Shown here: piece by piece, positions 1 through 46,128 of the stretch | Layout of the letters: every line of letters begins with the position of its first letter | Position numbering within the stretch: position 1 is the stretch's first letter | From: Candidatus Nanohaloarchaea archaeon | Lineage (GTDB): Archaea > Nanohalarchaeota > Nanosalinia > Nanosalinales > Nanosalinaceae | DNA: 46,128 nt | Reading direction: 5' to 3' | Assembly: GCA_042217695.1 (NCBI GenBank) | Contig: JBDGSE010000041.1 | Coordinates: forward strand, 1 to 46,128 | Translations under genes and position numbers: made by a program | The notes under the pieces: model-generated | Databases searched by the model: none | What the model saw: the letters and a program-made list of their open reading frames with translations, nothing else | Told to the model about the DNA's origin: nothing

Positions 1-140
1 TGGGCGGGGAGAACGACCCGAACACTTCACACACCACGAACCCGGTTCCACTTATCGGCGTGAACACCGAGAAAGAACTCGGAAGCGGGGAACTATGGTC
101 GGTTGAGAATATAGTCGAAGATTTACTGGGGCTATCCTAG
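1..140 (+). CDS. gpmI: C-terminal fragment of 2,3-bisphosphoglycerate-independent phosphoglycerate mutase (partial, window edge)
   Basis: Frame starting at base 3 reads GGENDPNTSHTTNPVPLIGV...DLLGLS* (stop 138-140). The T-x-HTTNPVP motif is typical of the iPGAM C-terminus. Not in the ORF track. Confidence 0.75.
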   Translation, partial: GGENDPNTSHTTNPVPLIGVNTEKELGSGELWSVENIVEDLLGLS

Positions 141-419
141 GGGACATTTGGCGTCTACTGTTTCCCCGGATTTATCGCAGTTAAGACCTTTATCTGCCTG
201 GAACCTCTCCTTGATATTCTGTGCCTCGGTGGCTCCCGGGTGTGTGCAACCCCCCGCCTGTTTGTACTTGGTCTGGAGGAGTTCGCACTGGGCGCTGCTG
301 CTCTGGTTCCCGAGGAAATCGTCGAAGGCCATTGCCTTCCCCTGGAAGATGAATAGAACGGCGAGCGCTGTAACCATCACAACGGTCGCCACCAGTATGA
401 TCTCGATGGTCTTGTCCAT
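132..419 (-). CDS. Pilin-like protein, 95 aa, no basic leader
   Basis: N-terminal hydrophobic helix (MDKTIEIILVATVV...), small globular domain with 4 Cys, last gene of the pilin run. Confidence 0.7.
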   Translation of the reverse strand: MDKTIEIILVATVVMVTALAVLFIFQGKAMAFDDFLGNQSSSAQCELLQTKYKQAGGCTHPGATEAQNIKERFQADKGLNCDKSGETVDAKCPLG

Positions 420-428
420 ATTACTCCA

Positions 429-770
429 CTATGAACAACTCGTACCTTCTTCTATACCTTTCCAGCTACCGGTGTTGTCAGTGACACAGATCTCTTCATG
501 GTAGTTGTTGCCACTGCCTGACGGGTCAGCTAGTGAGGAAATGACTGCGCTGTTCTGTCTGATGCAGTTAGCAGGCGTCTTGAAGGTGGCTCCTGCCCCC
601 ATGGTGGAGGCACGTGATTGAATTGCAGCCCGGCAGGCGTTGCTCTGGGAGCCCCCTACAAGATTGGAGAGGGAGCTCTGTGTTGAGAATACCAGTACAA
701 GGGCTATCATCATCATTACTGCGGCCGCGATGATGAGCCAGAGTATCTGTGAAAGACCCTTCCTCCGCAT
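429..770 (-). CDS. Type IV pilin with class III signal peptide
   Basis: MRRKG|LSQILWLII followed by a hydrophobic helix; 4 Cys in the globular domain. Confidence 0.85.
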   Translation of the reverse strand: MRRKGLSQILWLIIAAAVMMMIALVLVFSTQSSLSNLVGGSQSNACRAAIQSRASTMGAGATFKTPANCIRQNSAVISSLADPSGSGNNYHEEICVTDNTGSWKGIEEGTSCS

Positions 771-792
771 ATTACCTCTTTGGTGAGACCGG

Positions 793-800
793 TATAAAAA
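793..800 (-). promoter_or_regulatory. Putative TATA box for the 770 pilin
   Basis: TTTTTATA on the minus strand, 23-30 nt upstream of the ATG. Confidence 0.5.
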
Positions 801-810
801 TGCTTTCCAG

Positions 811-832
811 AGAAAAAAGAGGAGAGAAAAAG
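811..832 (-). terminator. U-rich archaeal terminator after alba
   Basis: Pyrimidine/oligo-T tract on the minus strand just downstream of the alba stop. Confidence 0.5.
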
Positions 833-843
833 GGGCTGAGTCC

Positions 844-1122
844 CTAGTGCATGAGATCTATCTGTATCGAGGAAACGTTCAGTTCGTCTCCTTCATCTGT
901 CTCGATCTCGTCCGTGCCAATGGTGATGTCGTCTACCTCGGCGTCCTCTACAAACCTGTCTCTGACGATTTCCGCGACGTCGACTGCGCGGGAAATGGCC
1001 TTACCTCGTGCTTTAACGTGTACTGTGTCGTTTCCTTCGCTGAACTGGGTTACTACCGCGAGAACGTAGCTCATCGCTGGTTTGGAACCGACGTATACTG
1101 TGTTGTCGTCTTCTTCTGCCAC
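844..1122 (-). CDS. albA: DNA/RNA-binding protein Alba
   Basis: [15 protein letters not shown] and [15 protein letters not shown] signatures; GTG start preceded by an AGGTGA Shine-Dalgarno. Confidence 0.97.
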
Positions 1123-1176
1123 TGTCGTGTCACCTGAAAAGGTATTGTGGATTCAAAATTATAAATTCTGCCGCTG

Positions 1177-2391
1177 TCAGTCGTTCTTGAAGTTGTGGTA
1201 GTAGGTCTCGATGTTGAGGGCAAGATGTTTCCAGCCATCCGAGGTAGGTATCCGGTACTTCGAGTCCTTCATGGTCCAGAAGACCTCTGATTCCACAGGT
1301 GTCACCGTCACCGAGATATCGTATCTGTCGTCGGGACATACCTGGTAGTCATCGGATGGGTCGTCAGGGGTGCCGGCGTCGTTCATGTAGCAGTTACAGC
1401 AGCTGGTACAGCTGGTCGAGGAGGAACTGGTGCTCTCCGCCTCGAATTTTGTGTAATAGGTGGTTTGCTCGGTGTTCCCGTCCTCGTCTGTAACTGTGAG
1501 GGTGATCCAGTAATCCTTTATCCTGCTCTGGTTCAGTTTAAGTCCGGGGTAGCGCGGGAACTGTGACTCCACCTTGCTGTACTGGTTCTTCACGGTCTGG
1601 TTTATCTCTGCGACCGCCTTTCTCTGTAGTGTGGTGAAATCGCTGGTACCCAGCTTGTTTTCGCAGATAGATTTTGAGGACTTCGTCACAGGTTTCACAT
1701 GTTTCTTCCAGCGTGGCCTGACTCCGGTTACAGCGTTTGAGTTGTTGAAGAACTGGATGGCCTCGTTTATCAGGAGGTTGTACCTGTTGTCGGAGGCGTT
1801 CAGCACCGTCCTGAACTGGCCGCTTCCCCTGTAATTGACATCTCCCGCAGCGTAACTGCATTTTACCTGGACGGATTCAGGGCCACCGTAGGGATAGAAC
1901 GTTGTTACCTCGACGTTCTGTATATTGGAGTTGAACAGGCCGGATATCCAGGTTGTGAAACCTCTCTGCGGGAATGTACATGTACCGGTTGCCGCCTTCT
2001 TGTAGGTGGTGTTCAGGTACCTCTCGGTTACGTCCTCCCAGTGGAAAAGCAGGCTCGTGGCAGTTATACGGTCCTGGCTGTAGCCTCCGTAGTGGGCCGC
2101 TGCCGAGTATCCCAGTTTGTCGTACCGCCACTCAAACTTTTCTCCGCCACCCTTCCAGGCCATGTCGAAGCTGGCGTTGTGCGCCGAGTAGACGGAGCCC
2201 ATCGGGATGTAGTTGTAGAAGTAGAGGTTTCCGTAGGATTTTGCCTCTGCCAGCCGGTTCAGGTCCGTGAAGGATTCTGTTAGCTGTCCGCTGAACGCCT
2301 GTGATATCGGTATGGACTGGAATGAGAGTATCCCGGCCATGAGGAACAGTATCATCATGGGCACGACTCCGGATAGGCTTCCCTTTCTCAG
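1177..2391 (-). CDS. Large minor pilin/adhesin; proposed CTG start (404 aa)
   Basis: In-frame extension gives (M)RKG|SLSGVVPMMILF, a class III signal; GGTG lies 7 nt before the CTG; Cys-rich C-terminal loop. The ORF track starts at 2364. Confidence 0.7.
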   Translation of the reverse strand: MRKGSLSGVVPMMILFLMAGILSFQSIPISQAFSGQLTESFTDLNRLAEAKSYGNLYFYNYIPMGSVYSAHNASFDMAWKGGGEKFEWRYDKLGYSAAAHYGGYSQDRITATSLLFHWEDVTERYLNTTYKKAATGTCTFPQRGFTTWISGLFNSNIQNVEVTTFYPYGGPESVQVKCSYAAGDVNYRGSGQFRTVLNASDNRYNLLINEAIQFFNNSNAVTGVRPRWKKHVKPVTKSSKSICENKLGTSDFTTLQRKAVAEINQTVKNQYSKVESQFPRYPGLKLNQSRIKDYWITLTVTDEDGNTEQTTYYTKFEAESTSSSSTSCTSCCNCYMNDAGTPDDPSDDYQVCPDDRYDISVTVTPVESEVFWTMKDSKYRIPTSDGWKHLALNIETYYHNFKND

Positions 2392-2972
2392 TGTTGACCA
2401 CCCACCTTGTAGATGTTCTTTGAGGTTTCAGTCCACAGCGTTATGGTTGCACTCCGGCCTGCTGTCAACGCAAGAGGATAGCTTATCCGGGAGTACCTTG
2501 CGGACGGGGTGTAGGTGCCGACGCTGATCTTCTGGGGGCGTCTGGGGGCATCCGAGTTTATCTTCACGCGCCAGTCGACCTTGAACGGTCCCTCGATCCA
2601 TGATTTGTTCATCTTGTACCCGATGTAGGATTTTATGTCGGAGCGTAGTACGGATTTGCTTATACGTTTGCCGTCCAGGTAGATGTAGTCTCCCGGGGTC
2701 GAGAAGTAGTATGATATTATCTTGTAAGCTTTCTCCTCGCTGTACTTCCCGTAGGGTACCTCGGGTGAACGCCACATGTAGTCGTTCATCATCGAGGTGA
2801 TGGTGGATCTCTTTCTTACCTCTCCCAGGCGGTAACTGATGCTCTTCTCCACGCTGTTCTCGATGATGTTACCGGTGCTCATGAATACTATGAATATCAC
2901 CAGTGCCAGCATGACAGACATTGCGAACAGTATGTCCTCGATGATGACACCCTGGCCTTTACGAGATCGGAT
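2388..2972 (-). CDS. Minor pilin; proposed ATC start (194 aa)
   Basis: In-frame extension gives (M)RSRKG|QGVIIEDILFAMSVML; GGTG lies 7 nt before the ATC. The ORF track starts at 2921. Confidence 0.7.
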   Translation of the reverse strand: MRSRKGQGVIIEDILFAMSVMLALVIFIVFMSTGNIIENSVEKSISYRLGEVRKRSTITSMMNDYMWRSPEVPYGKYSEEKAYKIISYYFSTPGDYIYLDGKRISKSVLRSDIKSYIGYKMNKSWIEGPFKVDWRVKINSDAPRRPQKISVGTYTPSARYSRISYPLALTAGRSATITLWTETSKNIYKVGGQH

Positions 2973-3495
2973 AGATATACACCCTTGCCGGTAGTACAGG
3001 ATTGTGTTTTGCCTTTCTTACAAGGAGGGCCTCGCTGAAAACTGTCTGACTGCGGTCGCCTTTCTCCGTTGTACAGTGGAGCTCTCTTGGATCGTTTGGC
3101 GTATGCTTCTGGACATCGTAGAGAGGTTTGATGTAGATCCCGAAGTTCTCGCCGTCAAGCCCTGCAACTTTTTCTATATAGCAGTGACCGTTTTTCTTCT
3201 TGTAGCCTATCTCCCCCGGAGAATTCTTCCTGTTGGTGAAGAACTCTACAGGTATAACTGCTCTCCTGTGGTCGTACTGGTACTCGCGGTAGGTCTTGCT
3301 CAGTTCTTCCTCGGTGGCGTCCACGGAAAGCGTGTTTTCAAGCACCACCACCGCGGGATAATCCTGGGTGTTAACCTTCTGGATCTTGAAGGCTACTGTC
3401 CGGAGCCCGGAGAAATATACTCCGAGAACCACCAGAAGGCCTATACCGAGTATTACTGCATAGACGATTTTCGAGGTGATGTTGGTGGTGTCCAT
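2959..3495 (-). CDS. Pilin-like single-TM protein, 178 aa
   Basis: N-terminal hydrophobic helix, Cys pair, closely spaced with neighbours in the pilin operon. Confidence 0.7.
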   Translation of the reverse strand: MDTTNITSKIVYAVILGIGLLVVLGVYFSGLRTVAFKIQKVNTQDYPAVVVLENTLSVDATEEELSKTYREYQYDHRRAVIPVEFFTNRKNSPGEIGYKKKNGHCYIEKVAGLDGENFGIYIKPLYDVQKHTPNDPRELHCTTEKGDRSQTVFSEALLVRKAKHNPVLPARVYIYPIS

Positions 3496-3497
3496 CT

Positions 3498-3908
3498 TCA
3501 GCAGCCCCCTGTGGTTATATGCAGTACGGAATTGCCGGATTCAACCGTTTTTCTCAGGCAGAGATAGTTCTCAACCCTTCTGTAGGTCGAAGGCGCGTCC
3601 ACGCTATCGTATTTTACCATGTCCGGATTTATCTTTGCGGTTTTCTCCGTTCCCCTGAACTTCACGTAGACGGTATAGTCCTCCACCTTTATCCTGTAGT
3701 TGCTCATCTCGATCTCGATGTATCCCTCGGGAACGGAGCTCAGAGCCATCGCAGCGTTTGAAACTCTCTCCGCTTCGATACCTGCGCTCTGCTCCTTGAT
3801 GAATCCCGAGGTGAAACTCTGGGCTCCGTATATAACTCCCAGGAGAAGGAGAGCTGTCACCACGGATTCGGTTATGGAGAAAGGGTAACTGGCCTGTCCT
3901 CTGGACAT
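3498..3908 (-). CDS. Minor pilin with class III signal peptide
   Basis: MSRG|QASYPFSITE followed by a hydrophobic helix. Confidence 0.8.
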   Translation of the reverse strand: MSRGQASYPFSITESVVTALLLLGVIYGAQSFTSGFIKEQSAGIEAERVSNAAMALSSVPEGYIEIEMSNYRIKVEDYTVYVKFRGTEKTAKINPDMVKYDSVDAPSTYRRVENYLCLRKTVESGNSVLHITTGGC

Positions 3909-4388
3909 CTAACTCGCCTCTACGATGATGACGGGCGGGTTCTGTGTGCCGTCCTTGTGCTTTATGGAGACCGACCAGCTGCCTATACCCAGCTCGTGGC
4001 TGTTGGATACCGTGTTCTTTATCTTCACGTCGCACCCCGTTATCTGGTACTCTGCGTCCCCCGCTTCAGGGAAAACAAGTTTTAGGGTCTGCTCTGTAGC
4101 GCTATGTTCCTCGATGTAGAGCCTTTCCGCCCTTCTGAGAGTGAGACTCATGGTTATCGGGACGGTGGCAGCTCCCGTGGTCCCGCCGGTAACGTCCTTG
4201 CACTTGTTGTTGATGTTCGCCGCCAGTTCCTCAAAGTTCTGTCTGTCCCGGTCCTGAGCGGTCGAGGTCCCCAGCGTGTTCAGGAACTGGTATACAGGTA
4301 TCAGCCCCACCAGTACCACGAGCACACCTACAATGATGAATACTGCCGCGCTGGCGTTTAGACCCTTGCTAGATTTTGACTGGTCCAT
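3909..4388 (-). CDS. Minor pilin with class III signal peptide (159 aa)
   Basis: MDQSKSSKG|LNASAAVFIIVG; start reassigned from 4469 to the ATG at 4388. Confidence 0.8.
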   Translation of the reverse strand: MDQSKSSKGLNASAAVFIIVGVLVVLVGLIPVYQFLNTLGTSTAQDRDRQNFEELAANINNKCKDVTGGTTGAATVPITMSLTLRRAERLYIEEHSATEQTLKLVFPEAGDAEYQITGCDVKIKNTVSNSHELGIGSWSVSIKHKDGTQNPPVIIVEAS

Positions 4389-4596
4389 CTTTCTCCAGCT
4401 GGTCCGAGGTCTTGCAGTTCTGTGAAGGATTTTCCTTGTTCCGGAATATGCAGTTAAGCTTGTCTCCAAGATGTTCGCCGGTATTGGATATGTTTTCGCC
4501 GGCGGAGCTTGTGACGACGCTGGTAGCTCCGAAGAGAGCCACTATCACGATTATCACAAGTATTATCGCCACCAGGACCTGGATCGAGACTCTCAA
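4369..4596 (-). CDS. Small pilin-like protein, no basic leader
   Basis: TTG start after GGAGGT; MRVSIQVLVAIILVIIVIV hydrophobic helix; Cys pair. Confidence 0.7.
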   Translation of the reverse strand: MRVSIQVLVAIILVIIVIVALFGATSVVTSSAGENISNTGEHLGDKLNCIFRNKENPSQNCKTSDQLEKDGPVKI

Positions 4597-4599
4597 GGG

Positions 4600-4764
4600 T
4601 TAACCTCCGAACACTGTTACGTTTATCATGGAGTTGTTTTTACCGAATGTCTGGAGGAAACTCACTTTGTCGCTGAATATCATCCCCAGGACGGCTATAA
4701 CTACTACAGCCACAACAAGAGTAAGGAGCAGGCTGATGGAGATATCCATCCCTTTATGTTCCAT
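4600..4764 (-). CDS. Minimal pilin, 54 aa
   Basis: MEHKG|MDISISLLLTLVV; start reassigned from 4839. Confidence 0.8.
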   Translation of the reverse strand: MEHKGMDISISLLLTLVVAVVVIAVLGMIFSDKVSFLQTFGKNNSMINVTVFGG

Positions 4765-4801
4765 TACACCGGTTAATTGTCGCGCCGTGTTAAAATAGCT
4801 T

Positions 4802-4960
4802 TCAATTGCCGGGATCCGGCAGCTGTACGTTCCCCACAAAGTTGCCCATCAGGTCGTTGAACCATCCCTGGAAGCTTGCAAAGACCAGTACGAGCACCAT
4901 TATCCCAAGGACTATCACCGCCAGGGTCTTGATCGAGAGGTCGATGCCTTTCCGGTCCAT
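4802..4960 (-). CDS. Minimal pilin, 52 aa (not in ORF track)
   Basis: MDRKG|IDLSIKTLAVIVLGIMVLVLVFASFQGWFNDLMGNFVGNVQLPDPGN*; TATA box upstream. Confidence 0.85.
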   Translation of the reverse strand: MDRKGIDLSIKTLAVIVLGIMVLVLVFASFQGWFNDLMGNFVGNVQLPDPGN

Positions 4961-4978
4961 AGACCAGTTTATGTTCTC

Positions 4979-4989
4979 TTATATAAAAA
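4979..4989 (-). promoter_or_regulatory. Putative TATA box of a leaderless pilin transcript
   Basis: TTTTTATATAA on the minus strand, about 20-29 nt upstream of the ATG at 4960. Confidence 0.55.
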
Positions 4990-5008
4990 CAGTAAAGCCG
5001 GTCTGCGT

Positions 5009-6697
5009 TCACTGGTCTAGTATTGTTACTTCCTTCACTTTCAGTCGAGGTTTCGTTTTTGTCTGCCAGGATTCGAATACCAGCCTCCTGAAATCTCGGG
5101 TGGAGGCTGTTGTATAACTGTAGATTTGAGTTCCCTCCTCTTTGATCTTCCAGCTTATTGTGGGGTCTGCTTGGTTTGCCCCGGCGGTTTTGGTGAGTAT
5201 TATCGTGTACTCTTTTCCTGTCTCGTAATTTATACCGGTCTCCTCGTAGGTACCTCCCGGTTTCATGATCCAGATCTTGTCCCGCCCGTAGGCATCTGTG
5301 TTGATGTACGTTACGGTTTCCGACCTGCCGTCTCTTGCGTGGGCCTGTGCATCTATTTGAAGATGGCCTTTCTTCTGGAACTCTAAAACTATCCGTATCT
5401 TCTTGTCGCCGGGAGGTAGTCGCTGCCACACCAGGTAGTCTGAGAAGGCTGGAGAGTTCTCTGGTAGGAACGTGAACTCACTCCCTGTTACCTGGACCAC
5501 GTCGTTGTTTCCTCCAGTTGCCACCTTCGTGATATCGGTCGTCACCGTGCCGAGAACGGTAGGCCACTCTGGTTGATTCGGTTGCGACATATCGACTTTG
5601 TCTCCACAGGACTTGCCGAGCTCGGTTATCTGTATGAACGGATACTTGTAGGCGAAGCCTCTGAACTTTTCGCCGGCCTCTCCCGAGTTATGGGGTTCGC
5701 CCTTGTTGACCTGGATGTATCCCTCGTCGCCCGGGCAGAGCACGATCTGCTGGCGGCTCCCTTGGTTCTGGTATGCGGCATCGATCGGTGATGTTGTGAA
5801 CTGTAATTTAGTGGGGTCAGCATTCATTATCGCCTCGGTTGCAGCATAACAGTACAGTGACTCTGAGAAATCGCGGTTCGCGTCTTCGTAGAACCAGAGA
5901 GCGCGGTCATCTACATCCCCCCCCTCAAAGAAAACGTTGTAATTCTTTCCGCTGCCTACGAATCTTGCACCTGCTATAGCATCTCCTGCCAGTGCGCTCA
6001 CAAACGCCAGGGTTCCAGCTGCAGCTCCACATGCTCCGCCTCCTATAACGCCTATACCGGGTATGACGACCCCTCCTACAGATGCGCAGGCTATCCCGGC
6101 CGTAGTGCCGACTGTGGTTCCGGCTGTTATGCCTGCCTTAATTGCGCTCTGTCCACAGCTTTCCAGTGTCCGGTCGTAGAAGCTGCCTTTTGCAGCCCCC
6201 CTCAGATGGTTTTCGAGCCAGAGGTCTCCTGCGGTGTTTATAACCACTGGTTTGTTGCCGGTTACCTCGAACTTGACCCGGGAGTAGATGCCTTCCATGT
6301 CCTTACCGAGTTCCTGTACTGCGCCTTTCCCTTTCCCTCGGATGACGGTGGATGAGGCGCCCACGCATTCCGGATACCTGCCGAGGTAGGTGCCGCTGAG
6401 GGCGGGGTAGCCGTCTTCGTTGTTTTCCTGTGCCACCAATCCGTTTTTACCGCAGCCGTCGTTGCTGGCCCTCTGGTAGACGTATTTCGCAGCGGCCGAA
6501 AGGGTTTTTGCGCCCTTCTCTCCTCCCTCGATGTCGATGGTGAAGTCGGTGTTGTTCTGTATACGGCCGAAACCCATGTCCATGAGGTCTCCTATGGCGC
6601 CGGTCGTGATGGCTGAAAGCGTGACGCTGGCCACAAGAAGTCCGAGGGTGAGGGCGAGTATCGTCCCGACACCTATGGCGCCTTTTTCTTCTAGCAT
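5009..6697 (-). CDS. Large pilin-like adhesin (562 aa) with internal Gly/Ala-rich hydrophobic hairpin
   Basis: MLEEKG|AIGVGTILAL class III signal; about 60-aa glycine-zipper segment; beta-rich C-terminal domain. Confidence 0.8.
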   Translation of the reverse strand: MLEEKGAIGVGTILALTLGLLVASVTLSAITTGAIGDLMDMGFGRIQNNTDFTIDIEGGEKGAKTLSAAAKYVYQRASNDGCGKNGLVAQENNEDGYPALSGTYLGRYPECVGASSTVIRGKGKGAVQELGKDMEGIYSRVKFEVTGNKPVVINTAGDLWLENHLRGAAKGSFYDRTLESCGQSAIKAGITAGTTVGTTAGIACASVGGVVIPGIGVIGGGACGAAAGTLAFVSALAGDAIAGARFVGSGKNYNVFFEGGDVDDRALWFYEDANRDFSESLYCYAATEAIMNADPTKLQFTTSPIDAAYQNQGSRQQIVLCPGDEGYIQVNKGEPHNSGEAGEKFRGFAYKYPFIQITELGKSCGDKVDMSQPNQPEWPTVLGTVTTDITKVATGGNNDVVQVTGSEFTFLPENSPAFSDYLVWQRLPPGDKKIRIVLEFQKKGHLQIDAQAHARDGRSETVTYINTDAYGRDKIWIMKPGGTYEETGINYETGKEYTIILTKTAGANQADPTISWKIKEEGTQIYSYTTASTRDFRRLVFESWQTKTKPRLKVKEVTILDQ

Positions 6698-6894
6698 ATG
6701 GAGGTCCCTGTCATATCGGCGAGTATGCTTGCAAGACCTTTGAGGAATCCTGTGCAGCTGGCTGCTTCACCCGAGGCCTTTGCAGTGGGTATGAAGAAGC
6801 CGAGGAATACCACCGCGATCACGATGGCTATCAGTATGCTGACTATTATCCCTATAGGCATGTCGCCGAGACCTTTAGATTTTGAGCCAGTCAT
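6691..6894 (-). CDS. Small pilin, 67 aa
   Basis: MTGSKSKG|LGDMPIGIIVSIL; Cys pair. Confidence 0.8.
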   Translation of the reverse strand: MTGSKSKGLGDMPIGIIVSILIAIVIAVVFLGFFIPTAKASGEAASCTGFLKGLASILADMTGTSIC

Positions 6895-6938
6895 CGCCTT
6901 AAATCTTTATTGTAGTCTGCGCTTTAAGACCTTGTGCA

Positions 6939-7085
6939 TCAGTTTCCAGCGATTTGAAGTGCGTTGTCTAGGGTCGAGGAGATGGTGCTCCCCATAAGTT
7001 TCATCATCAGCAGGGCCGCTATCGCTCCCACTATCACCAGTATCAGGTACCGGTTTGCGGATACGGCTGCTCTATGCGATCGCAT
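6939..7085 (-). CDS. Minimal pilin-like protein, 48 aa (not in ORF track)
   Basis: MRSHRA|AVSANRYLILVIVGAIAALLMMKLMGSTISSTLDNALQIAGN*; GGAGG Shine-Dalgarno 8 nt upstream; overlaps the stop of the platform gene. Confidence 0.65.
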   Translation of the reverse strand: MRSHRAAVSANRYLILVIVGAIAALLMMKLMGSTISSTLDNALQIAGN

Positions 7086-9213
7086 CTACTATCCCTCCGA
7101 AAAGCATGCTTATTATCAGTAGCGTGACGGTGTAGAAGAACATCCCGGATATAAGGACTTTGCCGGTGAAGAGGTTCTTATAGGTTTTATCCTCTCCATG
7201 TGTGATCTTCATGTAGAATATGCCGAGCAGGTAGAGCAGCTGGATAAGGTATATCCCAACGACGAACTGGAGCAGTTCCGGCGGGATGACGTTTTGCAGG
7301 TTCTTTAGCAGTCCTGCGCCAGCCAGCGTGGTCTCCCCCGAGTTTGGAAGGTTGGACTGGGTCTGGTTGAACTTTTCAGAGAGGCTGAAAAGGGCAGTGG
7401 TCAGTGTCTGGGACATGCCTACTGCGACGCCAGAGATTATCGGTGCGAGCATGTAGGCCAGTAACTGTATCGTTGTTGTGGTGTCCTCCATCAGGTCGTT
7501 CAGTGTTTCCTGTGTCTGGTGGATGTTCTTCAGGTAACGGGATATGGTCATCATCGCCGTGGACGCCATCTCGGTTCCCTTCTCCGAGGATTCCATGATC
7601 GCTTTCATCACGGTCTTGATCATCTGACTGGGGAACTCTCTTAGAGCACCGTAATCCTCGTCGAATATGGCGTCCTCGAAGGTCATACCCATCTCCCGGA
7701 CGTTCTCCGAGGCCTCCTTGAAGAGATCGGATATCTCCAGGTCGGAGGTCGACTCCGCGGCCTCTTCCAGGGCTAGTTCGACCGGTGTTCCGCCGGATAT
7801 CTTGTTCCCGAGTTCGAACAGCGCGTTCGGGAACTGGCTCTCTATCTTCTCCAGTTTCTCCTCCGCCTGTTTTCTCTCAAGGCTCCCCAGGGCCTTTGTC
7901 ACGCCTATCCCCAGGCCCAGCCCGAATGTTATGGAGAGGCTTCTCAGCAGCATGGGTAGTGGTGCGAGCGAATCCCCTGAGAGGAAGAGGCCGGGAACGT
8001 TTCTGGCCTGGAAGCTGTCAACGGGGTAGAAGTGGGGATATATCAGGTAACCTATGAAGCCGTAGAACCCTACTATGAGGAATATCATGGCGCCCAGCGG
8101 CCAGACTGGGAACCTGAACTCTCTCCCCGCCAGCGAAACAGTGTAGCGTCCTCGTTCAGGAAGGGTGTATCCTTCCACGGGTTCGGTGGCGACGGTTGGA
8201 GGCCTCGAACTCAGGGTGCGCTGCATGAACCAGTAGAGGAATCCTGGCAGCAGAACGTTGAACATTATGATCAGGTGGAGCGGTGTTATGGCTCCTCCCA
8301 TGAACGCGGATATAAGAGGGAGCATTATCATCCCGAGCACAGGGAGCATCGCGCCCATCGCGTTGATTATCATGACAGGGGTCTCAAGGTTCTGGGCGTA
8401 GTGCTTCATCTTTTCCTGTGTGCCCTCCAGGATGTTGTCGATGGAGTCCTGCAGCATCTGCTCCCGCCGGTCAGCGTTCGGCTCGTTCATCGCTGCCTTC
8501 AACATGTTGAGCGACTCCAGGAAGTCATCGTTGTAGTCCTTCCATCTCTTCGTGTAGTCCTCCAGGGCGTTCTCTATCCGGTTGTAATTGCCGACTTCCA
8601 GGTCCCAGAGCACGCCTTTCAGGTCCTTTGCTATAGGTCCCTCCAGGTTCAGGGCTGCGAACCTTACTGCGCCTTCCAGGTTGGGAGAGCTCCGCATGTA
8701 GACGACCATGTAGAGCACTGCCAGTATCATCTCCCCGCTGCTCTGGATGACCTTGTTCTTGGCGGCGTACACCGGCTTCATATAGGTGTAGAACCCTGCG
8801 GTCACCGGTACGGAGAGAAGGATAAGCATCAGGGAGGCGGGGAACAGGAAATTCAGTAGAACCGCGTCTATAACAAAGAAGACGGTCCATGCAAAGAACG
8901 TGGAGATGAACATCCCGATGGAGGCGGAGAGGACCATGCCCGGGGTTATATCCCACCCCATCAGGTTTATCGCCGGGGTCAACTTTTTGTGGGTGGTTTC
9001 TCCTGCCTTAAGGTTGAGGATGTTGGCAAACGCGAAGCACAGTTCCTCATAGGTTGTAGTGTCCCGGGCATGTTCCTCCTCTTCCCTGTACTCCTTGTAG
9101 GCGCGCGAGTATTTCCTCCCTCCGGAGACGTTGTCGTAGGGAGGCATCTGGACCTCCCGGTCCAGGTTCTCCAGTATATCGTTTATCTTTTCCTTCTTCT
9201 CTTCGTCGTCCAT
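7072..9213 (-). CDS. Type IV pilus membrane platform protein (PilC/TadC/ArlJ, T2SSF family)
   Basis: Two T2SSF-like cytoplasmic domains (SPNLEGAVRFA; FPNALFELGNKISGGTPVELAL), many TM helices, directly downstream of the ATPase. Confidence 0.9.
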   Translation of the reverse strand: MDDEEKKEKINDILENLDREVQMPPYDNVSGGRKYSRAYKEYREEEEHARDTTTYEELCFAFANILNLKAGETTHKKLTPAINLMGWDITPGMVLSASIGMFISTFFAWTVFFVIDAVLLNFLFPASLMLILLSVPVTAGFYTYMKPVYAAKNKVIQSSGEMILAVLYMVVYMRSSPNLEGAVRFAALNLEGPIAKDLKGVLWDLEVGNYNRIENALEDYTKRWKDYNDDFLESLNMLKAAMNEPNADRREQMLQDSIDNILEGTQEKMKHYAQNLETPVMIINAMGAMLPVLGMIMLPLISAFMGGAITPLHLIIMFNVLLPGFLYWFMQRTLSSRPPTVATEPVEGYTLPERGRYTVSLAGREFRFPVWPLGAMIFLIVGFYGFIGYLIYPHFYPVDSFQARNVPGLFLSGDSLAPLPMLLRSLSITFGLGLGIGVTKALGSLERKQAEEKLEKIESQFPNALFELGNKISGGTPVELALEEAAESTSDLEISDLFKEASENVREMGMTFEDAIFDEDYGALREFPSQMIKTVMKAIMESSEKGTEMASTAMMTISRYLKNIHQTQETLNDLMEDTTTTIQLLAYMLAPIISGVAVGMSQTLTTALFSLSEKFNQTQSNLPNSGETTLAGAGLLKNLQNVIPPELLQFVVGIYLIQLLYLLGIFYMKITHGEDKTYKNLFTGKVLISGMFFYTVTLLIISMLFGGIVDAIA

Positions 9214-9217
9214 CAGG

Positions 9218-11482
9218 TCACACCTGCTGGTCCAGCCATTCTTTCCACCGGGCGTAGACCCTTTCCGTGTCCTGTTCGCCGTACTCCTCCCTTACGCGTT
9301 CTGCAAGCAGGTGGTATTTCTGGTTTGCCTGGACCACGAACTCCGCCTCAAGTAGCTCGGGGTTTTCCGTCTCGTTAGCCTTCTCCACCAGCTCCTGCTT
9401 GATCTGTTTCCGGAGCTGTATGTTGTCCCAGACCGCCTCCCAGTCGTTCTTCCACTCACGGATGTTCTCCGCTATCCTGTTCAGTATCAGTGATTCGCCG
9501 TTGAGCAGTTCGTCTGTCGGGACTAGCTCGTCTTCGTTGCTGTCGTAACGCATCAGGTCTACAAAGGCGTTCTCTTCCTGTGGATCCTCGGTCCACTCCT
9601 TCCTTACCTCGGTTATGCCCGTAACCCGGCGATAGGTCTCCAGTCCGTCCGGGCTCCGTATCTTGTTGACGCTGACGATGATGTCCGTCGCCTTGAACGA
9701 TGTCGGCGGGACATCCAGATCGTTCACCACCCTGTCAAACACGGAGTAGGCGTCCTCGCCGTGGATGGTTCCCCCGACGAAGTTCGCGACCGCACCTACA
9801 CGCATGGCCTCGTAGAGAGCCTGGGCCTCGTCGGAACGTACCTCTCCGATGACCAGTGCAGAGTCTCCCAGTCTCAGCGAGGTCCTGATGGCTTCATCTG
9901 CAGGTATCTCGTTTTCGACGTTGGTGATAACGGACCGGGATTTCATGCGCTCCACGTTGAAACCCAGATCCTTCATCTGAGGTATCGGGAGCTCCAGTGT
10001 GTCCTCAACGGTTACTATCCGGTGGTTCTTCATTATCTCAAGCATGGCCGCGCCCAGCAGAGAGGTTTTCCCTGCTCCCCGGGTACCCGCGAACAGCACG
10101 GAGCGATTGCCGTCAACGATGAAGGACAGAAGCGCGGCTCCAAGCGGGTTTATCATGTTGTTGTCGATGAAGAGAGGCAGTGTCCAGGCCTTGGAGCGGT
10201 GCCTCCTGAAGGCGAACGCAAGTCCCTCCGGCGACAGACTCTCCTGTATCACTGCTACACGGGCGCGTCCACCAGGGACCTCTGCCTCCGTGTCGAGTAC
10301 CGGGTTCGCCTCGTCGAGAGGTCTGCCGGAACGTATCCTGAAACGGGTGGCCCATGACTCGGCCTCGTCCTTTGTAGGTATCAGGTTTGTCTCGCATTCC
10401 CCGTAGTCCTGGTGTGTCACGAATATAGGGGACTGGCCTATCGGCGAGTTGATGTAGACATCTTCGATTTTTGGGTCTGCTATAAGAAGTTCAAGCACCC
10501 CGAGCCCTGAAGTGTACCGGTTCAGTATAGAGGCCAGGTTTTCCAGTTCTTCCATGGACAGGTTGAGCCCCATCTGGGAGGCTATATCTCTCAGCATGTC
10601 GCGTCCGATGTTCTCGAATACTTCGTTCATCCTTTCGGGGCGTGCGAACTCGCCCTCCTCGGGCTGGTGTTCTGCCATGAACCTTCTCGCCGCGTCGAGT
10701 AACGTGTACTTCTCCTCCGGGAGAGAGAACTCGGGAGGGTCGACATGGTAGACGGGCCTGGTCTGGTCCGGTACCTGGTAGACCGAGACCTCTATATCGT
10801 TCCTTATATCGTATCTGTCGATCTCCTCTCCCCGTTCAGGGGGCAGGGACATGTACTTGGTAAGCATGAAGTTTGGACGGACAAGAGGGTGGAAGAATTC
10901 ACGGTAGATCTCTCTGTCGCCGACGTGGTGGCCTGTCAGGTATGGTTCCGCCCTTTGAATCATGTTGCACTCCTCCAGCCGTTCCTTGACAGGGTCTAGA
11001 ACGTCCTGTATGAAGTATTTCAGGCACCGCTGTTCCTGGGGGTAGGCGTTCTCCCGGTCCTGTTTGAGGTGGCGTTTCTTTCTTCTCAGGCGGACGTACG
11101 CGCCGACAGGGTCTCGCCGGAGCTGGTCGAATATCATCTCCTGGACCTCCGGCAGGTGCTGCGAGTAAACGTTATCGCAGTTCTCGGTCTTTATGTTCTG
11201 CGACAGGTAGCCCTGGCTGGATATATCCTGTATGGCGTCCGCTATCTCTCTCAGAAGGCGTACCTGCTCCTCGTCGTACTCGTAGTCCCGGGACTCTGAG
11301 AGAACCACGGAAGTGGCCTCCGGGATTTCCTGCAGGATGTTGATGACACGCGACATCACTTGCGGGTAGTCCTCGATGGAGGCCCCGTAGACCGAGCCCA
11401 GGGTATTGACCTCTACTGTACCTGACTCCTCGTCGTATTCGTACTCGAAAACGTCTTGATCCGTTGCAGCCATACCCAGCAT
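9218..11482 (-). CDS. Type II/IV secretion system ATPase (PilB/ArlI/CpaF family)
   Basis: Walker A GTRGAGKT, Asp box TVEDTLEL, Walker B LVIGEVR, His box GTIHG; long N-terminal extension. Confidence 0.95.
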   Translation of the reverse strand: MLGMAATDQDVFEYEYDEESGTVEVNTLGSVYGASIEDYPQVMSRVINILQEIPEATSVVLSESRDYEYDEEQVRLLREIADAIQDISSQGYLSQNIKTENCDNVYSQHLPEVQEMIFDQLRRDPVGAYVRLRRKKRHLKQDRENAYPQEQRCLKYFIQDVLDPVKERLEECNMIQRAEPYLTGHHVGDREIYREFFHPLVRPNFMLTKYMSLPPERGEEIDRYDIRNDIEVSVYQVPDQTRPVYHVDPPEFSLPEEKYTLLDAARRFMAEHQPEEGEFARPERMNEVFENIGRDMLRDIASQMGLNLSMEELENLASILNRYTSGLGVLELLIADPKIEDVYINSPIGQSPIFVTHQDYGECETNLIPTKDEAESWATRFRIRSGRPLDEANPVLDTEAEVPGGRARVAVIQESLSPEGLAFAFRRHRSKAWTLPLFIDNNMINPLGAALLSFIVDGNRSVLFAGTRGAGKTSLLGAAMLEIMKNHRIVTVEDTLELPIPQMKDLGFNVERMKSRSVITNVENEIPADEAIRTSLRLGDSALVIGEVRSDEAQALYEAMRVGAVANFVGGTIHGEDAYSVFDRVVNDLDVPPTSFKATDIIVSVNKIRSPDGLETYRRVTGITEVRKEWTEDPQEENAFVDLMRYDSNEDELVPTDELLNGESLILNRIAENIREWKNDWEAVWDNIQLRKQIKQELVEKANETENPELLEAEFVVQANQKYHLLAERVREEYGEQDTERVYARWKEWLDQQV

Positions 11483-11514
11483 TATTATTCGGGTGGCGCT
11501 AAAATAAAAGTGGG

Positions 11515-11952
11515 ATGGCTCAACAGGACCTGCTGAACCAGATTGTTAACCGGGTCAACGATTTCAACAGGCGTATCCGTGACCTGGAGGAGAAGGTGCG
11601 TAACCTTAACGCGCGTGTGAACACTCTTGACGATTCTCTGCTCAAGAAGACCAAGTCGCTGAGTGACGACATACAGGATCTGAACGATGACCTGAGCGAA
11701 GTGAGAGACAGGATCGCCAACATGGAGGTGGACATCAAGGAGATAAACCGGGAGAAGCGGAAGTTCGTGACTTCCCAGGAGATAGAGGAGATAGAGAACT
11801 ACATGGACCTTATGAACCCGATACAGTCCTCATTCACTACGGAAAGCGAGGTTAAAAAGCTGGTCGAGGAGCATTCTTCCGGGGGAGACGGCCTGACAAA
11901 GGAGGAAGTCGAGCGTATCGTGGACAGAAAGATAAAAAAGCTGGAAGAATAA
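11515..11952 (+). CDS. Coiled-coil protein divergent from the pilus ATPase
   Basis: Heptad repeats over about 75 aa, then YMDLMNP; acidic composition consistent with a real gene. Confidence 0.85.
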   Translation: MAQQDLLNQIVNRVNDFNRRIRDLEEKVRNLNARVNTLDDSLLKKTKSLSDDIQDLNDDLSEVRDRIANMEVDIKEINREKRKFVTSQEIEEIENYMDLMNPIQSSFTTESEVKKLVEEHSSGGDGLTKEEVERIVDRKIKKLEE

Positions 11953-12011
11953 CTCGTTTATAAGCTAATAAAAAGCTGGAAAACTCTTTAACAGTTAGAA
12001 GGACGAAAAAC

Positions 12012-12929
12012 ATGAAGTTCAAACTTTTTGGGCGGCTTCGGGACAACGATGAAGAGACCGGTTCCTCTGACTCCGCTGGTTTCGGCGGAGGCGGTTTCGG
12101 CGACAACGGAGGAGGTTCCGGAAACCCTGGTTCCTCTGATTCTGGTGGTTTCGGCGGAGGCGGTGGTCTGGAACGCACGGTCCAGAACATGTTCTCCCAG
12201 GGATACTCCGAGGAGGAGATAAAGGAAGAACTGCAGGGACAGTACTCCCAGACAGAGATAGAGAGGGCGATAAACAATACAGTTACCTCCTCTGCGACAG
12301 GGGAGCTCGACGACGATGACGCACCTGAACCTATGACGCCGTACCAGCAACAGAGCGACGAGGCTGTAAGCCCGATGGATGAAGGATACCAGAACGATAA
12401 CTCGGACAACGGTAACGACTTCCAAAACTCCCAGCAGCAGTCCGGAGGGTTTGATTCCGGCCAGATGCAGCTACAGCAACAGCAACAACAGCAACAGCGG
12501 CCACAGCAGTCACAACCCCAGCAGCAGGCTGGAGATACTGTGGACCCTGCTGTGGAAGAGCTTATAGAGACCATAGTTGCCGAGAACTTTCAACGTGTGG
12601 AGGAGGAGTTCGAAAACGTATACCAGGAACTCGACATAATAGAGGAGAAACTTGAGGACCTGGATCGGCGTGTCCACGATCTGGAGGTCCGGGGTGATGA
12701 AGATCAGCAGGAGTTCGTGCAGAAGGTCGACGAGATAGAGGATCACATCGACTCCTACGAGTCGCGGATCGGAGGGCTGGAGAAAGCTTTCCAGCAGGTT
12801 CTTCCGTCCCTGGTCGACAACGTGAGAGACCTCACCAACCTGGTACAGGAGATAAAACAGGAGAGAGGTATAGAGACGGAGACAAATGTTTCTCAGGAGG
12901 AAATGGACTCGCTTGAAGAGGAGTGGTGA
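12012..12929 (+). CDS. Coiled-coil protein with Gly-rich and poly-Gln disordered N-terminal half
   Basis: GSSDSxGFGGGG twice, Q-tract, C-terminal heptads ending IGGLEKAFQQVLPSLVDNV. Confidence 0.85.
   Translation: MKFKLFGRLRDNDEETGSSDSAGFGGGGFGDNGGGSGNPGSSDSGGFGGGGGLERTVQNMFSQGYSEEEIKEELQGQYSQTEIERAINNTVTSSATGELDDDDAPEPMTPYQQQSDEAVSPMDEGYQNDNSDNGNDFQNSQQQSGGFDSGQMQLQQQQQQQQRPQQSQPQQQAGDTVDPAVEELIETIVAENFQRVEEEFENVYQELDIIEEKLEDLDRRVHDLEVRGDEDQQEFVQKVDEIEDHIDSYESRIGGLEKAFQQVLPSLVDNVRDLTNLVQEIKQERGIETETNVSQEEMDSLEEEW
12060..12164 (+). repeat. 36-nt intragenic duplication (12060-12095 and 12129-12164)
   Basis: ggttcctctga(c/t)tc(c/t)g(c/g)tggtttcggcggaggcggt occurs twice. Confidence 0.85.
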
Positions 12930-12932
12930 CTC

Positions 12933-13427
12933 TCAGACTTCCTGTGTTGTCAGGTAGACGATTATCATCACGAAGATCAGTGTAAGGATCGGCATAACCA
13001 CTTCATCGAACAGGTTGCCTCCACCGGTCACCGCGCCGCTGCTGCCGTACCGCACCAGAGCGCTCAGGAACGATATCACTGCGATACCTCCTCCGAATAT
13101 CCATGGAAGCGACCAGGACCCTCCCATATCCTCGAGGTCCTGACCTGCCACTCCCAGCAGTATCAGGAGCGCAAGCATGCCAAAGATACCGAACGCTATG
13201 TCTGCAGCGAAGTGCGACCACATCCCTGGAGGGGCGAACCGGTTCACACCGATGATGGCAAGGAAGGCGAGCGCTATGGCTATAGCTCCGTTTACCTGTG
13301 CCTCGTCGCTGACCACGTTGTATTTGTTCAGCAACCCGTAGGTCACCGCAAGCATCAGCAGCCATGGAAGGAAAAGGTTGAACCCGGCTTCCGCCATGGT
13401 CTGCACCACTGATTGGAAAAATCCCAT
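12933..13427 (-). CDS. Multi-pass membrane protein, 'LP(F/W)..Y' module paralogue 1
   Basis: About 5 hydrophobic helices; LFLPWLLMLAVTYGLL ... NGAIAIALAFL. Confidence 0.85.
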   Translation of the reverse strand: MGFFQSVVQTMAEAGFNLFLPWLLMLAVTYGLLNKYNVVSDEAQVNGAIAIALAFLAIIGVNRFAPPGMWSHFAADIAFGIFGMLALLILLGVAGQDLEDMGGSWSLPWIFGGGIAVISFLSALVRYGSSGAVTGGGNLFDEVVMPILTLIFVMIIVYLTTQEV

Positions 13428-13433
13428 GTATCA

Positions 13434-13964
13434 TCACTCCGTTCCGAACATCCCACCTTCCTGATCTGTGGAGGTCCAGTAGACCAGGGCCCCGACTATG
13501 ACCAGCCAGACCAGTCCGGATTCAAAGAAGGCCTGGATCGCCTGGCCGAACGGTATCTGGTAGGGGAATATCGCCTTTAAGCCCCCGGTGAACGTGAAGA
13601 CAGATAGTACGGCCAGTATCAGTATTATCCCGAGGCCTGTCTTGTGGTCGTTTATCAGTTCGGTTGCCCCGGCCATTCCGAGTATGGTCATTACACCGAG
13701 CAGCCCGATGAATCCAACGGTCAGTCTACCGAAGAACTGGACAAAGAACTTCTGGTAGAACGGTTTCTGCGCTATGAACTGTGCCGCGAAGAACGCCACG
13801 GCCAGCGCGATTATCGCAGGTGCGTTGTTCTCGTCGCCGAATAAGTCGACGTTCCGGAGGGCGAAGAGCGCCACCACGTACGTTACCACGAACGGTAACA
13901 GCAGCGTGAAGAAGTCCATCTGCTGGAGTGTCTGCAGGAACCCTCCGAAAGTCGCGACGGCCAC
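13434..13964 (-). CDS. Multi-pass membrane protein, 'LPF..Y' module paralogue 2
   Basis: About 5 hydrophobic helices; LLLPFVVTYVVALFAL ... PAIIALAVAFF. Confidence 0.85.
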   Translation of the reverse strand: MAVATFGGFLQTLQQMDFFTLLLPFVVTYVVALFALRNVDLFGDENNAPAIIALAVAFFAAQFIAQKPFYQKFFVQFFGRLTVGFIGLLGVMTILGMAGATELINDHKTGLGIILILAVLSVFTFTGGLKAIFPYQIPFGQAIQAFFESGLVWLVIVGALVYWTSTDQEGGMFGTE

Positions 13965-13968
13965 TCAG

Positions 13969-14253
13969 CTATTCACCCTCTTCATGCTCGTGTTCGTCCG
14001 GGACCGAGTCCTGCGCCATGTACTGTCGCAGGTTCCTGTTGAGCAGCCATAGTTCGCGGCCTATGATCATCAGGCCCAGCATGACTATCCACTCGAATAT
14101 GAGCTTGCCCCAGCTAGTCCAGCTGAGTCCGCTGCTGGTCAGGAAAGCGTTGAGGGTTACAAATATGGCGCCGAACGACAGCACGCCGATAAGGAATTCG
14201 TCCAGTATGTTTTCTACCCTGTAAAGGAATTCGTGGAATTTCTGTTCTGGCAT
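13969..14253 (-). CDS. Small 2-TM membrane protein with acidic tail
   Basis: ATG at 14253 follows a GGTGA Shine-Dalgarno; two hydrophobic helices; ends EHEHEEGE. Confidence 0.8.
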   Translation of the reverse strand: MPEQKFHEFLYRVENILDEFLIGVLSFGAIFVTLNAFLTSSGLSWTSWGKLIFEWIVMLGLMIIGRELWLLNRNLRQYMAQDSVPDEHEHEEGE

Positions 14254-14262
14254 TTTAATCAC

Positions 14263-14412
14263 CTATGCCCATCCTCCTCCTGCCATTCCGCCGCCTTTCT
14301 GGCGGTCCTGGAACCATTTTATGATGTATCCGGCGGCCAGTCCGATCACCAGCACCTCAGGTGAAGTTGAGATCTTGGCCATCAAACCCGGCAGTGTTGT
14401 CGCGATAGGCAT
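14263..14412 (-). CDS. Micro membrane protein, 49 aa (not in ORF track)
   Basis: MPIATTLPGLMAKISTSPEVLVIGLAAGYIIKWFQDRQKGGGMAGGGWA*; fills the gap ahead of the operon, with a TTTAAA box upstream. Confidence 0.7.
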   Translation of the reverse strand: MPIATTLPGLMAKISTSPEVLVIGLAAGYIIKWFQDRQKGGGMAGGGWA

Positions 14413-14457
14413 TTTATTTTCCCTCTAAGACCTTTTTTCTACTCGGGGTTTAAATAA

Positions 14458-15555
14458 TTACACGGGCGCAGAGGTTTCTGTATCGTTTCCAAGGGTTTCT
14501 GGGGTTTCCGGTGTTTCAGGTTCCAGGTATCTCCCGGTCTCAAGTCGTTCTTCCAGGTGGCCCGAGTAGGTCCTTCTGTGGTACCCTGAAGGTTCCAGTT
14601 CCTTCTCCACCATGTCGGCTATCTCCGAGTCTATGTCCTGGTCCGAGGCACTCCTTATACCGTCGAGTCCCACGGTAGAGTTCACCTCCAAAACGGTTGT
14701 CTCACCGTCCGGCGTCACCGTGTAGTCTATTCCAAGTAGTCCGCCGCCGAGTGCATCCGCGGAGTCCCATAGGGTTTCGAACTCCTCCAGGTATAATTCG
14801 TCCGGGTCCCGGTAGGCTCCACCGTTGGCTATGTTCTTCGGCTCGTATTCCTCGCCCTCCCGGGTCTTCGTCTCTATTATCCTGTTCTCATGGCTTCCGG
14901 CGAAGACCACTGCGCGCCTCTCTTCTACACCGGTGTTCCAGTGGTCTATGCATTCCTCGTAGATCTTGTCGGTGTCGAACTCGAGGTCTTCCTCAGGGCG
15001 CAGTACTTCCACCTCTCTCCCGCGGGACTGGTCGTCAGGCTTCTTTATTACGGGTCCTTCCTCCAGCGCTGTCTCCACCTCTTCTTCAGTTGTGTATGTT
15101 TCCGGGGTCTGGACGCCGTGGCGTTTCAGGGCCTTCTTTGTCCTGTTTTTGTCGTTGCTGATGTCGGAGCCTTCCGGTGTGTTTATGAAGTCAAGTCCGT
15201 GCTCTGCGAGCTCTTCAAGTTCACCTGCGTGGTCCTCGAAACCTCTCTTGTTCCGGTGCAGAACAGTCTTGTCCTCGAGCAGGCTGGCGCTGACCCCATC
15301 GATGTATGCCTCGTTGTCCTGGTACTCGATGTCGTCCGAGTTGAACTGGTGTACGCTGTACCCCCGGTCCTCGAGTTCGTCGATAACAGGAGAGAGGGAG
15401 AGCTGTCTGTCGGCGGCGAGCAAAAGGTCTGAATCCATTATTTCAGGGGTTTCCCGGTCCTCGAGTCCGCCCCCTGCAACGAATTCCTCGTCTATCACGA
15501 TGTCGTTGCCGCCGTCCACGAACCAGCGGTAAAGCCATCCAATAAATCCCGTCAT
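14458..15555 (-). CDS. RimK/LysX-family ATP-grasp ligase
   Basis: NDK, IKKP..QSRGREV, NIANGG, GID and LEVN motifs all present. Confidence 0.85.
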   Translation of the reverse strand: MTGFIGWLYRWFVDGGNDIVIDEEFVAGGGLEDRETPEIMDSDLLLAADRQLSLSPVIDELEDRGYSVHQFNSDDIEYQDNEAYIDGVSASLLEDKTVLHRNKRGFEDHAGELEELAEHGLDFINTPEGSDISNDKNRTKKALKRHGVQTPETYTTEEEVETALEEGPVIKKPDDQSRGREVEVLRPEEDLEFDTDKIYEECIDHWNTGVEERRAVVFAGSHENRIIETKTREGEEYEPKNIANGGAYRDPDELYLEEFETLWDSADALGGGLLGIDYTVTPDGETTVLEVNSTVGLDGIRSASDQDIDSEIADMVEKELEPSGYHRRTYSGHLEERLETGRYLEPETPETPETLGNDTETSAPV

Positions 15556-15596
15556 ACAAGTTGTTGTAAATAAGTAACAACTTAAGCCTTTGGGTT

Positions 15597-17066
15597 CTAG
15601 AGCGCCTGCTGCAGTTGACTGGCCTCTGACTCTATCTGCTGTATCATCTCTTCTATCTGGCCTATCTCGGTTTCAAGTTCCTGGGCGGTCTCATCGTTGA
15701 AGCCGGACTGTTCTATGAACTCCCGGAAACGCTCCAGTATGTTGCCCTCCTGCTGGAACTCCTGGGCGAGTTCCTCCATCTCCTGGATGTCTTCCTGGTC
15801 GTATTTCCGCTCTTTTTCCAGCTCCTCGATCTCCTCCTGGAGTTCCTGTCTTATCCTCTGCTTCTCCTCTATGGCGTTCTTCGCCTCTTCTGCCACTTTC
15901 TTGGTCCTTTCCTCGTCCTGTTCGATTTCCTGCCAGTCTTCCCGGTCGTTGTACTGTTTCGCTATCTTCTCGGCCGTCATCTCCTCGTCTTCAATTTCTT
16001 CTACCAGTGTCTGTAGCTGGTTGGCCTCTGTATCCAGTTCCTCGAGCGAGTCCCGGAGACCCCTGAAAGCGCGCTGGTAGTACTGGATGTCCTGGTGGAC
16101 CTCCCGCTCGAACTTGAGCGATTCGTGGAACTCTCCCAGGTTCTCCCGTATCTCTTTGAGCTCCGGCACGAGGTCCTCGGCCAGCTCTTCTTCTAGGCGC
16201 GGATCGCCGGCCTGGTAACGGTTCTTGAGCTGGGAAAGCTCGTTTTTCAGGTCCCTGAGGTCCTGTGTGGTCTTCTGTTCGACCTCTCCAAGTTCCTCGT
16301 GTTCCTTCTTCTCCTCTCTAAGGGTCCTGTCCTCCCGGTTCTTCAGCTCGGACATGAGTTTCTCGGAGTTGCTCTCGATACTCTCTATCTTCTCCGTGAT
16401 GTCCTCCAGCTCCTGTTCCTCGGCCTCTATCTCCTGCGTTATCTGGCTGGGGTCCGGGTTGTTCTCTTCTTCCGCCCCGGTCTGGTCTTCCTTCTGTTTT
16501 TCATCCTCTATCTCGTCTTCCAGTTCGTCCAGTCTTTCGGACAGGCCCTTAATGGCATTGGTGACCTCTTCGTTGCTGCCGCCCGAGCTGGAATCCGAGG
16601 AGCCAGAGATTATCCCCGGGGACCAGGAGCCTTCCTTCCCGGTTCCGAAAAGGTTCCAGATGAACAGGACGCCAAGGATTATCGTCACGAGAAAAGCGAA
16701 GGGAACCGCTAAACCACCCAGGTAGCGTGTTACGATCGCGGCCATGCTTGCGCCCACGACCTTGCCTGCCCAGTTAACCATCTCGCTCCCCTCTCCACGG
16801 AGGGGGGAGTCACTTCCCATCATGTTGCCCTCGGTCATCTGGAACACGTAATGGGAGCCAAACCTGAGAAGACCGTAGAGCCCGATGAATGGCATGAGAA
16901 CCGAGGTGAAGAACTGCCCCCAGGTTTCTACAGGGGCGATAACCAGGGTGTCAAAGAAGTTGAGTATCATGGCTGTACCTGTACCCCCGGCTAGCTGGGC
17001 GGATACAGGTGCTACGAACAGCAAGATGAAGAAAGCAAGTATAGATCCTGTCCGGGGCCTCTTCAT
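15597..17066 (-). CDS. Signal peptide + 3-TM module + long acidic coiled coil (489 aa)
   Basis: VSA|Q signal peptide, VLMPFIGLYGLL module, Ser/Gly linker, about 320 aa of heptads. Confidence 0.85.
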   Translation of the reverse strand: MKRPRTGSILAFFILLFVAPVSAQLAGGTGTAMILNFFDTLVIAPVETWGQFFTSVLMPFIGLYGLLRFGSHYVFQMTEGNMMGSDSPLRGEGSEMVNWAGKVVGASMAAIVTRYLGGLAVPFAFLVTIILGVLFIWNLFGTGKEGSWSPGIISGSSDSSSGGSNEEVTNAIKGLSERLDELEDEIEDEKQKEDQTGAEEENNPDPSQITQEIEAEEQELEDITEKIESIESNSEKLMSELKNREDRTLREEKKEHEELGEVEQKTTQDLRDLKNELSQLKNRYQAGDPRLEEELAEDLVPELKEIRENLGEFHESLKFEREVHQDIQYYQRAFRGLRDSLEELDTEANQLQTLVEEIEDEEMTAEKIAKQYNDREDWQEIEQDEERTKKVAEEAKNAIEEKQRIRQELQEEIEELEKERKYDQEDIQEMEELAQEFQQEGNILERFREFIEQSGFNDETAQELETEIGQIEEMIQQIESEASQLQQAL

Positions 17067-17112
17067 AAAACCTAATTATGTGTTCCTCTGTTTATTAAAC
17101 CGAACGCCTGCG

Positions 17113-18771
17113 TCAGTATTTCTGGTGGTTTAGAAGAGTCTTCATCAGCTTCTCAGTGACCTCTTCCAGTTCGTCCACAAGTTTGCCGATCTCTTTCCCT
17201 GTCTCGCGCTGACTGGTCTCGTACTCAACCATCTCCCTCGTACGCCTGGAAAGCGTCTGGAAGCTGTCTATTATCCTGTTCAGGGCATCGTGTATCTCCT
17301 CTTCCTCCGAGATCGTTCCTCTGCTGAGGACAAGATCCCGGGTCACAAGCCACTTCCCGAGGTGTCTGTGGGCCCGTTCATTGATCTCCCTGAGCTCTTC
17401 GAGTCCGAAACGCTCCATCTCCGCCCTGTCGATGTCTTCCAGTCGACCCTCCAGCTCTATAAGAGTGTTCTCCTGGTTCTCTATCTCTCCGAACTTTTCC
17501 TGGAGTTTTTCCAGCTTTTTCTGGTCCATACTGGTCTTCTGCTGTAATTCTGTATCGTCGAGAGCCCTGGAAAGCTTTTTCAGAGTGTTCTCTTCCTCGA
17601 AGGCCTTCTCTACCCGGTAGGTGAATTTTTTCATGGCCTCCAGCGCGTTTTTCTGTTCTCTGACAAGTCGGGAAAGTTCCTGGCGGTGTTGCTTGAGGTC
17701 GCTGGAGGAGTCTCTCTCTATCTCATTCATCCTCTTAATCAGGGTATACACTTCTTCGACCTCTTCCTCCAGGTCTCCGGACCTGAGGGCCTGCGGGAGA
17801 CCGTCGAACCTGCCGGTTCTCTGGTCCAGCTGTTCCAGCCGCCTGTTCTTCTCTGTGTGGGACTGCCAGTTTCTCCACCGGTTCTCCCGGGAACTGAACG
17901 ACCGGTCCTCCAGGAACTCCAGGTAGAGCTGTGCGTAGTCCGCGGCGGCTTCCATTTCAGACGGGAAGAACTTTTGCAGGACCTGTCTGCTCTCTTTCTC
18001 AAGCTCCCGGAAACGCGCCAGAAGCTCGTACTCCTTCTTCTTGTAGCTGACGAACTCGTTTCCCTTCTCCGCGATGTCTTTTATCTGGCTGGCTTCAACC
18101 TCCTGTATCTCCTCGATAAATTCTGCCTCGCTCTCCAGTTTGTCTGCAACCGTGGAGAGCTCTTCGGCAGAGTAGTCCGCCGAGCCCGGGTCGTGCCGGG
18201 ATTCACGGGTATCTATGTCCTCCTCCAGCTCCTCTACCTGCTGGTTCATCTGGTTCACTGTCTCTGTCATCTCTTCCACGCCGCCGTCGGGCACTGGGTT
18301 TCCTCCGGTGTTCGTGTTTGTCCCTCCCACGTTAACGGCGCCGTGCCGGAAAACTCCCAGCGTCTGCCAGAGGAGGAATAGGCCTCCGAGGAGTCCGATT
18401 ATCAGGGCGAATGGTACTGTGAGTCCGCCGTAGGCGAATATGAAGAGTGTGGCCATCGCGGCGGCCATCAGCGAGGACGCCTTTTTACCTGTGTCCGAAA
18501 GTTCACCGGTGCTTCCGAGACCTGTGTTCTGCCCGAAATTATGCTCTGTCAACAGTAACGCTTTCCGTATCAGGAACCAGAACAGGCCGTACATCCCGAT
18601 GAAGGGCAGAACTATGAATATCACAAAGTCCGCGCTGTTCTCTATTTCCGCTGCGGCCACCGGGTCCAGCATTCCAAAGACGTTACCGCTACCCCCTGTT
18701 ATCTGGGCTGTTGCGGCACCGGAGAAAAGCAGGATTAAAACCGTCAGCGCAAAACCTCTCCTCTTCGACAT
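17113..18771 (-). CDS. Signal peptide + 3-TM module + long coiled coil (552 aa)
   Basis: ATA|Q signal peptide, IVLPFIGMYGLF module, helical C-terminal region. Confidence 0.85.
   Translation of the reverse strand: MSKRRGFALTVLILLFSGAATAQITGGSGNVFGMLDPVAAAEIENSADFVIFIVLPFIGMYGLFWFLIRKALLLTEHNFGQNTGLGSTGELSDTGKKASSLMAAAMATLFIFAYGGLTVPFALIIGLLGGLFLLWQTLGVFRHGAVNVGGTNTNTGGNPVPDGGVEEMTETVNQMNQQVEELEEDIDTRESRHDPGSADYSAEELSTVADKLESEAEFIEEIQEVEASQIKDIAEKGNEFVSYKKKEYELLARFRELEKESRQVLQKFFPSEMEAAADYAQLYLEFLEDRSFSSRENRWRNWQSHTEKNRRLEQLDQRTGRFDGLPQALRSGDLEEEVEEVYTLIKRMNEIERDSSSDLKQHRQELSRLVREQKNALEAMKKFTYRVEKAFEEENTLKKLSRALDDTELQQKTSMDQKKLEKLQEKFGEIENQENTLIELEGRLEDIDRAEMERFGLEELREINERAHRHLGKWLVTRDLVLSRGTISEEEEIHDALNRIIDSFQTLSRRTREMVEYETSQRETGKEIGKLVDELEEVTEKLMKTLLNHQKY
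18364..18633. repeat. 270-bp perfect direct repeat, copy 1
   Basis: Identical by eye to 21622-21891; encodes the 90-aa TM module. Confidence 0.95.
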
Positions 18772-18806
18772 AAAACGGTTTTTTCCCCGCTGACTTTAAT
18801 ATCCTG

Positions 18807-19217
18807 CTAGAACGCCATCAGGTAGAGCATGTAGAGGAACAGCAGTCCGAAAGCCGCCACCAAGCCAAGCCCGAGGTAGTTTATCCAGGTTATTATCATG
18901 TCCCAGAAAGGCGTGGGCACCAGCATCAGCGTAATCGCCAGCGCCATCAGTGTGGCTTCCGTGTTCACGTCCGGTCTATCGGCGAACCAGGGAGAGTCGT
19001 CATCCATAAGGATGAGCTGCAGGGTCTTGGTCAACAGGAAGTAGAGGAGCACGTAGACGAAGGCGAACGGCGCCACGAACTGTGTAAGTATCTCCCCCTG
19101 TGAATCGTACTGTATCTGGAAGGTGTTGCCGTAGTCGCCGTAGGCCCCGGCGGCAAGAGATATCAGCGCGAGAAATCCGATCAGGAGTACGAGGGCTTTA
19201 TTCGAAGTCAAAGTCAT
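18807..19217 (-). CDS. Signal peptide + stand-alone 3-TM module
   Basis: FVAPFAFVYVLLY ... ATLMALAITLML; start at ATG 19217 or TTG 19211 rather than 19286. Confidence 0.8.
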   Translation of the reverse strand: MTLTSNKALVLLIGFLALISLAAGAYGDYGNTFQIQYDSQGEILTQFVAPFAFVYVLLYFLLTKTLQLILMDDDSPWFADRPDVNTEATLMALAITLMLVPTPFWDMIITWINYLGLGLVAAFGLLFLYMLYLMAF

Positions 19218-19491
19218 CACCGCCGGAGTCAGAGTCGAAGTCCATGTCTCCGTCTCCGCCCATTCCTCCGGCGCCTTCCCCACCACCTTCTCGTACTTTC
19301 TCCACGTAGGCGGGCAGCATCTCGTCTACCAGGAAGCCTGCGATGAGGCCTGTGGCGGCCAGTAGAACTATCTTCGAGGTGAACTGGTTGAGGCCCACCA
19401 TCCCGCTGAACCCGGCCGCACCGTTCTGTGCAGCGAAGAAACCTAGTATGGCTGAGACCGGGAACGCAACGTATTTCCAGGGGTCCTGCAT
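19198..19491 (-). CDS. Small 2-TM protein with Gly/Asp-rich tail
   Basis: Two hydrophobic helices; ends GGDGDMDFDSDSGGDDFDFE. Confidence 0.8.
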   Translation of the reverse strand: MQDPWKYVAFPVSAILGFFAAQNGAAGFSGMVGLNQFTSKIVLLAATGLIAGFLVDEMLPAYVEKVREGGGEGAGGMGGDGDMDFDSDSGGDDFDFE

Positions 19492-19559
19492 ATAGAGGTA
19501 TAGCCTCTATCGACTTTTATGAATTAGGGGTTTTAGAAGGAGAAGAAGGCGGAGGGTTT

Positions 19560-20045
19560 TTACTCTCGGCCCCGGGCCCACTCCCTGTACTTGGTCTCTC
19601 CGTCTCTGATCTCGTTTACCAGTTCGATGATCTCCCTGAAATCTTTTACTGTCTCCTCCTCGTCCTGGACGTCCTGCTGAGTCTTCTTGTCCGCATCTCT
19701 TAACTCGCTCAGCGCCTGCTCGATCTCCTGCAGGATGTTCTCTACCTTGTCGAATTCCTGCTGGAGCTGCCGGGCGGACCCGATCTGGTTGATGTTGCTG
19801 ATGATCTTCTCGACCTGCTGGTGCTGTTCGGCGGCAGGTGCGTTCGTATCCACTTTCCGGAAGTATATCAGGGCGCGGAAGACTCCCTCCTCCTGTTTAA
19901 GTTTATCGAGCGTGTCCGCCAGTTTCTGTTCGGCGTCACGTTGCTCCTGCACGATCTCCTCCTCGATTTCTTCCTCTTTTTCCAGGTGCTGGATGGTCTC
20001 CTTTATGTCGTTAACGAATCCGGATAGGTCTACGTCTTCTACCAT
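19560..20045 (-). CDS. Soluble helical-hairpin protein, paralogue of the C-terminal domain of 20092-22044
   Basis: Shares EGVFRALIYFRKVD, HQQVEKI, IGSA, RDAD and VNEI.xGETK with the upstream gene; no TM or signal peptide. Confidence 0.9.
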   Translation of the reverse strand: MVEDVDLSGFVNDIKETIQHLEKEEEIEEEIVQEQRDAEQKLADTLDKLKQEEGVFRALIYFRKVDTNAPAAEQHQQVEKIISNINQIGSARQLQQEFDKVENILQEIEQALSELRDADKKTQQDVQDEEETVKDFREIIELVNEIRDGETKYREWARGRE

Positions 20046-20091
20046 GGTACAATTTTACCGTTTGCCTATTTTATTACCTTTGGAACATTAA

Positions 20092-22044
20092 TTACAGGTT
20101 CTCGTACTTTTCCACGTATTCACGCAGCTTTGTCTCTCCGTTCTGTATCTCGTTTACTATCCGGGAAACCTCTTCTAGCTGTGTATCCGAGGATTTCTCC
20201 ATTTCCATGTCTTTTGACATCTTCTGGTCGGCGTCCCTGACCTCCTGCAGGGCATGTTCTATCTCCTTTATAAGTCTCTCGGCCTCTTCGACCTCTCGCT
20301 GGAGGTGGTCGGCGCTACCTATCTCGTTCAGGTTCTTCAGTATCTTCTCGACCTGCTGGTGTTTCTCGGCCTGTGGTGCGTCCATGTCGACCTTTCTGAA
20401 GTATATCAGGGCGCGGAAGACTCCTTCATGGTTGTTCATCAGCTCCTTCAGGGCGTCCGCGAGTTCCTGCTCCGCATCCTGTTTCTTCCTGAAAACTTCC
20501 TCCTCCAGTTCCTCCTCTTTCCGGAGCCCCTGGATAATCTGCTCTATGTCTTTTATCAGCTGGTCGTCGAACGTCCCATCGTCCTCGATCTCTTCCGGTT
20601 CTCCACCGCCCTTGAGTATATCCTCCAGCATCTCGCCTATCTCTACAAGTATCTGCCGGTTGACCTGCTGGGCGTTTCTGGCGTCCATAAGCAGGGCGTG
20701 AAGCCGGTTCAGGAAAGGTTCCATCTGCTGTGATCCAAGGTTGAGTATATCCTGGTAGAGCATCTGGACGACCTCGGCTTCCACCTGGACATTTTGATCA
20801 CCTGGCACCTGGACTGTTGCGGTATCTCCCTGTATCTGTACATCTCCGTCAAGTATCGCAACCACCTGTTTGAGCAGCGACTGGTTGATCTGGTTGAAAC
20901 GCTGTTCGTTCCGGATCTCGTTTACCAGGTTGTTCAGCACCTGGCTCTGCCTGACCTCTCTGACTATCTGTTTGTTCTGGACGTTCTGGACGTACCTGTC
21001 GCCCTCCACGTACTCCTCTACATTGTTTATGGCCTGGCGCGGTTCCTGCTCGTACTCTCTCAGGAATTCGAACACCTCCTCCAGCATCTCCTGGTTCAGC
21101 TGCTGGTTCTGTTTCAGCAGTTCAGAGATGGCCTCGACCATCGTCTCGTTCACCATGTTCTGATCCAGGTCGTTCATCACGTCACCGAACTCGTTGACCA
21201 CCTCCACGGGTAACTCGGCCGCGGGGGCATCCCCCTCTGGAGGTATACGGATAGTGTTGTTCTGCCGGTATATCTCCCCCATCATGAAGGCCATGAACTG
21301 CATCATCGCGGGAGACATCTGTTGCTGCTGTTGCATCATCCCCACCATGGGAGGTATCGCGTTCCGTCCCCTTGCAGGCCCCGGACCCGGTCCAGGGGCG
21401 GGAGGCCAGTTTTCAGGCAGGTCTATGTCGAGGTCACCGATCATCTGCTGCATCTGGTTGATGTTCTGGTTCATCTGCTCCATCTGGTTTTCCAGGTCGC
21501 TGGTGTCGACATCGACGTTGACATCCTGCGTTCCGTTCCCTCCGTTTCCTCCGGGTGGTCCTCCCCCGTTGCCACCGCCTCCTCCGAGGCCTCCGATACC
21601 TGCTCTTGCGGCCCCGAGCAGCTGCCAGAGGAGGAATAGGCCTCCGAGGAGTCCGATTATCAGGGCGAATGGTACTGTGAGTCCGCCGTAGGCGAATATG
21701 AAGAGTGTGGCCATCGCGGCGGCCATCAGCGAGGACGCCTTTTTACCTGTGTCCGAAAGTTCACCGGTGCTTCCGAGACCTGTGTTCTGCCCGAAATTAT
21801 GCTCTGTCAACAGTAACGCTTTCCGTATCAGGAACCAGAACAGGCCGTACATCCCGATGAAGGGCAGAACTATGAATATCACAAAGTCCGCCGTCGAGTT
21901 TATCTCCATCGCGGAGATGTTGTTCGCCCACTCAACCACGGTGTTCTCGAACATGTTGCCTCCGCCGTCGAACTGTGCGGCTACAGGAGCGGTGAAGAAC
22001 AGGGCTATTACAAAGAGGTATGCGACAGCCCTGAAGCTTCTCAT
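20092..22044 (-). CDS. Signal peptide + 3-TM module + low-complexity linker + long helical region (650 aa)
   Basis: VAA|Q signal peptide; TM module identical to that of 17113-18771; G/N/P and M/Q-rich linkers. Confidence 0.85.
   Translation of the reverse strand: MRSFRAVAYLFVIALFFTAPVAAQFDGGGNMFENTVVEWANNISAMEINSTADFVIFIVLPFIGMYGLFWFLIRKALLLTEHNFGQNTGLGSTGELSDTGKKASSLMAAAMATLFIFAYGGLTVPFALIIGLLGGLFLLWQLLGAARAGIGGLGGGGGNGGGPPGGNGGNGTQDVNVDVDTSDLENQMEQMNQNINQMQQMIGDLDIDLPENWPPAPGPGPGPARGRNAIPPMVGMMQQQQQMSPAMMQFMAFMMGEIYRQNNTIRIPPEGDAPAAELPVEVVNEFGDVMNDLDQNMVNETMVEAISELLKQNQQLNQEMLEEVFEFLREYEQEPRQAINNVEEYVEGDRYVQNVQNKQIVREVRQSQVLNNLVNEIRNEQRFNQINQSLLKQVVAILDGDVQIQGDTATVQVPGDQNVQVEAEVVQMLYQDILNLGSQQMEPFLNRLHALLMDARNAQQVNRQILVEIGEMLEDILKGGGEPEEIEDDGTFDDQLIKDIEQIIQGLRKEEELEEEVFRKKQDAEQELADALKELMNNHEGVFRALIYFRKVDMDAPQAEKHQQVEKILKNLNEIGSADHLQREVEEAERLIKEIEHALQEVRDADQKMSKDMEMEKSSDTQLEEVSRIVNEIQNGETKLREYVEKYENL
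21622..21891. repeat. 270-bp perfect direct repeat, copy 2
   Basis: Identical by eye to 18364-18633 (offset 3258 bp). Confidence 0.95.
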
Positions 22045-22082
22045 AACAAGATATGAGGTCTAATCCCTTTAATATTTCCTGT

Positions 22083-22313
22083 CTACTCGAACTTTCCGAG
22101 GCGTTCAAGGGTCTCAAGGATTCCCCAGGCGTAGACCACCGATTCCCAGGCCTGTATATAGTCCTCCTCCTCGAGGAAGTGCAGTGTATCGTCTCTGTAG
22201 GCGATAACGTTCTCCATCTGCTCTACATCCTGGTCTCGCTCCTCGAGTCTTTCGTCCAGCTTCTTCAGCCATTTTTCTGTCTCGGACTCCAGTTTTTCCT
22301 GCGTGGCATCCAT
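22083..22313 (-). CDS. DUF357 family protein
   Basis: AYxxDxxHFLEEEDYIQAWESVVYAWGILE matches the archaeal DUF357 pattern. Confidence 0.85.
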   Translation of the reverse strand: MDATQEKLESETEKWLKKLDERLEERDQDVEQMENVIAYRDDTLHFLEEEDYIQAWESVVYAWGILETLERLGKFE

Positions 22314-22375
22314 ACCGGCCTATGGCTTTTGAAGAGTTAAAACAGGCGAGGGAGTCAAGCCAGCTTGAGTTAAGC

Positions 22376-22383
22376 TTATAAAA
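22376..22383 (+). promoter_or_regulatory. Putative TATA box for 22411 (leaderless transcript)
   Basis: CTTATAAA, about 28-35 nt upstream of the ATG. Confidence 0.5.
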
Positions 22384-22410
22384 TTTATTTGTTACTATTC
22401 GATTGTTACA

Positions 22411-23001
22411 ATGGTTTTGAGTGATGTGTACTCCGGCCTCAAGGACGAGCTCCTGGTGGTTGGAGCAGTGAAGGCTGCAGAGAAGCTCGAAGAGAAGTAC
22501 AACGAGCTTCGACACGTTGAGGGAGACGAAATTTCGCCGGAGGAAGACCCGGGTTTTGAAGTTGTTGAGTCGGGAGAGGATTATACTGTTTTCGAACCAA
22601 AACCTGAGACTGGAGGAAAAGGAGGTGAAACAATGAAAGATTACGGAGACGCTGACGCAGACCTGTCCTCTTTCGAAGAGGCTGTCGCCTACGCTGAACT
22701 GGCGATGGACGACCACCACGACACACAGGAATACCTGAGGAAGGCAGAGGAAGAGGTGGCCGACCAGGCAGAGTACGCTGCCGCGGTCGCACAGGCAGTT
22801 GCCGGCGACGCTGAAGACGCAGTGGACGTCCTCACCGATTACCTGATGGAAGACCGCAAGGTCAAGGATGACAGAGCGGTCGAACTGATGGAGAGGAAGG
22901 AAACTGTTGAACAGATGCTTGAGCCTGTCGGGACTTCTGACGAGACGTCCGACAGGATCGACAGGATGAGGGACAGGGTCGACAACGAGTACTTCGGCTA
23001 A
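22411..23001 (+). CDS. Acidic helical hypothetical protein; possible second start at 22633
   Basis: AMDDHHDTQEYL motif shared with the next gene; perfect GGAGGTGA before the in-frame ATG at 22633. Confidence 0.8.
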   Translation: MVLSDVYSGLKDELLVVGAVKAAEKLEEKYNELRHVEGDEISPEEDPGFEVVESGEDYTVFEPKPETGGKGGETMKDYGDADADLSSFEEAVAYAELAMDDHHDTQEYLRKAEEEVADQAEYAAAVAQAVAGDAEDAVDVLTDYLMEDRKVKDDRAVELMERKETVEQMLEPVGTSDETSDRIDRMRDRVDNEYFG

Positions 23002-23002
23002 C

Positions 23003-23040
23003 CCTCTCCTCCATTTTCTGTTCTCCTTTTATTTCCGTTC
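23003..23040 (+). terminator. Pyrimidine-rich terminator
   Basis: C/T-rich tract directly after the stop codon. Confidence 0.45.
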
Positions 23041-23122
23041 AGGTTCCCGCGTTCACATGACGCTTTTCGAACTCTTCGCAGAACCACAACACTTTTAAAT
23101 TGTCACTGAGTAATAACAACAT

Positions 23123-23659
23123 ATGACGGGGCTGGATGACGCTGTCGAACGGGCGGACTACGCGATGGATGACCACTATCACGCCCAGGAATACCTGATG
23201 GATGCCATCGAGGACCTGGAATCGGTCCTGGACGATCTCGAGTCCTCCGGAACTGCCGCCAGCGAGTTTGAAAGGTTTGCCGGTGTCGTTGCAGACTACC
23301 TGGAGGAGGACACGGAGAGGACGGCGAGACAGGCCGCGAAGATAGAGGACCTTACTGAAAGACTTGAAGGCTCCTATACCGGTGGTTACAGCCCTGACTG
23401 GGGTTACGGCGATGATACGTGGACCGGTCTCTCATGGACTCCCTGGATGACCCAGCAGCAACAGATGTTTGTCATGATGCCTGGCTGGGGTTACGGCAAC
23501 TGGAACGACTGGGAGCTGGAGGGACAGTCCTGGGCAGAGGAAGGGACGCAGGAAGAACAGGGCGACTGGGGCCAGTGGACCGACTGGAACCCGGTATGGG
23601 CTCCCGGCTTTCAGTCACAGGGTTTCGGCGGGCAGTTCCAGTACGCCGGATGGTACTAG
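23123..23659 (+). CDS. Paralogous helical protein with Trp/Gly/Gln-rich C-terminal tail
   Basis: AMDDHYHAQEYL motif; TTTTAAA box about 25-30 nt upstream. Confidence 0.8.
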   Translation: MTGLDDAVERADYAMDDHYHAQEYLMDAIEDLESVLDDLESSGTAASEFERFAGVVADYLEEDTERTARQAAKIEDLTERLEGSYTGGYSPDWGYGDDTWTGLSWTPWMTQQQQMFVMMPGWGYGNWNDWELEGQSWAEEGTQEEQGDWGQWTDWNPVWAPGFQSQGFGGQFQYAGWY

Positions 23660-24351
23660 CCAAGGAACTTTTTCTCGGTATGTGAAAGCTCTCCTGTTAT
23701 TATAATCGAGTGGGGGGTCTCGCCGAACTCTTTATCCGCGAGGCCTCCCAGTTCTCCGCGCGTCACAGACTGTGACTCCTGGTTTGCACGTTCGAGGACA
23801 ACAGCGTCCCGGTGTTCAAGCGTGGAGTCCATCTCCACCAGTTTCTCCGCCGCCTTTTCCGCACGGTAATCGATGTCCAGCAGCACTAACGTGTGGAGGC
23901 CTATAGAATCGTTCTTCTGGATGTACTCGGTTATCGACTCGGGTTTCGAATCCCTGGGAAGGGTCACAGTTCTCCCGAACCTGTAGATGCTGAGACCGGT
24001 CTCTGCTATCGACGTGAATATCGATGGTGCGTGTATGACCTCTGTTTCTACCCCGGATTCCTCGGCCCGGTGCTTGATGTCGAAGTGGGTGGTCGCGGTC
24101 AACGGGTCTCCGGAGACGAGAAAGGCGGTTTCCCTCTCCATGGCGGACTCCATTATCCGGTCCTCACGTTCCACCTTGTCGCGCTCCAGCTTCTTTATCT
24201 CGGTGCCGGAACGTTCCTCGAGCCTTTCCAGGTCGATGGTCTGCGTGTTCGTGTAGAACTCTGCGTAGGCTATATCTGCGGATTCCAGGGCTTTCATCCC
24301 TCTGAGTGTTATCTCGTCCTCATCCAGACCGAGCCCTATGATGTGGAGCAT
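23656..24351 (-). CDS. dph5: Diphthine synthase
   Basis: MLHIIGLGL, YAEFYT, LVSGDPLTATTH, GLSIYRFGRTVT, GLHTLVLLDI. Confidence 0.96.
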   Translation of the reverse strand: MLHIIGLGLDEDEITLRGMKALESADIAYAEFYTNTQTIDLERLEERSGTEIKKLERDKVEREDRIMESAMERETAFLVSGDPLTATTHFDIKHRAEESGVETEVIHAPSIFTSIAETGLSIYRFGRTVTLPRDSKPESITEYIQKNDSIGLHTLVLLDIDYRAEKAAEKLVEMDSTLEHRDAVVLERANQESQSVTRGELGGLADKEFGETPHSIIITGELSHTEKKFLG

Positions 24352-24401
24352 AAAGCTGATTTGGACGTTAGGTTTTAACTTCTTGACCTGAACTTCTCCT
24401 T

Positions 24402-25430
24402 ATGGACCAGGAAAAACTGGAGGAAAAGGCGGTTTCACTGTTCGAGCAGCAGGGTTTCTCGATAGAGAGCGAAGGAAACCATTTCGTGGCGAAGAACGGT
24501 TCCCGGGTGGAGTTCTCGGTCTACTCCTCGCATGAGTTCTCCGCGGAAGAGGTGCTGGATGACCGCAGAGAGAATGAAACCGTGTTTGTGGACGAGGGTC
24601 TGGAGGAGCTGAGAGGAGAGATGGAAGACCTTTCCGTGCTGGAAGAGGAAGAGGAAAAAGAAGACTACGATCTCCCGTCCTACGAGATTATCGGAACGGT
24701 CGCGGTCATAAATGAACTTGGCGACCACGACCCCGGAGAAGTGGTCGAGGGTATACGGGAACATAACCCTCACGTGGAAACGATACTTGTGAAGGAGGAG
24801 GGGCTCCATGGCGAGTTCCGGGTCGGAGATTACAGGGTGCTTTACGGCGGTGAGACCGAGACCACTCACAGAGAGTTCGGCTGCCGCTACAGGGTCGATC
24901 CCACGAAGGTATACTTTTCCGAGAGGTTCTCCACCGAGCGCGAGAGGGTTGTTTCAAAGATAGAAGACGGCGAACGCGTGCTGGTGATGTTCGCCGGTGT
25001 CGGACCCTTCGCGATACTGGCCGGGAAGAACTCCAGCCCGGAAGAAGTGGTCGCCATCGAGAAGAACCCGGTCGGCGCCGACTACCTGAAGGAGAACATA
25101 AGACTCAACAACCTGGAGCATGTTGTCGCGGGGGTCGAAGGTGATGTTAAAGACGAGGTTCCCGGGAGAGGTAAGTTCGACAGGGTAGTGATGCCGTTGC
25201 CTGGTTCCGCCGACGAGTTCCTGCCGCTGGCGATGAAACACACGGCGGAGAACGGGGTCATACACTACTACCGTTTCATGGAGGAGGGAGACTGGGATTC
25301 GATAATCGAGGAGGTCGAGGAGGCCGCACGGGAAACCGGCGTGGACTACGAGATAGTTGAAAAGACTGTTACGGGCCACAGGGGCGCCTACCTGGACAGG
25401 GTGTGCCTGGACATCAGGATGGAGAAATGA
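24402..25430 (+). CDS. trm5: Trm5/Taw2-family class I SAM-dependent tRNA methyltransferase
   Basis: SYEIIGTVA, ETTHREFG, KVYFSERFSTERER, MFAGVGPF, DRVVMPLP. Confidence 0.88.
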   Translation: MDQEKLEEKAVSLFEQQGFSIESEGNHFVAKNGSRVEFSVYSSHEFSAEEVLDDRRENETVFVDEGLEELRGEMEDLSVLEEEEEKEDYDLPSYEIIGTVAVINELGDHDPGEVVEGIREHNPHVETILVKEEGLHGEFRVGDYRVLYGGETETTHREFGCRYRVDPTKVYFSERFSTERERVVSKIEDGERVLVMFAGVGPFAILAGKNSSPEEVVAIEKNPVGADYLKENIRLNNLEHVVAGVEGDVKDEVPGRGKFDRVVMPLPGSADEFLPLAMKHTAENGVIHYYRFMEEGDWDSIIEEVEEAARETGVDYEIVEKTVTGHRGAYLDRVCLDIRMEK

Positions 25431-25481
25431 CCGAGTAGTATTTAAGTCTTACTGTGATTATTGTTACCTGGTGGTAAATAA

Positions 25482-26153
25482 ATGAGTTTCAGAGCATGGA
25501 TGGGGCGTGCCGCATCCGAAGTACGTGAGACGTCTGCCCACGCGAAAGACGCTGCTGTAAAGACCTACGACTCTCTAAAGAACGACAATACTAACTCTGT
25601 CGACCTGGACAGGAGAAAGGCGCTGGAGACTATCGGCGCCGGACTGGGTGCGGGAGTGCTCGGCTACACCGCGGGCACACCACAGGAAGAAAGTGAGCCG
25701 CTTCAGGACCTGGTGGCACCGTTCGACGTAGATGTTGATGTCCGGTATGGTCCTGAAGAGGAGGGAGTCTCTACTGAGACCCCTACGGAAACCCCGACTG
25801 AAACTCCTACGGAGACTCCAACTGAGACTTCTACGCGAACGCCAACTGAAACTCCCACGGCTGAACCTCTGGACCCGGGAATATACACGCTCTCCGGTGA
25901 CGAGTTCCAGTCCGAATTCGAACCTCTTCCTGAAGAATACAAGAGGGAGCTGTTTAACGGCGCCGACAACTATGAGCAGTTCGTGGATGATGTGCTCAGC
26001 AACCAGGAGGTAGAAGAAGCCACACTGGAGTACCGGCCCGGTGACCCGGTAGACGACTCGTGGATAAAGTACACTCTTGCGGATGAAAGCGGATCTTCAG
26101 ATACCGACAAGATATACATCAACGACGAGATAGCCTGGGAGCTCTTGAGGTAG
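25482..26153 (+). CDS. Twin-arginine-motif protein with Pro/Thr stalk
   Basis: DRRKALETIGAGLGAGVLGY, (PTET)n stalk, C-terminal KRELFNGADNY domain. Confidence 0.8.
   Translation: MSFRAWMGRAASEVRETSAHAKDAAVKTYDSLKNDNTNSVDLDRRKALETIGAGLGAGVLGYTAGTPQEESEPLQDLVAPFDVDVDVRYGPEEEGVSTETPTETPTETPTETPTETSTRTPTETPTAEPLDPGIYTLSGDEFQSEFEPLPEEYKRELFNGADNYEQFVDDVLSNQEVEEATLEYRPGDPVDDSWIKYTLADESGSSDTDKIYINDEIAWELLR
25773..25859 (+). repeat. Degenerate 12-nt tandem repeat encoding TETP
   Basis: About 7 units with synonymous variation. Confidence 0.85.
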
Positions 26154-26181
26154 AAAGAAAAGAGGGAAAAGATGCGGGGAT

Positions 26182-27516
26182 TTACTCCGGTACCTCGTCG
26201 GCGTAAGTGGCCCTGAGGTGGGCAAGTGTTGAATCGGCGTCGTCGAGAGCGTCGTACAGACTCTCCCCGGTTGCCTCCTCGTACGCCTCTGCTACCCGGT
26301 CTGCCGGCGAATCGTAGCTTTCTGCCAGTCTCTCGTCCAGGCTCTCCATAAATTCTATCGAAGTGTCTACCCTGTCAAACTCTCCGTCTTCCAGGTACTG
26401 CTCCGGAAGGAGATCGACGAGGTCGTCGTGTTCCTGCATCAGCTCTCCAAGAGAGTGCGCCATCTCGTTGATGCGCTCAACTAGGCCGTAAGCGGCCTCC
26501 TCTCTCGTCTTCTGGAGGTCTCCTGCCGCGTCGTCAACATGTTTTGTACCCTGTTCTTCTGTAAGGTTGGGTTCCTCCATGGCAGCCAGGCTCTCCAGGT
26601 AACCGATGTCCTCTTCGAGCTGTTCGACGAGTTCATGTCCGACGCTTTCCATTGTCTCTGCGTGAGGCTTGTAGACGCTTTCTATTTCGTCTATCACGTC
26701 GTCCCTGGCATCGTATAGCGTGGATTCGACTTCTTCGAGCGAGCTGACTCTCCTGTCCAGTTCGTTCTTCGTCTCCACGAGTTCATCTATGCTCTGCTGG
26801 ATGTCGGCCTCCTTGCTGCCGGAGACATCTTCCGCGAATTCGAGCAGGTCGCCTATATCTGCGTTTCTAGCCTCGGAAGGAGTCATCCTGTCCTGCTTCT
26901 CGACCAGGACGCGTTCTCCCTCTTCCTGCTGTTCGGCTTTTTTGTCTCCTAGCCGGCTCTCTACATCTTTGAGGTCGTCCCTGAAACTGTTGATGCTCCT
27001 GTCGACGTGGCCGATCTTCTCGAACACATCCTCGAGTTCGCCGGAGCGTTCACTGAGGTAGGATAGCAGGTTATCGACTTCCTGTTCTGCTGTCTCTAGA
27101 CTCCTTTCAGGGTTGTAGTCCCAGTCTAATTCACCGGATACATCCTGTTCAGAGTAGGCAAGGAACTCGTTGAGTTCTTCCTCTACTTCCAGCGCGGAAC
27201 TGGCCAGTCCTTCGTTTTCTTCTCTTATCAACTCATCTACTACGCGGTTGGACTGCCTGGCGTTTTCCACATGTCTGGCTGACTTTGAACGGAGCGCATC
27301 CTCTCGTGGCTGGGGTTCCTCGATGTTTCCAACGTTGCTCTTGGAACCTGGTACCACGTTCGACGCGTTTCGTTCTTCTCCACTGGATTCTCGGGCTCCT
27401 ACAGGTGCTACGTTGCTGATTATGTCTCTAGTCCTTTCGAAGACGTCGGAAAGTCTGCTTTCGGGTAGTTCTACATCTTCGTTGGCTTTCCGTGCTTCTT
27501 CTTCTCGATCTTCCAT
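26182..27516 (-). CDS. Acidic coiled-coil hypothetical protein (444 aa)
   Basis: AGGTGA Shine-Dalgarno; long heptad-rich helical sequence; no TM segment. Confidence 0.8.
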   Translation of the reverse strand: MEDREEEARKANEDVELPESRLSDVFERTRDIISNVAPVGARESSGEERNASNVVPGSKSNVGNIEEPQPREDALRSKSARHVENARQSNRVVDELIREENEGLASSALEVEEELNEFLAYSEQDVSGELDWDYNPERSLETAEQEVDNLLSYLSERSGELEDVFEKIGHVDRSINSFRDDLKDVESRLGDKKAEQQEEGERVLVEKQDRMTPSEARNADIGDLLEFAEDVSGSKEADIQQSIDELVETKNELDRRVSSLEEVESTLYDARDDVIDEIESVYKPHAETMESVGHELVEQLEEDIGYLESLAAMEEPNLTEEQGTKHVDDAAGDLQKTREEAAYGLVERINEMAHSLGELMQEHDDLVDLLPEQYLEDGEFDRVDTSIEFMESLDERLAESYDSPADRVAEAYEEATGESLYDALDDADSTLAHLRATYADEVPE

Positions 27517-27639
27517 TTTGTGTCACCTGAGGTACAGTATATGTCTAAAGCATTAAATGAATGTTGCTACTTTGGAGAGTAAAATCGAAACCAGAAAAAC
27601 CATCACCATTATAAAGTTTGTTTACTACTACTCGATAAC

Positions 27640-28707
27640 ATGAGACGGGGTCCTGAACTATCCGAGAGCATCCTCGAAACAAGGGGATGGGAAGAATGGT
27701 CCGACGAAGTTCTTGAGGAAGACCCTGATGCAGGTTCTGAAGAGGTTCTCCAGCGTGCAAAGGCGGTTGAAAAGGAATACATAAGCAAGGCAGAGCGTCT
27801 TGAAGAGGACCTGTCCCGCATACAGAATTCACTGGACGAGGCTGATGAAAGTATAGAGGAAGAACTCGAAGAGCTCGAATCCCGCTACACCGAGATGGTG
27901 GAGAGACCGTATATAGATGAGGATAATCGGTGGATACTGGCGGAGGAAAGAGACGGCGAACCTGTGGGTATACTGCACGACACCATACGGAACGGGCCCG
28001 AACTCTCCCGGAAAAAAGTCGACCGGCTCGACTCTCTCCGGTCCAGGGCCAAAGATATACTTGAAGACATGGGCTACGAGCCCGGTGCTGAGGAAGAAGA
28101 CCTAGAAGGCGGTCCGGGTGGACCGGGCGATGGACCCGGTGGAGAACCCGGGGATGGTGACGATTACGACGGGGACGATGAAGAGAACGGATACCGCTTC
28201 ACACGCAGACAGGTCGCGGGAGGTGCTGCGGCGGCCGCAGCAGCTCTCTTCGGTACAGGAGGATATCTTCTGGGGCGGCAGTCGGGAGGGGGTGCGGCCG
28301 CTCCTCCGGCCAACAGGACGGCCACGCCCACGGAGACTCCGACTGATACGCCGACCGATACTCCAACTGAAACACCGACGGAAACTCCTACGGATACTCC
28401 AACTGAAACACCTACAACTCCCGGACAAGCCAGAGAAACATTCGGATACGAGGAATTCCAGGATGCCTGGGACGAACTTACCCGGGCGGAGAAGAGGGAG
28501 CTGTTTAACGGCGCCGACAACTACGGCAACTTTATGAACGGCGACCTCAGCGATCAGGAAGTCGAAAGCGTTCAAATCGGCTACAACCCTGATGAAGACC
28601 CGGAGAACTCCTGGGTGGAATACGTTATCAGGGACGAAAACGATTCTTTCGAGTCCGACAGGGTCTACATCCCTGATGACCTCGCCGAGAAGATACTCGA
28701 TGTCTAA
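27640..28707 (+). CDS. Paralogue of 25482-26153 with long N-terminal helical domain before an internal twin-arginine motif
   Basis: FTRRQVAGGAAAAAAALFG at about aa 186; (PTET/PTDT)n stalk; KRELFNGADNY domain. Confidence 0.8.
   Translation: MRRGPELSESILETRGWEEWSDEVLEEDPDAGSEEVLQRAKAVEKEYISKAERLEEDLSRIQNSLDEADESIEEELEELESRYTEMVERPYIDEDNRWILAEERDGEPVGILHDTIRNGPELSRKKVDRLDSLRSRAKDILEDMGYEPGAEEEDLEGGPGGPGDGPGGEPGDGDDYDGDDEENGYRFTRRQVAGGAAAAAAALFGTGGYLLGRQSGGGAAAPPANRTATPTETPTDTPTDTPTETPTETPTDTPTETPTTPGQARETFGYEEFQDAWDELTRAEKRELFNGADNYGNFMNGDLSDQEVESVQIGYNPDEDPENSWVEYVIRDENDSFESDRVYIPDDLAEKILDV
28318..28422 (+). repeat. Degenerate 12-nt tandem repeat encoding T(E/D)TP
   Basis: About 8 units. Confidence 0.85.
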
Positions 28708-28716
28708 AGTGATACC

Positions 28717-31700
28717 ATGGATTTCAAACTGACGACGCTGGCGGTGCTTATAGTATTTTTCGCAGGTTTTGCTGTAGCCGCTGCTCCAACTACAGACTCC
28801 ATAACAGTAAATCCTTCCAGCCCCGAGCCGTGGGACTCGGTCGAGGTAACTGTCGCGGGGTCTGACGATGGAAAAATACTGAACGCCCAGCTCTACTGGG
28901 ACGGCGAGTGGCACACCGAGACCTGCAACACGTTTGGTTCATGCGAGAAAACGTTCTACATAACACCCACCAGCGAAAAAACATACACTCTGAAGGCAAA
29001 GATGCAGGACGCGGAGTTCCAGGAATCCGACATCCTGGAGAAAGATATGGTGGTGTCCAGCGATGACAGGCCGGTAGTCACGGACCTGCAGATGCCGAAC
29101 AATCCGGACCCCTGGGACCGCGTAAGTATAACCGTGTCAGCCGAAGACGACGAAAAAGTAGAATCAACCCAGGTATACTGGGACGGGGAGTGGTACACCC
29201 AGTCCTGCGACAGCATGTCCTGCCAGAACACTGCAAAGTTCACCCCGACCCAGAACCGTGAATACACGGTAAAGGCCAGGGCGGTGGATAGCGGAGACCA
29301 GTTCTCCGATACTGTCGAGAAGACTCTGAAAGTCGGGACGGGAGACACGCCCCGCGTTACTCGATTCGATGTTTCCGACACAACTCCTGAACAGGGAGAA
29401 CGTTTCACGGTTTACGTGGATATAGAAGATGACAGCGAGGTCCTCAACGTGCAGGCCTACTGGGACGGGGAGTGGTATACCAAGCAGTGCGACGGCGAGA
29501 AGTGTGAGAAACAGTTCAAGTTCACCGCGGATTCGGTGGGAACCCACACGCTGAAGGTGAAAGGCCAGGACGATTCTTTCGAGACCTCCGCGGTAAAGAC
29601 GAAAGACATCACTGTGGAAGAATCCACAAATGAACCCCCGGAGATGAAATGGATAGACGTAGAGAGCAGTCCGCAGGTGGGTGAAGAAGTATCTATAACC
29701 GCGAAAGCCGGGGACGACGGCAAACTCTTGAACCTACAGTTCGAGGTAGACGGCGAAGAATACACTGAAACATGCAACACGTTCAACAGTTGCAAGAGAA
29801 CTGTAGAGTTCACACCCGGCCACACCGGGAGCTATGAAGTGAGGGTAAGGGCCCAGGACGCCTCCTTCCTGCAATCGGACTGGTCTACCAAGAGTTTCTA
29901 TGTCGGTGGGAGAGACGTTGACATCTCTAACTGGGGGCCTTCAGGCGATGTCGACTCACCGGTAGAACTGTACCTTGAACTGAACGCGGATTCTCCCGGG
30001 CAGTACAGGTGTTACTGGGACGACGACTCGAACGTGAACCGGGTCAGTGGCAAGAAACTTTACAGGGACGGCGACAGGTTCTCCCGGACGGTGTCTTTCT
30101 CGGATGGAGAAAAAGACCTGTGGTACGCCTGCTTTGAAAACGGCGATAGAGTGGACAGGGTCTCCGCCAGCTTCACCGTAAACGGAGAAGACCATGACCC
30201 GAAAGCAGACTTCGAGTACACGCCGACGAATCCCCGGGTGGGAGAAACCGTGCAGTTCGAGAGCACCAGTACAGACCCTGACGGCGACATAGTGAGTTAC
30301 AGCTGGAGTTTCGGCGACGGGGAGACCGCCTCCGGTTCCCCTGTCGAGCACAGTTATGAGTCGAAAGGAGACTACGAGGTCCGTCTCAGGGTGGAGGACT
30401 CTCACGGCAACACCGATATCTACAGAGAAACCGTAAACGTCCGTGGAGAGATGCCAGACTGCGGCCTCGAGGTGGAGGATGTGACGCTTGAAGACAGGGT
30501 CATCCAGCAGGGCGGATCCACCATCGCGCACCTGAGGCTGACCAACGGCGGAGACCCTCAGAGAGTAAAGGTCGAGATAAGGGCGGGAACAGATATCGTG
30601 CTACAGAAAGAGGTCGTGGTGGAGGGAGACCGGACGTTCAGCGTCGAGGTCTCGCCCCAGGAAACACAGTACATAAACGCCCGGGTAGATATAGAAGGCC
30701 CTCCCTGCGGGGACGACGTGGTGACAAGGGCCGAACAGCTGTTCGTCGTCGGGAAAACAGAGGAAAACGCGGTGCTCAACGTCCATGTTGAAGACACCGG
30801 CGGCGACCCGGTTGAAGACGCACTGGTGTCGGCTAACGGCGAGACGGCGTGGACCGACAGCGATGGAGACTCCACGCTGGAACTTGAGCCCGGGACCTAC
30901 CAGGTGACGGTCTCCAGGTCGGGCTACATCGCCCAGACGAAAACGGTAAGCCTTGACGCGGGAGAGGTACAGGGAGTCAGCTTCCAGCTGCCCGTCGAGG
31001 AAGAGGGAACCCATGACCTCGAGATAACCCGGTTGAACTACCCTGAAAGTGTATGCAGAGGTTCGTCGATGGCGGTCGAGGCCACGGTCAAAAACAGTGG
31101 AGACTTCGATTCCACGGTAAGTCTCTCCGGTTCAGGACTGGGTTCCAGCATCCAGGGCCCATCCTTCCTGCTGGACGAACATGAAAAAGTTACCAGGGTT
31201 ATCAGGTTCACCAACGTCCAGGGCTCGGGAACCGAACAGTTCACGGTAAAGGCATCCGGCCAGGACACTGACACGGTCGAGGGCCAGGTAGAAGTGAGAA
31301 ACTGTGCCTACCCGGTCGGCGAGGCCACTGCCATAACCATGAAGCTGGTGCCCGACAGGGCCCTGCCGGGAGAACCGGTGAAGGTGAAAGGGTTCGTCGA
31401 TGGCGCCTCCCGGCGACAGGAGGTCACGGTAAAAATTGACGGCCAGAGAAAGGCAAGGATCAGCACCGACCCTACCGGGTACTACCAGACATACATACGG
31501 GTCCCGGAGGTCGGCATGCACTCCGTGTCTGTAACCACCGGAGACGTTTCAACCTCTGGAGAGCTGGAAATCCTTCCCGATGCAAGCGTGAACTTCGTGG
31601 ATGTCCCGGAAAAAGTGTTTGAGGGAGAGACATTCCAGCTGTGCGCCAGCGTCAATTCCCAGATAACACCTGACCTGGTGTTGCTCCAGGACGGCGAAAT

Positions 31701-32205
31701 CATCCGGACCGGCAGCGGAAAGGGCAGGGTGTGCTTCGATGTGAAAGCCGAACAGGGAGAACACGAGTACATGGTTCGAGCGTTGACCTACGGCAGGAGT
31801 GATGCAGCGACCGCAACGGTAAACGTGCTGTCTGCCGGTACAGAGACCGAGAGCTTCCCCGACCAGATAGCCACGGTCGAATCAGGCTCTGGCATAGTGA
31901 AAGTCGAGCTCTACAACAACCACGATGAACTCCGGAGATACCGCCTCTCGCTGGAGGGACTGCCGTCCACATGGGTCGCCCAGTCGGAGAAAACCGTCGT
32001 ACTTGACACGGGGGAGAGGAAGACGGTGTACTTCTACCTGACACCCCGGGAATCGGGTAGTTACAGTCCAACCCTTTCAGTAAAGGCTCAGGGAGACGAG
32101 ATCTACCGGGAGAAACTTGACCTGGTGGCCGGTGGAACCACCCGGGAGAAGGAGAGGCTGTTCGCACGTCTTGCCGAGCTGTTCCTCGGCTTCCAGTTTT
32201 ACTAA
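28717..32205 (+). CDS. Large secreted multi-Ig-domain surface protein (PKD, carboxypeptidase-regulatory/PEGA-like and CARDB-like domains)
   Basis: Signal peptide; four 94-aa repeats; PKD signature STDPDGDIVSYSWSFGDG; LEPGTYQVTVSRSGY. Confidence 0.85.
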   Translation: MDFKLTTLAVLIVFFAGFAVAAAPTTDSITVNPSSPEPWDSVEVTVAGSDDGKILNAQLYWDGEWHTETCNTFGSCEKTFYITPTSEKTYTLKAKMQDAEFQESDILEKDMVVSSDDRPVVTDLQMPNNPDPWDRVSITVSAEDDEKVESTQVYWDGEWYTQSCDSMSCQNTAKFTPTQNREYTVKARAVDSGDQFSDTVEKTLKVGTGDTPRVTRFDVSDTTPEQGERFTVYVDIEDDSEVLNVQAYWDGEWYTKQCDGEKCEKQFKFTADSVGTHTLKVKGQDDSFETSAVKTKDITVEESTNEPPEMKWIDVESSPQVGEEVSITAKAGDDGKLLNLQFEVDGEEYTETCNTFNSCKRTVEFTPGHTGSYEVRVRAQDASFLQSDWSTKSFYVGGRDVDISNWGPSGDVDSPVELYLELNADSPGQYRCYWDDDSNVNRVSGKKLYRDGDRFSRTVSFSDGEKDLWYACFENGDRVDRVSASFTVNGEDHDPKADFEYTPTNPRVGETVQFESTSTDPDGDIVSYSWSFGDGETASGSPVEHSYESKGDYEVRLRVEDSHGNTDIYRETVNVRGEMPDCGLEVEDVTLEDRVIQQGGSTIAHLRLTNGGDPQRVKVEIRAGTDIVLQKEVVVEGDRTFSVEVSPQETQYINARVDIEGPPCGDDVVTRAEQLFVVGKTEENAVLNVHVEDTGGDPVEDALVSANGETAWTDSDGDSTLELEPGTYQVTVSRSGYIAQTKTVSLDAGEVQGVSFQLPVEEEGTHDLEITRLNYPESVCRGSSMAVEATVKNSGDFDSTVSLSGSGLGSSIQGPSFLLDEHEKVTRVIRFTNVQGSGTEQFTVKASGQDTDTVEGQVEVRNCAYPVGEATAITMKLVPDRALPGEPVKVKGFVDGASRRQEVTVKIDGQRKARISTDPTGYYQTYIRVPEVGMHSVSVTTGDVSTSGELEILPDASVNFVDVPEKVFEGETFQLCASVNSQITPDLVLLQDGEIIRTGSGKGRVCFDVKAEQGEHEYMVRALTYGRSDAATATVNVLSAGTETESFPDQIATVESGSGIVKVELYNNHDELRRYRLSLEGLPSTWVAQSEKTVVLDTGERKTVYFYLTPRESGSYSPTLSVKAQGDEIYREKLDLVAGGTTREKERLFARLAELFLGFQFY
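28783..29905 (+). repeat. Four tandem 282-nt (94-aa) Ig-like repeats
   Basis: YWDGEW/FEVDGEE anchors at 28894, 29176, 29458 and 29740, each followed by a Cys pair; outer boundaries approximate. Confidence 0.85.
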
Positions 32206-32281
32206 TACAGGGTCGTTAAGGACTGTCACTATCGACTAATATATAAATTTTGGACAAGGTGTTATTAATAGGTGACACTAC

Positions 32282-34018
32282 GTGAACATTATGGATAATT
32301 TAACGAAACTCGCGGCCGCAACACTGCTCTTTACACTTGTAGCCGGAGCTGCAACAGCCAGTCCGGCAGAGATGACGATTTTCCCCAAGGAATCAAGCAC
32401 GAGGATCAACTCGTTCACCTCGTACAAGGTAGAGGTGACCAATGTCGGGCCTGTAAAGGACAGGTACTTCCTGTCCTCGAAGAGTTCCGAGGTGACTATC
32501 GCTCCCTCAGATTTCTACCTTGAACCTGGCGCATCCAAGGAAGTCCACGTATGGTACAACCCGGATGTGGACAAGGAGGCAGGAAGATACTCTTTCACAG
32601 TGAAGGCAAAGTCAAGCGCCACAGGAGAGGTCTATGCGGTAGAGGGTATAGTCAATGTCATAAAGGAACACGAGGTAGCTCTCACGGTTGAGGACTCGGA
32701 GACCGCATGCCTGGGAGAAAAAGTACGTTACCGTGTCGAGGTAACCAACAAGGGAATCCAGAAGGAGGAGTTCGCCCTCTACACGGACTACGGGAAACTC
32801 TCCCGGAACTCTGTGACGCTGGCCGACGGGGAGACCCAGAGCGTAGTGCTCACCGCTTCATCCCAGAAACCGTTAGAGAAGAGCTTCAACGTCCGGGCGG
32901 CATCCAAGACCAGTTACGCCCAGGCCTTCGAAAACGTTAATTTCCGGGCCGAGAGATGTTACGCATCGCAGCTGAGCATCACCCCGGAGAAGAAAAGGGT
33001 CGCGGCCTTCACCGACGCAAAGTTCGAGATCCGGGTCAAGAACACCGGGACAAAGGCGGACGTCTTCACGCTTTCCACCACCCGTGGAGAGATAGGGGAC
33101 AAAGACCTGCAGATAGAACCGGGCAACTCGAAGACCACCACGCTGACAGTCACCCCGGAGAAACTCGGAACCATGACAGTGAAGGTAACCGCTGATTCAG
33201 CGGTCACTAGCACTGCCACCGCCGAACTCGAGGTCTACAACGGGAACAGCGTGGCGGTCTCCATGCCGTCGCGGAAGGTCTGCGAGAGCGAGAAATTCAC
33301 GATGAAGGCAGAGATAAGCAACACCGGGGAGGCAAAAGACACCTACAGGCTTTCCAGCTCGAGAGGCAACCTCTCCGTCCAGAGACTGACGCTGGAATCC
33401 GGAGAATCGAAGAAGGTCAAAGTGAAATTCGACTCCTCGCGCTACAGGGAGGGACGGACAGCGAAGGTTAAGTTTACGGCTGTCTCGCAGAAGTTTGAGA
33501 CGACCAGAGCCTCCACGACCTCCAGTTTCACAGTACAGAACTGCTGGGACCTTGAGATGAACGTGGTGCCGAAGGTCGCATCCGCTGGCGAGAACCGCAG
33601 TGTGATCTACGAGATCCACCTGCATAACACCGGCGTGAAGAAGAACACCTACGAGCTCACGTACGACGGACCGCAGTGGGTCTCCATCAAACCGGCCCAG
33701 GTGGCCCTTGGAGCAGGCGAGGAGGAAACCGCCTACATGTACGCCGGCATCCCCTTCCAGAAGAAAGGAGAAGTCGATATAACTGCAACTGCAGTCGGCC
33801 ACGACGTCAGGAAATCGCAGACCGTCAAACTGGTTATCGGCGAAGACATCAAAGAGGCCATCCGCAGCGACAGAGGCGGCGGTATCACAGGCCGGTTTGC
33901 TGACGCCGCATCCAGTGTAGTCAAGGGTCTCCAGGGATCAAACCTTGTCTCCAAGCTGGCGGTATCGATCCTCGTCGGGGCTTTCATCACCCTGGTGGTA
34001 CTCTACCGTGAATGGTAG
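32282..34018 (+). CDS. Membrane-anchored surface protein with repeated NEW3/CARDB-like (COG1470-type) Ig domains
   Basis: Signal peptide, five N-x-G-x-x-x-(D/E/N)-x-(Y/F)-x-L repeats, C-terminal TM helix. Confidence 0.8.
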   Translation: MNIMDNLTKLAAATLLFTLVAGAATASPAEMTIFPKESSTRINSFTSYKVEVTNVGPVKDRYFLSSKSSEVTIAPSDFYLEPGASKEVHVWYNPDVDKEAGRYSFTVKAKSSATGEVYAVEGIVNVIKEHEVALTVEDSETACLGEKVRYRVEVTNKGIQKEEFALYTDYGKLSRNSVTLADGETQSVVLTASSQKPLEKSFNVRAASKTSYAQAFENVNFRAERCYASQLSITPEKKRVAAFTDAKFEIRVKNTGTKADVFTLSTTRGEIGDKDLQIEPGNSKTTTLTVTPEKLGTMTVKVTADSAVTSTATAELEVYNGNSVAVSMPSRKVCESEKFTMKAEISNTGEAKDTYRLSSSRGNLSVQRLTLESGESKKVKVKFDSSRYREGRTAKVKFTAVSQKFETTRASTTSSFTVQNCWDLEMNVVPKVASAGENRSVIYEIHLHNTGVKKNTYELTYDGPQWVSIKPAQVALGAGEEETAYMYAGIPFQKKGEVDITATAVGHDVRKSQTVKLVIGEDIKEAIRSDRGGGITGRFADAASSVVKGLQGSNLVSKLAVSILVGAFITLVVLYREW

Positions 34019-34050
34019 AGTCCTTATACTTTCTTTTTCTTAATTAACCC

Positions 34051-35283
34051 ATGCGGCTGGATGTGGACCTCCACATACATGGTAAACACTCCGGAGGTGT
34101 CTCCGACCGGATGGAGATACCTGTACTCGCGGATGAGGCCAGGAAAAAGGGGCTGGACGTGGTTGGCTCCGGAGATATACTGAACCCGAAATGGCTCTCG
34201 CACGTCATGGACAGCGTGGAGGGCGAGGGAGTTTACACCCGTGAGGGAACTGACTTTCTGCTTACCACGGAGGTCGAGGACGAGAACCGTGTACACCACC
34301 TGCTCGTATTTCCATCCGCTTCGGCGGTAAAAAACGCGTTCGAGGACTTCAAAAAATACAGCGACGATATCCGGAGAGAAGGGAGACCACGGATCAGGAC
34401 GGGGGGCGAAAAGATAGTTGAGCTGGCGAAGAAACACGACGCGCTCGTGGGGCCTGCCCACGCATTCACTCCGTACACCGCATTGTACGGAAACCACGAC
34501 TCGCTGGAGGAGTGCTACGGTTCCTGGAAGGACGCGATCGACTTTCTTGAACTCGGGCTTTCAGCTGATTCGTCCATGGCCGGGAGGATATCGGACCACG
34601 ACGACCTGGTCTTTCTCTCGAACAGCGATGCGCACTCCCCCTGGCCCCATCGACTGGGCAGGGAGTTCAACCGGATCCAGGTGAGGGAGAAAACTTTCTC
34701 GGGCATCAGGGGAGCCATCTTGAACAGGAACGTGGAACTCAACGTTGGGCTGGACCCGAGAGAGGGAAAGTACCACTGCACCGCCTGCAACTCCTGCTAC
34801 CAGAAATACAGTCTTGAACAGGCGGAGAGATTTGACTGGCGATGTAAAAAATGTGGCGGAGCCCTGAAGAAAGGAGTAAGAGACCGCGTGGACCAGCTGG
34901 CAGATTCCTCGCCGGAGGAGAGGCCGGAGTACCTGCACCTGCCACCGCTCGCGAACATCATAATGGAAGTAGTCGGCCACTCATCTCCCACCACGAAGAC
35001 AGTCCAGCGCATATGGGACGATTTCAACGAGAACCATGGCGCAGAGATAGATGTACTGGTCGAGGAGGATGTGGAATCGCTGAAGGAGACCAATCACGAG
35101 GTCGGTGCAGCTATAAAGAAGTTCCGGGAGGGAGAGACCGTCATGATTCCGGGTGGCGGAGGCGAATACGGAGAAATGGTTATACCGGGAAGCAGGGAGG
35201 AACTGGAGAGAATCCGAGACAGGAGATCGGATGAGATAGACTGTGTGTACAGGAACGACCAGGAGACTCTTGAAAACTTCTAG
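34051..35283 (+). CDS. PHP-domain/Zn-ribbon protein, endonuclease Q (TIGR00375)-like
   Basis: DLHIH, GPAHAFTP, ELGLSAD, SNSDAHS, LGREFN, GKYH, CxxC...CxxC, PGGGGEYG. Confidence 0.92.
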   Translation: MRLDVDLHIHGKHSGGVSDRMEIPVLADEARKKGLDVVGSGDILNPKWLSHVMDSVEGEGVYTREGTDFLLTTEVEDENRVHHLLVFPSASAVKNAFEDFKKYSDDIRREGRPRIRTGGEKIVELAKKHDALVGPAHAFTPYTALYGNHDSLEECYGSWKDAIDFLELGLSADSSMAGRISDHDDLVFLSNSDAHSPWPHRLGREFNRIQVREKTFSGIRGAILNRNVELNVGLDPREGKYHCTACNSCYQKYSLEQAERFDWRCKKCGGALKKGVRDRVDQLADSSPEERPEYLHLPPLANIIMEVVGHSSPTTKTVQRIWDDFNENHGAEIDVLVEEDVESLKETNHEVGAAIKKFREGETVMIPGGGGEYGEMVIPGSREELERIRDRRSDEIDCVYRNDQETLENF

Positions 35284-36224
35284 TTCTCTGATTCCACGGT
35301 TATCCGGGTCGAGCTGGTATCGTAGTAGTTGTAATCCGCGGTTATCTTGATGGTTGCCGTGGTCTTCATCTCCTTACTGCTTATCTTGTTCACCTTGAGC
35401 GAGAAACAGGTCTGGCCGCTGTTGCCGTACATCATCGTCAGGTTCTTCGGTCCACCTATATCGTCGTTGCCGAAGCCGAAGTTCTCTCCCATTGTTTTGA
35501 CCGTGACCTGGAGTTTGTTCTCCAGAGACGACGATTCGATGTAGGTGTTACCCTTCTTGGCGTAGGGATGCAGTACTGTCCCACCACCGACGTTTGTGGC
35601 CTTCACGCAGAACTCCTCCTTCTTGGTGCTGCCGTCTTCCTCGAAGAATACCAGAGGAGACTGGGTGGTTGCGGAGAGCTGTACCGGTCCCCCGGTGTTG
35701 GTCAATGTGGGCTGTGAGTAGCTTACATCCGAGTTATCGAACGTGTCCCTGCTCATTGCCTGGATACTGGTCACTCCCTTGGTCTTGTAGTCGTAGTAAA
35801 CTTTCAGATCAAACGTGTAGGGTGTCGGTACAGGAGCCTCCATCTCTGGCGCCGTCAGCTGCCACTGCACCGGTATCTCGCGTGCCCGTCTTCCCGTGGA
35901 TGGGTTCGCGGGTTCTACCTTGGAATCCACCAGTATGTTCCAGGAGTCTGTTGTCGTCCAGGCGTCTCCGCCTTTCGGTATGTTGTATAGCTTGGCCCGG
36001 ATATCCTTTGCAACTGAACCGCCCTTGTTCTGGATGATAAGTTCCAGGCCGGTCTTCTGATCAGGTCTGACATTAGGACGTGGACTCGAGAAGCTCTTTA
36101 TCACCACTCCCTTCTCCTGGGAGATGGTAACCTGGCTGGAATCCTGGTTTGTGGTCGTGCATCCAGAGACTACCAGAACTAACCCGACAAGTGCAAATGC
36201 CAGTTTGTTGGAGCTGAACTGCAT
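35280..36224 (-). CDS. Lipoprotein, two beta-sandwich domains (paralogue A)
   Basis: Lipobox VVSG|C; YYDYKT...GPVQL and TADYNY motifs. Confidence 0.8.
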   Translation of the reverse strand: MQFSSNKLAFALVGLVLVVSGCTTTNQDSSQVTISQEKGVVIKSFSSPRPNVRPDQKTGLELIIQNKGGSVAKDIRAKLYNIPKGGDAWTTTDSWNILVDSKVEPANPSTGRRAREIPVQWQLTAPEMEAPVPTPYTFDLKVYYDYKTKGVTSIQAMSRDTFDNSDVSYSQPTLTNTGGPVQLSATTQSPLVFFEEDGSTKKEEFCVKATNVGGGTVLHPYAKKGNTYIESSSLENKLQVTVKTMGENFGFGNDDIGGPKNLTMMYGNSGQTCFSLKVNKISSKEMKTTATIKITADYNYYDTSSTRITVESEN

Positions 36225-37069
36225 TAATCGCTCACTAGCTTTATGTTCAGAGTTGGAGCTTTCACGTATTTATAATGTGTGGTGAGCACCAGGTTTCTCA
36301 CGACCCGTGAATCCTCCTTTATCCGGCAGGTGAAGGATACCTCGTTCCCGACAACCGGTTCTCTGCTCGAGGGACAGTTCCGCCATACTTCTGGAGGTTG
36401 ATACTCGAAGCTGTAGTCGGAGACAACCCGGCTGCTCTCTGAACCGGTTTTCCGGATGGTGACGTGTATGTTCTCTCCCTGGAAGCTGGCCGGGTTCTCG
36501 GCGCTCATGGTTCCCCGTACCTCTCCGTTCTTGAAGCTTACCGAGCGCGTCACCGTGTTGTTTATCTGGTCATAGGGTTTGAACTGTATCCGTAGCGGAG
36601 TGCTGCTGACTATCGAAGATCTGTATTTCAGGTAGAAGGTCACGGACTGCTGTTTCGTCTCGAATCCGCCCAGCTTGCTTTCCTTCGGGGCCACGACCTC
36701 CCACTTGCATTTCATCTCGGGGTAAAGACCGTTGTCAGCCGCCTTCATCTCGTCCGGTCGGCACCCCAGCTTGTTCACGGTGAGAAGCCCCGTGTTTATC
36801 ATCCTTTTCGTGAGTACCTCGATGTCTTCTGTATGGTAGTTCTTCAGTCCGACTATTATTACTGCGCGCTGTTGCGGGTTCAGCGTGGAATCGGAGATAT
36901 CGAACCGGGTTATCTCCAGTCCCTTACCCGGCGCTGGCTCTGACGGGGTGTCGGTGTTGTCGCCCGGGGACACCAGACCCCCAGGTATGCGACCGGTCGG
37001 TAACTGTGTGCATCCTGAGGCCGCCACGGTCAGTGCGACCAGTCCGAGGAGAAGAGCCCTATTTTCCAC
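36224..37069 (-). CDS. Lipoprotein (paralogue B)
   Basis: Lipobox AASG|C; GTG start overlapping the upstream stop. Confidence 0.8.
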   Translation of the reverse strand: MENRALLLGLVALTVAASGCTQLPTGRIPGGLVSPGDNTDTPSEPAPGKGLEITRFDISDSTLNPQQRAVIIVGLKNYHTEDIEVLTKRMINTGLLTVNKLGCRPDEMKAADNGLYPEMKCKWEVVAPKESKLGGFETKQQSVTFYLKYRSSIVSSTPLRIQFKPYDQINNTVTRSVSFKNGEVRGTMSAENPASFQGENIHVTIRKTGSESSRVVSDYSFEYQPPEVWRNCPSSREPVVGNEVSFTCRIKEDSRVVRNLVLTTHYKYVKAPTLNIKLVSD

Positions 37070-37961
37070 CGTACATCACCCTTACCTGTCGCGAGCCTAT
37101 ATCTTTGATGTACTTGTAGTCTGCCTGCGCGGATATCTCCCGGATGACGCTGATGGCGTCATTGACCTCCGGATCGTAGCTGCACTGTATCACCTGTGAC
37201 TTGCCTCGGTAAAGGATTATGGAGTCCTCTATATTGCATCCTTGCCCGAGATCTCCAGCGGATACACTTATATCTGCGTTATTGATCTCTATGATGCCTC
37301 TGTACGCGCTTTCTTTAACGTTCCGGTTTATCCAGCGTACCAGGACCTTTATACTGTCGCCTTTTATGAACACCGGGGCTCCGCGTTCAGAACTGCTTCC
37401 TATAGTCTCTATCTGTATTTTTAGAGGCCCTTCGGATGATTTCGAGGTGAGCGAGGGATGCCCTCCCACGTCAGGGTTTTTCTTGATCTGTATCTGGCGG
37501 AAGGCCTGGACAGTATAGTTAAAGGAGGCGGTGAACTTCAGGGGGCACTTGTAACCGTTCAGAGGGACGTTCCCGCTGTACTGTTTCAGTTGCCAGACCA
37601 ATTCTATCTCCTGTCCGGGCCTGAGACGGTAGGCTTCGCCGCCATCTCTGGCCTCCGCCGAAGTCCTCACGACAAAGTTCTGTATCTTGAATATCGGGCG
37701 GCAGTAATCTGTCAGCACTCTCTTGCCCTTTACCTTGCCTATCCCGTTTCCTACTATGAGGGTGGCGTTCAGCTCTCCCGTGTTTTTCAGTCCTAGCCGG
37801 GCGGTAACAGTGCTGCCGGAGTAGATCTTGGAACGACTTAACTCTGGACCGGTCACGCTTATGGCCTTGCTGCCTGTTGACTGCGTGGTGTCGCCGTTGG
37901 TACATCCTGAAAGCAGGAAGAGAACTATCAATAAACTTAAAACTAGTTTTCGATTCTCCAT
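37059..37961 (-). CDS. Lipoprotein (paralogue C), 300 aa
   Basis: MENRKLVLSLLIVLFLLSG|C; start reassigned from 38072. Confidence 0.8.
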   Translation of the reverse strand: MENRKLVLSLLIVLFLLSGCTNGDTTQSTGSKAISVTGPELSRSKIYSGSTVTARLGLKNTGELNATLIVGNGIGKVKGKRVLTDYCRPIFKIQNFVVRTSAEARDGGEAYRLRPGQEIELVWQLKQYSGNVPLNGYKCPLKFTASFNYTVQAFRQIQIKKNPDVGGHPSLTSKSSEGPLKIQIETIGSSSERGAPVFIKGDSIKVLVRWINRNVKESAYRGIIEINNADISVSAGDLGQGCNIEDSIILYRGKSQVIQCSYDPEVNDAISVIREISAQADYKYIKDIGSRQVRVMYGGK

Positions 37962-37971
37962 GTTATAGCCT

Positions 37972-38751
37972 ATGTTAGAGCAAATTAAAAGCTTTATACT
38001 GGGGTCGTTACTGTTCTCACCGGGTTCGGGCCCGGTCTCGATGGTCTTCGCTGCTGTTTTATTCGGCCTCATGGCCCTGCTCGTGGTCTATCCTCTGCTG
38101 TCCTGGTTACGGGTTGAGCCGGATTACAGGCTTTTTCTTGCGGCATCTCCGTTCGTGGTCCTGGCCGCCGCCCTGAACGGCCTGCATGCAAGCGGGCTTT
38201 ACCGGGATATGCTTCTGAGCCGTACGCCTGTCTATACCGGAGTAACGGCTGTGTTTTTACTTTTTACCGCTGCTGCCTGCTGGCTCCAGGATAGAGGTTT
38301 CCCCGAGTACTACAGGCCTGTACTGATGGCTGGACTGGTGCTCAACGGTTTGACAGCAGTCCTCTATCCTCTCCCGGAGTGGGACATATTCGCTGTTTTC
38401 GTCTTGCTTGCAGCCTCCCTGCTGCTTGTCCTCCGTATGTTGCTGAAATACCTGGCGCCGGAGCTCTGGACCCCAGGATTCGTTCTCCCTGTGGGCGCCC
38501 ATTACCTGGATGCCCTTACGACTTTCCTGGTGCTCGGGGGGGGAGGTAAAGAATCCATGTTTGTGGCCTCGATGTTTATTGGATGGCTTGGCCGTGCCGG
38601 GATATTCGTGCTGAAGACACTGGTAGTCGTTCCCGCGGTGCTCTATGTTTTCCTTTACGTCGGGAAAGGGGAGAGGAGGTATCTCCTGGCCGTCATAACG
38701 CTGCTGGGGGCTGTGGCCGCGTTGAGAAACCTTGCGGTGCTGCTGTTCTAG
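37972..38751 (+). CDS. DUF63-family multi-pass membrane protein
   Basis: About 8 TM helices; SPFVVL, AHYLDALTTF, FVLK and GAVAALRN resemble the DUF63 motifs. Confidence 0.7.
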   Translation: MLEQIKSFILGSLLFSPGSGPVSMVFAAVLFGLMALLVVYPLLSWLRVEPDYRLFLAASPFVVLAAALNGLHASGLYRDMLLSRTPVYTGVTAVFLLFTAAACWLQDRGFPEYYRPVLMAGLVLNGLTAVLYPLPEWDIFAVFVLLAASLLLVLRMLLKYLAPELWTPGFVLPVGAHYLDALTTFLVLGGGGKESMFVASMFIGWLGRAGIFVLKTLVVVPAVLYVFLYVGKGERRYLLAVITLLGAVAALRNLAVLLF

Positions 38752-41177
38752 GAGAGTGATATGTCTGCATAGTCTCCTATCTTCTCTTCGGGGCCCTGGT
38801 GTATCATGCATTTCATGCCGCTCTGGAGCACCACCACTCCGCCCTTGGGATGACACTTGCTCTCGAAGGCGTTGTACTTTTCCCGCGGACTTTTGTAGGT
38901 GCTGAGGCTTATTAGCTCAAGGAGAAGGTCTCCGGCGCTCTCTGTAGCACAGCTGAGGGTCCGAGGGTTGAATACCAGCGCCCTGTCTATCTGTCGTGTG
39001 TCTGTCTCCACATGGTTCGTCCAGGCCTTCCGGAACTTGGTCCTGGATTTGCTTTCCTTGCAGAGGATGGGGTCTACCTTCAGGTAGCGTACATCTGACC
39101 TTCTGTGGCCGGGTTCACCGAACTTGCCCTCAACAAGTGCGTCACCGGATTCCGAAGCGGAGGATACTCCGCCCTCGATGTTGTCCATGACCTCCTCCGT
39201 CAGGCCGATTGCCGATCCGGGGGTGGAGGTGTCCCGGGTCAAGGCAGGCTGGGGGATCTGCAGGTATTCTCTCCAGTTCTTGATGGCGTACTCCCCGGTT
39301 TCGATCTGTGCGTCTACCGATGGGGCGTTTATCGGCTCTCCTATAACCCCCCATTTCCGGTCCTCGGGCAGGCTCCTTACGTCACAACCGTTCGCCGCGT
39401 CCGGATGGATGCTGGGGCTGCAGAGGCTCAAGTATTTCCATTCCTGACTGTCGTACTCCCATCCCCCGCTCTCCACCTCTTTGTTGTGGTCCTGGGGTAT
39501 GAGCATCGGGCAGTTCACTCCAAGGCCGCACTTCGAGTTCTTGACGGTGAACTCCCCCAGCCCTTCTTCCTTGAGTACCGTGTAGTTGGCATCCACACGC
39601 ATGAGAAGGGTTTCGCCCGACCTCGATATGCGCTGTGGATGGGAGAGCACCATGGAGCAGTATGCCGGTGAGAGACCCTGCGATTCCGTGAACCAGGAAT
39701 CCTCCTGCAGCATCTTGATGTATTCTATCTGTTCCTGGCTTAACTTGTACGTGTTTTCTCCCACCCTGCGGAGACCTGTGCATTCCGCCCCGGCTACAGC
39801 CTCTTCTACAGGTTCAGAGAGTTTTACGTCGTTCTTGACGGTTTTTACGTCTATGGTGGCTGAGGGATCCTTGATAACCAGGCTCTCTGGATTCAGCCGG
39901 TATTTTATATCGTACTTGGTCTTGACCTCCACTCTAACCGGGAATACATCCGGGTAACGGACACCATTATGCTGGACATAGGTTACCGGAGATTCCACGG
40001 TCACGTAGCTTTTTACAGGTGTATCTGCGGTTTTGGAGGGTTTAAACGAGGGTCGCTCACCTAGCGATTTGAGGTTCTTCCACGACATGGCCTGGAAGTA
40101 GAGCGTGGCCTGCGAGGAATAGTTGTACCGGACCTTGAGATAGGCGCGTGCAGACCATCCGTTCCCCGGCTGCAGGAGTTTACAGTTCTTCAGGTTGATG
40201 GATTCCAGCTTGCCGACAGGCGAGGCGAATCCTCCACCCATTATGGTGCCGGCCGGAAGGTTGAAAACATCGGCATAGGTCCCCTTGACGGTTTTCCAGC
40301 CCGAGCGACAGAGGACTTCCTTCCCCACGGTGCTCGCTCCCTCCACGATTACCTGGAACTTCACTCCCTGGGCAGGTATCCCCTTCATACCGTGGCGAGG
40401 GTTGTAGAGAGAGAAGCTGAGCGGTATCACGTAGTCCTTGGGGCGGTTCACTATATCTATCGGGTAGCCGCTGTTTATCGAGGTATCTTCTATCTGTAAC
40501 CGGTAGCTTTCCCCCCGGTCCTCGTAGCCAGGTCTCCGGGTATGGTTTGCCTGCCACTGCCTCATACAGGCGACGTTGCCGAAACATTTTATCGTCTGTA
40601 TCCCCTGTCGTATCGCGTTTACCTCCTCCTCGAAATCCATTCCAACGAGCTGCAGGCCGAGCTGGTTACCTATCACTGCCCCGTACCCGGAACTTGAGAG
40701 GAAACCGGTCATCAGGAACAGGGCCCCGACTATGAGTAACAGCGGTGATAACTTGAGGGCGGTCTTCAGAAATCCCTTTACAACGCCGGCGGCTCCTGAA
40801 CCGCTGCCTCCGCCGCCCTGGCGTCCTCCGTCCGTGGCAAGTCTGTTGTTTCCGCCACCCATCTTTTTCGTCCGGTCGAACGCGGGGGAGTCAAGCGTCG
40901 GGGTTTCGCCGCTCCCGGTGCCTTCTGCGTTTTTGAACGGGTCGAGGCCGAAGAGATCCAGGTATTCGACATCGAGGAGTGGTATGGCCCCGAATATCAG
41001 CAGGAGTATCTTTTCACCGGTCGACATGTCCTGGAGATGCAGGGGTGGCAGTCCCGGTATCCCCTCAACTCCAATGACCGATTCTGCTATCTCCACCACT
41101 TCCCGGTCCGCGTAAGGTAGCGGTATCAGTCCAAGTATCACGTCCTCGACTTTTCTCTCTATCCATTCAGACGCCAT
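38748..41177 (-). CDS. Membrane-anchored Cys-rich envelope protein (809 aa) containing the same beta-sandwich module as the lipoproteins
   Basis: TM helix at about aa 145-165; VRYNYSSQATL...TPVK and DANYTV motifs; many Cys. Confidence 0.8.
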   Translation of the reverse strand: MASEWIERKVEDVILGLIPLPYADREVVEIAESVIGVEGIPGLPPLHLQDMSTGEKILLLIFGAIPLLDVEYLDLFGLDPFKNAEGTGSGETPTLDSPAFDRTKKMGGGNNRLATDGGRQGGGGSGSGAAGVVKGFLKTALKLSPLLLIVGALFLMTGFLSSSGYGAVIGNQLGLQLVGMDFEEEVNAIRQGIQTIKCFGNVACMRQWQANHTRRPGYEDRGESYRLQIEDTSINSGYPIDIVNRPKDYVIPLSFSLYNPRHGMKGIPAQGVKFQVIVEGASTVGKEVLCRSGWKTVKGTYADVFNLPAGTIMGGGFASPVGKLESINLKNCKLLQPGNGWSARAYLKVRYNYSSQATLYFQAMSWKNLKSLGERPSFKPSKTADTPVKSYVTVESPVTYVQHNGVRYPDVFPVRVEVKTKYDIKYRLNPESLVIKDPSATIDVKTVKNDVKLSEPVEEAVAGAECTGLRRVGENTYKLSQEQIEYIKMLQEDSWFTESQGLSPAYCSMVLSHPQRISRSGETLLMRVDANYTVLKEEGLGEFTVKNSKCGLGVNCPMLIPQDHNKEVESGGWEYDSQEWKYLSLCSPSIHPDAANGCDVRSLPEDRKWGVIGEPINAPSVDAQIETGEYAIKNWREYLQIPQPALTRDTSTPGSAIGLTEEVMDNIEGGVSSASESGDALVEGKFGEPGHRRSDVRYLKVDPILCKESKSRTKFRKAWTNHVETDTRQIDRALVFNPRTLSCATESAGDLLLELISLSTYKSPREKYNAFESKCHPKGGVVVLQSGMKCMIHQGPEEKIGDYADISLS

Positions 41178-42311
41178 CTATCTCTCCACCATCTGTGAAA
41201 GCAGTTTTACGTTGGTGAGCTCATAGGTGCCGTTGCTCGTCAATGTTAACGTGTTTTGCCTGTGTATGTTCTCCGCGGGGACAGGTATGCTGTTAAAGCC
41301 GGGGTCGGGAGTTCTCCTGACCCTGAAACCGTTCAGTTTTACTATCATCTCGCTGTTCGACGGCAACAGGTTGAGGTAGTTAAAGTTGATGTACTCGTTT
41401 GTATCTTCTCTTTTTGCATAGTTCAGTTCCGTCTGGTTCAGTGTAAAGTCGAAGCTGACATGGCCCGGGCTCACAGTCCCTATGTAGCGCACGGTCATGT
41501 CCACGTTTTCAAGACGGTAACGTGCCCCGCCATCTGTTTCAAAACGGATGGTGTTCATGCCGGGGTGTAGCTCCGCGTTCTGCGTGGTTATCCTGACCTC
41601 CTGCGTGGAGCGTACAGTCTTCTGTGAGAAAACAAGGTGGTCGTTCACGTATATCCGGAGGGGTTTTGTCGCGGTCGAGGCGTCCAGCGGGATTGTGAAA
41701 GTCAGGTTCGCGTTTACAAAGTTTCTTACCCAGGGTTCGGCCAGCTGGAAATTGTCCATGTATTCGTGGAATTTCCTGTCGTTGACCGTTATCTCGACGT
41801 CCTCTATCCTGTAGGTCGTGGAGCCCATTATACCTCCCCGGGTGACCCCCACCTCTATAGTGTTGATGCCGGGGTGGAGCCTGTCCTCCGGGATTTTTAT
41901 CTCGGGTGTGCCTGTAACCACCAGTTTCTCCTGGAACACCTTTTTGCCGTTGACTTCCACGTAGAGCGCGCCATCACCTTTTTTCCCGAGTACTTCGAAA
42001 CTCACGTGACCGGATTTCGGGGCGGTTGCGTTGTATTCAAAGGCTATCCTCTGCCCGCCTATGAGACGGTTCCTGAGGATCTGGGTTTCCTGGGTGTAGA
42101 CCTGGATGTCGCCACGGCCCTCGCCAACCGTAAAACTACCGAAGTTGACCGTGTGGAAGTCCTGGTTTGCATCCCCTATCTTGCCGGGGGACTCCTTTAC
42201 GAAGACCATCTTCTCTGGAGTTTTCTGGAAACTCATGCCCTCGGAGGCCACGAACAGGACCCCGAAAACTGCGAGTCCTGCGACGAGCACGACCACAAAG
42301 TTTTCCTCCAT
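41178..42311 (-). CDS. N-terminally anchored beta-sandwich repeat protein
   Basis: N-terminal TM; repeats LHPGINTI, LHPGMNTI and IHRQNTL. Confidence 0.8.
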   Translation of the reverse strand: MEENFVVVLVAGLAVFGVLFVASEGMSFQKTPEKMVFVKESPGKIGDANQDFHTVNFGSFTVGEGRGDIQVYTQETQILRNRLIGGQRIAFEYNATAPKSGHVSFEVLGKKGDGALYVEVNGKKVFQEKLVVTGTPEIKIPEDRLHPGINTIEVGVTRGGIMGSTTYRIEDVEITVNDRKFHEYMDNFQLAEPWVRNFVNANLTFTIPLDASTATKPLRIYVNDHLVFSQKTVRSTQEVRITTQNAELHPGMNTIRFETDGGARYRLENVDMTVRYIGTVSPGHVSFDFTLNQTELNYAKREDTNEYINFNYLNLLPSNSEMIVKLNGFRVRRTPDPGFNSIPVPAENIHRQNTLTLTSNGTYELTNVKLLSQMVER

Positions 42312-42364
42312 GGTAACAGCTTAATGTTCGGAGGTTTTTATTTGTAGGAGATAAAATCGGCGGT

Positions 42365-43348
42365 ATGAAGCTACTGAAAACCGACAGGGGCGACGGTTAT
42401 GCCCGGGTCGAGGTGGAGAACCGGGATGACCTCTGGCACCTGAAAGATCTGATAGCAGAGGGAGACCGTATGAGGGCGGTGACGCAGAGGACGAAGAGCG
42501 ATGGGAGGGAGAAGAAGACCCTGAAGCTGACTCTCGAGGTGGAGAAGACAGAGTACCAGGACGACCGTTTAAGGGTGACAGGCGAGATAAGGAAGGGTGC
42601 TGACGACATCGAGCTCGGATACCACACGTTCAACCTGGAACCCGGCAAGGAGTTCGAGCTCTGGAAAGATTTTACAGATGAGGAGTGGAGCCGTCTGCTC
42701 GAGGCGGAGCAGAAACAGTCCTACCAGGTGCTGTTCTGCCTCATCGAGAAAGGGAAGGCCGATTTCTTCCTTGTCGAGGAATCCGGGATAACCGATCTTT
42801 CCAAACTCGAGGAGAACATCCCCGGGAAGATGTACGCCTCGGACGAAAAGGAAGGCTTTTTCGAAGAGGTCAGGAACGTGATAGACCGTTCGATAGGAGA
42901 TGTGGACTACCTGGTACTGGGAGGTCCTGGCTTCGAGAAGGAGAAACTGAAGAACATGCTTTCCGGTGAAACACTGGAGAAGACGTTTGTAATCGACACC
43001 TCTGTGACCGGTAAAACCGGGTTACACGAGGCCATAAAACGCGGAGCCCTGGAGAGGGTGGTGGAGGACTCCAGGATCGGCCGTGAGACAGAGGTGCTGG
43101 AGGAGTTCTTTGAGAGACTCGAGAAAGAGGACCGCGTGAGTTACGGCGAGACCGTGAGAGACCTGGTGGAGAGAGGCGCGGTTGAGAAACTGATAGTAAC
43201 CGCGGAGAAGAACCGGGAGAACCCTGGACTCGCGGAGAAAGTAGAGCAGAAAGGCGGCGAGGTAGAGGTCATCCATACCGATCACGAGGCTGGCGAGAGA
43301 CTTGAAAACTTCGGGGGGATCGCCGCACTTCTGCGGTACGAGACCTAG
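42365..43348 (+). CDS. pelA: mRNA surveillance / ribosome rescue protein Pelota
   Basis: ENRDDLWHL, RLRVTG, LGYHT, GPGFEK, HEAGERLENFGGIAALLRY. Confidence 0.96.
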   Translation: MKLLKTDRGDGYARVEVENRDDLWHLKDLIAEGDRMRAVTQRTKSDGREKKTLKLTLEVEKTEYQDDRLRVTGEIRKGADDIELGYHTFNLEPGKEFELWKDFTDEEWSRLLEAEQKQSYQVLFCLIEKGKADFFLVEESGITDLSKLEENIPGKMYASDEKEGFFEEVRNVIDRSIGDVDYLVLGGPGFEKEKLKNMLSGETLEKTFVIDTSVTGKTGLHEAIKRGALERVVEDSRIGRETEVLEEFFERLEKEDRVSYGETVRDLVERGAVEKLIVTAEKNRENPGLAEKVEQKGGEVEVIHTDHEAGERLENFGGIAALLRYET

Positions 43349-44469
43349 TCGTTAGGCCGCTCTTCCAGTGTAAGTGGGAGGGTTATCCTTTCTCCGTCAC
43401 GTACCACTGTTACGTTGACCGTCTCTCCAACGGAGACCTCGGTGTTCAGAAAGTTCAAGATCTCCGTTATACCCTCCATCTGTCTTCCGTTTATCGCCAC
43501 GATGATGTCGCCGCCCACGGTCATCTGGTAACCGTTAACCGTGGCGGTACGGTTGCCGCCCTGGATGCCTGCCCTGTCCGCAGGACTTCCCTCCACGACC
43601 TCGATTACAAGGAAGCCTGAGGTCTGGTTGACACCTATGGCCTGGGCAAGGTCTGCGCTCATGGTTCTACCGGAGACGCCTAGCCATGGATGGTCGTAGT
43701 CGCCAGCGGCTATTATGGCTTCTGCGGCTCTTCTAACCGTGTTGGAAGGTATGGCGAACCCTACTCCTGTAAAAGTACCTGTCTGTGTCTGTATTGCCGT
43801 GTTTACGCCTATAACCTCTCCCTGGATGTTGAGCAGAGGTCCGCCGGAGTTACCAGGGTTGATGGCGGCATCGGTCTGCAGTACGTTAGGTATGGAGAAA
43901 CCTCCGGCTACAGAGAGCATCCGGCCTTTCTGGGATATTATACCGGCGGTCATCGAACCTCTGAGACCGAACGGGTTGCCTACTGCGATGGCGGTCTGTC
44001 CCACCTGCACCTTCGAGGAGTTTGCCAGCTCCAGCGGTTTCAGACCTTTCCTGTCGACTTTCAGAACAGCTATGTCCGTGTATTTGTCCTTTCCAACCAG
44101 TTCGGCGTTTAAAGTGACGCCATCGGTAAAGGTCACCTCTATCCTGTTCGCGCCGTCTACAACGTGTTCGTTCGTTATTATGTATCCTTTCTTGCTGTAG
44201 ACGAAGCCGGAGCCCTGCGAGTCTTGCTCCCCATAGGCTGTTACGGAGACCACTGACTGATCCACGTTCTCGAACAGTTCTATGAGACGTTCCTGCCGGG
44301 TCTGGTTTACGTAGACGACTTTCCTCTCCGATTCAAGCTCTTTGACCTGGGCCTGCAGAGAGTCCAGCCGGGAATCCATCATGCTGTATGTGGCGGCTCC
44401 GCCCAGAACGGCGCCGAACAGAAGAACAGCGGCGATACCGAAGTACTCTATCTTGGTTTCCATCTTCAT
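43345..44469 (-). CDS. htrA: Membrane-anchored HtrA/DegP-family serine protease with PDZ domain
   Basis: GSGF, TNEHV, DIAV, QTDAAINPGNSGGPL; PDZ motif GSPADRAG. Confidence 0.95.
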   Translation of the reverse strand: MKMETKIEYFGIAAVLLFGAVLGGAATYSMMDSRLDSLQAQVKELESERKVVYVNQTRQERLIELFENVDQSVVSVTAYGEQDSQGSGFVYSKKGYIITNEHVVDGANRIEVTFTDGVTLNAELVGKDKYTDIAVLKVDRKGLKPLELANSSKVQVGQTAIAVGNPFGLRGSMTAGIISQKGRMLSVAGGFSIPNVLQTDAAINPGNSGGPLLNIQGEVIGVNTAIQTQTGTFTGVGFAIPSNTVRRAAEAIIAAGDYDHPWLGVSGRTMSADLAQAIGVNQTSGFLVIEVVEGSPADRAGIQGGNRTATVNGYQMTVGGDIIVAINGRQMEGITEILNFLNTEVSVGETVNVTVVRDGERITLPLTLEERPND

Positions 44470-44502
44470 GTAGATGGACTGCGGGTCCCAGAATTTTATA
44501 AC

Positions 44503-45405
44503 TCATCCAAAGGTGAGCGTGTAGAGCCTGGTTTTCCTCTCCGGCAGGAGCATTATCTCTGCCTCTCTCCGGTCTGTCTCCAGAAGGTTGTACAGACCGG
44601 GCCTCTTCACCCGGACAAAGCTTTTCTCGCCGTCGAAACGCAGATCTCGCCCCGCGTCTTTCTCGTCGACATAGCTTCCATCCACCTTTACTGCGAGGTC
44701 CTTGACGCCACCGGCCGGATGCAAAACCGCGTTGACTTCACGGGCGTCAAAACTGTAGAAAAGCTTTGAATCCTTCACCGCCTCCAGGTACTCATTCTCC
44801 ATACTCCATGTTCCCTCCAGGTACACCTTTTCCGGTACATGGAACGTCGGGGCTTCAAGCGTTCTCTCCCCCCGGAAGACACCGTCCTCATTTACACCGT
44901 TGCATCGACGATAACCCAGGTAGGTCTCCGGGGAGACATCGGAACGGGTCTCGTGTTCAAGGTCGATGCCCCGGGATTCGATGTCAAGCACCTCCACGAT
45001 CCTGTCTTCAAGGTCGTGGAGCGATGACTCGCCGATATGCTGCCACACTATCTTCCCGTCATGTACAAGTGTCTGCCTCGGCCAGTACTGGTTGCCGTAG
45101 GCCTGCCATGTGGAGTTCTCGGAGTCCAGCGCGATGGGATACTCCAGACCGTGGCGCTCGACCGCCTGCTCCACGTTTTCTCTCTCGCGTTCAAAATCGA
45201 ACTCCGGTGTGTGGATCCCTAACACGGTGACCTCGGGGTAGGCCTCATGGATTCTCTGCATCAGCGGCAGCATACGGACACAGTTAACACAGCTGTACGT
45301 CCAGAAATCCAGGAGATAGGTGCCGTCTTCCAGGCCCTCCGCCTCCCCGTTCACCCAGCCGCTGATGTCCTGAAGCTCCGGGGCCTTCGAGTTGATAACA
45401 GGCAT
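44503..45405 (-). CDS. Redoxin / DipZ C-terminal-like thioredoxin-fold protein (300 aa)
   Basis: DFWTYSCVNC, GIHTPEFDFE, NQYWP, SPETYLG, LYTLTFG; start reassigned from 45804 to MPVINSKAPEL. Confidence 0.88.
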   Translation of the reverse strand: MPVINSKAPELQDISGWVNGEAEGLEDGTYLLDFWTYSCVNCVRMLPLMQRIHEAYPEVTVLGIHTPEFDFERERENVEQAVERHGLEYPIALDSENSTWQAYGNQYWPRQTLVHDGKIVWQHIGESSLHDLEDRIVEVLDIESRGIDLEHETRSDVSPETYLGYRRCNGVNEDGVFRGERTLEAPTFHVPEKVYLEGTWSMENEYLEAVKDSKLFYSFDAREVNAVLHPAGGVKDLAVKVDGSYVDEKDAGRDLRFDGEKSFVRVKRPGLYNLLETDRREAEIMLLPERKTRLYTLTFG

Positions 45406-45480
45406 GGAAAGGAATTGGTAGTCCAGAAGAAAAACTCTTTCCCCCTCGATTCTATAAACTTCGGATAATAAAAAACAGGC

Positions 45481-45840
45481 GTGAGACACAGGATTTTCCA
45501 TTTCACGCCGCTGGGCCGGGCGGACAGGCAGCTGAAGAACTATCTCGGAGAGGTAGAGGAGGGCGTGATGGAGCGCTACGAGAAAGAACTCGGCCGCTAC
45601 CGGAACGCCAAAATGGTCCAGCTCGCCCTGCTCCTGCTTCTGTACGCCGGCCTGATAACCTCTATAGCCGCCACTATAGGCTTCGGATTGACAGGGCCTG
45701 CCCGGCTGGTACAGAAAGTCGCGTCCTACTTCGGGACCGGCCTGATATTCATCGCGTACGTCATCTCCCGCTACTTCACCATGCTCTACAGGGAGAGCTA
45801 CCACGTCCAGCGCGAGATACTTCTACACCGTGTGGGATAG
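45481..45840 (+). CDS. Small 2-TM hypothetical protein
   Basis: Two hydrophobic helices; codon usage like neighbouring genes. Confidence 0.65.
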   Translation: MRHRIFHFTPLGRADRQLKNYLGEVEEGVMERYEKELGRYRNAKMVQLALLLLLYAGLITSIAATIGFGLTGPARLVQKVASYFGTGLIFIAYVISRYFTMLYRESYHVQREILLHRVG

Positions 45841-45954
45841 AAGAATAAGAGAGGGGAAAAAGAAACCGGGCAACCCGTTCGCCCAGATCCGGGCTAAAGA
45901 TAACGGAAAGGTATTCAGTTCGAATGCCTTCAGCCTGATCGACCTTGGTAAAGG

Positions 45955-45971
45955 TCGCCGGGACTGGGATT
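45955..45971 (-). repeat. 17-bp duplicate of the tRNA-Ser 3' end (att-like)
   Basis: tcgccgggactgggatt at 45955-45971 and at 46076-46092. Confidence 0.85.
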
Positions 45972-46076
45972 ACTGAACGAATTGCCAAACGAAGCAATTC
46001 GGAGTTCTTTAAGAAAAAGCGTTCTGAAAGCCATGCAGAGCATGGCTTCTTGCGTGTGAACTGAGCGTAACCAGTT

Positions 46077-46128
46077 CGCCGGGACTGGGATTTGAACCCA
46101 GGAGGGGCGTATGCCCCACCGGTTGTCT
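46077..46128 (-). tRNA. tRNA-Ser, 3' portion (truncated by window edge; anticodon probably NGA)
   Basis: Minus strand shows a long variable arm GGGGCATACGCCCC, T arm CTGGG-TTCAAAT-CCCAG, acceptor TCCCGGC and discriminator G. Confidence 0.85.

Follow-up and report, generated by a model that had tools for sequence, protein, structure and literature searches.

Gene content of the locus

Within the window, by which we mean the whole analysed stretch of 46,128 nucleotides from a halophilic nanohaloarchaeon (DPANN), positions 11515–22044 are filled by thirteen open reading frames (g1–g13), with g3–g13 transcribed convergently to g1–g2. For each of the thirteen, other genomes contain a relative within the same gene order, and none of them is therefore a chance reading frame. 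As an earlier note on this DNA had claimed, they adjoin a pilus ATPase: their neighbours are a T2SSE ATPase (E) and a T2SSF platform protein (F). The same note had recognised an ATP-grasp ligase and nothing else, and g7 is indeed the sole member to pass a curated Pfam cut-off; the NCBIfam search of the window genes returned no match above cut-off. At the other end of the block lies a DUF357 gene (22083–22313, minus strand; Pfam 41.3 bits, cut-off 29.4), which occupies this position in 20 of 23 evaluable loci and is probably a neighbour rather than a part of the block.

E (9218–11482, minus strand) is a 754-residue secretion ATPase of the T2SSE/VirB11 family (Pfam T2SSE, 57.4 bits, cut-off 24.9). 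It carries an extra N-terminal region of about 220–290 residues that lies outside the FlaI, CpaF and GspE-type matches, and its closest solved chains (2oap, CpaF and FlaI) all align from query position 295 onward. Over its full length E is 51–84% identical to orthologues in 10 other loci, non-halophile contigs included, with 51–53% in the two aligned non-halophile orthologues. F (7072–9213, minus strand) is a polytopic platform protein of 713 residues and of the T2SSF/TadC/PilC type (Pfam T2SSF, 31 bits, cut-off 25.2). Downstream of F, between 1177 and 6697 on the minus strand, follow u6 to u1 (5009–6697, 3909–4469, 3498–3908, 2959–3495, 2388–2921 and 1177–2364), which by inspection we class as pilin-like: all six have a hydrophobic N-terminal segment and a non-acidic composition, and in u4, u5 and u6 an N-terminal [KR]G precedes the hydrophobic stretch. 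They matched no Pfam family, and the genome, at 82.7% completeness, yielded no prepilin peptidase.

Soluble coiled-coil proteins and the five-helix membrane family

Three soluble coiled-coil proteins had been proposed, and g1, g2 and g12 correspond to them; all three are devoid of a signal peptide. g1 (11515–11952, plus strand, divergent from E) encodes a predicted cytoplasmic coiled-coil protein of 145 residues with 72% mean column identity across 6 genera and 205 homologues at E ≤ 1e-3. Among the 120 matches listed, all organism names are nanohaloarchaeal or Haloredivivus, under the labels hypothetical, YoxC, FlaC and chromosome segregation ATPase; g1 is found in non-halophile loci too. g2 (12012–12929, plus strand; 305 residues; orthologue alignment, n = 19) starts with a disordered Gly/Phe-rich N-terminus, behind which come a small three-helix domain and a Q/P-rich linker; a single helix, about 107 residues long, then leads into a tail closing in acidic residues and Trp. 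Its AlphaFold2 model places helices at residues 51–96 and 179–285 (mean pLDDT of 10-residue blocks about 78–93), while pLDDT falls below 50 across all of 97–176 and most of 1–49. Against the PDB, the g2 profile gives weak matches to sigma-1 (6gao, E 0.0047) and Nup155 (E 0.41). g12 (19560–20045, minus strand; 161 residues) duplicates the C-terminal domain of g13 (blastp, 54% over 149 residues, E 1.7e-42).

The core membrane family consists of g3 (12933–13427, minus strand; 164 residues, about five helices by hydropathy) and its paralogue g4 (13434–13964, minus strand; 176 residues), which hhalign relates at 98.1%. Their joint profile retrieves 2983 cluster representatives when the threshold is E ≤ 1e-3 and 1373 when it is E ≤ 1e-10; 59 of 70 genomes from the phylum are matched by the g4 profile. 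In the ESM Atlas the closest clusters come from archaea, Nanobdellota and Aenigmatarchaeota included, which we take as a lead only. We found no published description of this five-helix family. Its best-conserved positions are a proline in helix 1 (94%), a leucine (91%) and glycine residues. The AlphaFold2 model of g3 (pLDDT 74.5, pTM 0.42) gave no informative match in a fold search, the matches being helical hairpins of a generic kind, with Z no higher than 7.2.

Tandem arrays of fast-diverging paralogues beside a secretion ATPase typically mark pilins, and one could imagine that these proteins are cargo or non-canonical subunits, extracted from the membrane and sent to the filament or the host membrane; cognate pilins of a related nanoarchaeal ATPase were, according to the available part of Makarova et al. 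2016 (PMC4858521), not found. We nevertheless consider this very improbable: the g3/g4 paralogues have about five helices and no [KR]G class III signal, separate pilin-like genes are present in the same loci, and hhalign does not relate them to the prepilin peptidase family (0.35%).

Rods, bare modules and small membrane proteins

g8 (15597–17066; 489 residues), g9 (17113–18771; 552 residues) and g13 (20092–22044; 650 residues), all on the minus strand, are paralogues by blastp and hydropathy with a common N-terminal module of signal peptide and three transmembrane segments (blastp 8e-20 to 1e-51; g8 gives 8e-20 to g9 and 4e-19 to g13). The module is followed by about 320–480 acidic helical residues, a predicted coiled coil that in g13 is also Q/N-rich; the three helical extensions of 320–500 residues announced by the earlier note are thereby recovered, and we refer to these proteins as rods. 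A 300-nt stretch of the module in g9 (18356–18655) is 95% identical to 21614–21913 in g13, which we read as the trace of a recent gene conversion or duplication. With g9 as query, relatives were detected in 7 of 24 genomes of the same family and in 0 of 16 of other families. g10 (18807–19286, minus strand) is the rod N-terminal module standing alone (hhalign 96.3%); an alignment of 7 orthologues suggests a length of about 134–159 residues and a likely start at the Met near 19211.

That g3, g4, g8, g9, g10 and g13 are six paralogues of one transmembrane module, as had been proposed, is borne out in part. g3 pairs with g4 and the rods pair with g10, but the direct comparison of the rod module with g3 fails (hhalign 1.3%; 74% with g4). 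The two groups appear to be tied only transitively, through the intermediate family A12 of non-halophile loci, which hhalign relates to the rod module at 94.2% and to g3/g4 at 96.7%, the latter across 44 columns only.

The three micro membrane proteins of the earlier note are likewise present. g5 (13969–14262, minus strand; 97 residues) has two helices, g6 (14263–14412, minus strand; 49 residues) a single one. The latter is basic, then Gly-rich, and usually has a hydrophobic residue, aromatic or not, at its end; by jackhmmer it lies immediately upstream of g5 in the window and in 33 of 41 related loci. g11 (19198–19491, minus strand; 97 residues) has a Gly-rich tail that ends in an acidic/Phe motif.

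Conservation of gene order

We fetched 41 nanohaloarchaeal loci via g1, scanned them with custom profiles and counted only those with sufficient flanks. E is present in 34/35, F, adjoining E, in 33/33, g2 in 38/39, g3 and g4 in 37/37, g5 in 33/36, g10 and g11 in 20/23 each, and g12 in 4/23. In other families of the phylum, g1–g2 and two to five g3/g4 paralogues adjoin E–F. Among non-halophile metagenome loci (contigs with 35–58% GC and D+E about equal to K+R), g1 occurs in 18 of 60, and in all 18 E is adjoining and divergent, while g2 and then two to eight g3/g4 paralogues follow head to tail on a single strand. The coupling of the cluster to a pilus-type ATPase, which the earlier note had claimed, thus stands in both sets of loci. 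The synteny itself divides the block: the core g1–g4 goes with this motor wherever we detected it, whereas the rods, g5, g6, g10, g11, g12 and the ATP-grasp gene g7 were detected only in the window's own family. Four of the thirteen genes, g1, g2, g3 and g4, make up this wide core, and g5, g6 and g8–g13, sometimes with the ATP-grasp ligase, form a second layer of Nanosalinaceae type. Because the rods, g5, g6, g10 and g11 were detected in one family only, they cannot be essential to the machine generally. Short rod-like relatives occur outside the window's family.

Such an order might also be mere descent, the membrane and coiled-coil genes performing some other envelope or membrane-organising task beside the ATPase. 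DUF357 and a tetrapyrrole methylase are likewise syntenic over long distances; the methylase gene, surely unrelated to the block, flanks it both in the window (23656–24351) and in one non-halophile locus, so the synteny is partly inherited order. Moreover, g3–g13 of the window lie on the strand opposite to g1–g2, and three loci (L078, L080, L081) have g1–g4 away from E–F. Yet in these same three loci g1–g2 sit on the same strand directly behind pilin-like arrays with [KR]G and hydrophobic N-termini, in all 18 non-halophile loci the genes run head to tail from the ATPase promoter region, and outside the block synteny is lost between genera of the same family. We therefore regard mere descent as improbable.

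Placement of the rods and a proposed machine

The rod signal-peptide site combines a near-invariant Ala with an invariant Gln (A-Q), and hydropathy indicates three hydrophobic passes behind it; three passes beyond this site would leave the coiled coils on the cytoplasmic side. Their composition agrees: D+E is 0.20–0.33 in the rods (0.33 in the C-terminal part of g8) and 0.19–0.30 in cytoplasmic proteins of the window, as against 0.08–0.12 in most of its proteins that carry a signal peptide or resemble pilins, a PKD-domain protein (0.18) being the exception. Topology and acidity together predict that the long rods are cytoplasmic, which speaks against the earlier proposal of a host-contact conduit built of helical rods, as do the missing signal peptides of g1, g2 and g12 and the membrane helices of g3/g4, which conserve neither charged nor polar residues.

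A conduit could take another form, with the mixed five-helix paralogues as an uptake channel to which the pilus motor delivers host DNA, lipids or metabolites, much as the competence pilus brings material to ComEC. Two to eight paralogues per locus could make a hetero-oligomeric pore, the block is tied strictly to a motor of pilus type, and the named relatives and Atlas taxa, among those listed, are all DPANN or archaeal. DPANN archaea also have to import much from their hosts, as the available text of PMC11291902 has it. Against such a channel stand, besides the uncharged, apolar helix conservation and the predicted intracellular position of the rods and g1/g2, the very short extracellular loops and the lack of resemblance to solved channels, both in a PDB profile search (best E 0.09) and in fold comparison. 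On balance we judge it unlikely.

Since the rods are predicted to be cytoplasmic, we prefer a membrane collar with an inner scaffold to a host-facing conduit. We consider it moderately probable that the thirteen genes encode accessory parts of one DPANN type IV filament machine; collar and scaffold, their physical assembly and their contact with the motor are what we infer from gene order. The long ATPase E would be the motor and F the platform, around which the five-helix paralogues would build a mixed collar within the cell membrane; the hetero-oligomeric assembly suggested earlier is compatible with such a multi-paralogue family. Below the collar, g1 and g2 would form elongated coiled coils and either hold the ATPase hexamer or regulate it, a role that falls to ArlX/ArlCDE in the archaellum and, in bacterial machines, to GspL/M or PilM/N/O. 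Duplication of the membrane module in the window's family, and its fusion to long acidic coiled coils, would have produced g8, g9 and g13, with g10 as a bare module and g12 as a bare tail of this expansion; g5, g6 and g11, small membrane proteins whose Gly-rich tails would be flexible, would have been added to it. The added genes would enlarge the scaffold on its cytoplasmic side.

A possible role of the ATP-grasp ligase

g7 (14458–15555, minus strand; 365 residues) is a RimK/LysX-like ATP-grasp ligase by Pfam (ATP-grasp_3, 34.4 bits, cut-off 23.2; RimK, 27.5 bits, cut-off 21). RimK/LysX-type ligases append residues to the C-terminal glutamate of proteins, and g5, two genes downstream of g7, ends in Gly-Glu in about 27 of the 34 orthologues listed. 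Where g7 is present, the C-terminal glutamate of a small-protein tail might thus be a candidate target. g7 differs from the known ligases in that it reaches none of the NCBIfam equivalog cut-offs (TIGR00768, 57.4 bits, cut-off 143.4) and is an optional member, which 8 of 23 evaluable loci have in the cluster. With g7 as query, three of 5 near-complete relatives gave no match and the other two weak matches elsewhere. The idea is weak because relatives with no detected in-cluster ligase likewise retain the Gly-Glu terminus of g5 and because those three relatives lack a match.

Comparison with known systems

In the archaellum, the ATPase FlaI and the platform FlaJ are encircled by membrane-anchored or soluble coiled-coil proteins. 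The locus resembles its ring and stator (ArlX or ArlC/D/E, ArlH, ArlF/G; described in the available parts of PMC4858521 and PMC13705601) in combining a FlaI-like ATPase and a FlaJ-like platform with coiled-coil proteins, and one g1 homologue among the 120 listed is labelled 'archaellum component FlaC'. It differs in that E, whose top NCBIfam match is FlaI (148.7 bits), stays under the equivalog cut-off of 550, FlaC_arch is below cut-off (E 0.023), and Pfam and NCBIfam showed no archaellin, ArlH or ArlF/G family among the scanned window genes. The archaellum may thus serve as a model for a possible way of working, not for membership.

At the level of description, the locus can be compared with subclade 4F in the classification of Makarova, Koonin and Albers (2016; PMC4858521), whose ATPase has an added N-terminal domain. 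The intracellular coiled-coil protein of 4F, arCOG07564, was proposed as a regulatory subunit, and the portion of the paper available reports the ATPase clade from nanoarchaea with no pilins identified. The window shares the extra N-terminal region of the ATPase and has coiled-coil proteins predicted to be intracellular; that portion mentions no polytopic paralogue family for 4F.

The pairing of ATPase and coiled-coil proteins is already known, as the earlier note had correctly stated: the available text of Hamm et al. 2024 (PMC11291902) reports proteome-detected coiled-coil proteins in CpaF/TadC loci across cluster-2 DPANN, with ATPase, platform and coiled-coil proteins together in Nanohaloarchaeota and other DPANN. 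The five-helix family, the membrane-anchored rods, the micro-proteins and the ATP-grasp gene go unmentioned in that text. Its proposal of host attachment by the coiled-coil proteins contrasts with g1 and g2, which look cytoplasmic. The g2 profile gives the same weak PDB matches (6gao, Nup155) as those proteins, and because the GroEL, GatE and Mpg neighbours of Locus 1 are missing, the window is nearer to Locus 2 of that study.

Gene block and neighboring pilus motor

Thirteen open reading frames (g1–g13) lie nearly gapless at 11515–22044, g1 and g2 on the plus strand and g3–g13 on the minus strand, convergent toward g2. The coiled-coil genes g1 and g2 begin 33 nt from gene E (9218–11482), which encodes a 754-residue secretion ATPase of the T2SSE/VirB11 family (PF00437, 57.4 bits against a cut-off of 24.9) with profile matches to the solved 2oap, CpaF, and FlaI. 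Gene F (7072–9213) encodes a 713-residue polytopic protein of the T2SSF/TadC/PilC/FlaJ type (PF00482, 31 bits against 25.2). Two components of a type IV filament machine, the secretion ATPase and the platform, are thus present. Six genes beyond F (u1–u6) encode products with an N-terminal hydrophobic segment, and inspection by eye revealed a [KR]G ahead of this segment in u4, u5, and u6, which is the look of archaeal prepilins. The same combination of [KR]G and hydrophobic N-termini was seen by eye in the arrays upstream of g1 in two related loci (L078 and L081). Pfam yields no pilin family for the u-genes, and Peptidase_A24, the class III signal peptidase, has no match in the window's genome (757 kb, 44 contigs, 82.7% complete). 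Across the phylum, such matches occur at E≤0.01 in 56 of 70 genomes; in 39 of these they exceed the cut-off, and they always lie away from the locus.

The same genome harbors two further T2SSE-family ATPases (contig C26, 4076–4855; contig C25, 36642–37271) whose open frames comprise 534 and 567 residues and which each outscore E on the Pfam model; they probably belong to the other pilus-like locus and to a system that is either of archaellum type or a third one. Moreover, orthologues of E in L083 (12211–16200) and L035 (4127–9958) are interrupted by one or two inteins that contain LAGLIDADG homing endonucleases (87 and 201.9 bits for Intein_splicing). Intein-bearing ATPase frames span 1250–1940 residues, and long frames also occur in L025, L030, L033, L040, L046, and L049; the E of the window is without intein. 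Inteins tend to occupy conserved, important genes.

Gene content and paralogy

All 13 genes have relatives in matching order in other genera, which confirms the cluster and the makeup that the earlier note had described. Among the matches listed, every organism name on a homologue or related contig is nanohaloarchaeal, and even g6, a membrane protein of 49 residues, is found in 33 of 41 loci. Among curated families, only the ligase g7 exceeds a threshold (ATP-grasp_3 and RimK in Pfam); NCBIfam returns nothing over its cut-off for any of the 13.

Three genes, g8, g9, and g13, encode rods composed of a signal peptide, three transmembrane segments, and a coiled coil, and have their N-terminal module in common (blastp, 8e-20 to 1e-51). 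According to blastp, g12 duplicates the C-terminal 150 residues of g13. Within the window's genome, copies of the rod family occur at this locus only. At the nucleotide level, a stretch of 300 nt in g9 (18356–18655) shares 95% identity with one in g13 (21614–21913), although the two genes have otherwise diverged much further. The stretch suggests a recent gene conversion, or else a duplication, within the cluster.

The earlier note had counted six paralogues of one membrane module. In profile comparisons (hhalign), the 5-helix membrane proteins g3 and g4 match each other at 98.1% and the rod module matches g10, the bare version of this module, at 96.3%; the values fall to 74% for the rod module and 62% for g10 against g4, and to 1.3% for the rod module against g3. 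An intermediate family closes this gap: In loci from non-halophiles, its genes separate g2 from the array of paralogues, and the ~220 residues of its members include a signal peptide and three helices as well as a short coiled coil. It reaches 94.2% with the rod module and 96.7% with g3/g4. The latter link covers 44 columns only, namely helix 1 (Pro-Phe, Tyr-Gly-Ile-Leu) and the start of helix 2. Because it is this family that bridges the rod module and g3/g4, the common origin of the six is supported transitively, and the direct relationship of rods to g3 is not.

Conservation of the locus

We retrieved 41 nanohaloarchaeal loci via g1 and scanned them with profiles from six genomes, taking only loci with enough flank as evaluable. 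E is present in 34 of 35 such loci, F in 33 of 33, g2 in 38 of 39, g3 together with g4 in 37 of 37, and g5 in 33 of 36. The proteins g10 and g11 as well as a DUF357 protein each occur in 20 of 23, followed by the rod module (12/23), the ATP-grasp ligase (8/23), and g12 (4/23). Since the rods diverge fast, their count by profile is probably too low. The g4 profile finds matches in 59 of the 70 genomes of the phylum and in 27 of the 28 high-quality ones. In other families of the phylum, g1, g2, two to five g3/g4 paralogues, and a larger polytopic protein recur, and nothing else; this core either adjoins E–F or, in three loci, stands directly behind same-strand pilin-like arrays.

The family extends considerably further. 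In a search of 1.84 billion proteins, a profile of 37 g3/g4 sequences recovered 2983 cluster representatives at E≤1e-3 and 1373 at ≤1e-10; the best 150 of the 2983 all have 141–226 residues, and several representatives are non-acidic in composition. As a lead only, neighbors in the ESM Atlas are archaeal hypothetical proteins, the few named members belonging to Methanobacteriota, Nanobdellota, and Aenigmatarchaeota. With an alignment of non-halophile family members we retrieved 60 metagenome loci. Wherever these hold g1, E adjoins it and is divergent (18/18), and g1 and g2 are accompanied by two to eight paralogues, head to tail on one strand. The E proteins of two aligned non-halophile orthologues are 51–53% identical to that of the window over their full length, including the ~290 residues ahead of the part that matches the solved ATPases. 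These non-halophile carriers of the core are probably other DPANN archaea.

The earlier note had assigned the genes to the pilus motor and proposed a comparison of their synteny with the ATPase. The core is syntenic with E in nanohaloarchaea and in non-halophile relatives, which bears out this assignment: The locus has been kept beside one motor ATPase even in distant lineages. A rival explanation holds that this is a mere inherited neighborhood. A gene of the tetrapyrrole-methylase family flanks the membrane-paralogue array both in the window (23656–24351) and in the distant non-halophile locus L099 (11163–11927); the gene order round the block is therefore partly ancestral, and because this unrelated gene is syntenic as well, gene order alone can mislead. 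The reading best supported by the gene order remains that the block encodes an accessory assembly of the type IV filament machine.

Topology, composition, and structure of the encoded proteins

No hydrophobic segment was found in g1, g2, or g12. The structural model of g2 begins with a disordered Gly/Phe-rich region, continues with a confident three-helix domain (residues 51–96) and a disordered linker, and ends in one helix of ~107 residues. In the rods, a basic n-region leads into a hydrophobic stretch, followed by a nearly invariant alanine and an invariant glutamine, which by its sequence pattern is a classic signal-peptidase site. Beyond it, the chain is predicted to form a short segment outside the cell and then to cross the membrane three times. 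This combination of signal site and three passes places the predicted coiled coil of the rods in the cytoplasm.

Composition agrees with this placement, because the acidity of the rod tails matches that of cytoplasmic proteins: The fraction of Asp plus Glu is 0.20–0.33 in the tails and 0.19–0.30 in evident cytoplasmic proteins. In proteins of the window with a signal peptide or pilin-like N-terminus it is mostly 0.08–0.12, with 0.18 in one PKD-domain protein; these proteins are encoded at 1177–6697, 32282–34018, and 35280–38072. Acidity may thus be a usable marker of protein location in this organism. In one rival explanation, products of the block would instead be cargo or unusual filament subunits.

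Among 187 sequences of the g3/g4 family, the best-kept residues are a proline in helix 1 (94%), a leucine (91%), and glycines; basic and acidic positions are kept in the loops, and no charge is kept inside any helix. AlphaFold2 modeled g3 with a pLDDT of 74.5 and a pTM of 0.42. For this fold, Foldseek returned nothing from the PDB at E≤0.001, a wide search with VIA-align gave generic helical hairpins only (best Z 7.2 over 68 residues), and the best match of the g3 sequence profile to the PDB had an E of 0.09. Two candidate functions were rejected. As a prepilin peptidase, the family fails at the profile level (0.35% by hhalign for 37 g3/g4 sequences against six nanohaloarchaeal A24 proteins) and has no Pfam match; an ion-driven stator is disfavored by the lack of conserved charge in the helices, and Foldseek rows naming MotA/ExbB for g3 (E 4–7) are meaningless.

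Comparison with described systems

Membership in an archaellum was discarded, as the FlaI and FlaC models both stay below their cut-offs: E scores 148.7 bits against the 550 of the FlaI equivalog NF058587, and g2 matches FlaC_arch at E 0.023 with 15.6 bits against 27.8. A possible membership in subclade 4F has one lead, the sub-threshold match of g1 to Pfam DUF5798 (E 1.7e-4, 22.2 bits against a cut-off of 27), a haloarchaeal family. Makarova et al. (2016; PMC4858521) tie an intracellular coiled-coil protein to this subclade, whose ATPase is also found in nanoarchaea. Closest to the present locus are the two kinds described by Hamm et al. (2024; PMC11291902), type IV pilus-like loci that occur across cluster-2 DPANN and encode coiled-coil proteins; there, sigma-1 (6gao) and Nup155 are weak structural matches of the coiled-coil proteins, which were detected by proteomics. 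As in those loci of coiled-coil protein, CpaF, and TadC, g1 and g2 adjoin ATPase and platform with the gene order kept, and the g2 profile returns the identical two weak matches, 6gao and Nup155. Under arCOG-based models, ordered loci are rare in DPANN according to the excerpted text of a 2026 census (PMC13705601), in which a term look-up found no "coiled-coil" and "transmembrane" once, in the methods for signal-peptide detection.

No description of the 5-helix membrane family was found in the literature searched outside subscription journals, nor by term look-up in the portions covered of PMC11291902, PMC13705601, PMC4858521, PMC9563170, and PMC11803251. New here are the joining of rods and g10 to the g3/g4 superfamily, supported transitively by sequence profiles, the predicted location of the rod coiled coils in the cytoplasm, the conservation of the micro-protein g6, and the end motifs of several products.

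Proposed architecture

For the accessory assembly we propose that a mixed collar of 5-helix proteins would encircle the platform, that the coiled-coil proteins beneath the membrane would hold or regulate the ATPase, and that the window's family would add a cage made up of rods anchored in the membrane and of small proteins with tails. Such a scaffold may be likened, in its working only and not in membership, to ArlX/ArlCDE, GspL/M, and PilM/N/O, the scaffold or ATPase-holding parts of related machines. Of the hetero-oligomeric assembly that the earlier note saw working with the pilus, a mixed scaffold is thus probably retained; the rods as a host-facing conduit are not supported, as signal site, three passes, and acidity place their coiled coils in the cytoplasm. 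The same placement speaks against a rival explanation that makes the block an uptake channel. The prediction corrects the natural assumption that the coiled coils reach toward the host.

All cultivated DPANN archaea need direct host contact, and the proteins of contact sites and bridges are unknown, as stated by Hamm et al. (2024; PMC11291902). A far-reaching and very improbable reading would make the block the inner face of the DPANN cell–cell bridge. The 5-helix proteins would then form a mixed ring round the platform, its cytoplasmic side lined by the rods and, no less speculatively, by Gly/Phe-rich flexible tails (g2 N-terminus, g6, g11, and rod linkers); at the same long odds, host material drawn in by the pilus motor would reach the symbiont through these tails, which would form a nucleoporin-like barrier with selectivity. 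Should this hold, the rapid divergence of the rods and the gene conversion among them would be a sign of adaptation to different hosts. For the accessory assembly itself, the parts list comprises two coiled-coil proteins, one membrane-protein superfamily, and lineage-specific membrane-anchored rods, and provides targets for tagging, pull-downs, and tomography in Ca. Nanohaloarchaeum antarcticus and Ca. Nanohalobium constans.

C-terminal motifs and further features of the window

Several products end in distinct motifs. In the window's family, g2 terminates in acidic residues and a tryptophan and is ~25 residues shorter elsewhere; most g5 orthologues have Gly-Glu as their last residues, the Gly-rich tail of g11 carries an Asp/Phe motif, and g6 finishes with a basic and then Gly-rich stretch usually followed by an aromatic or other hydrophobic residue. 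To judge from their sequences, these ends resemble sites of docking or modification. The ligase g7 combines an ATP-grasp fold (PF02655, 34.4 against 23.2) with a RimK-type domain (PF08443, 27.5 against 21) and stays under the cut-off of TIGR00768 (57.4 against 143.4 bits). Because this RimK/LysX-like gene lies two genes upstream of g5, C-terminal modification by the ligase is suggested, as a side hypothesis only. A role of g7 as obligatory partner of the Gly-Glu end is weakened, the ligase being optional: Three of five near-complete relatives have no match, and in the other two the matches are weak and lie at other places in the genome.

Beyond the block lie two pairs of very acidic proteins that share local similarity, 22411–23001/23123–23659 (32.6% over 86 residues, E 4e-5) and 25482–26153/27640–28707 (42.5% over 87 residues, E 2e-19), with no Pfam family over its cut-off and TPR_20 just below it for 22411–23001. 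Two large surface-type proteins of 1162 and 578 residues (28717–34018) contain PKD, Big_7, CarboxypepD_reg, CARDB, and HYDIN-like Ig domains and are candidate adhesins, the pilus block being a few kb away.
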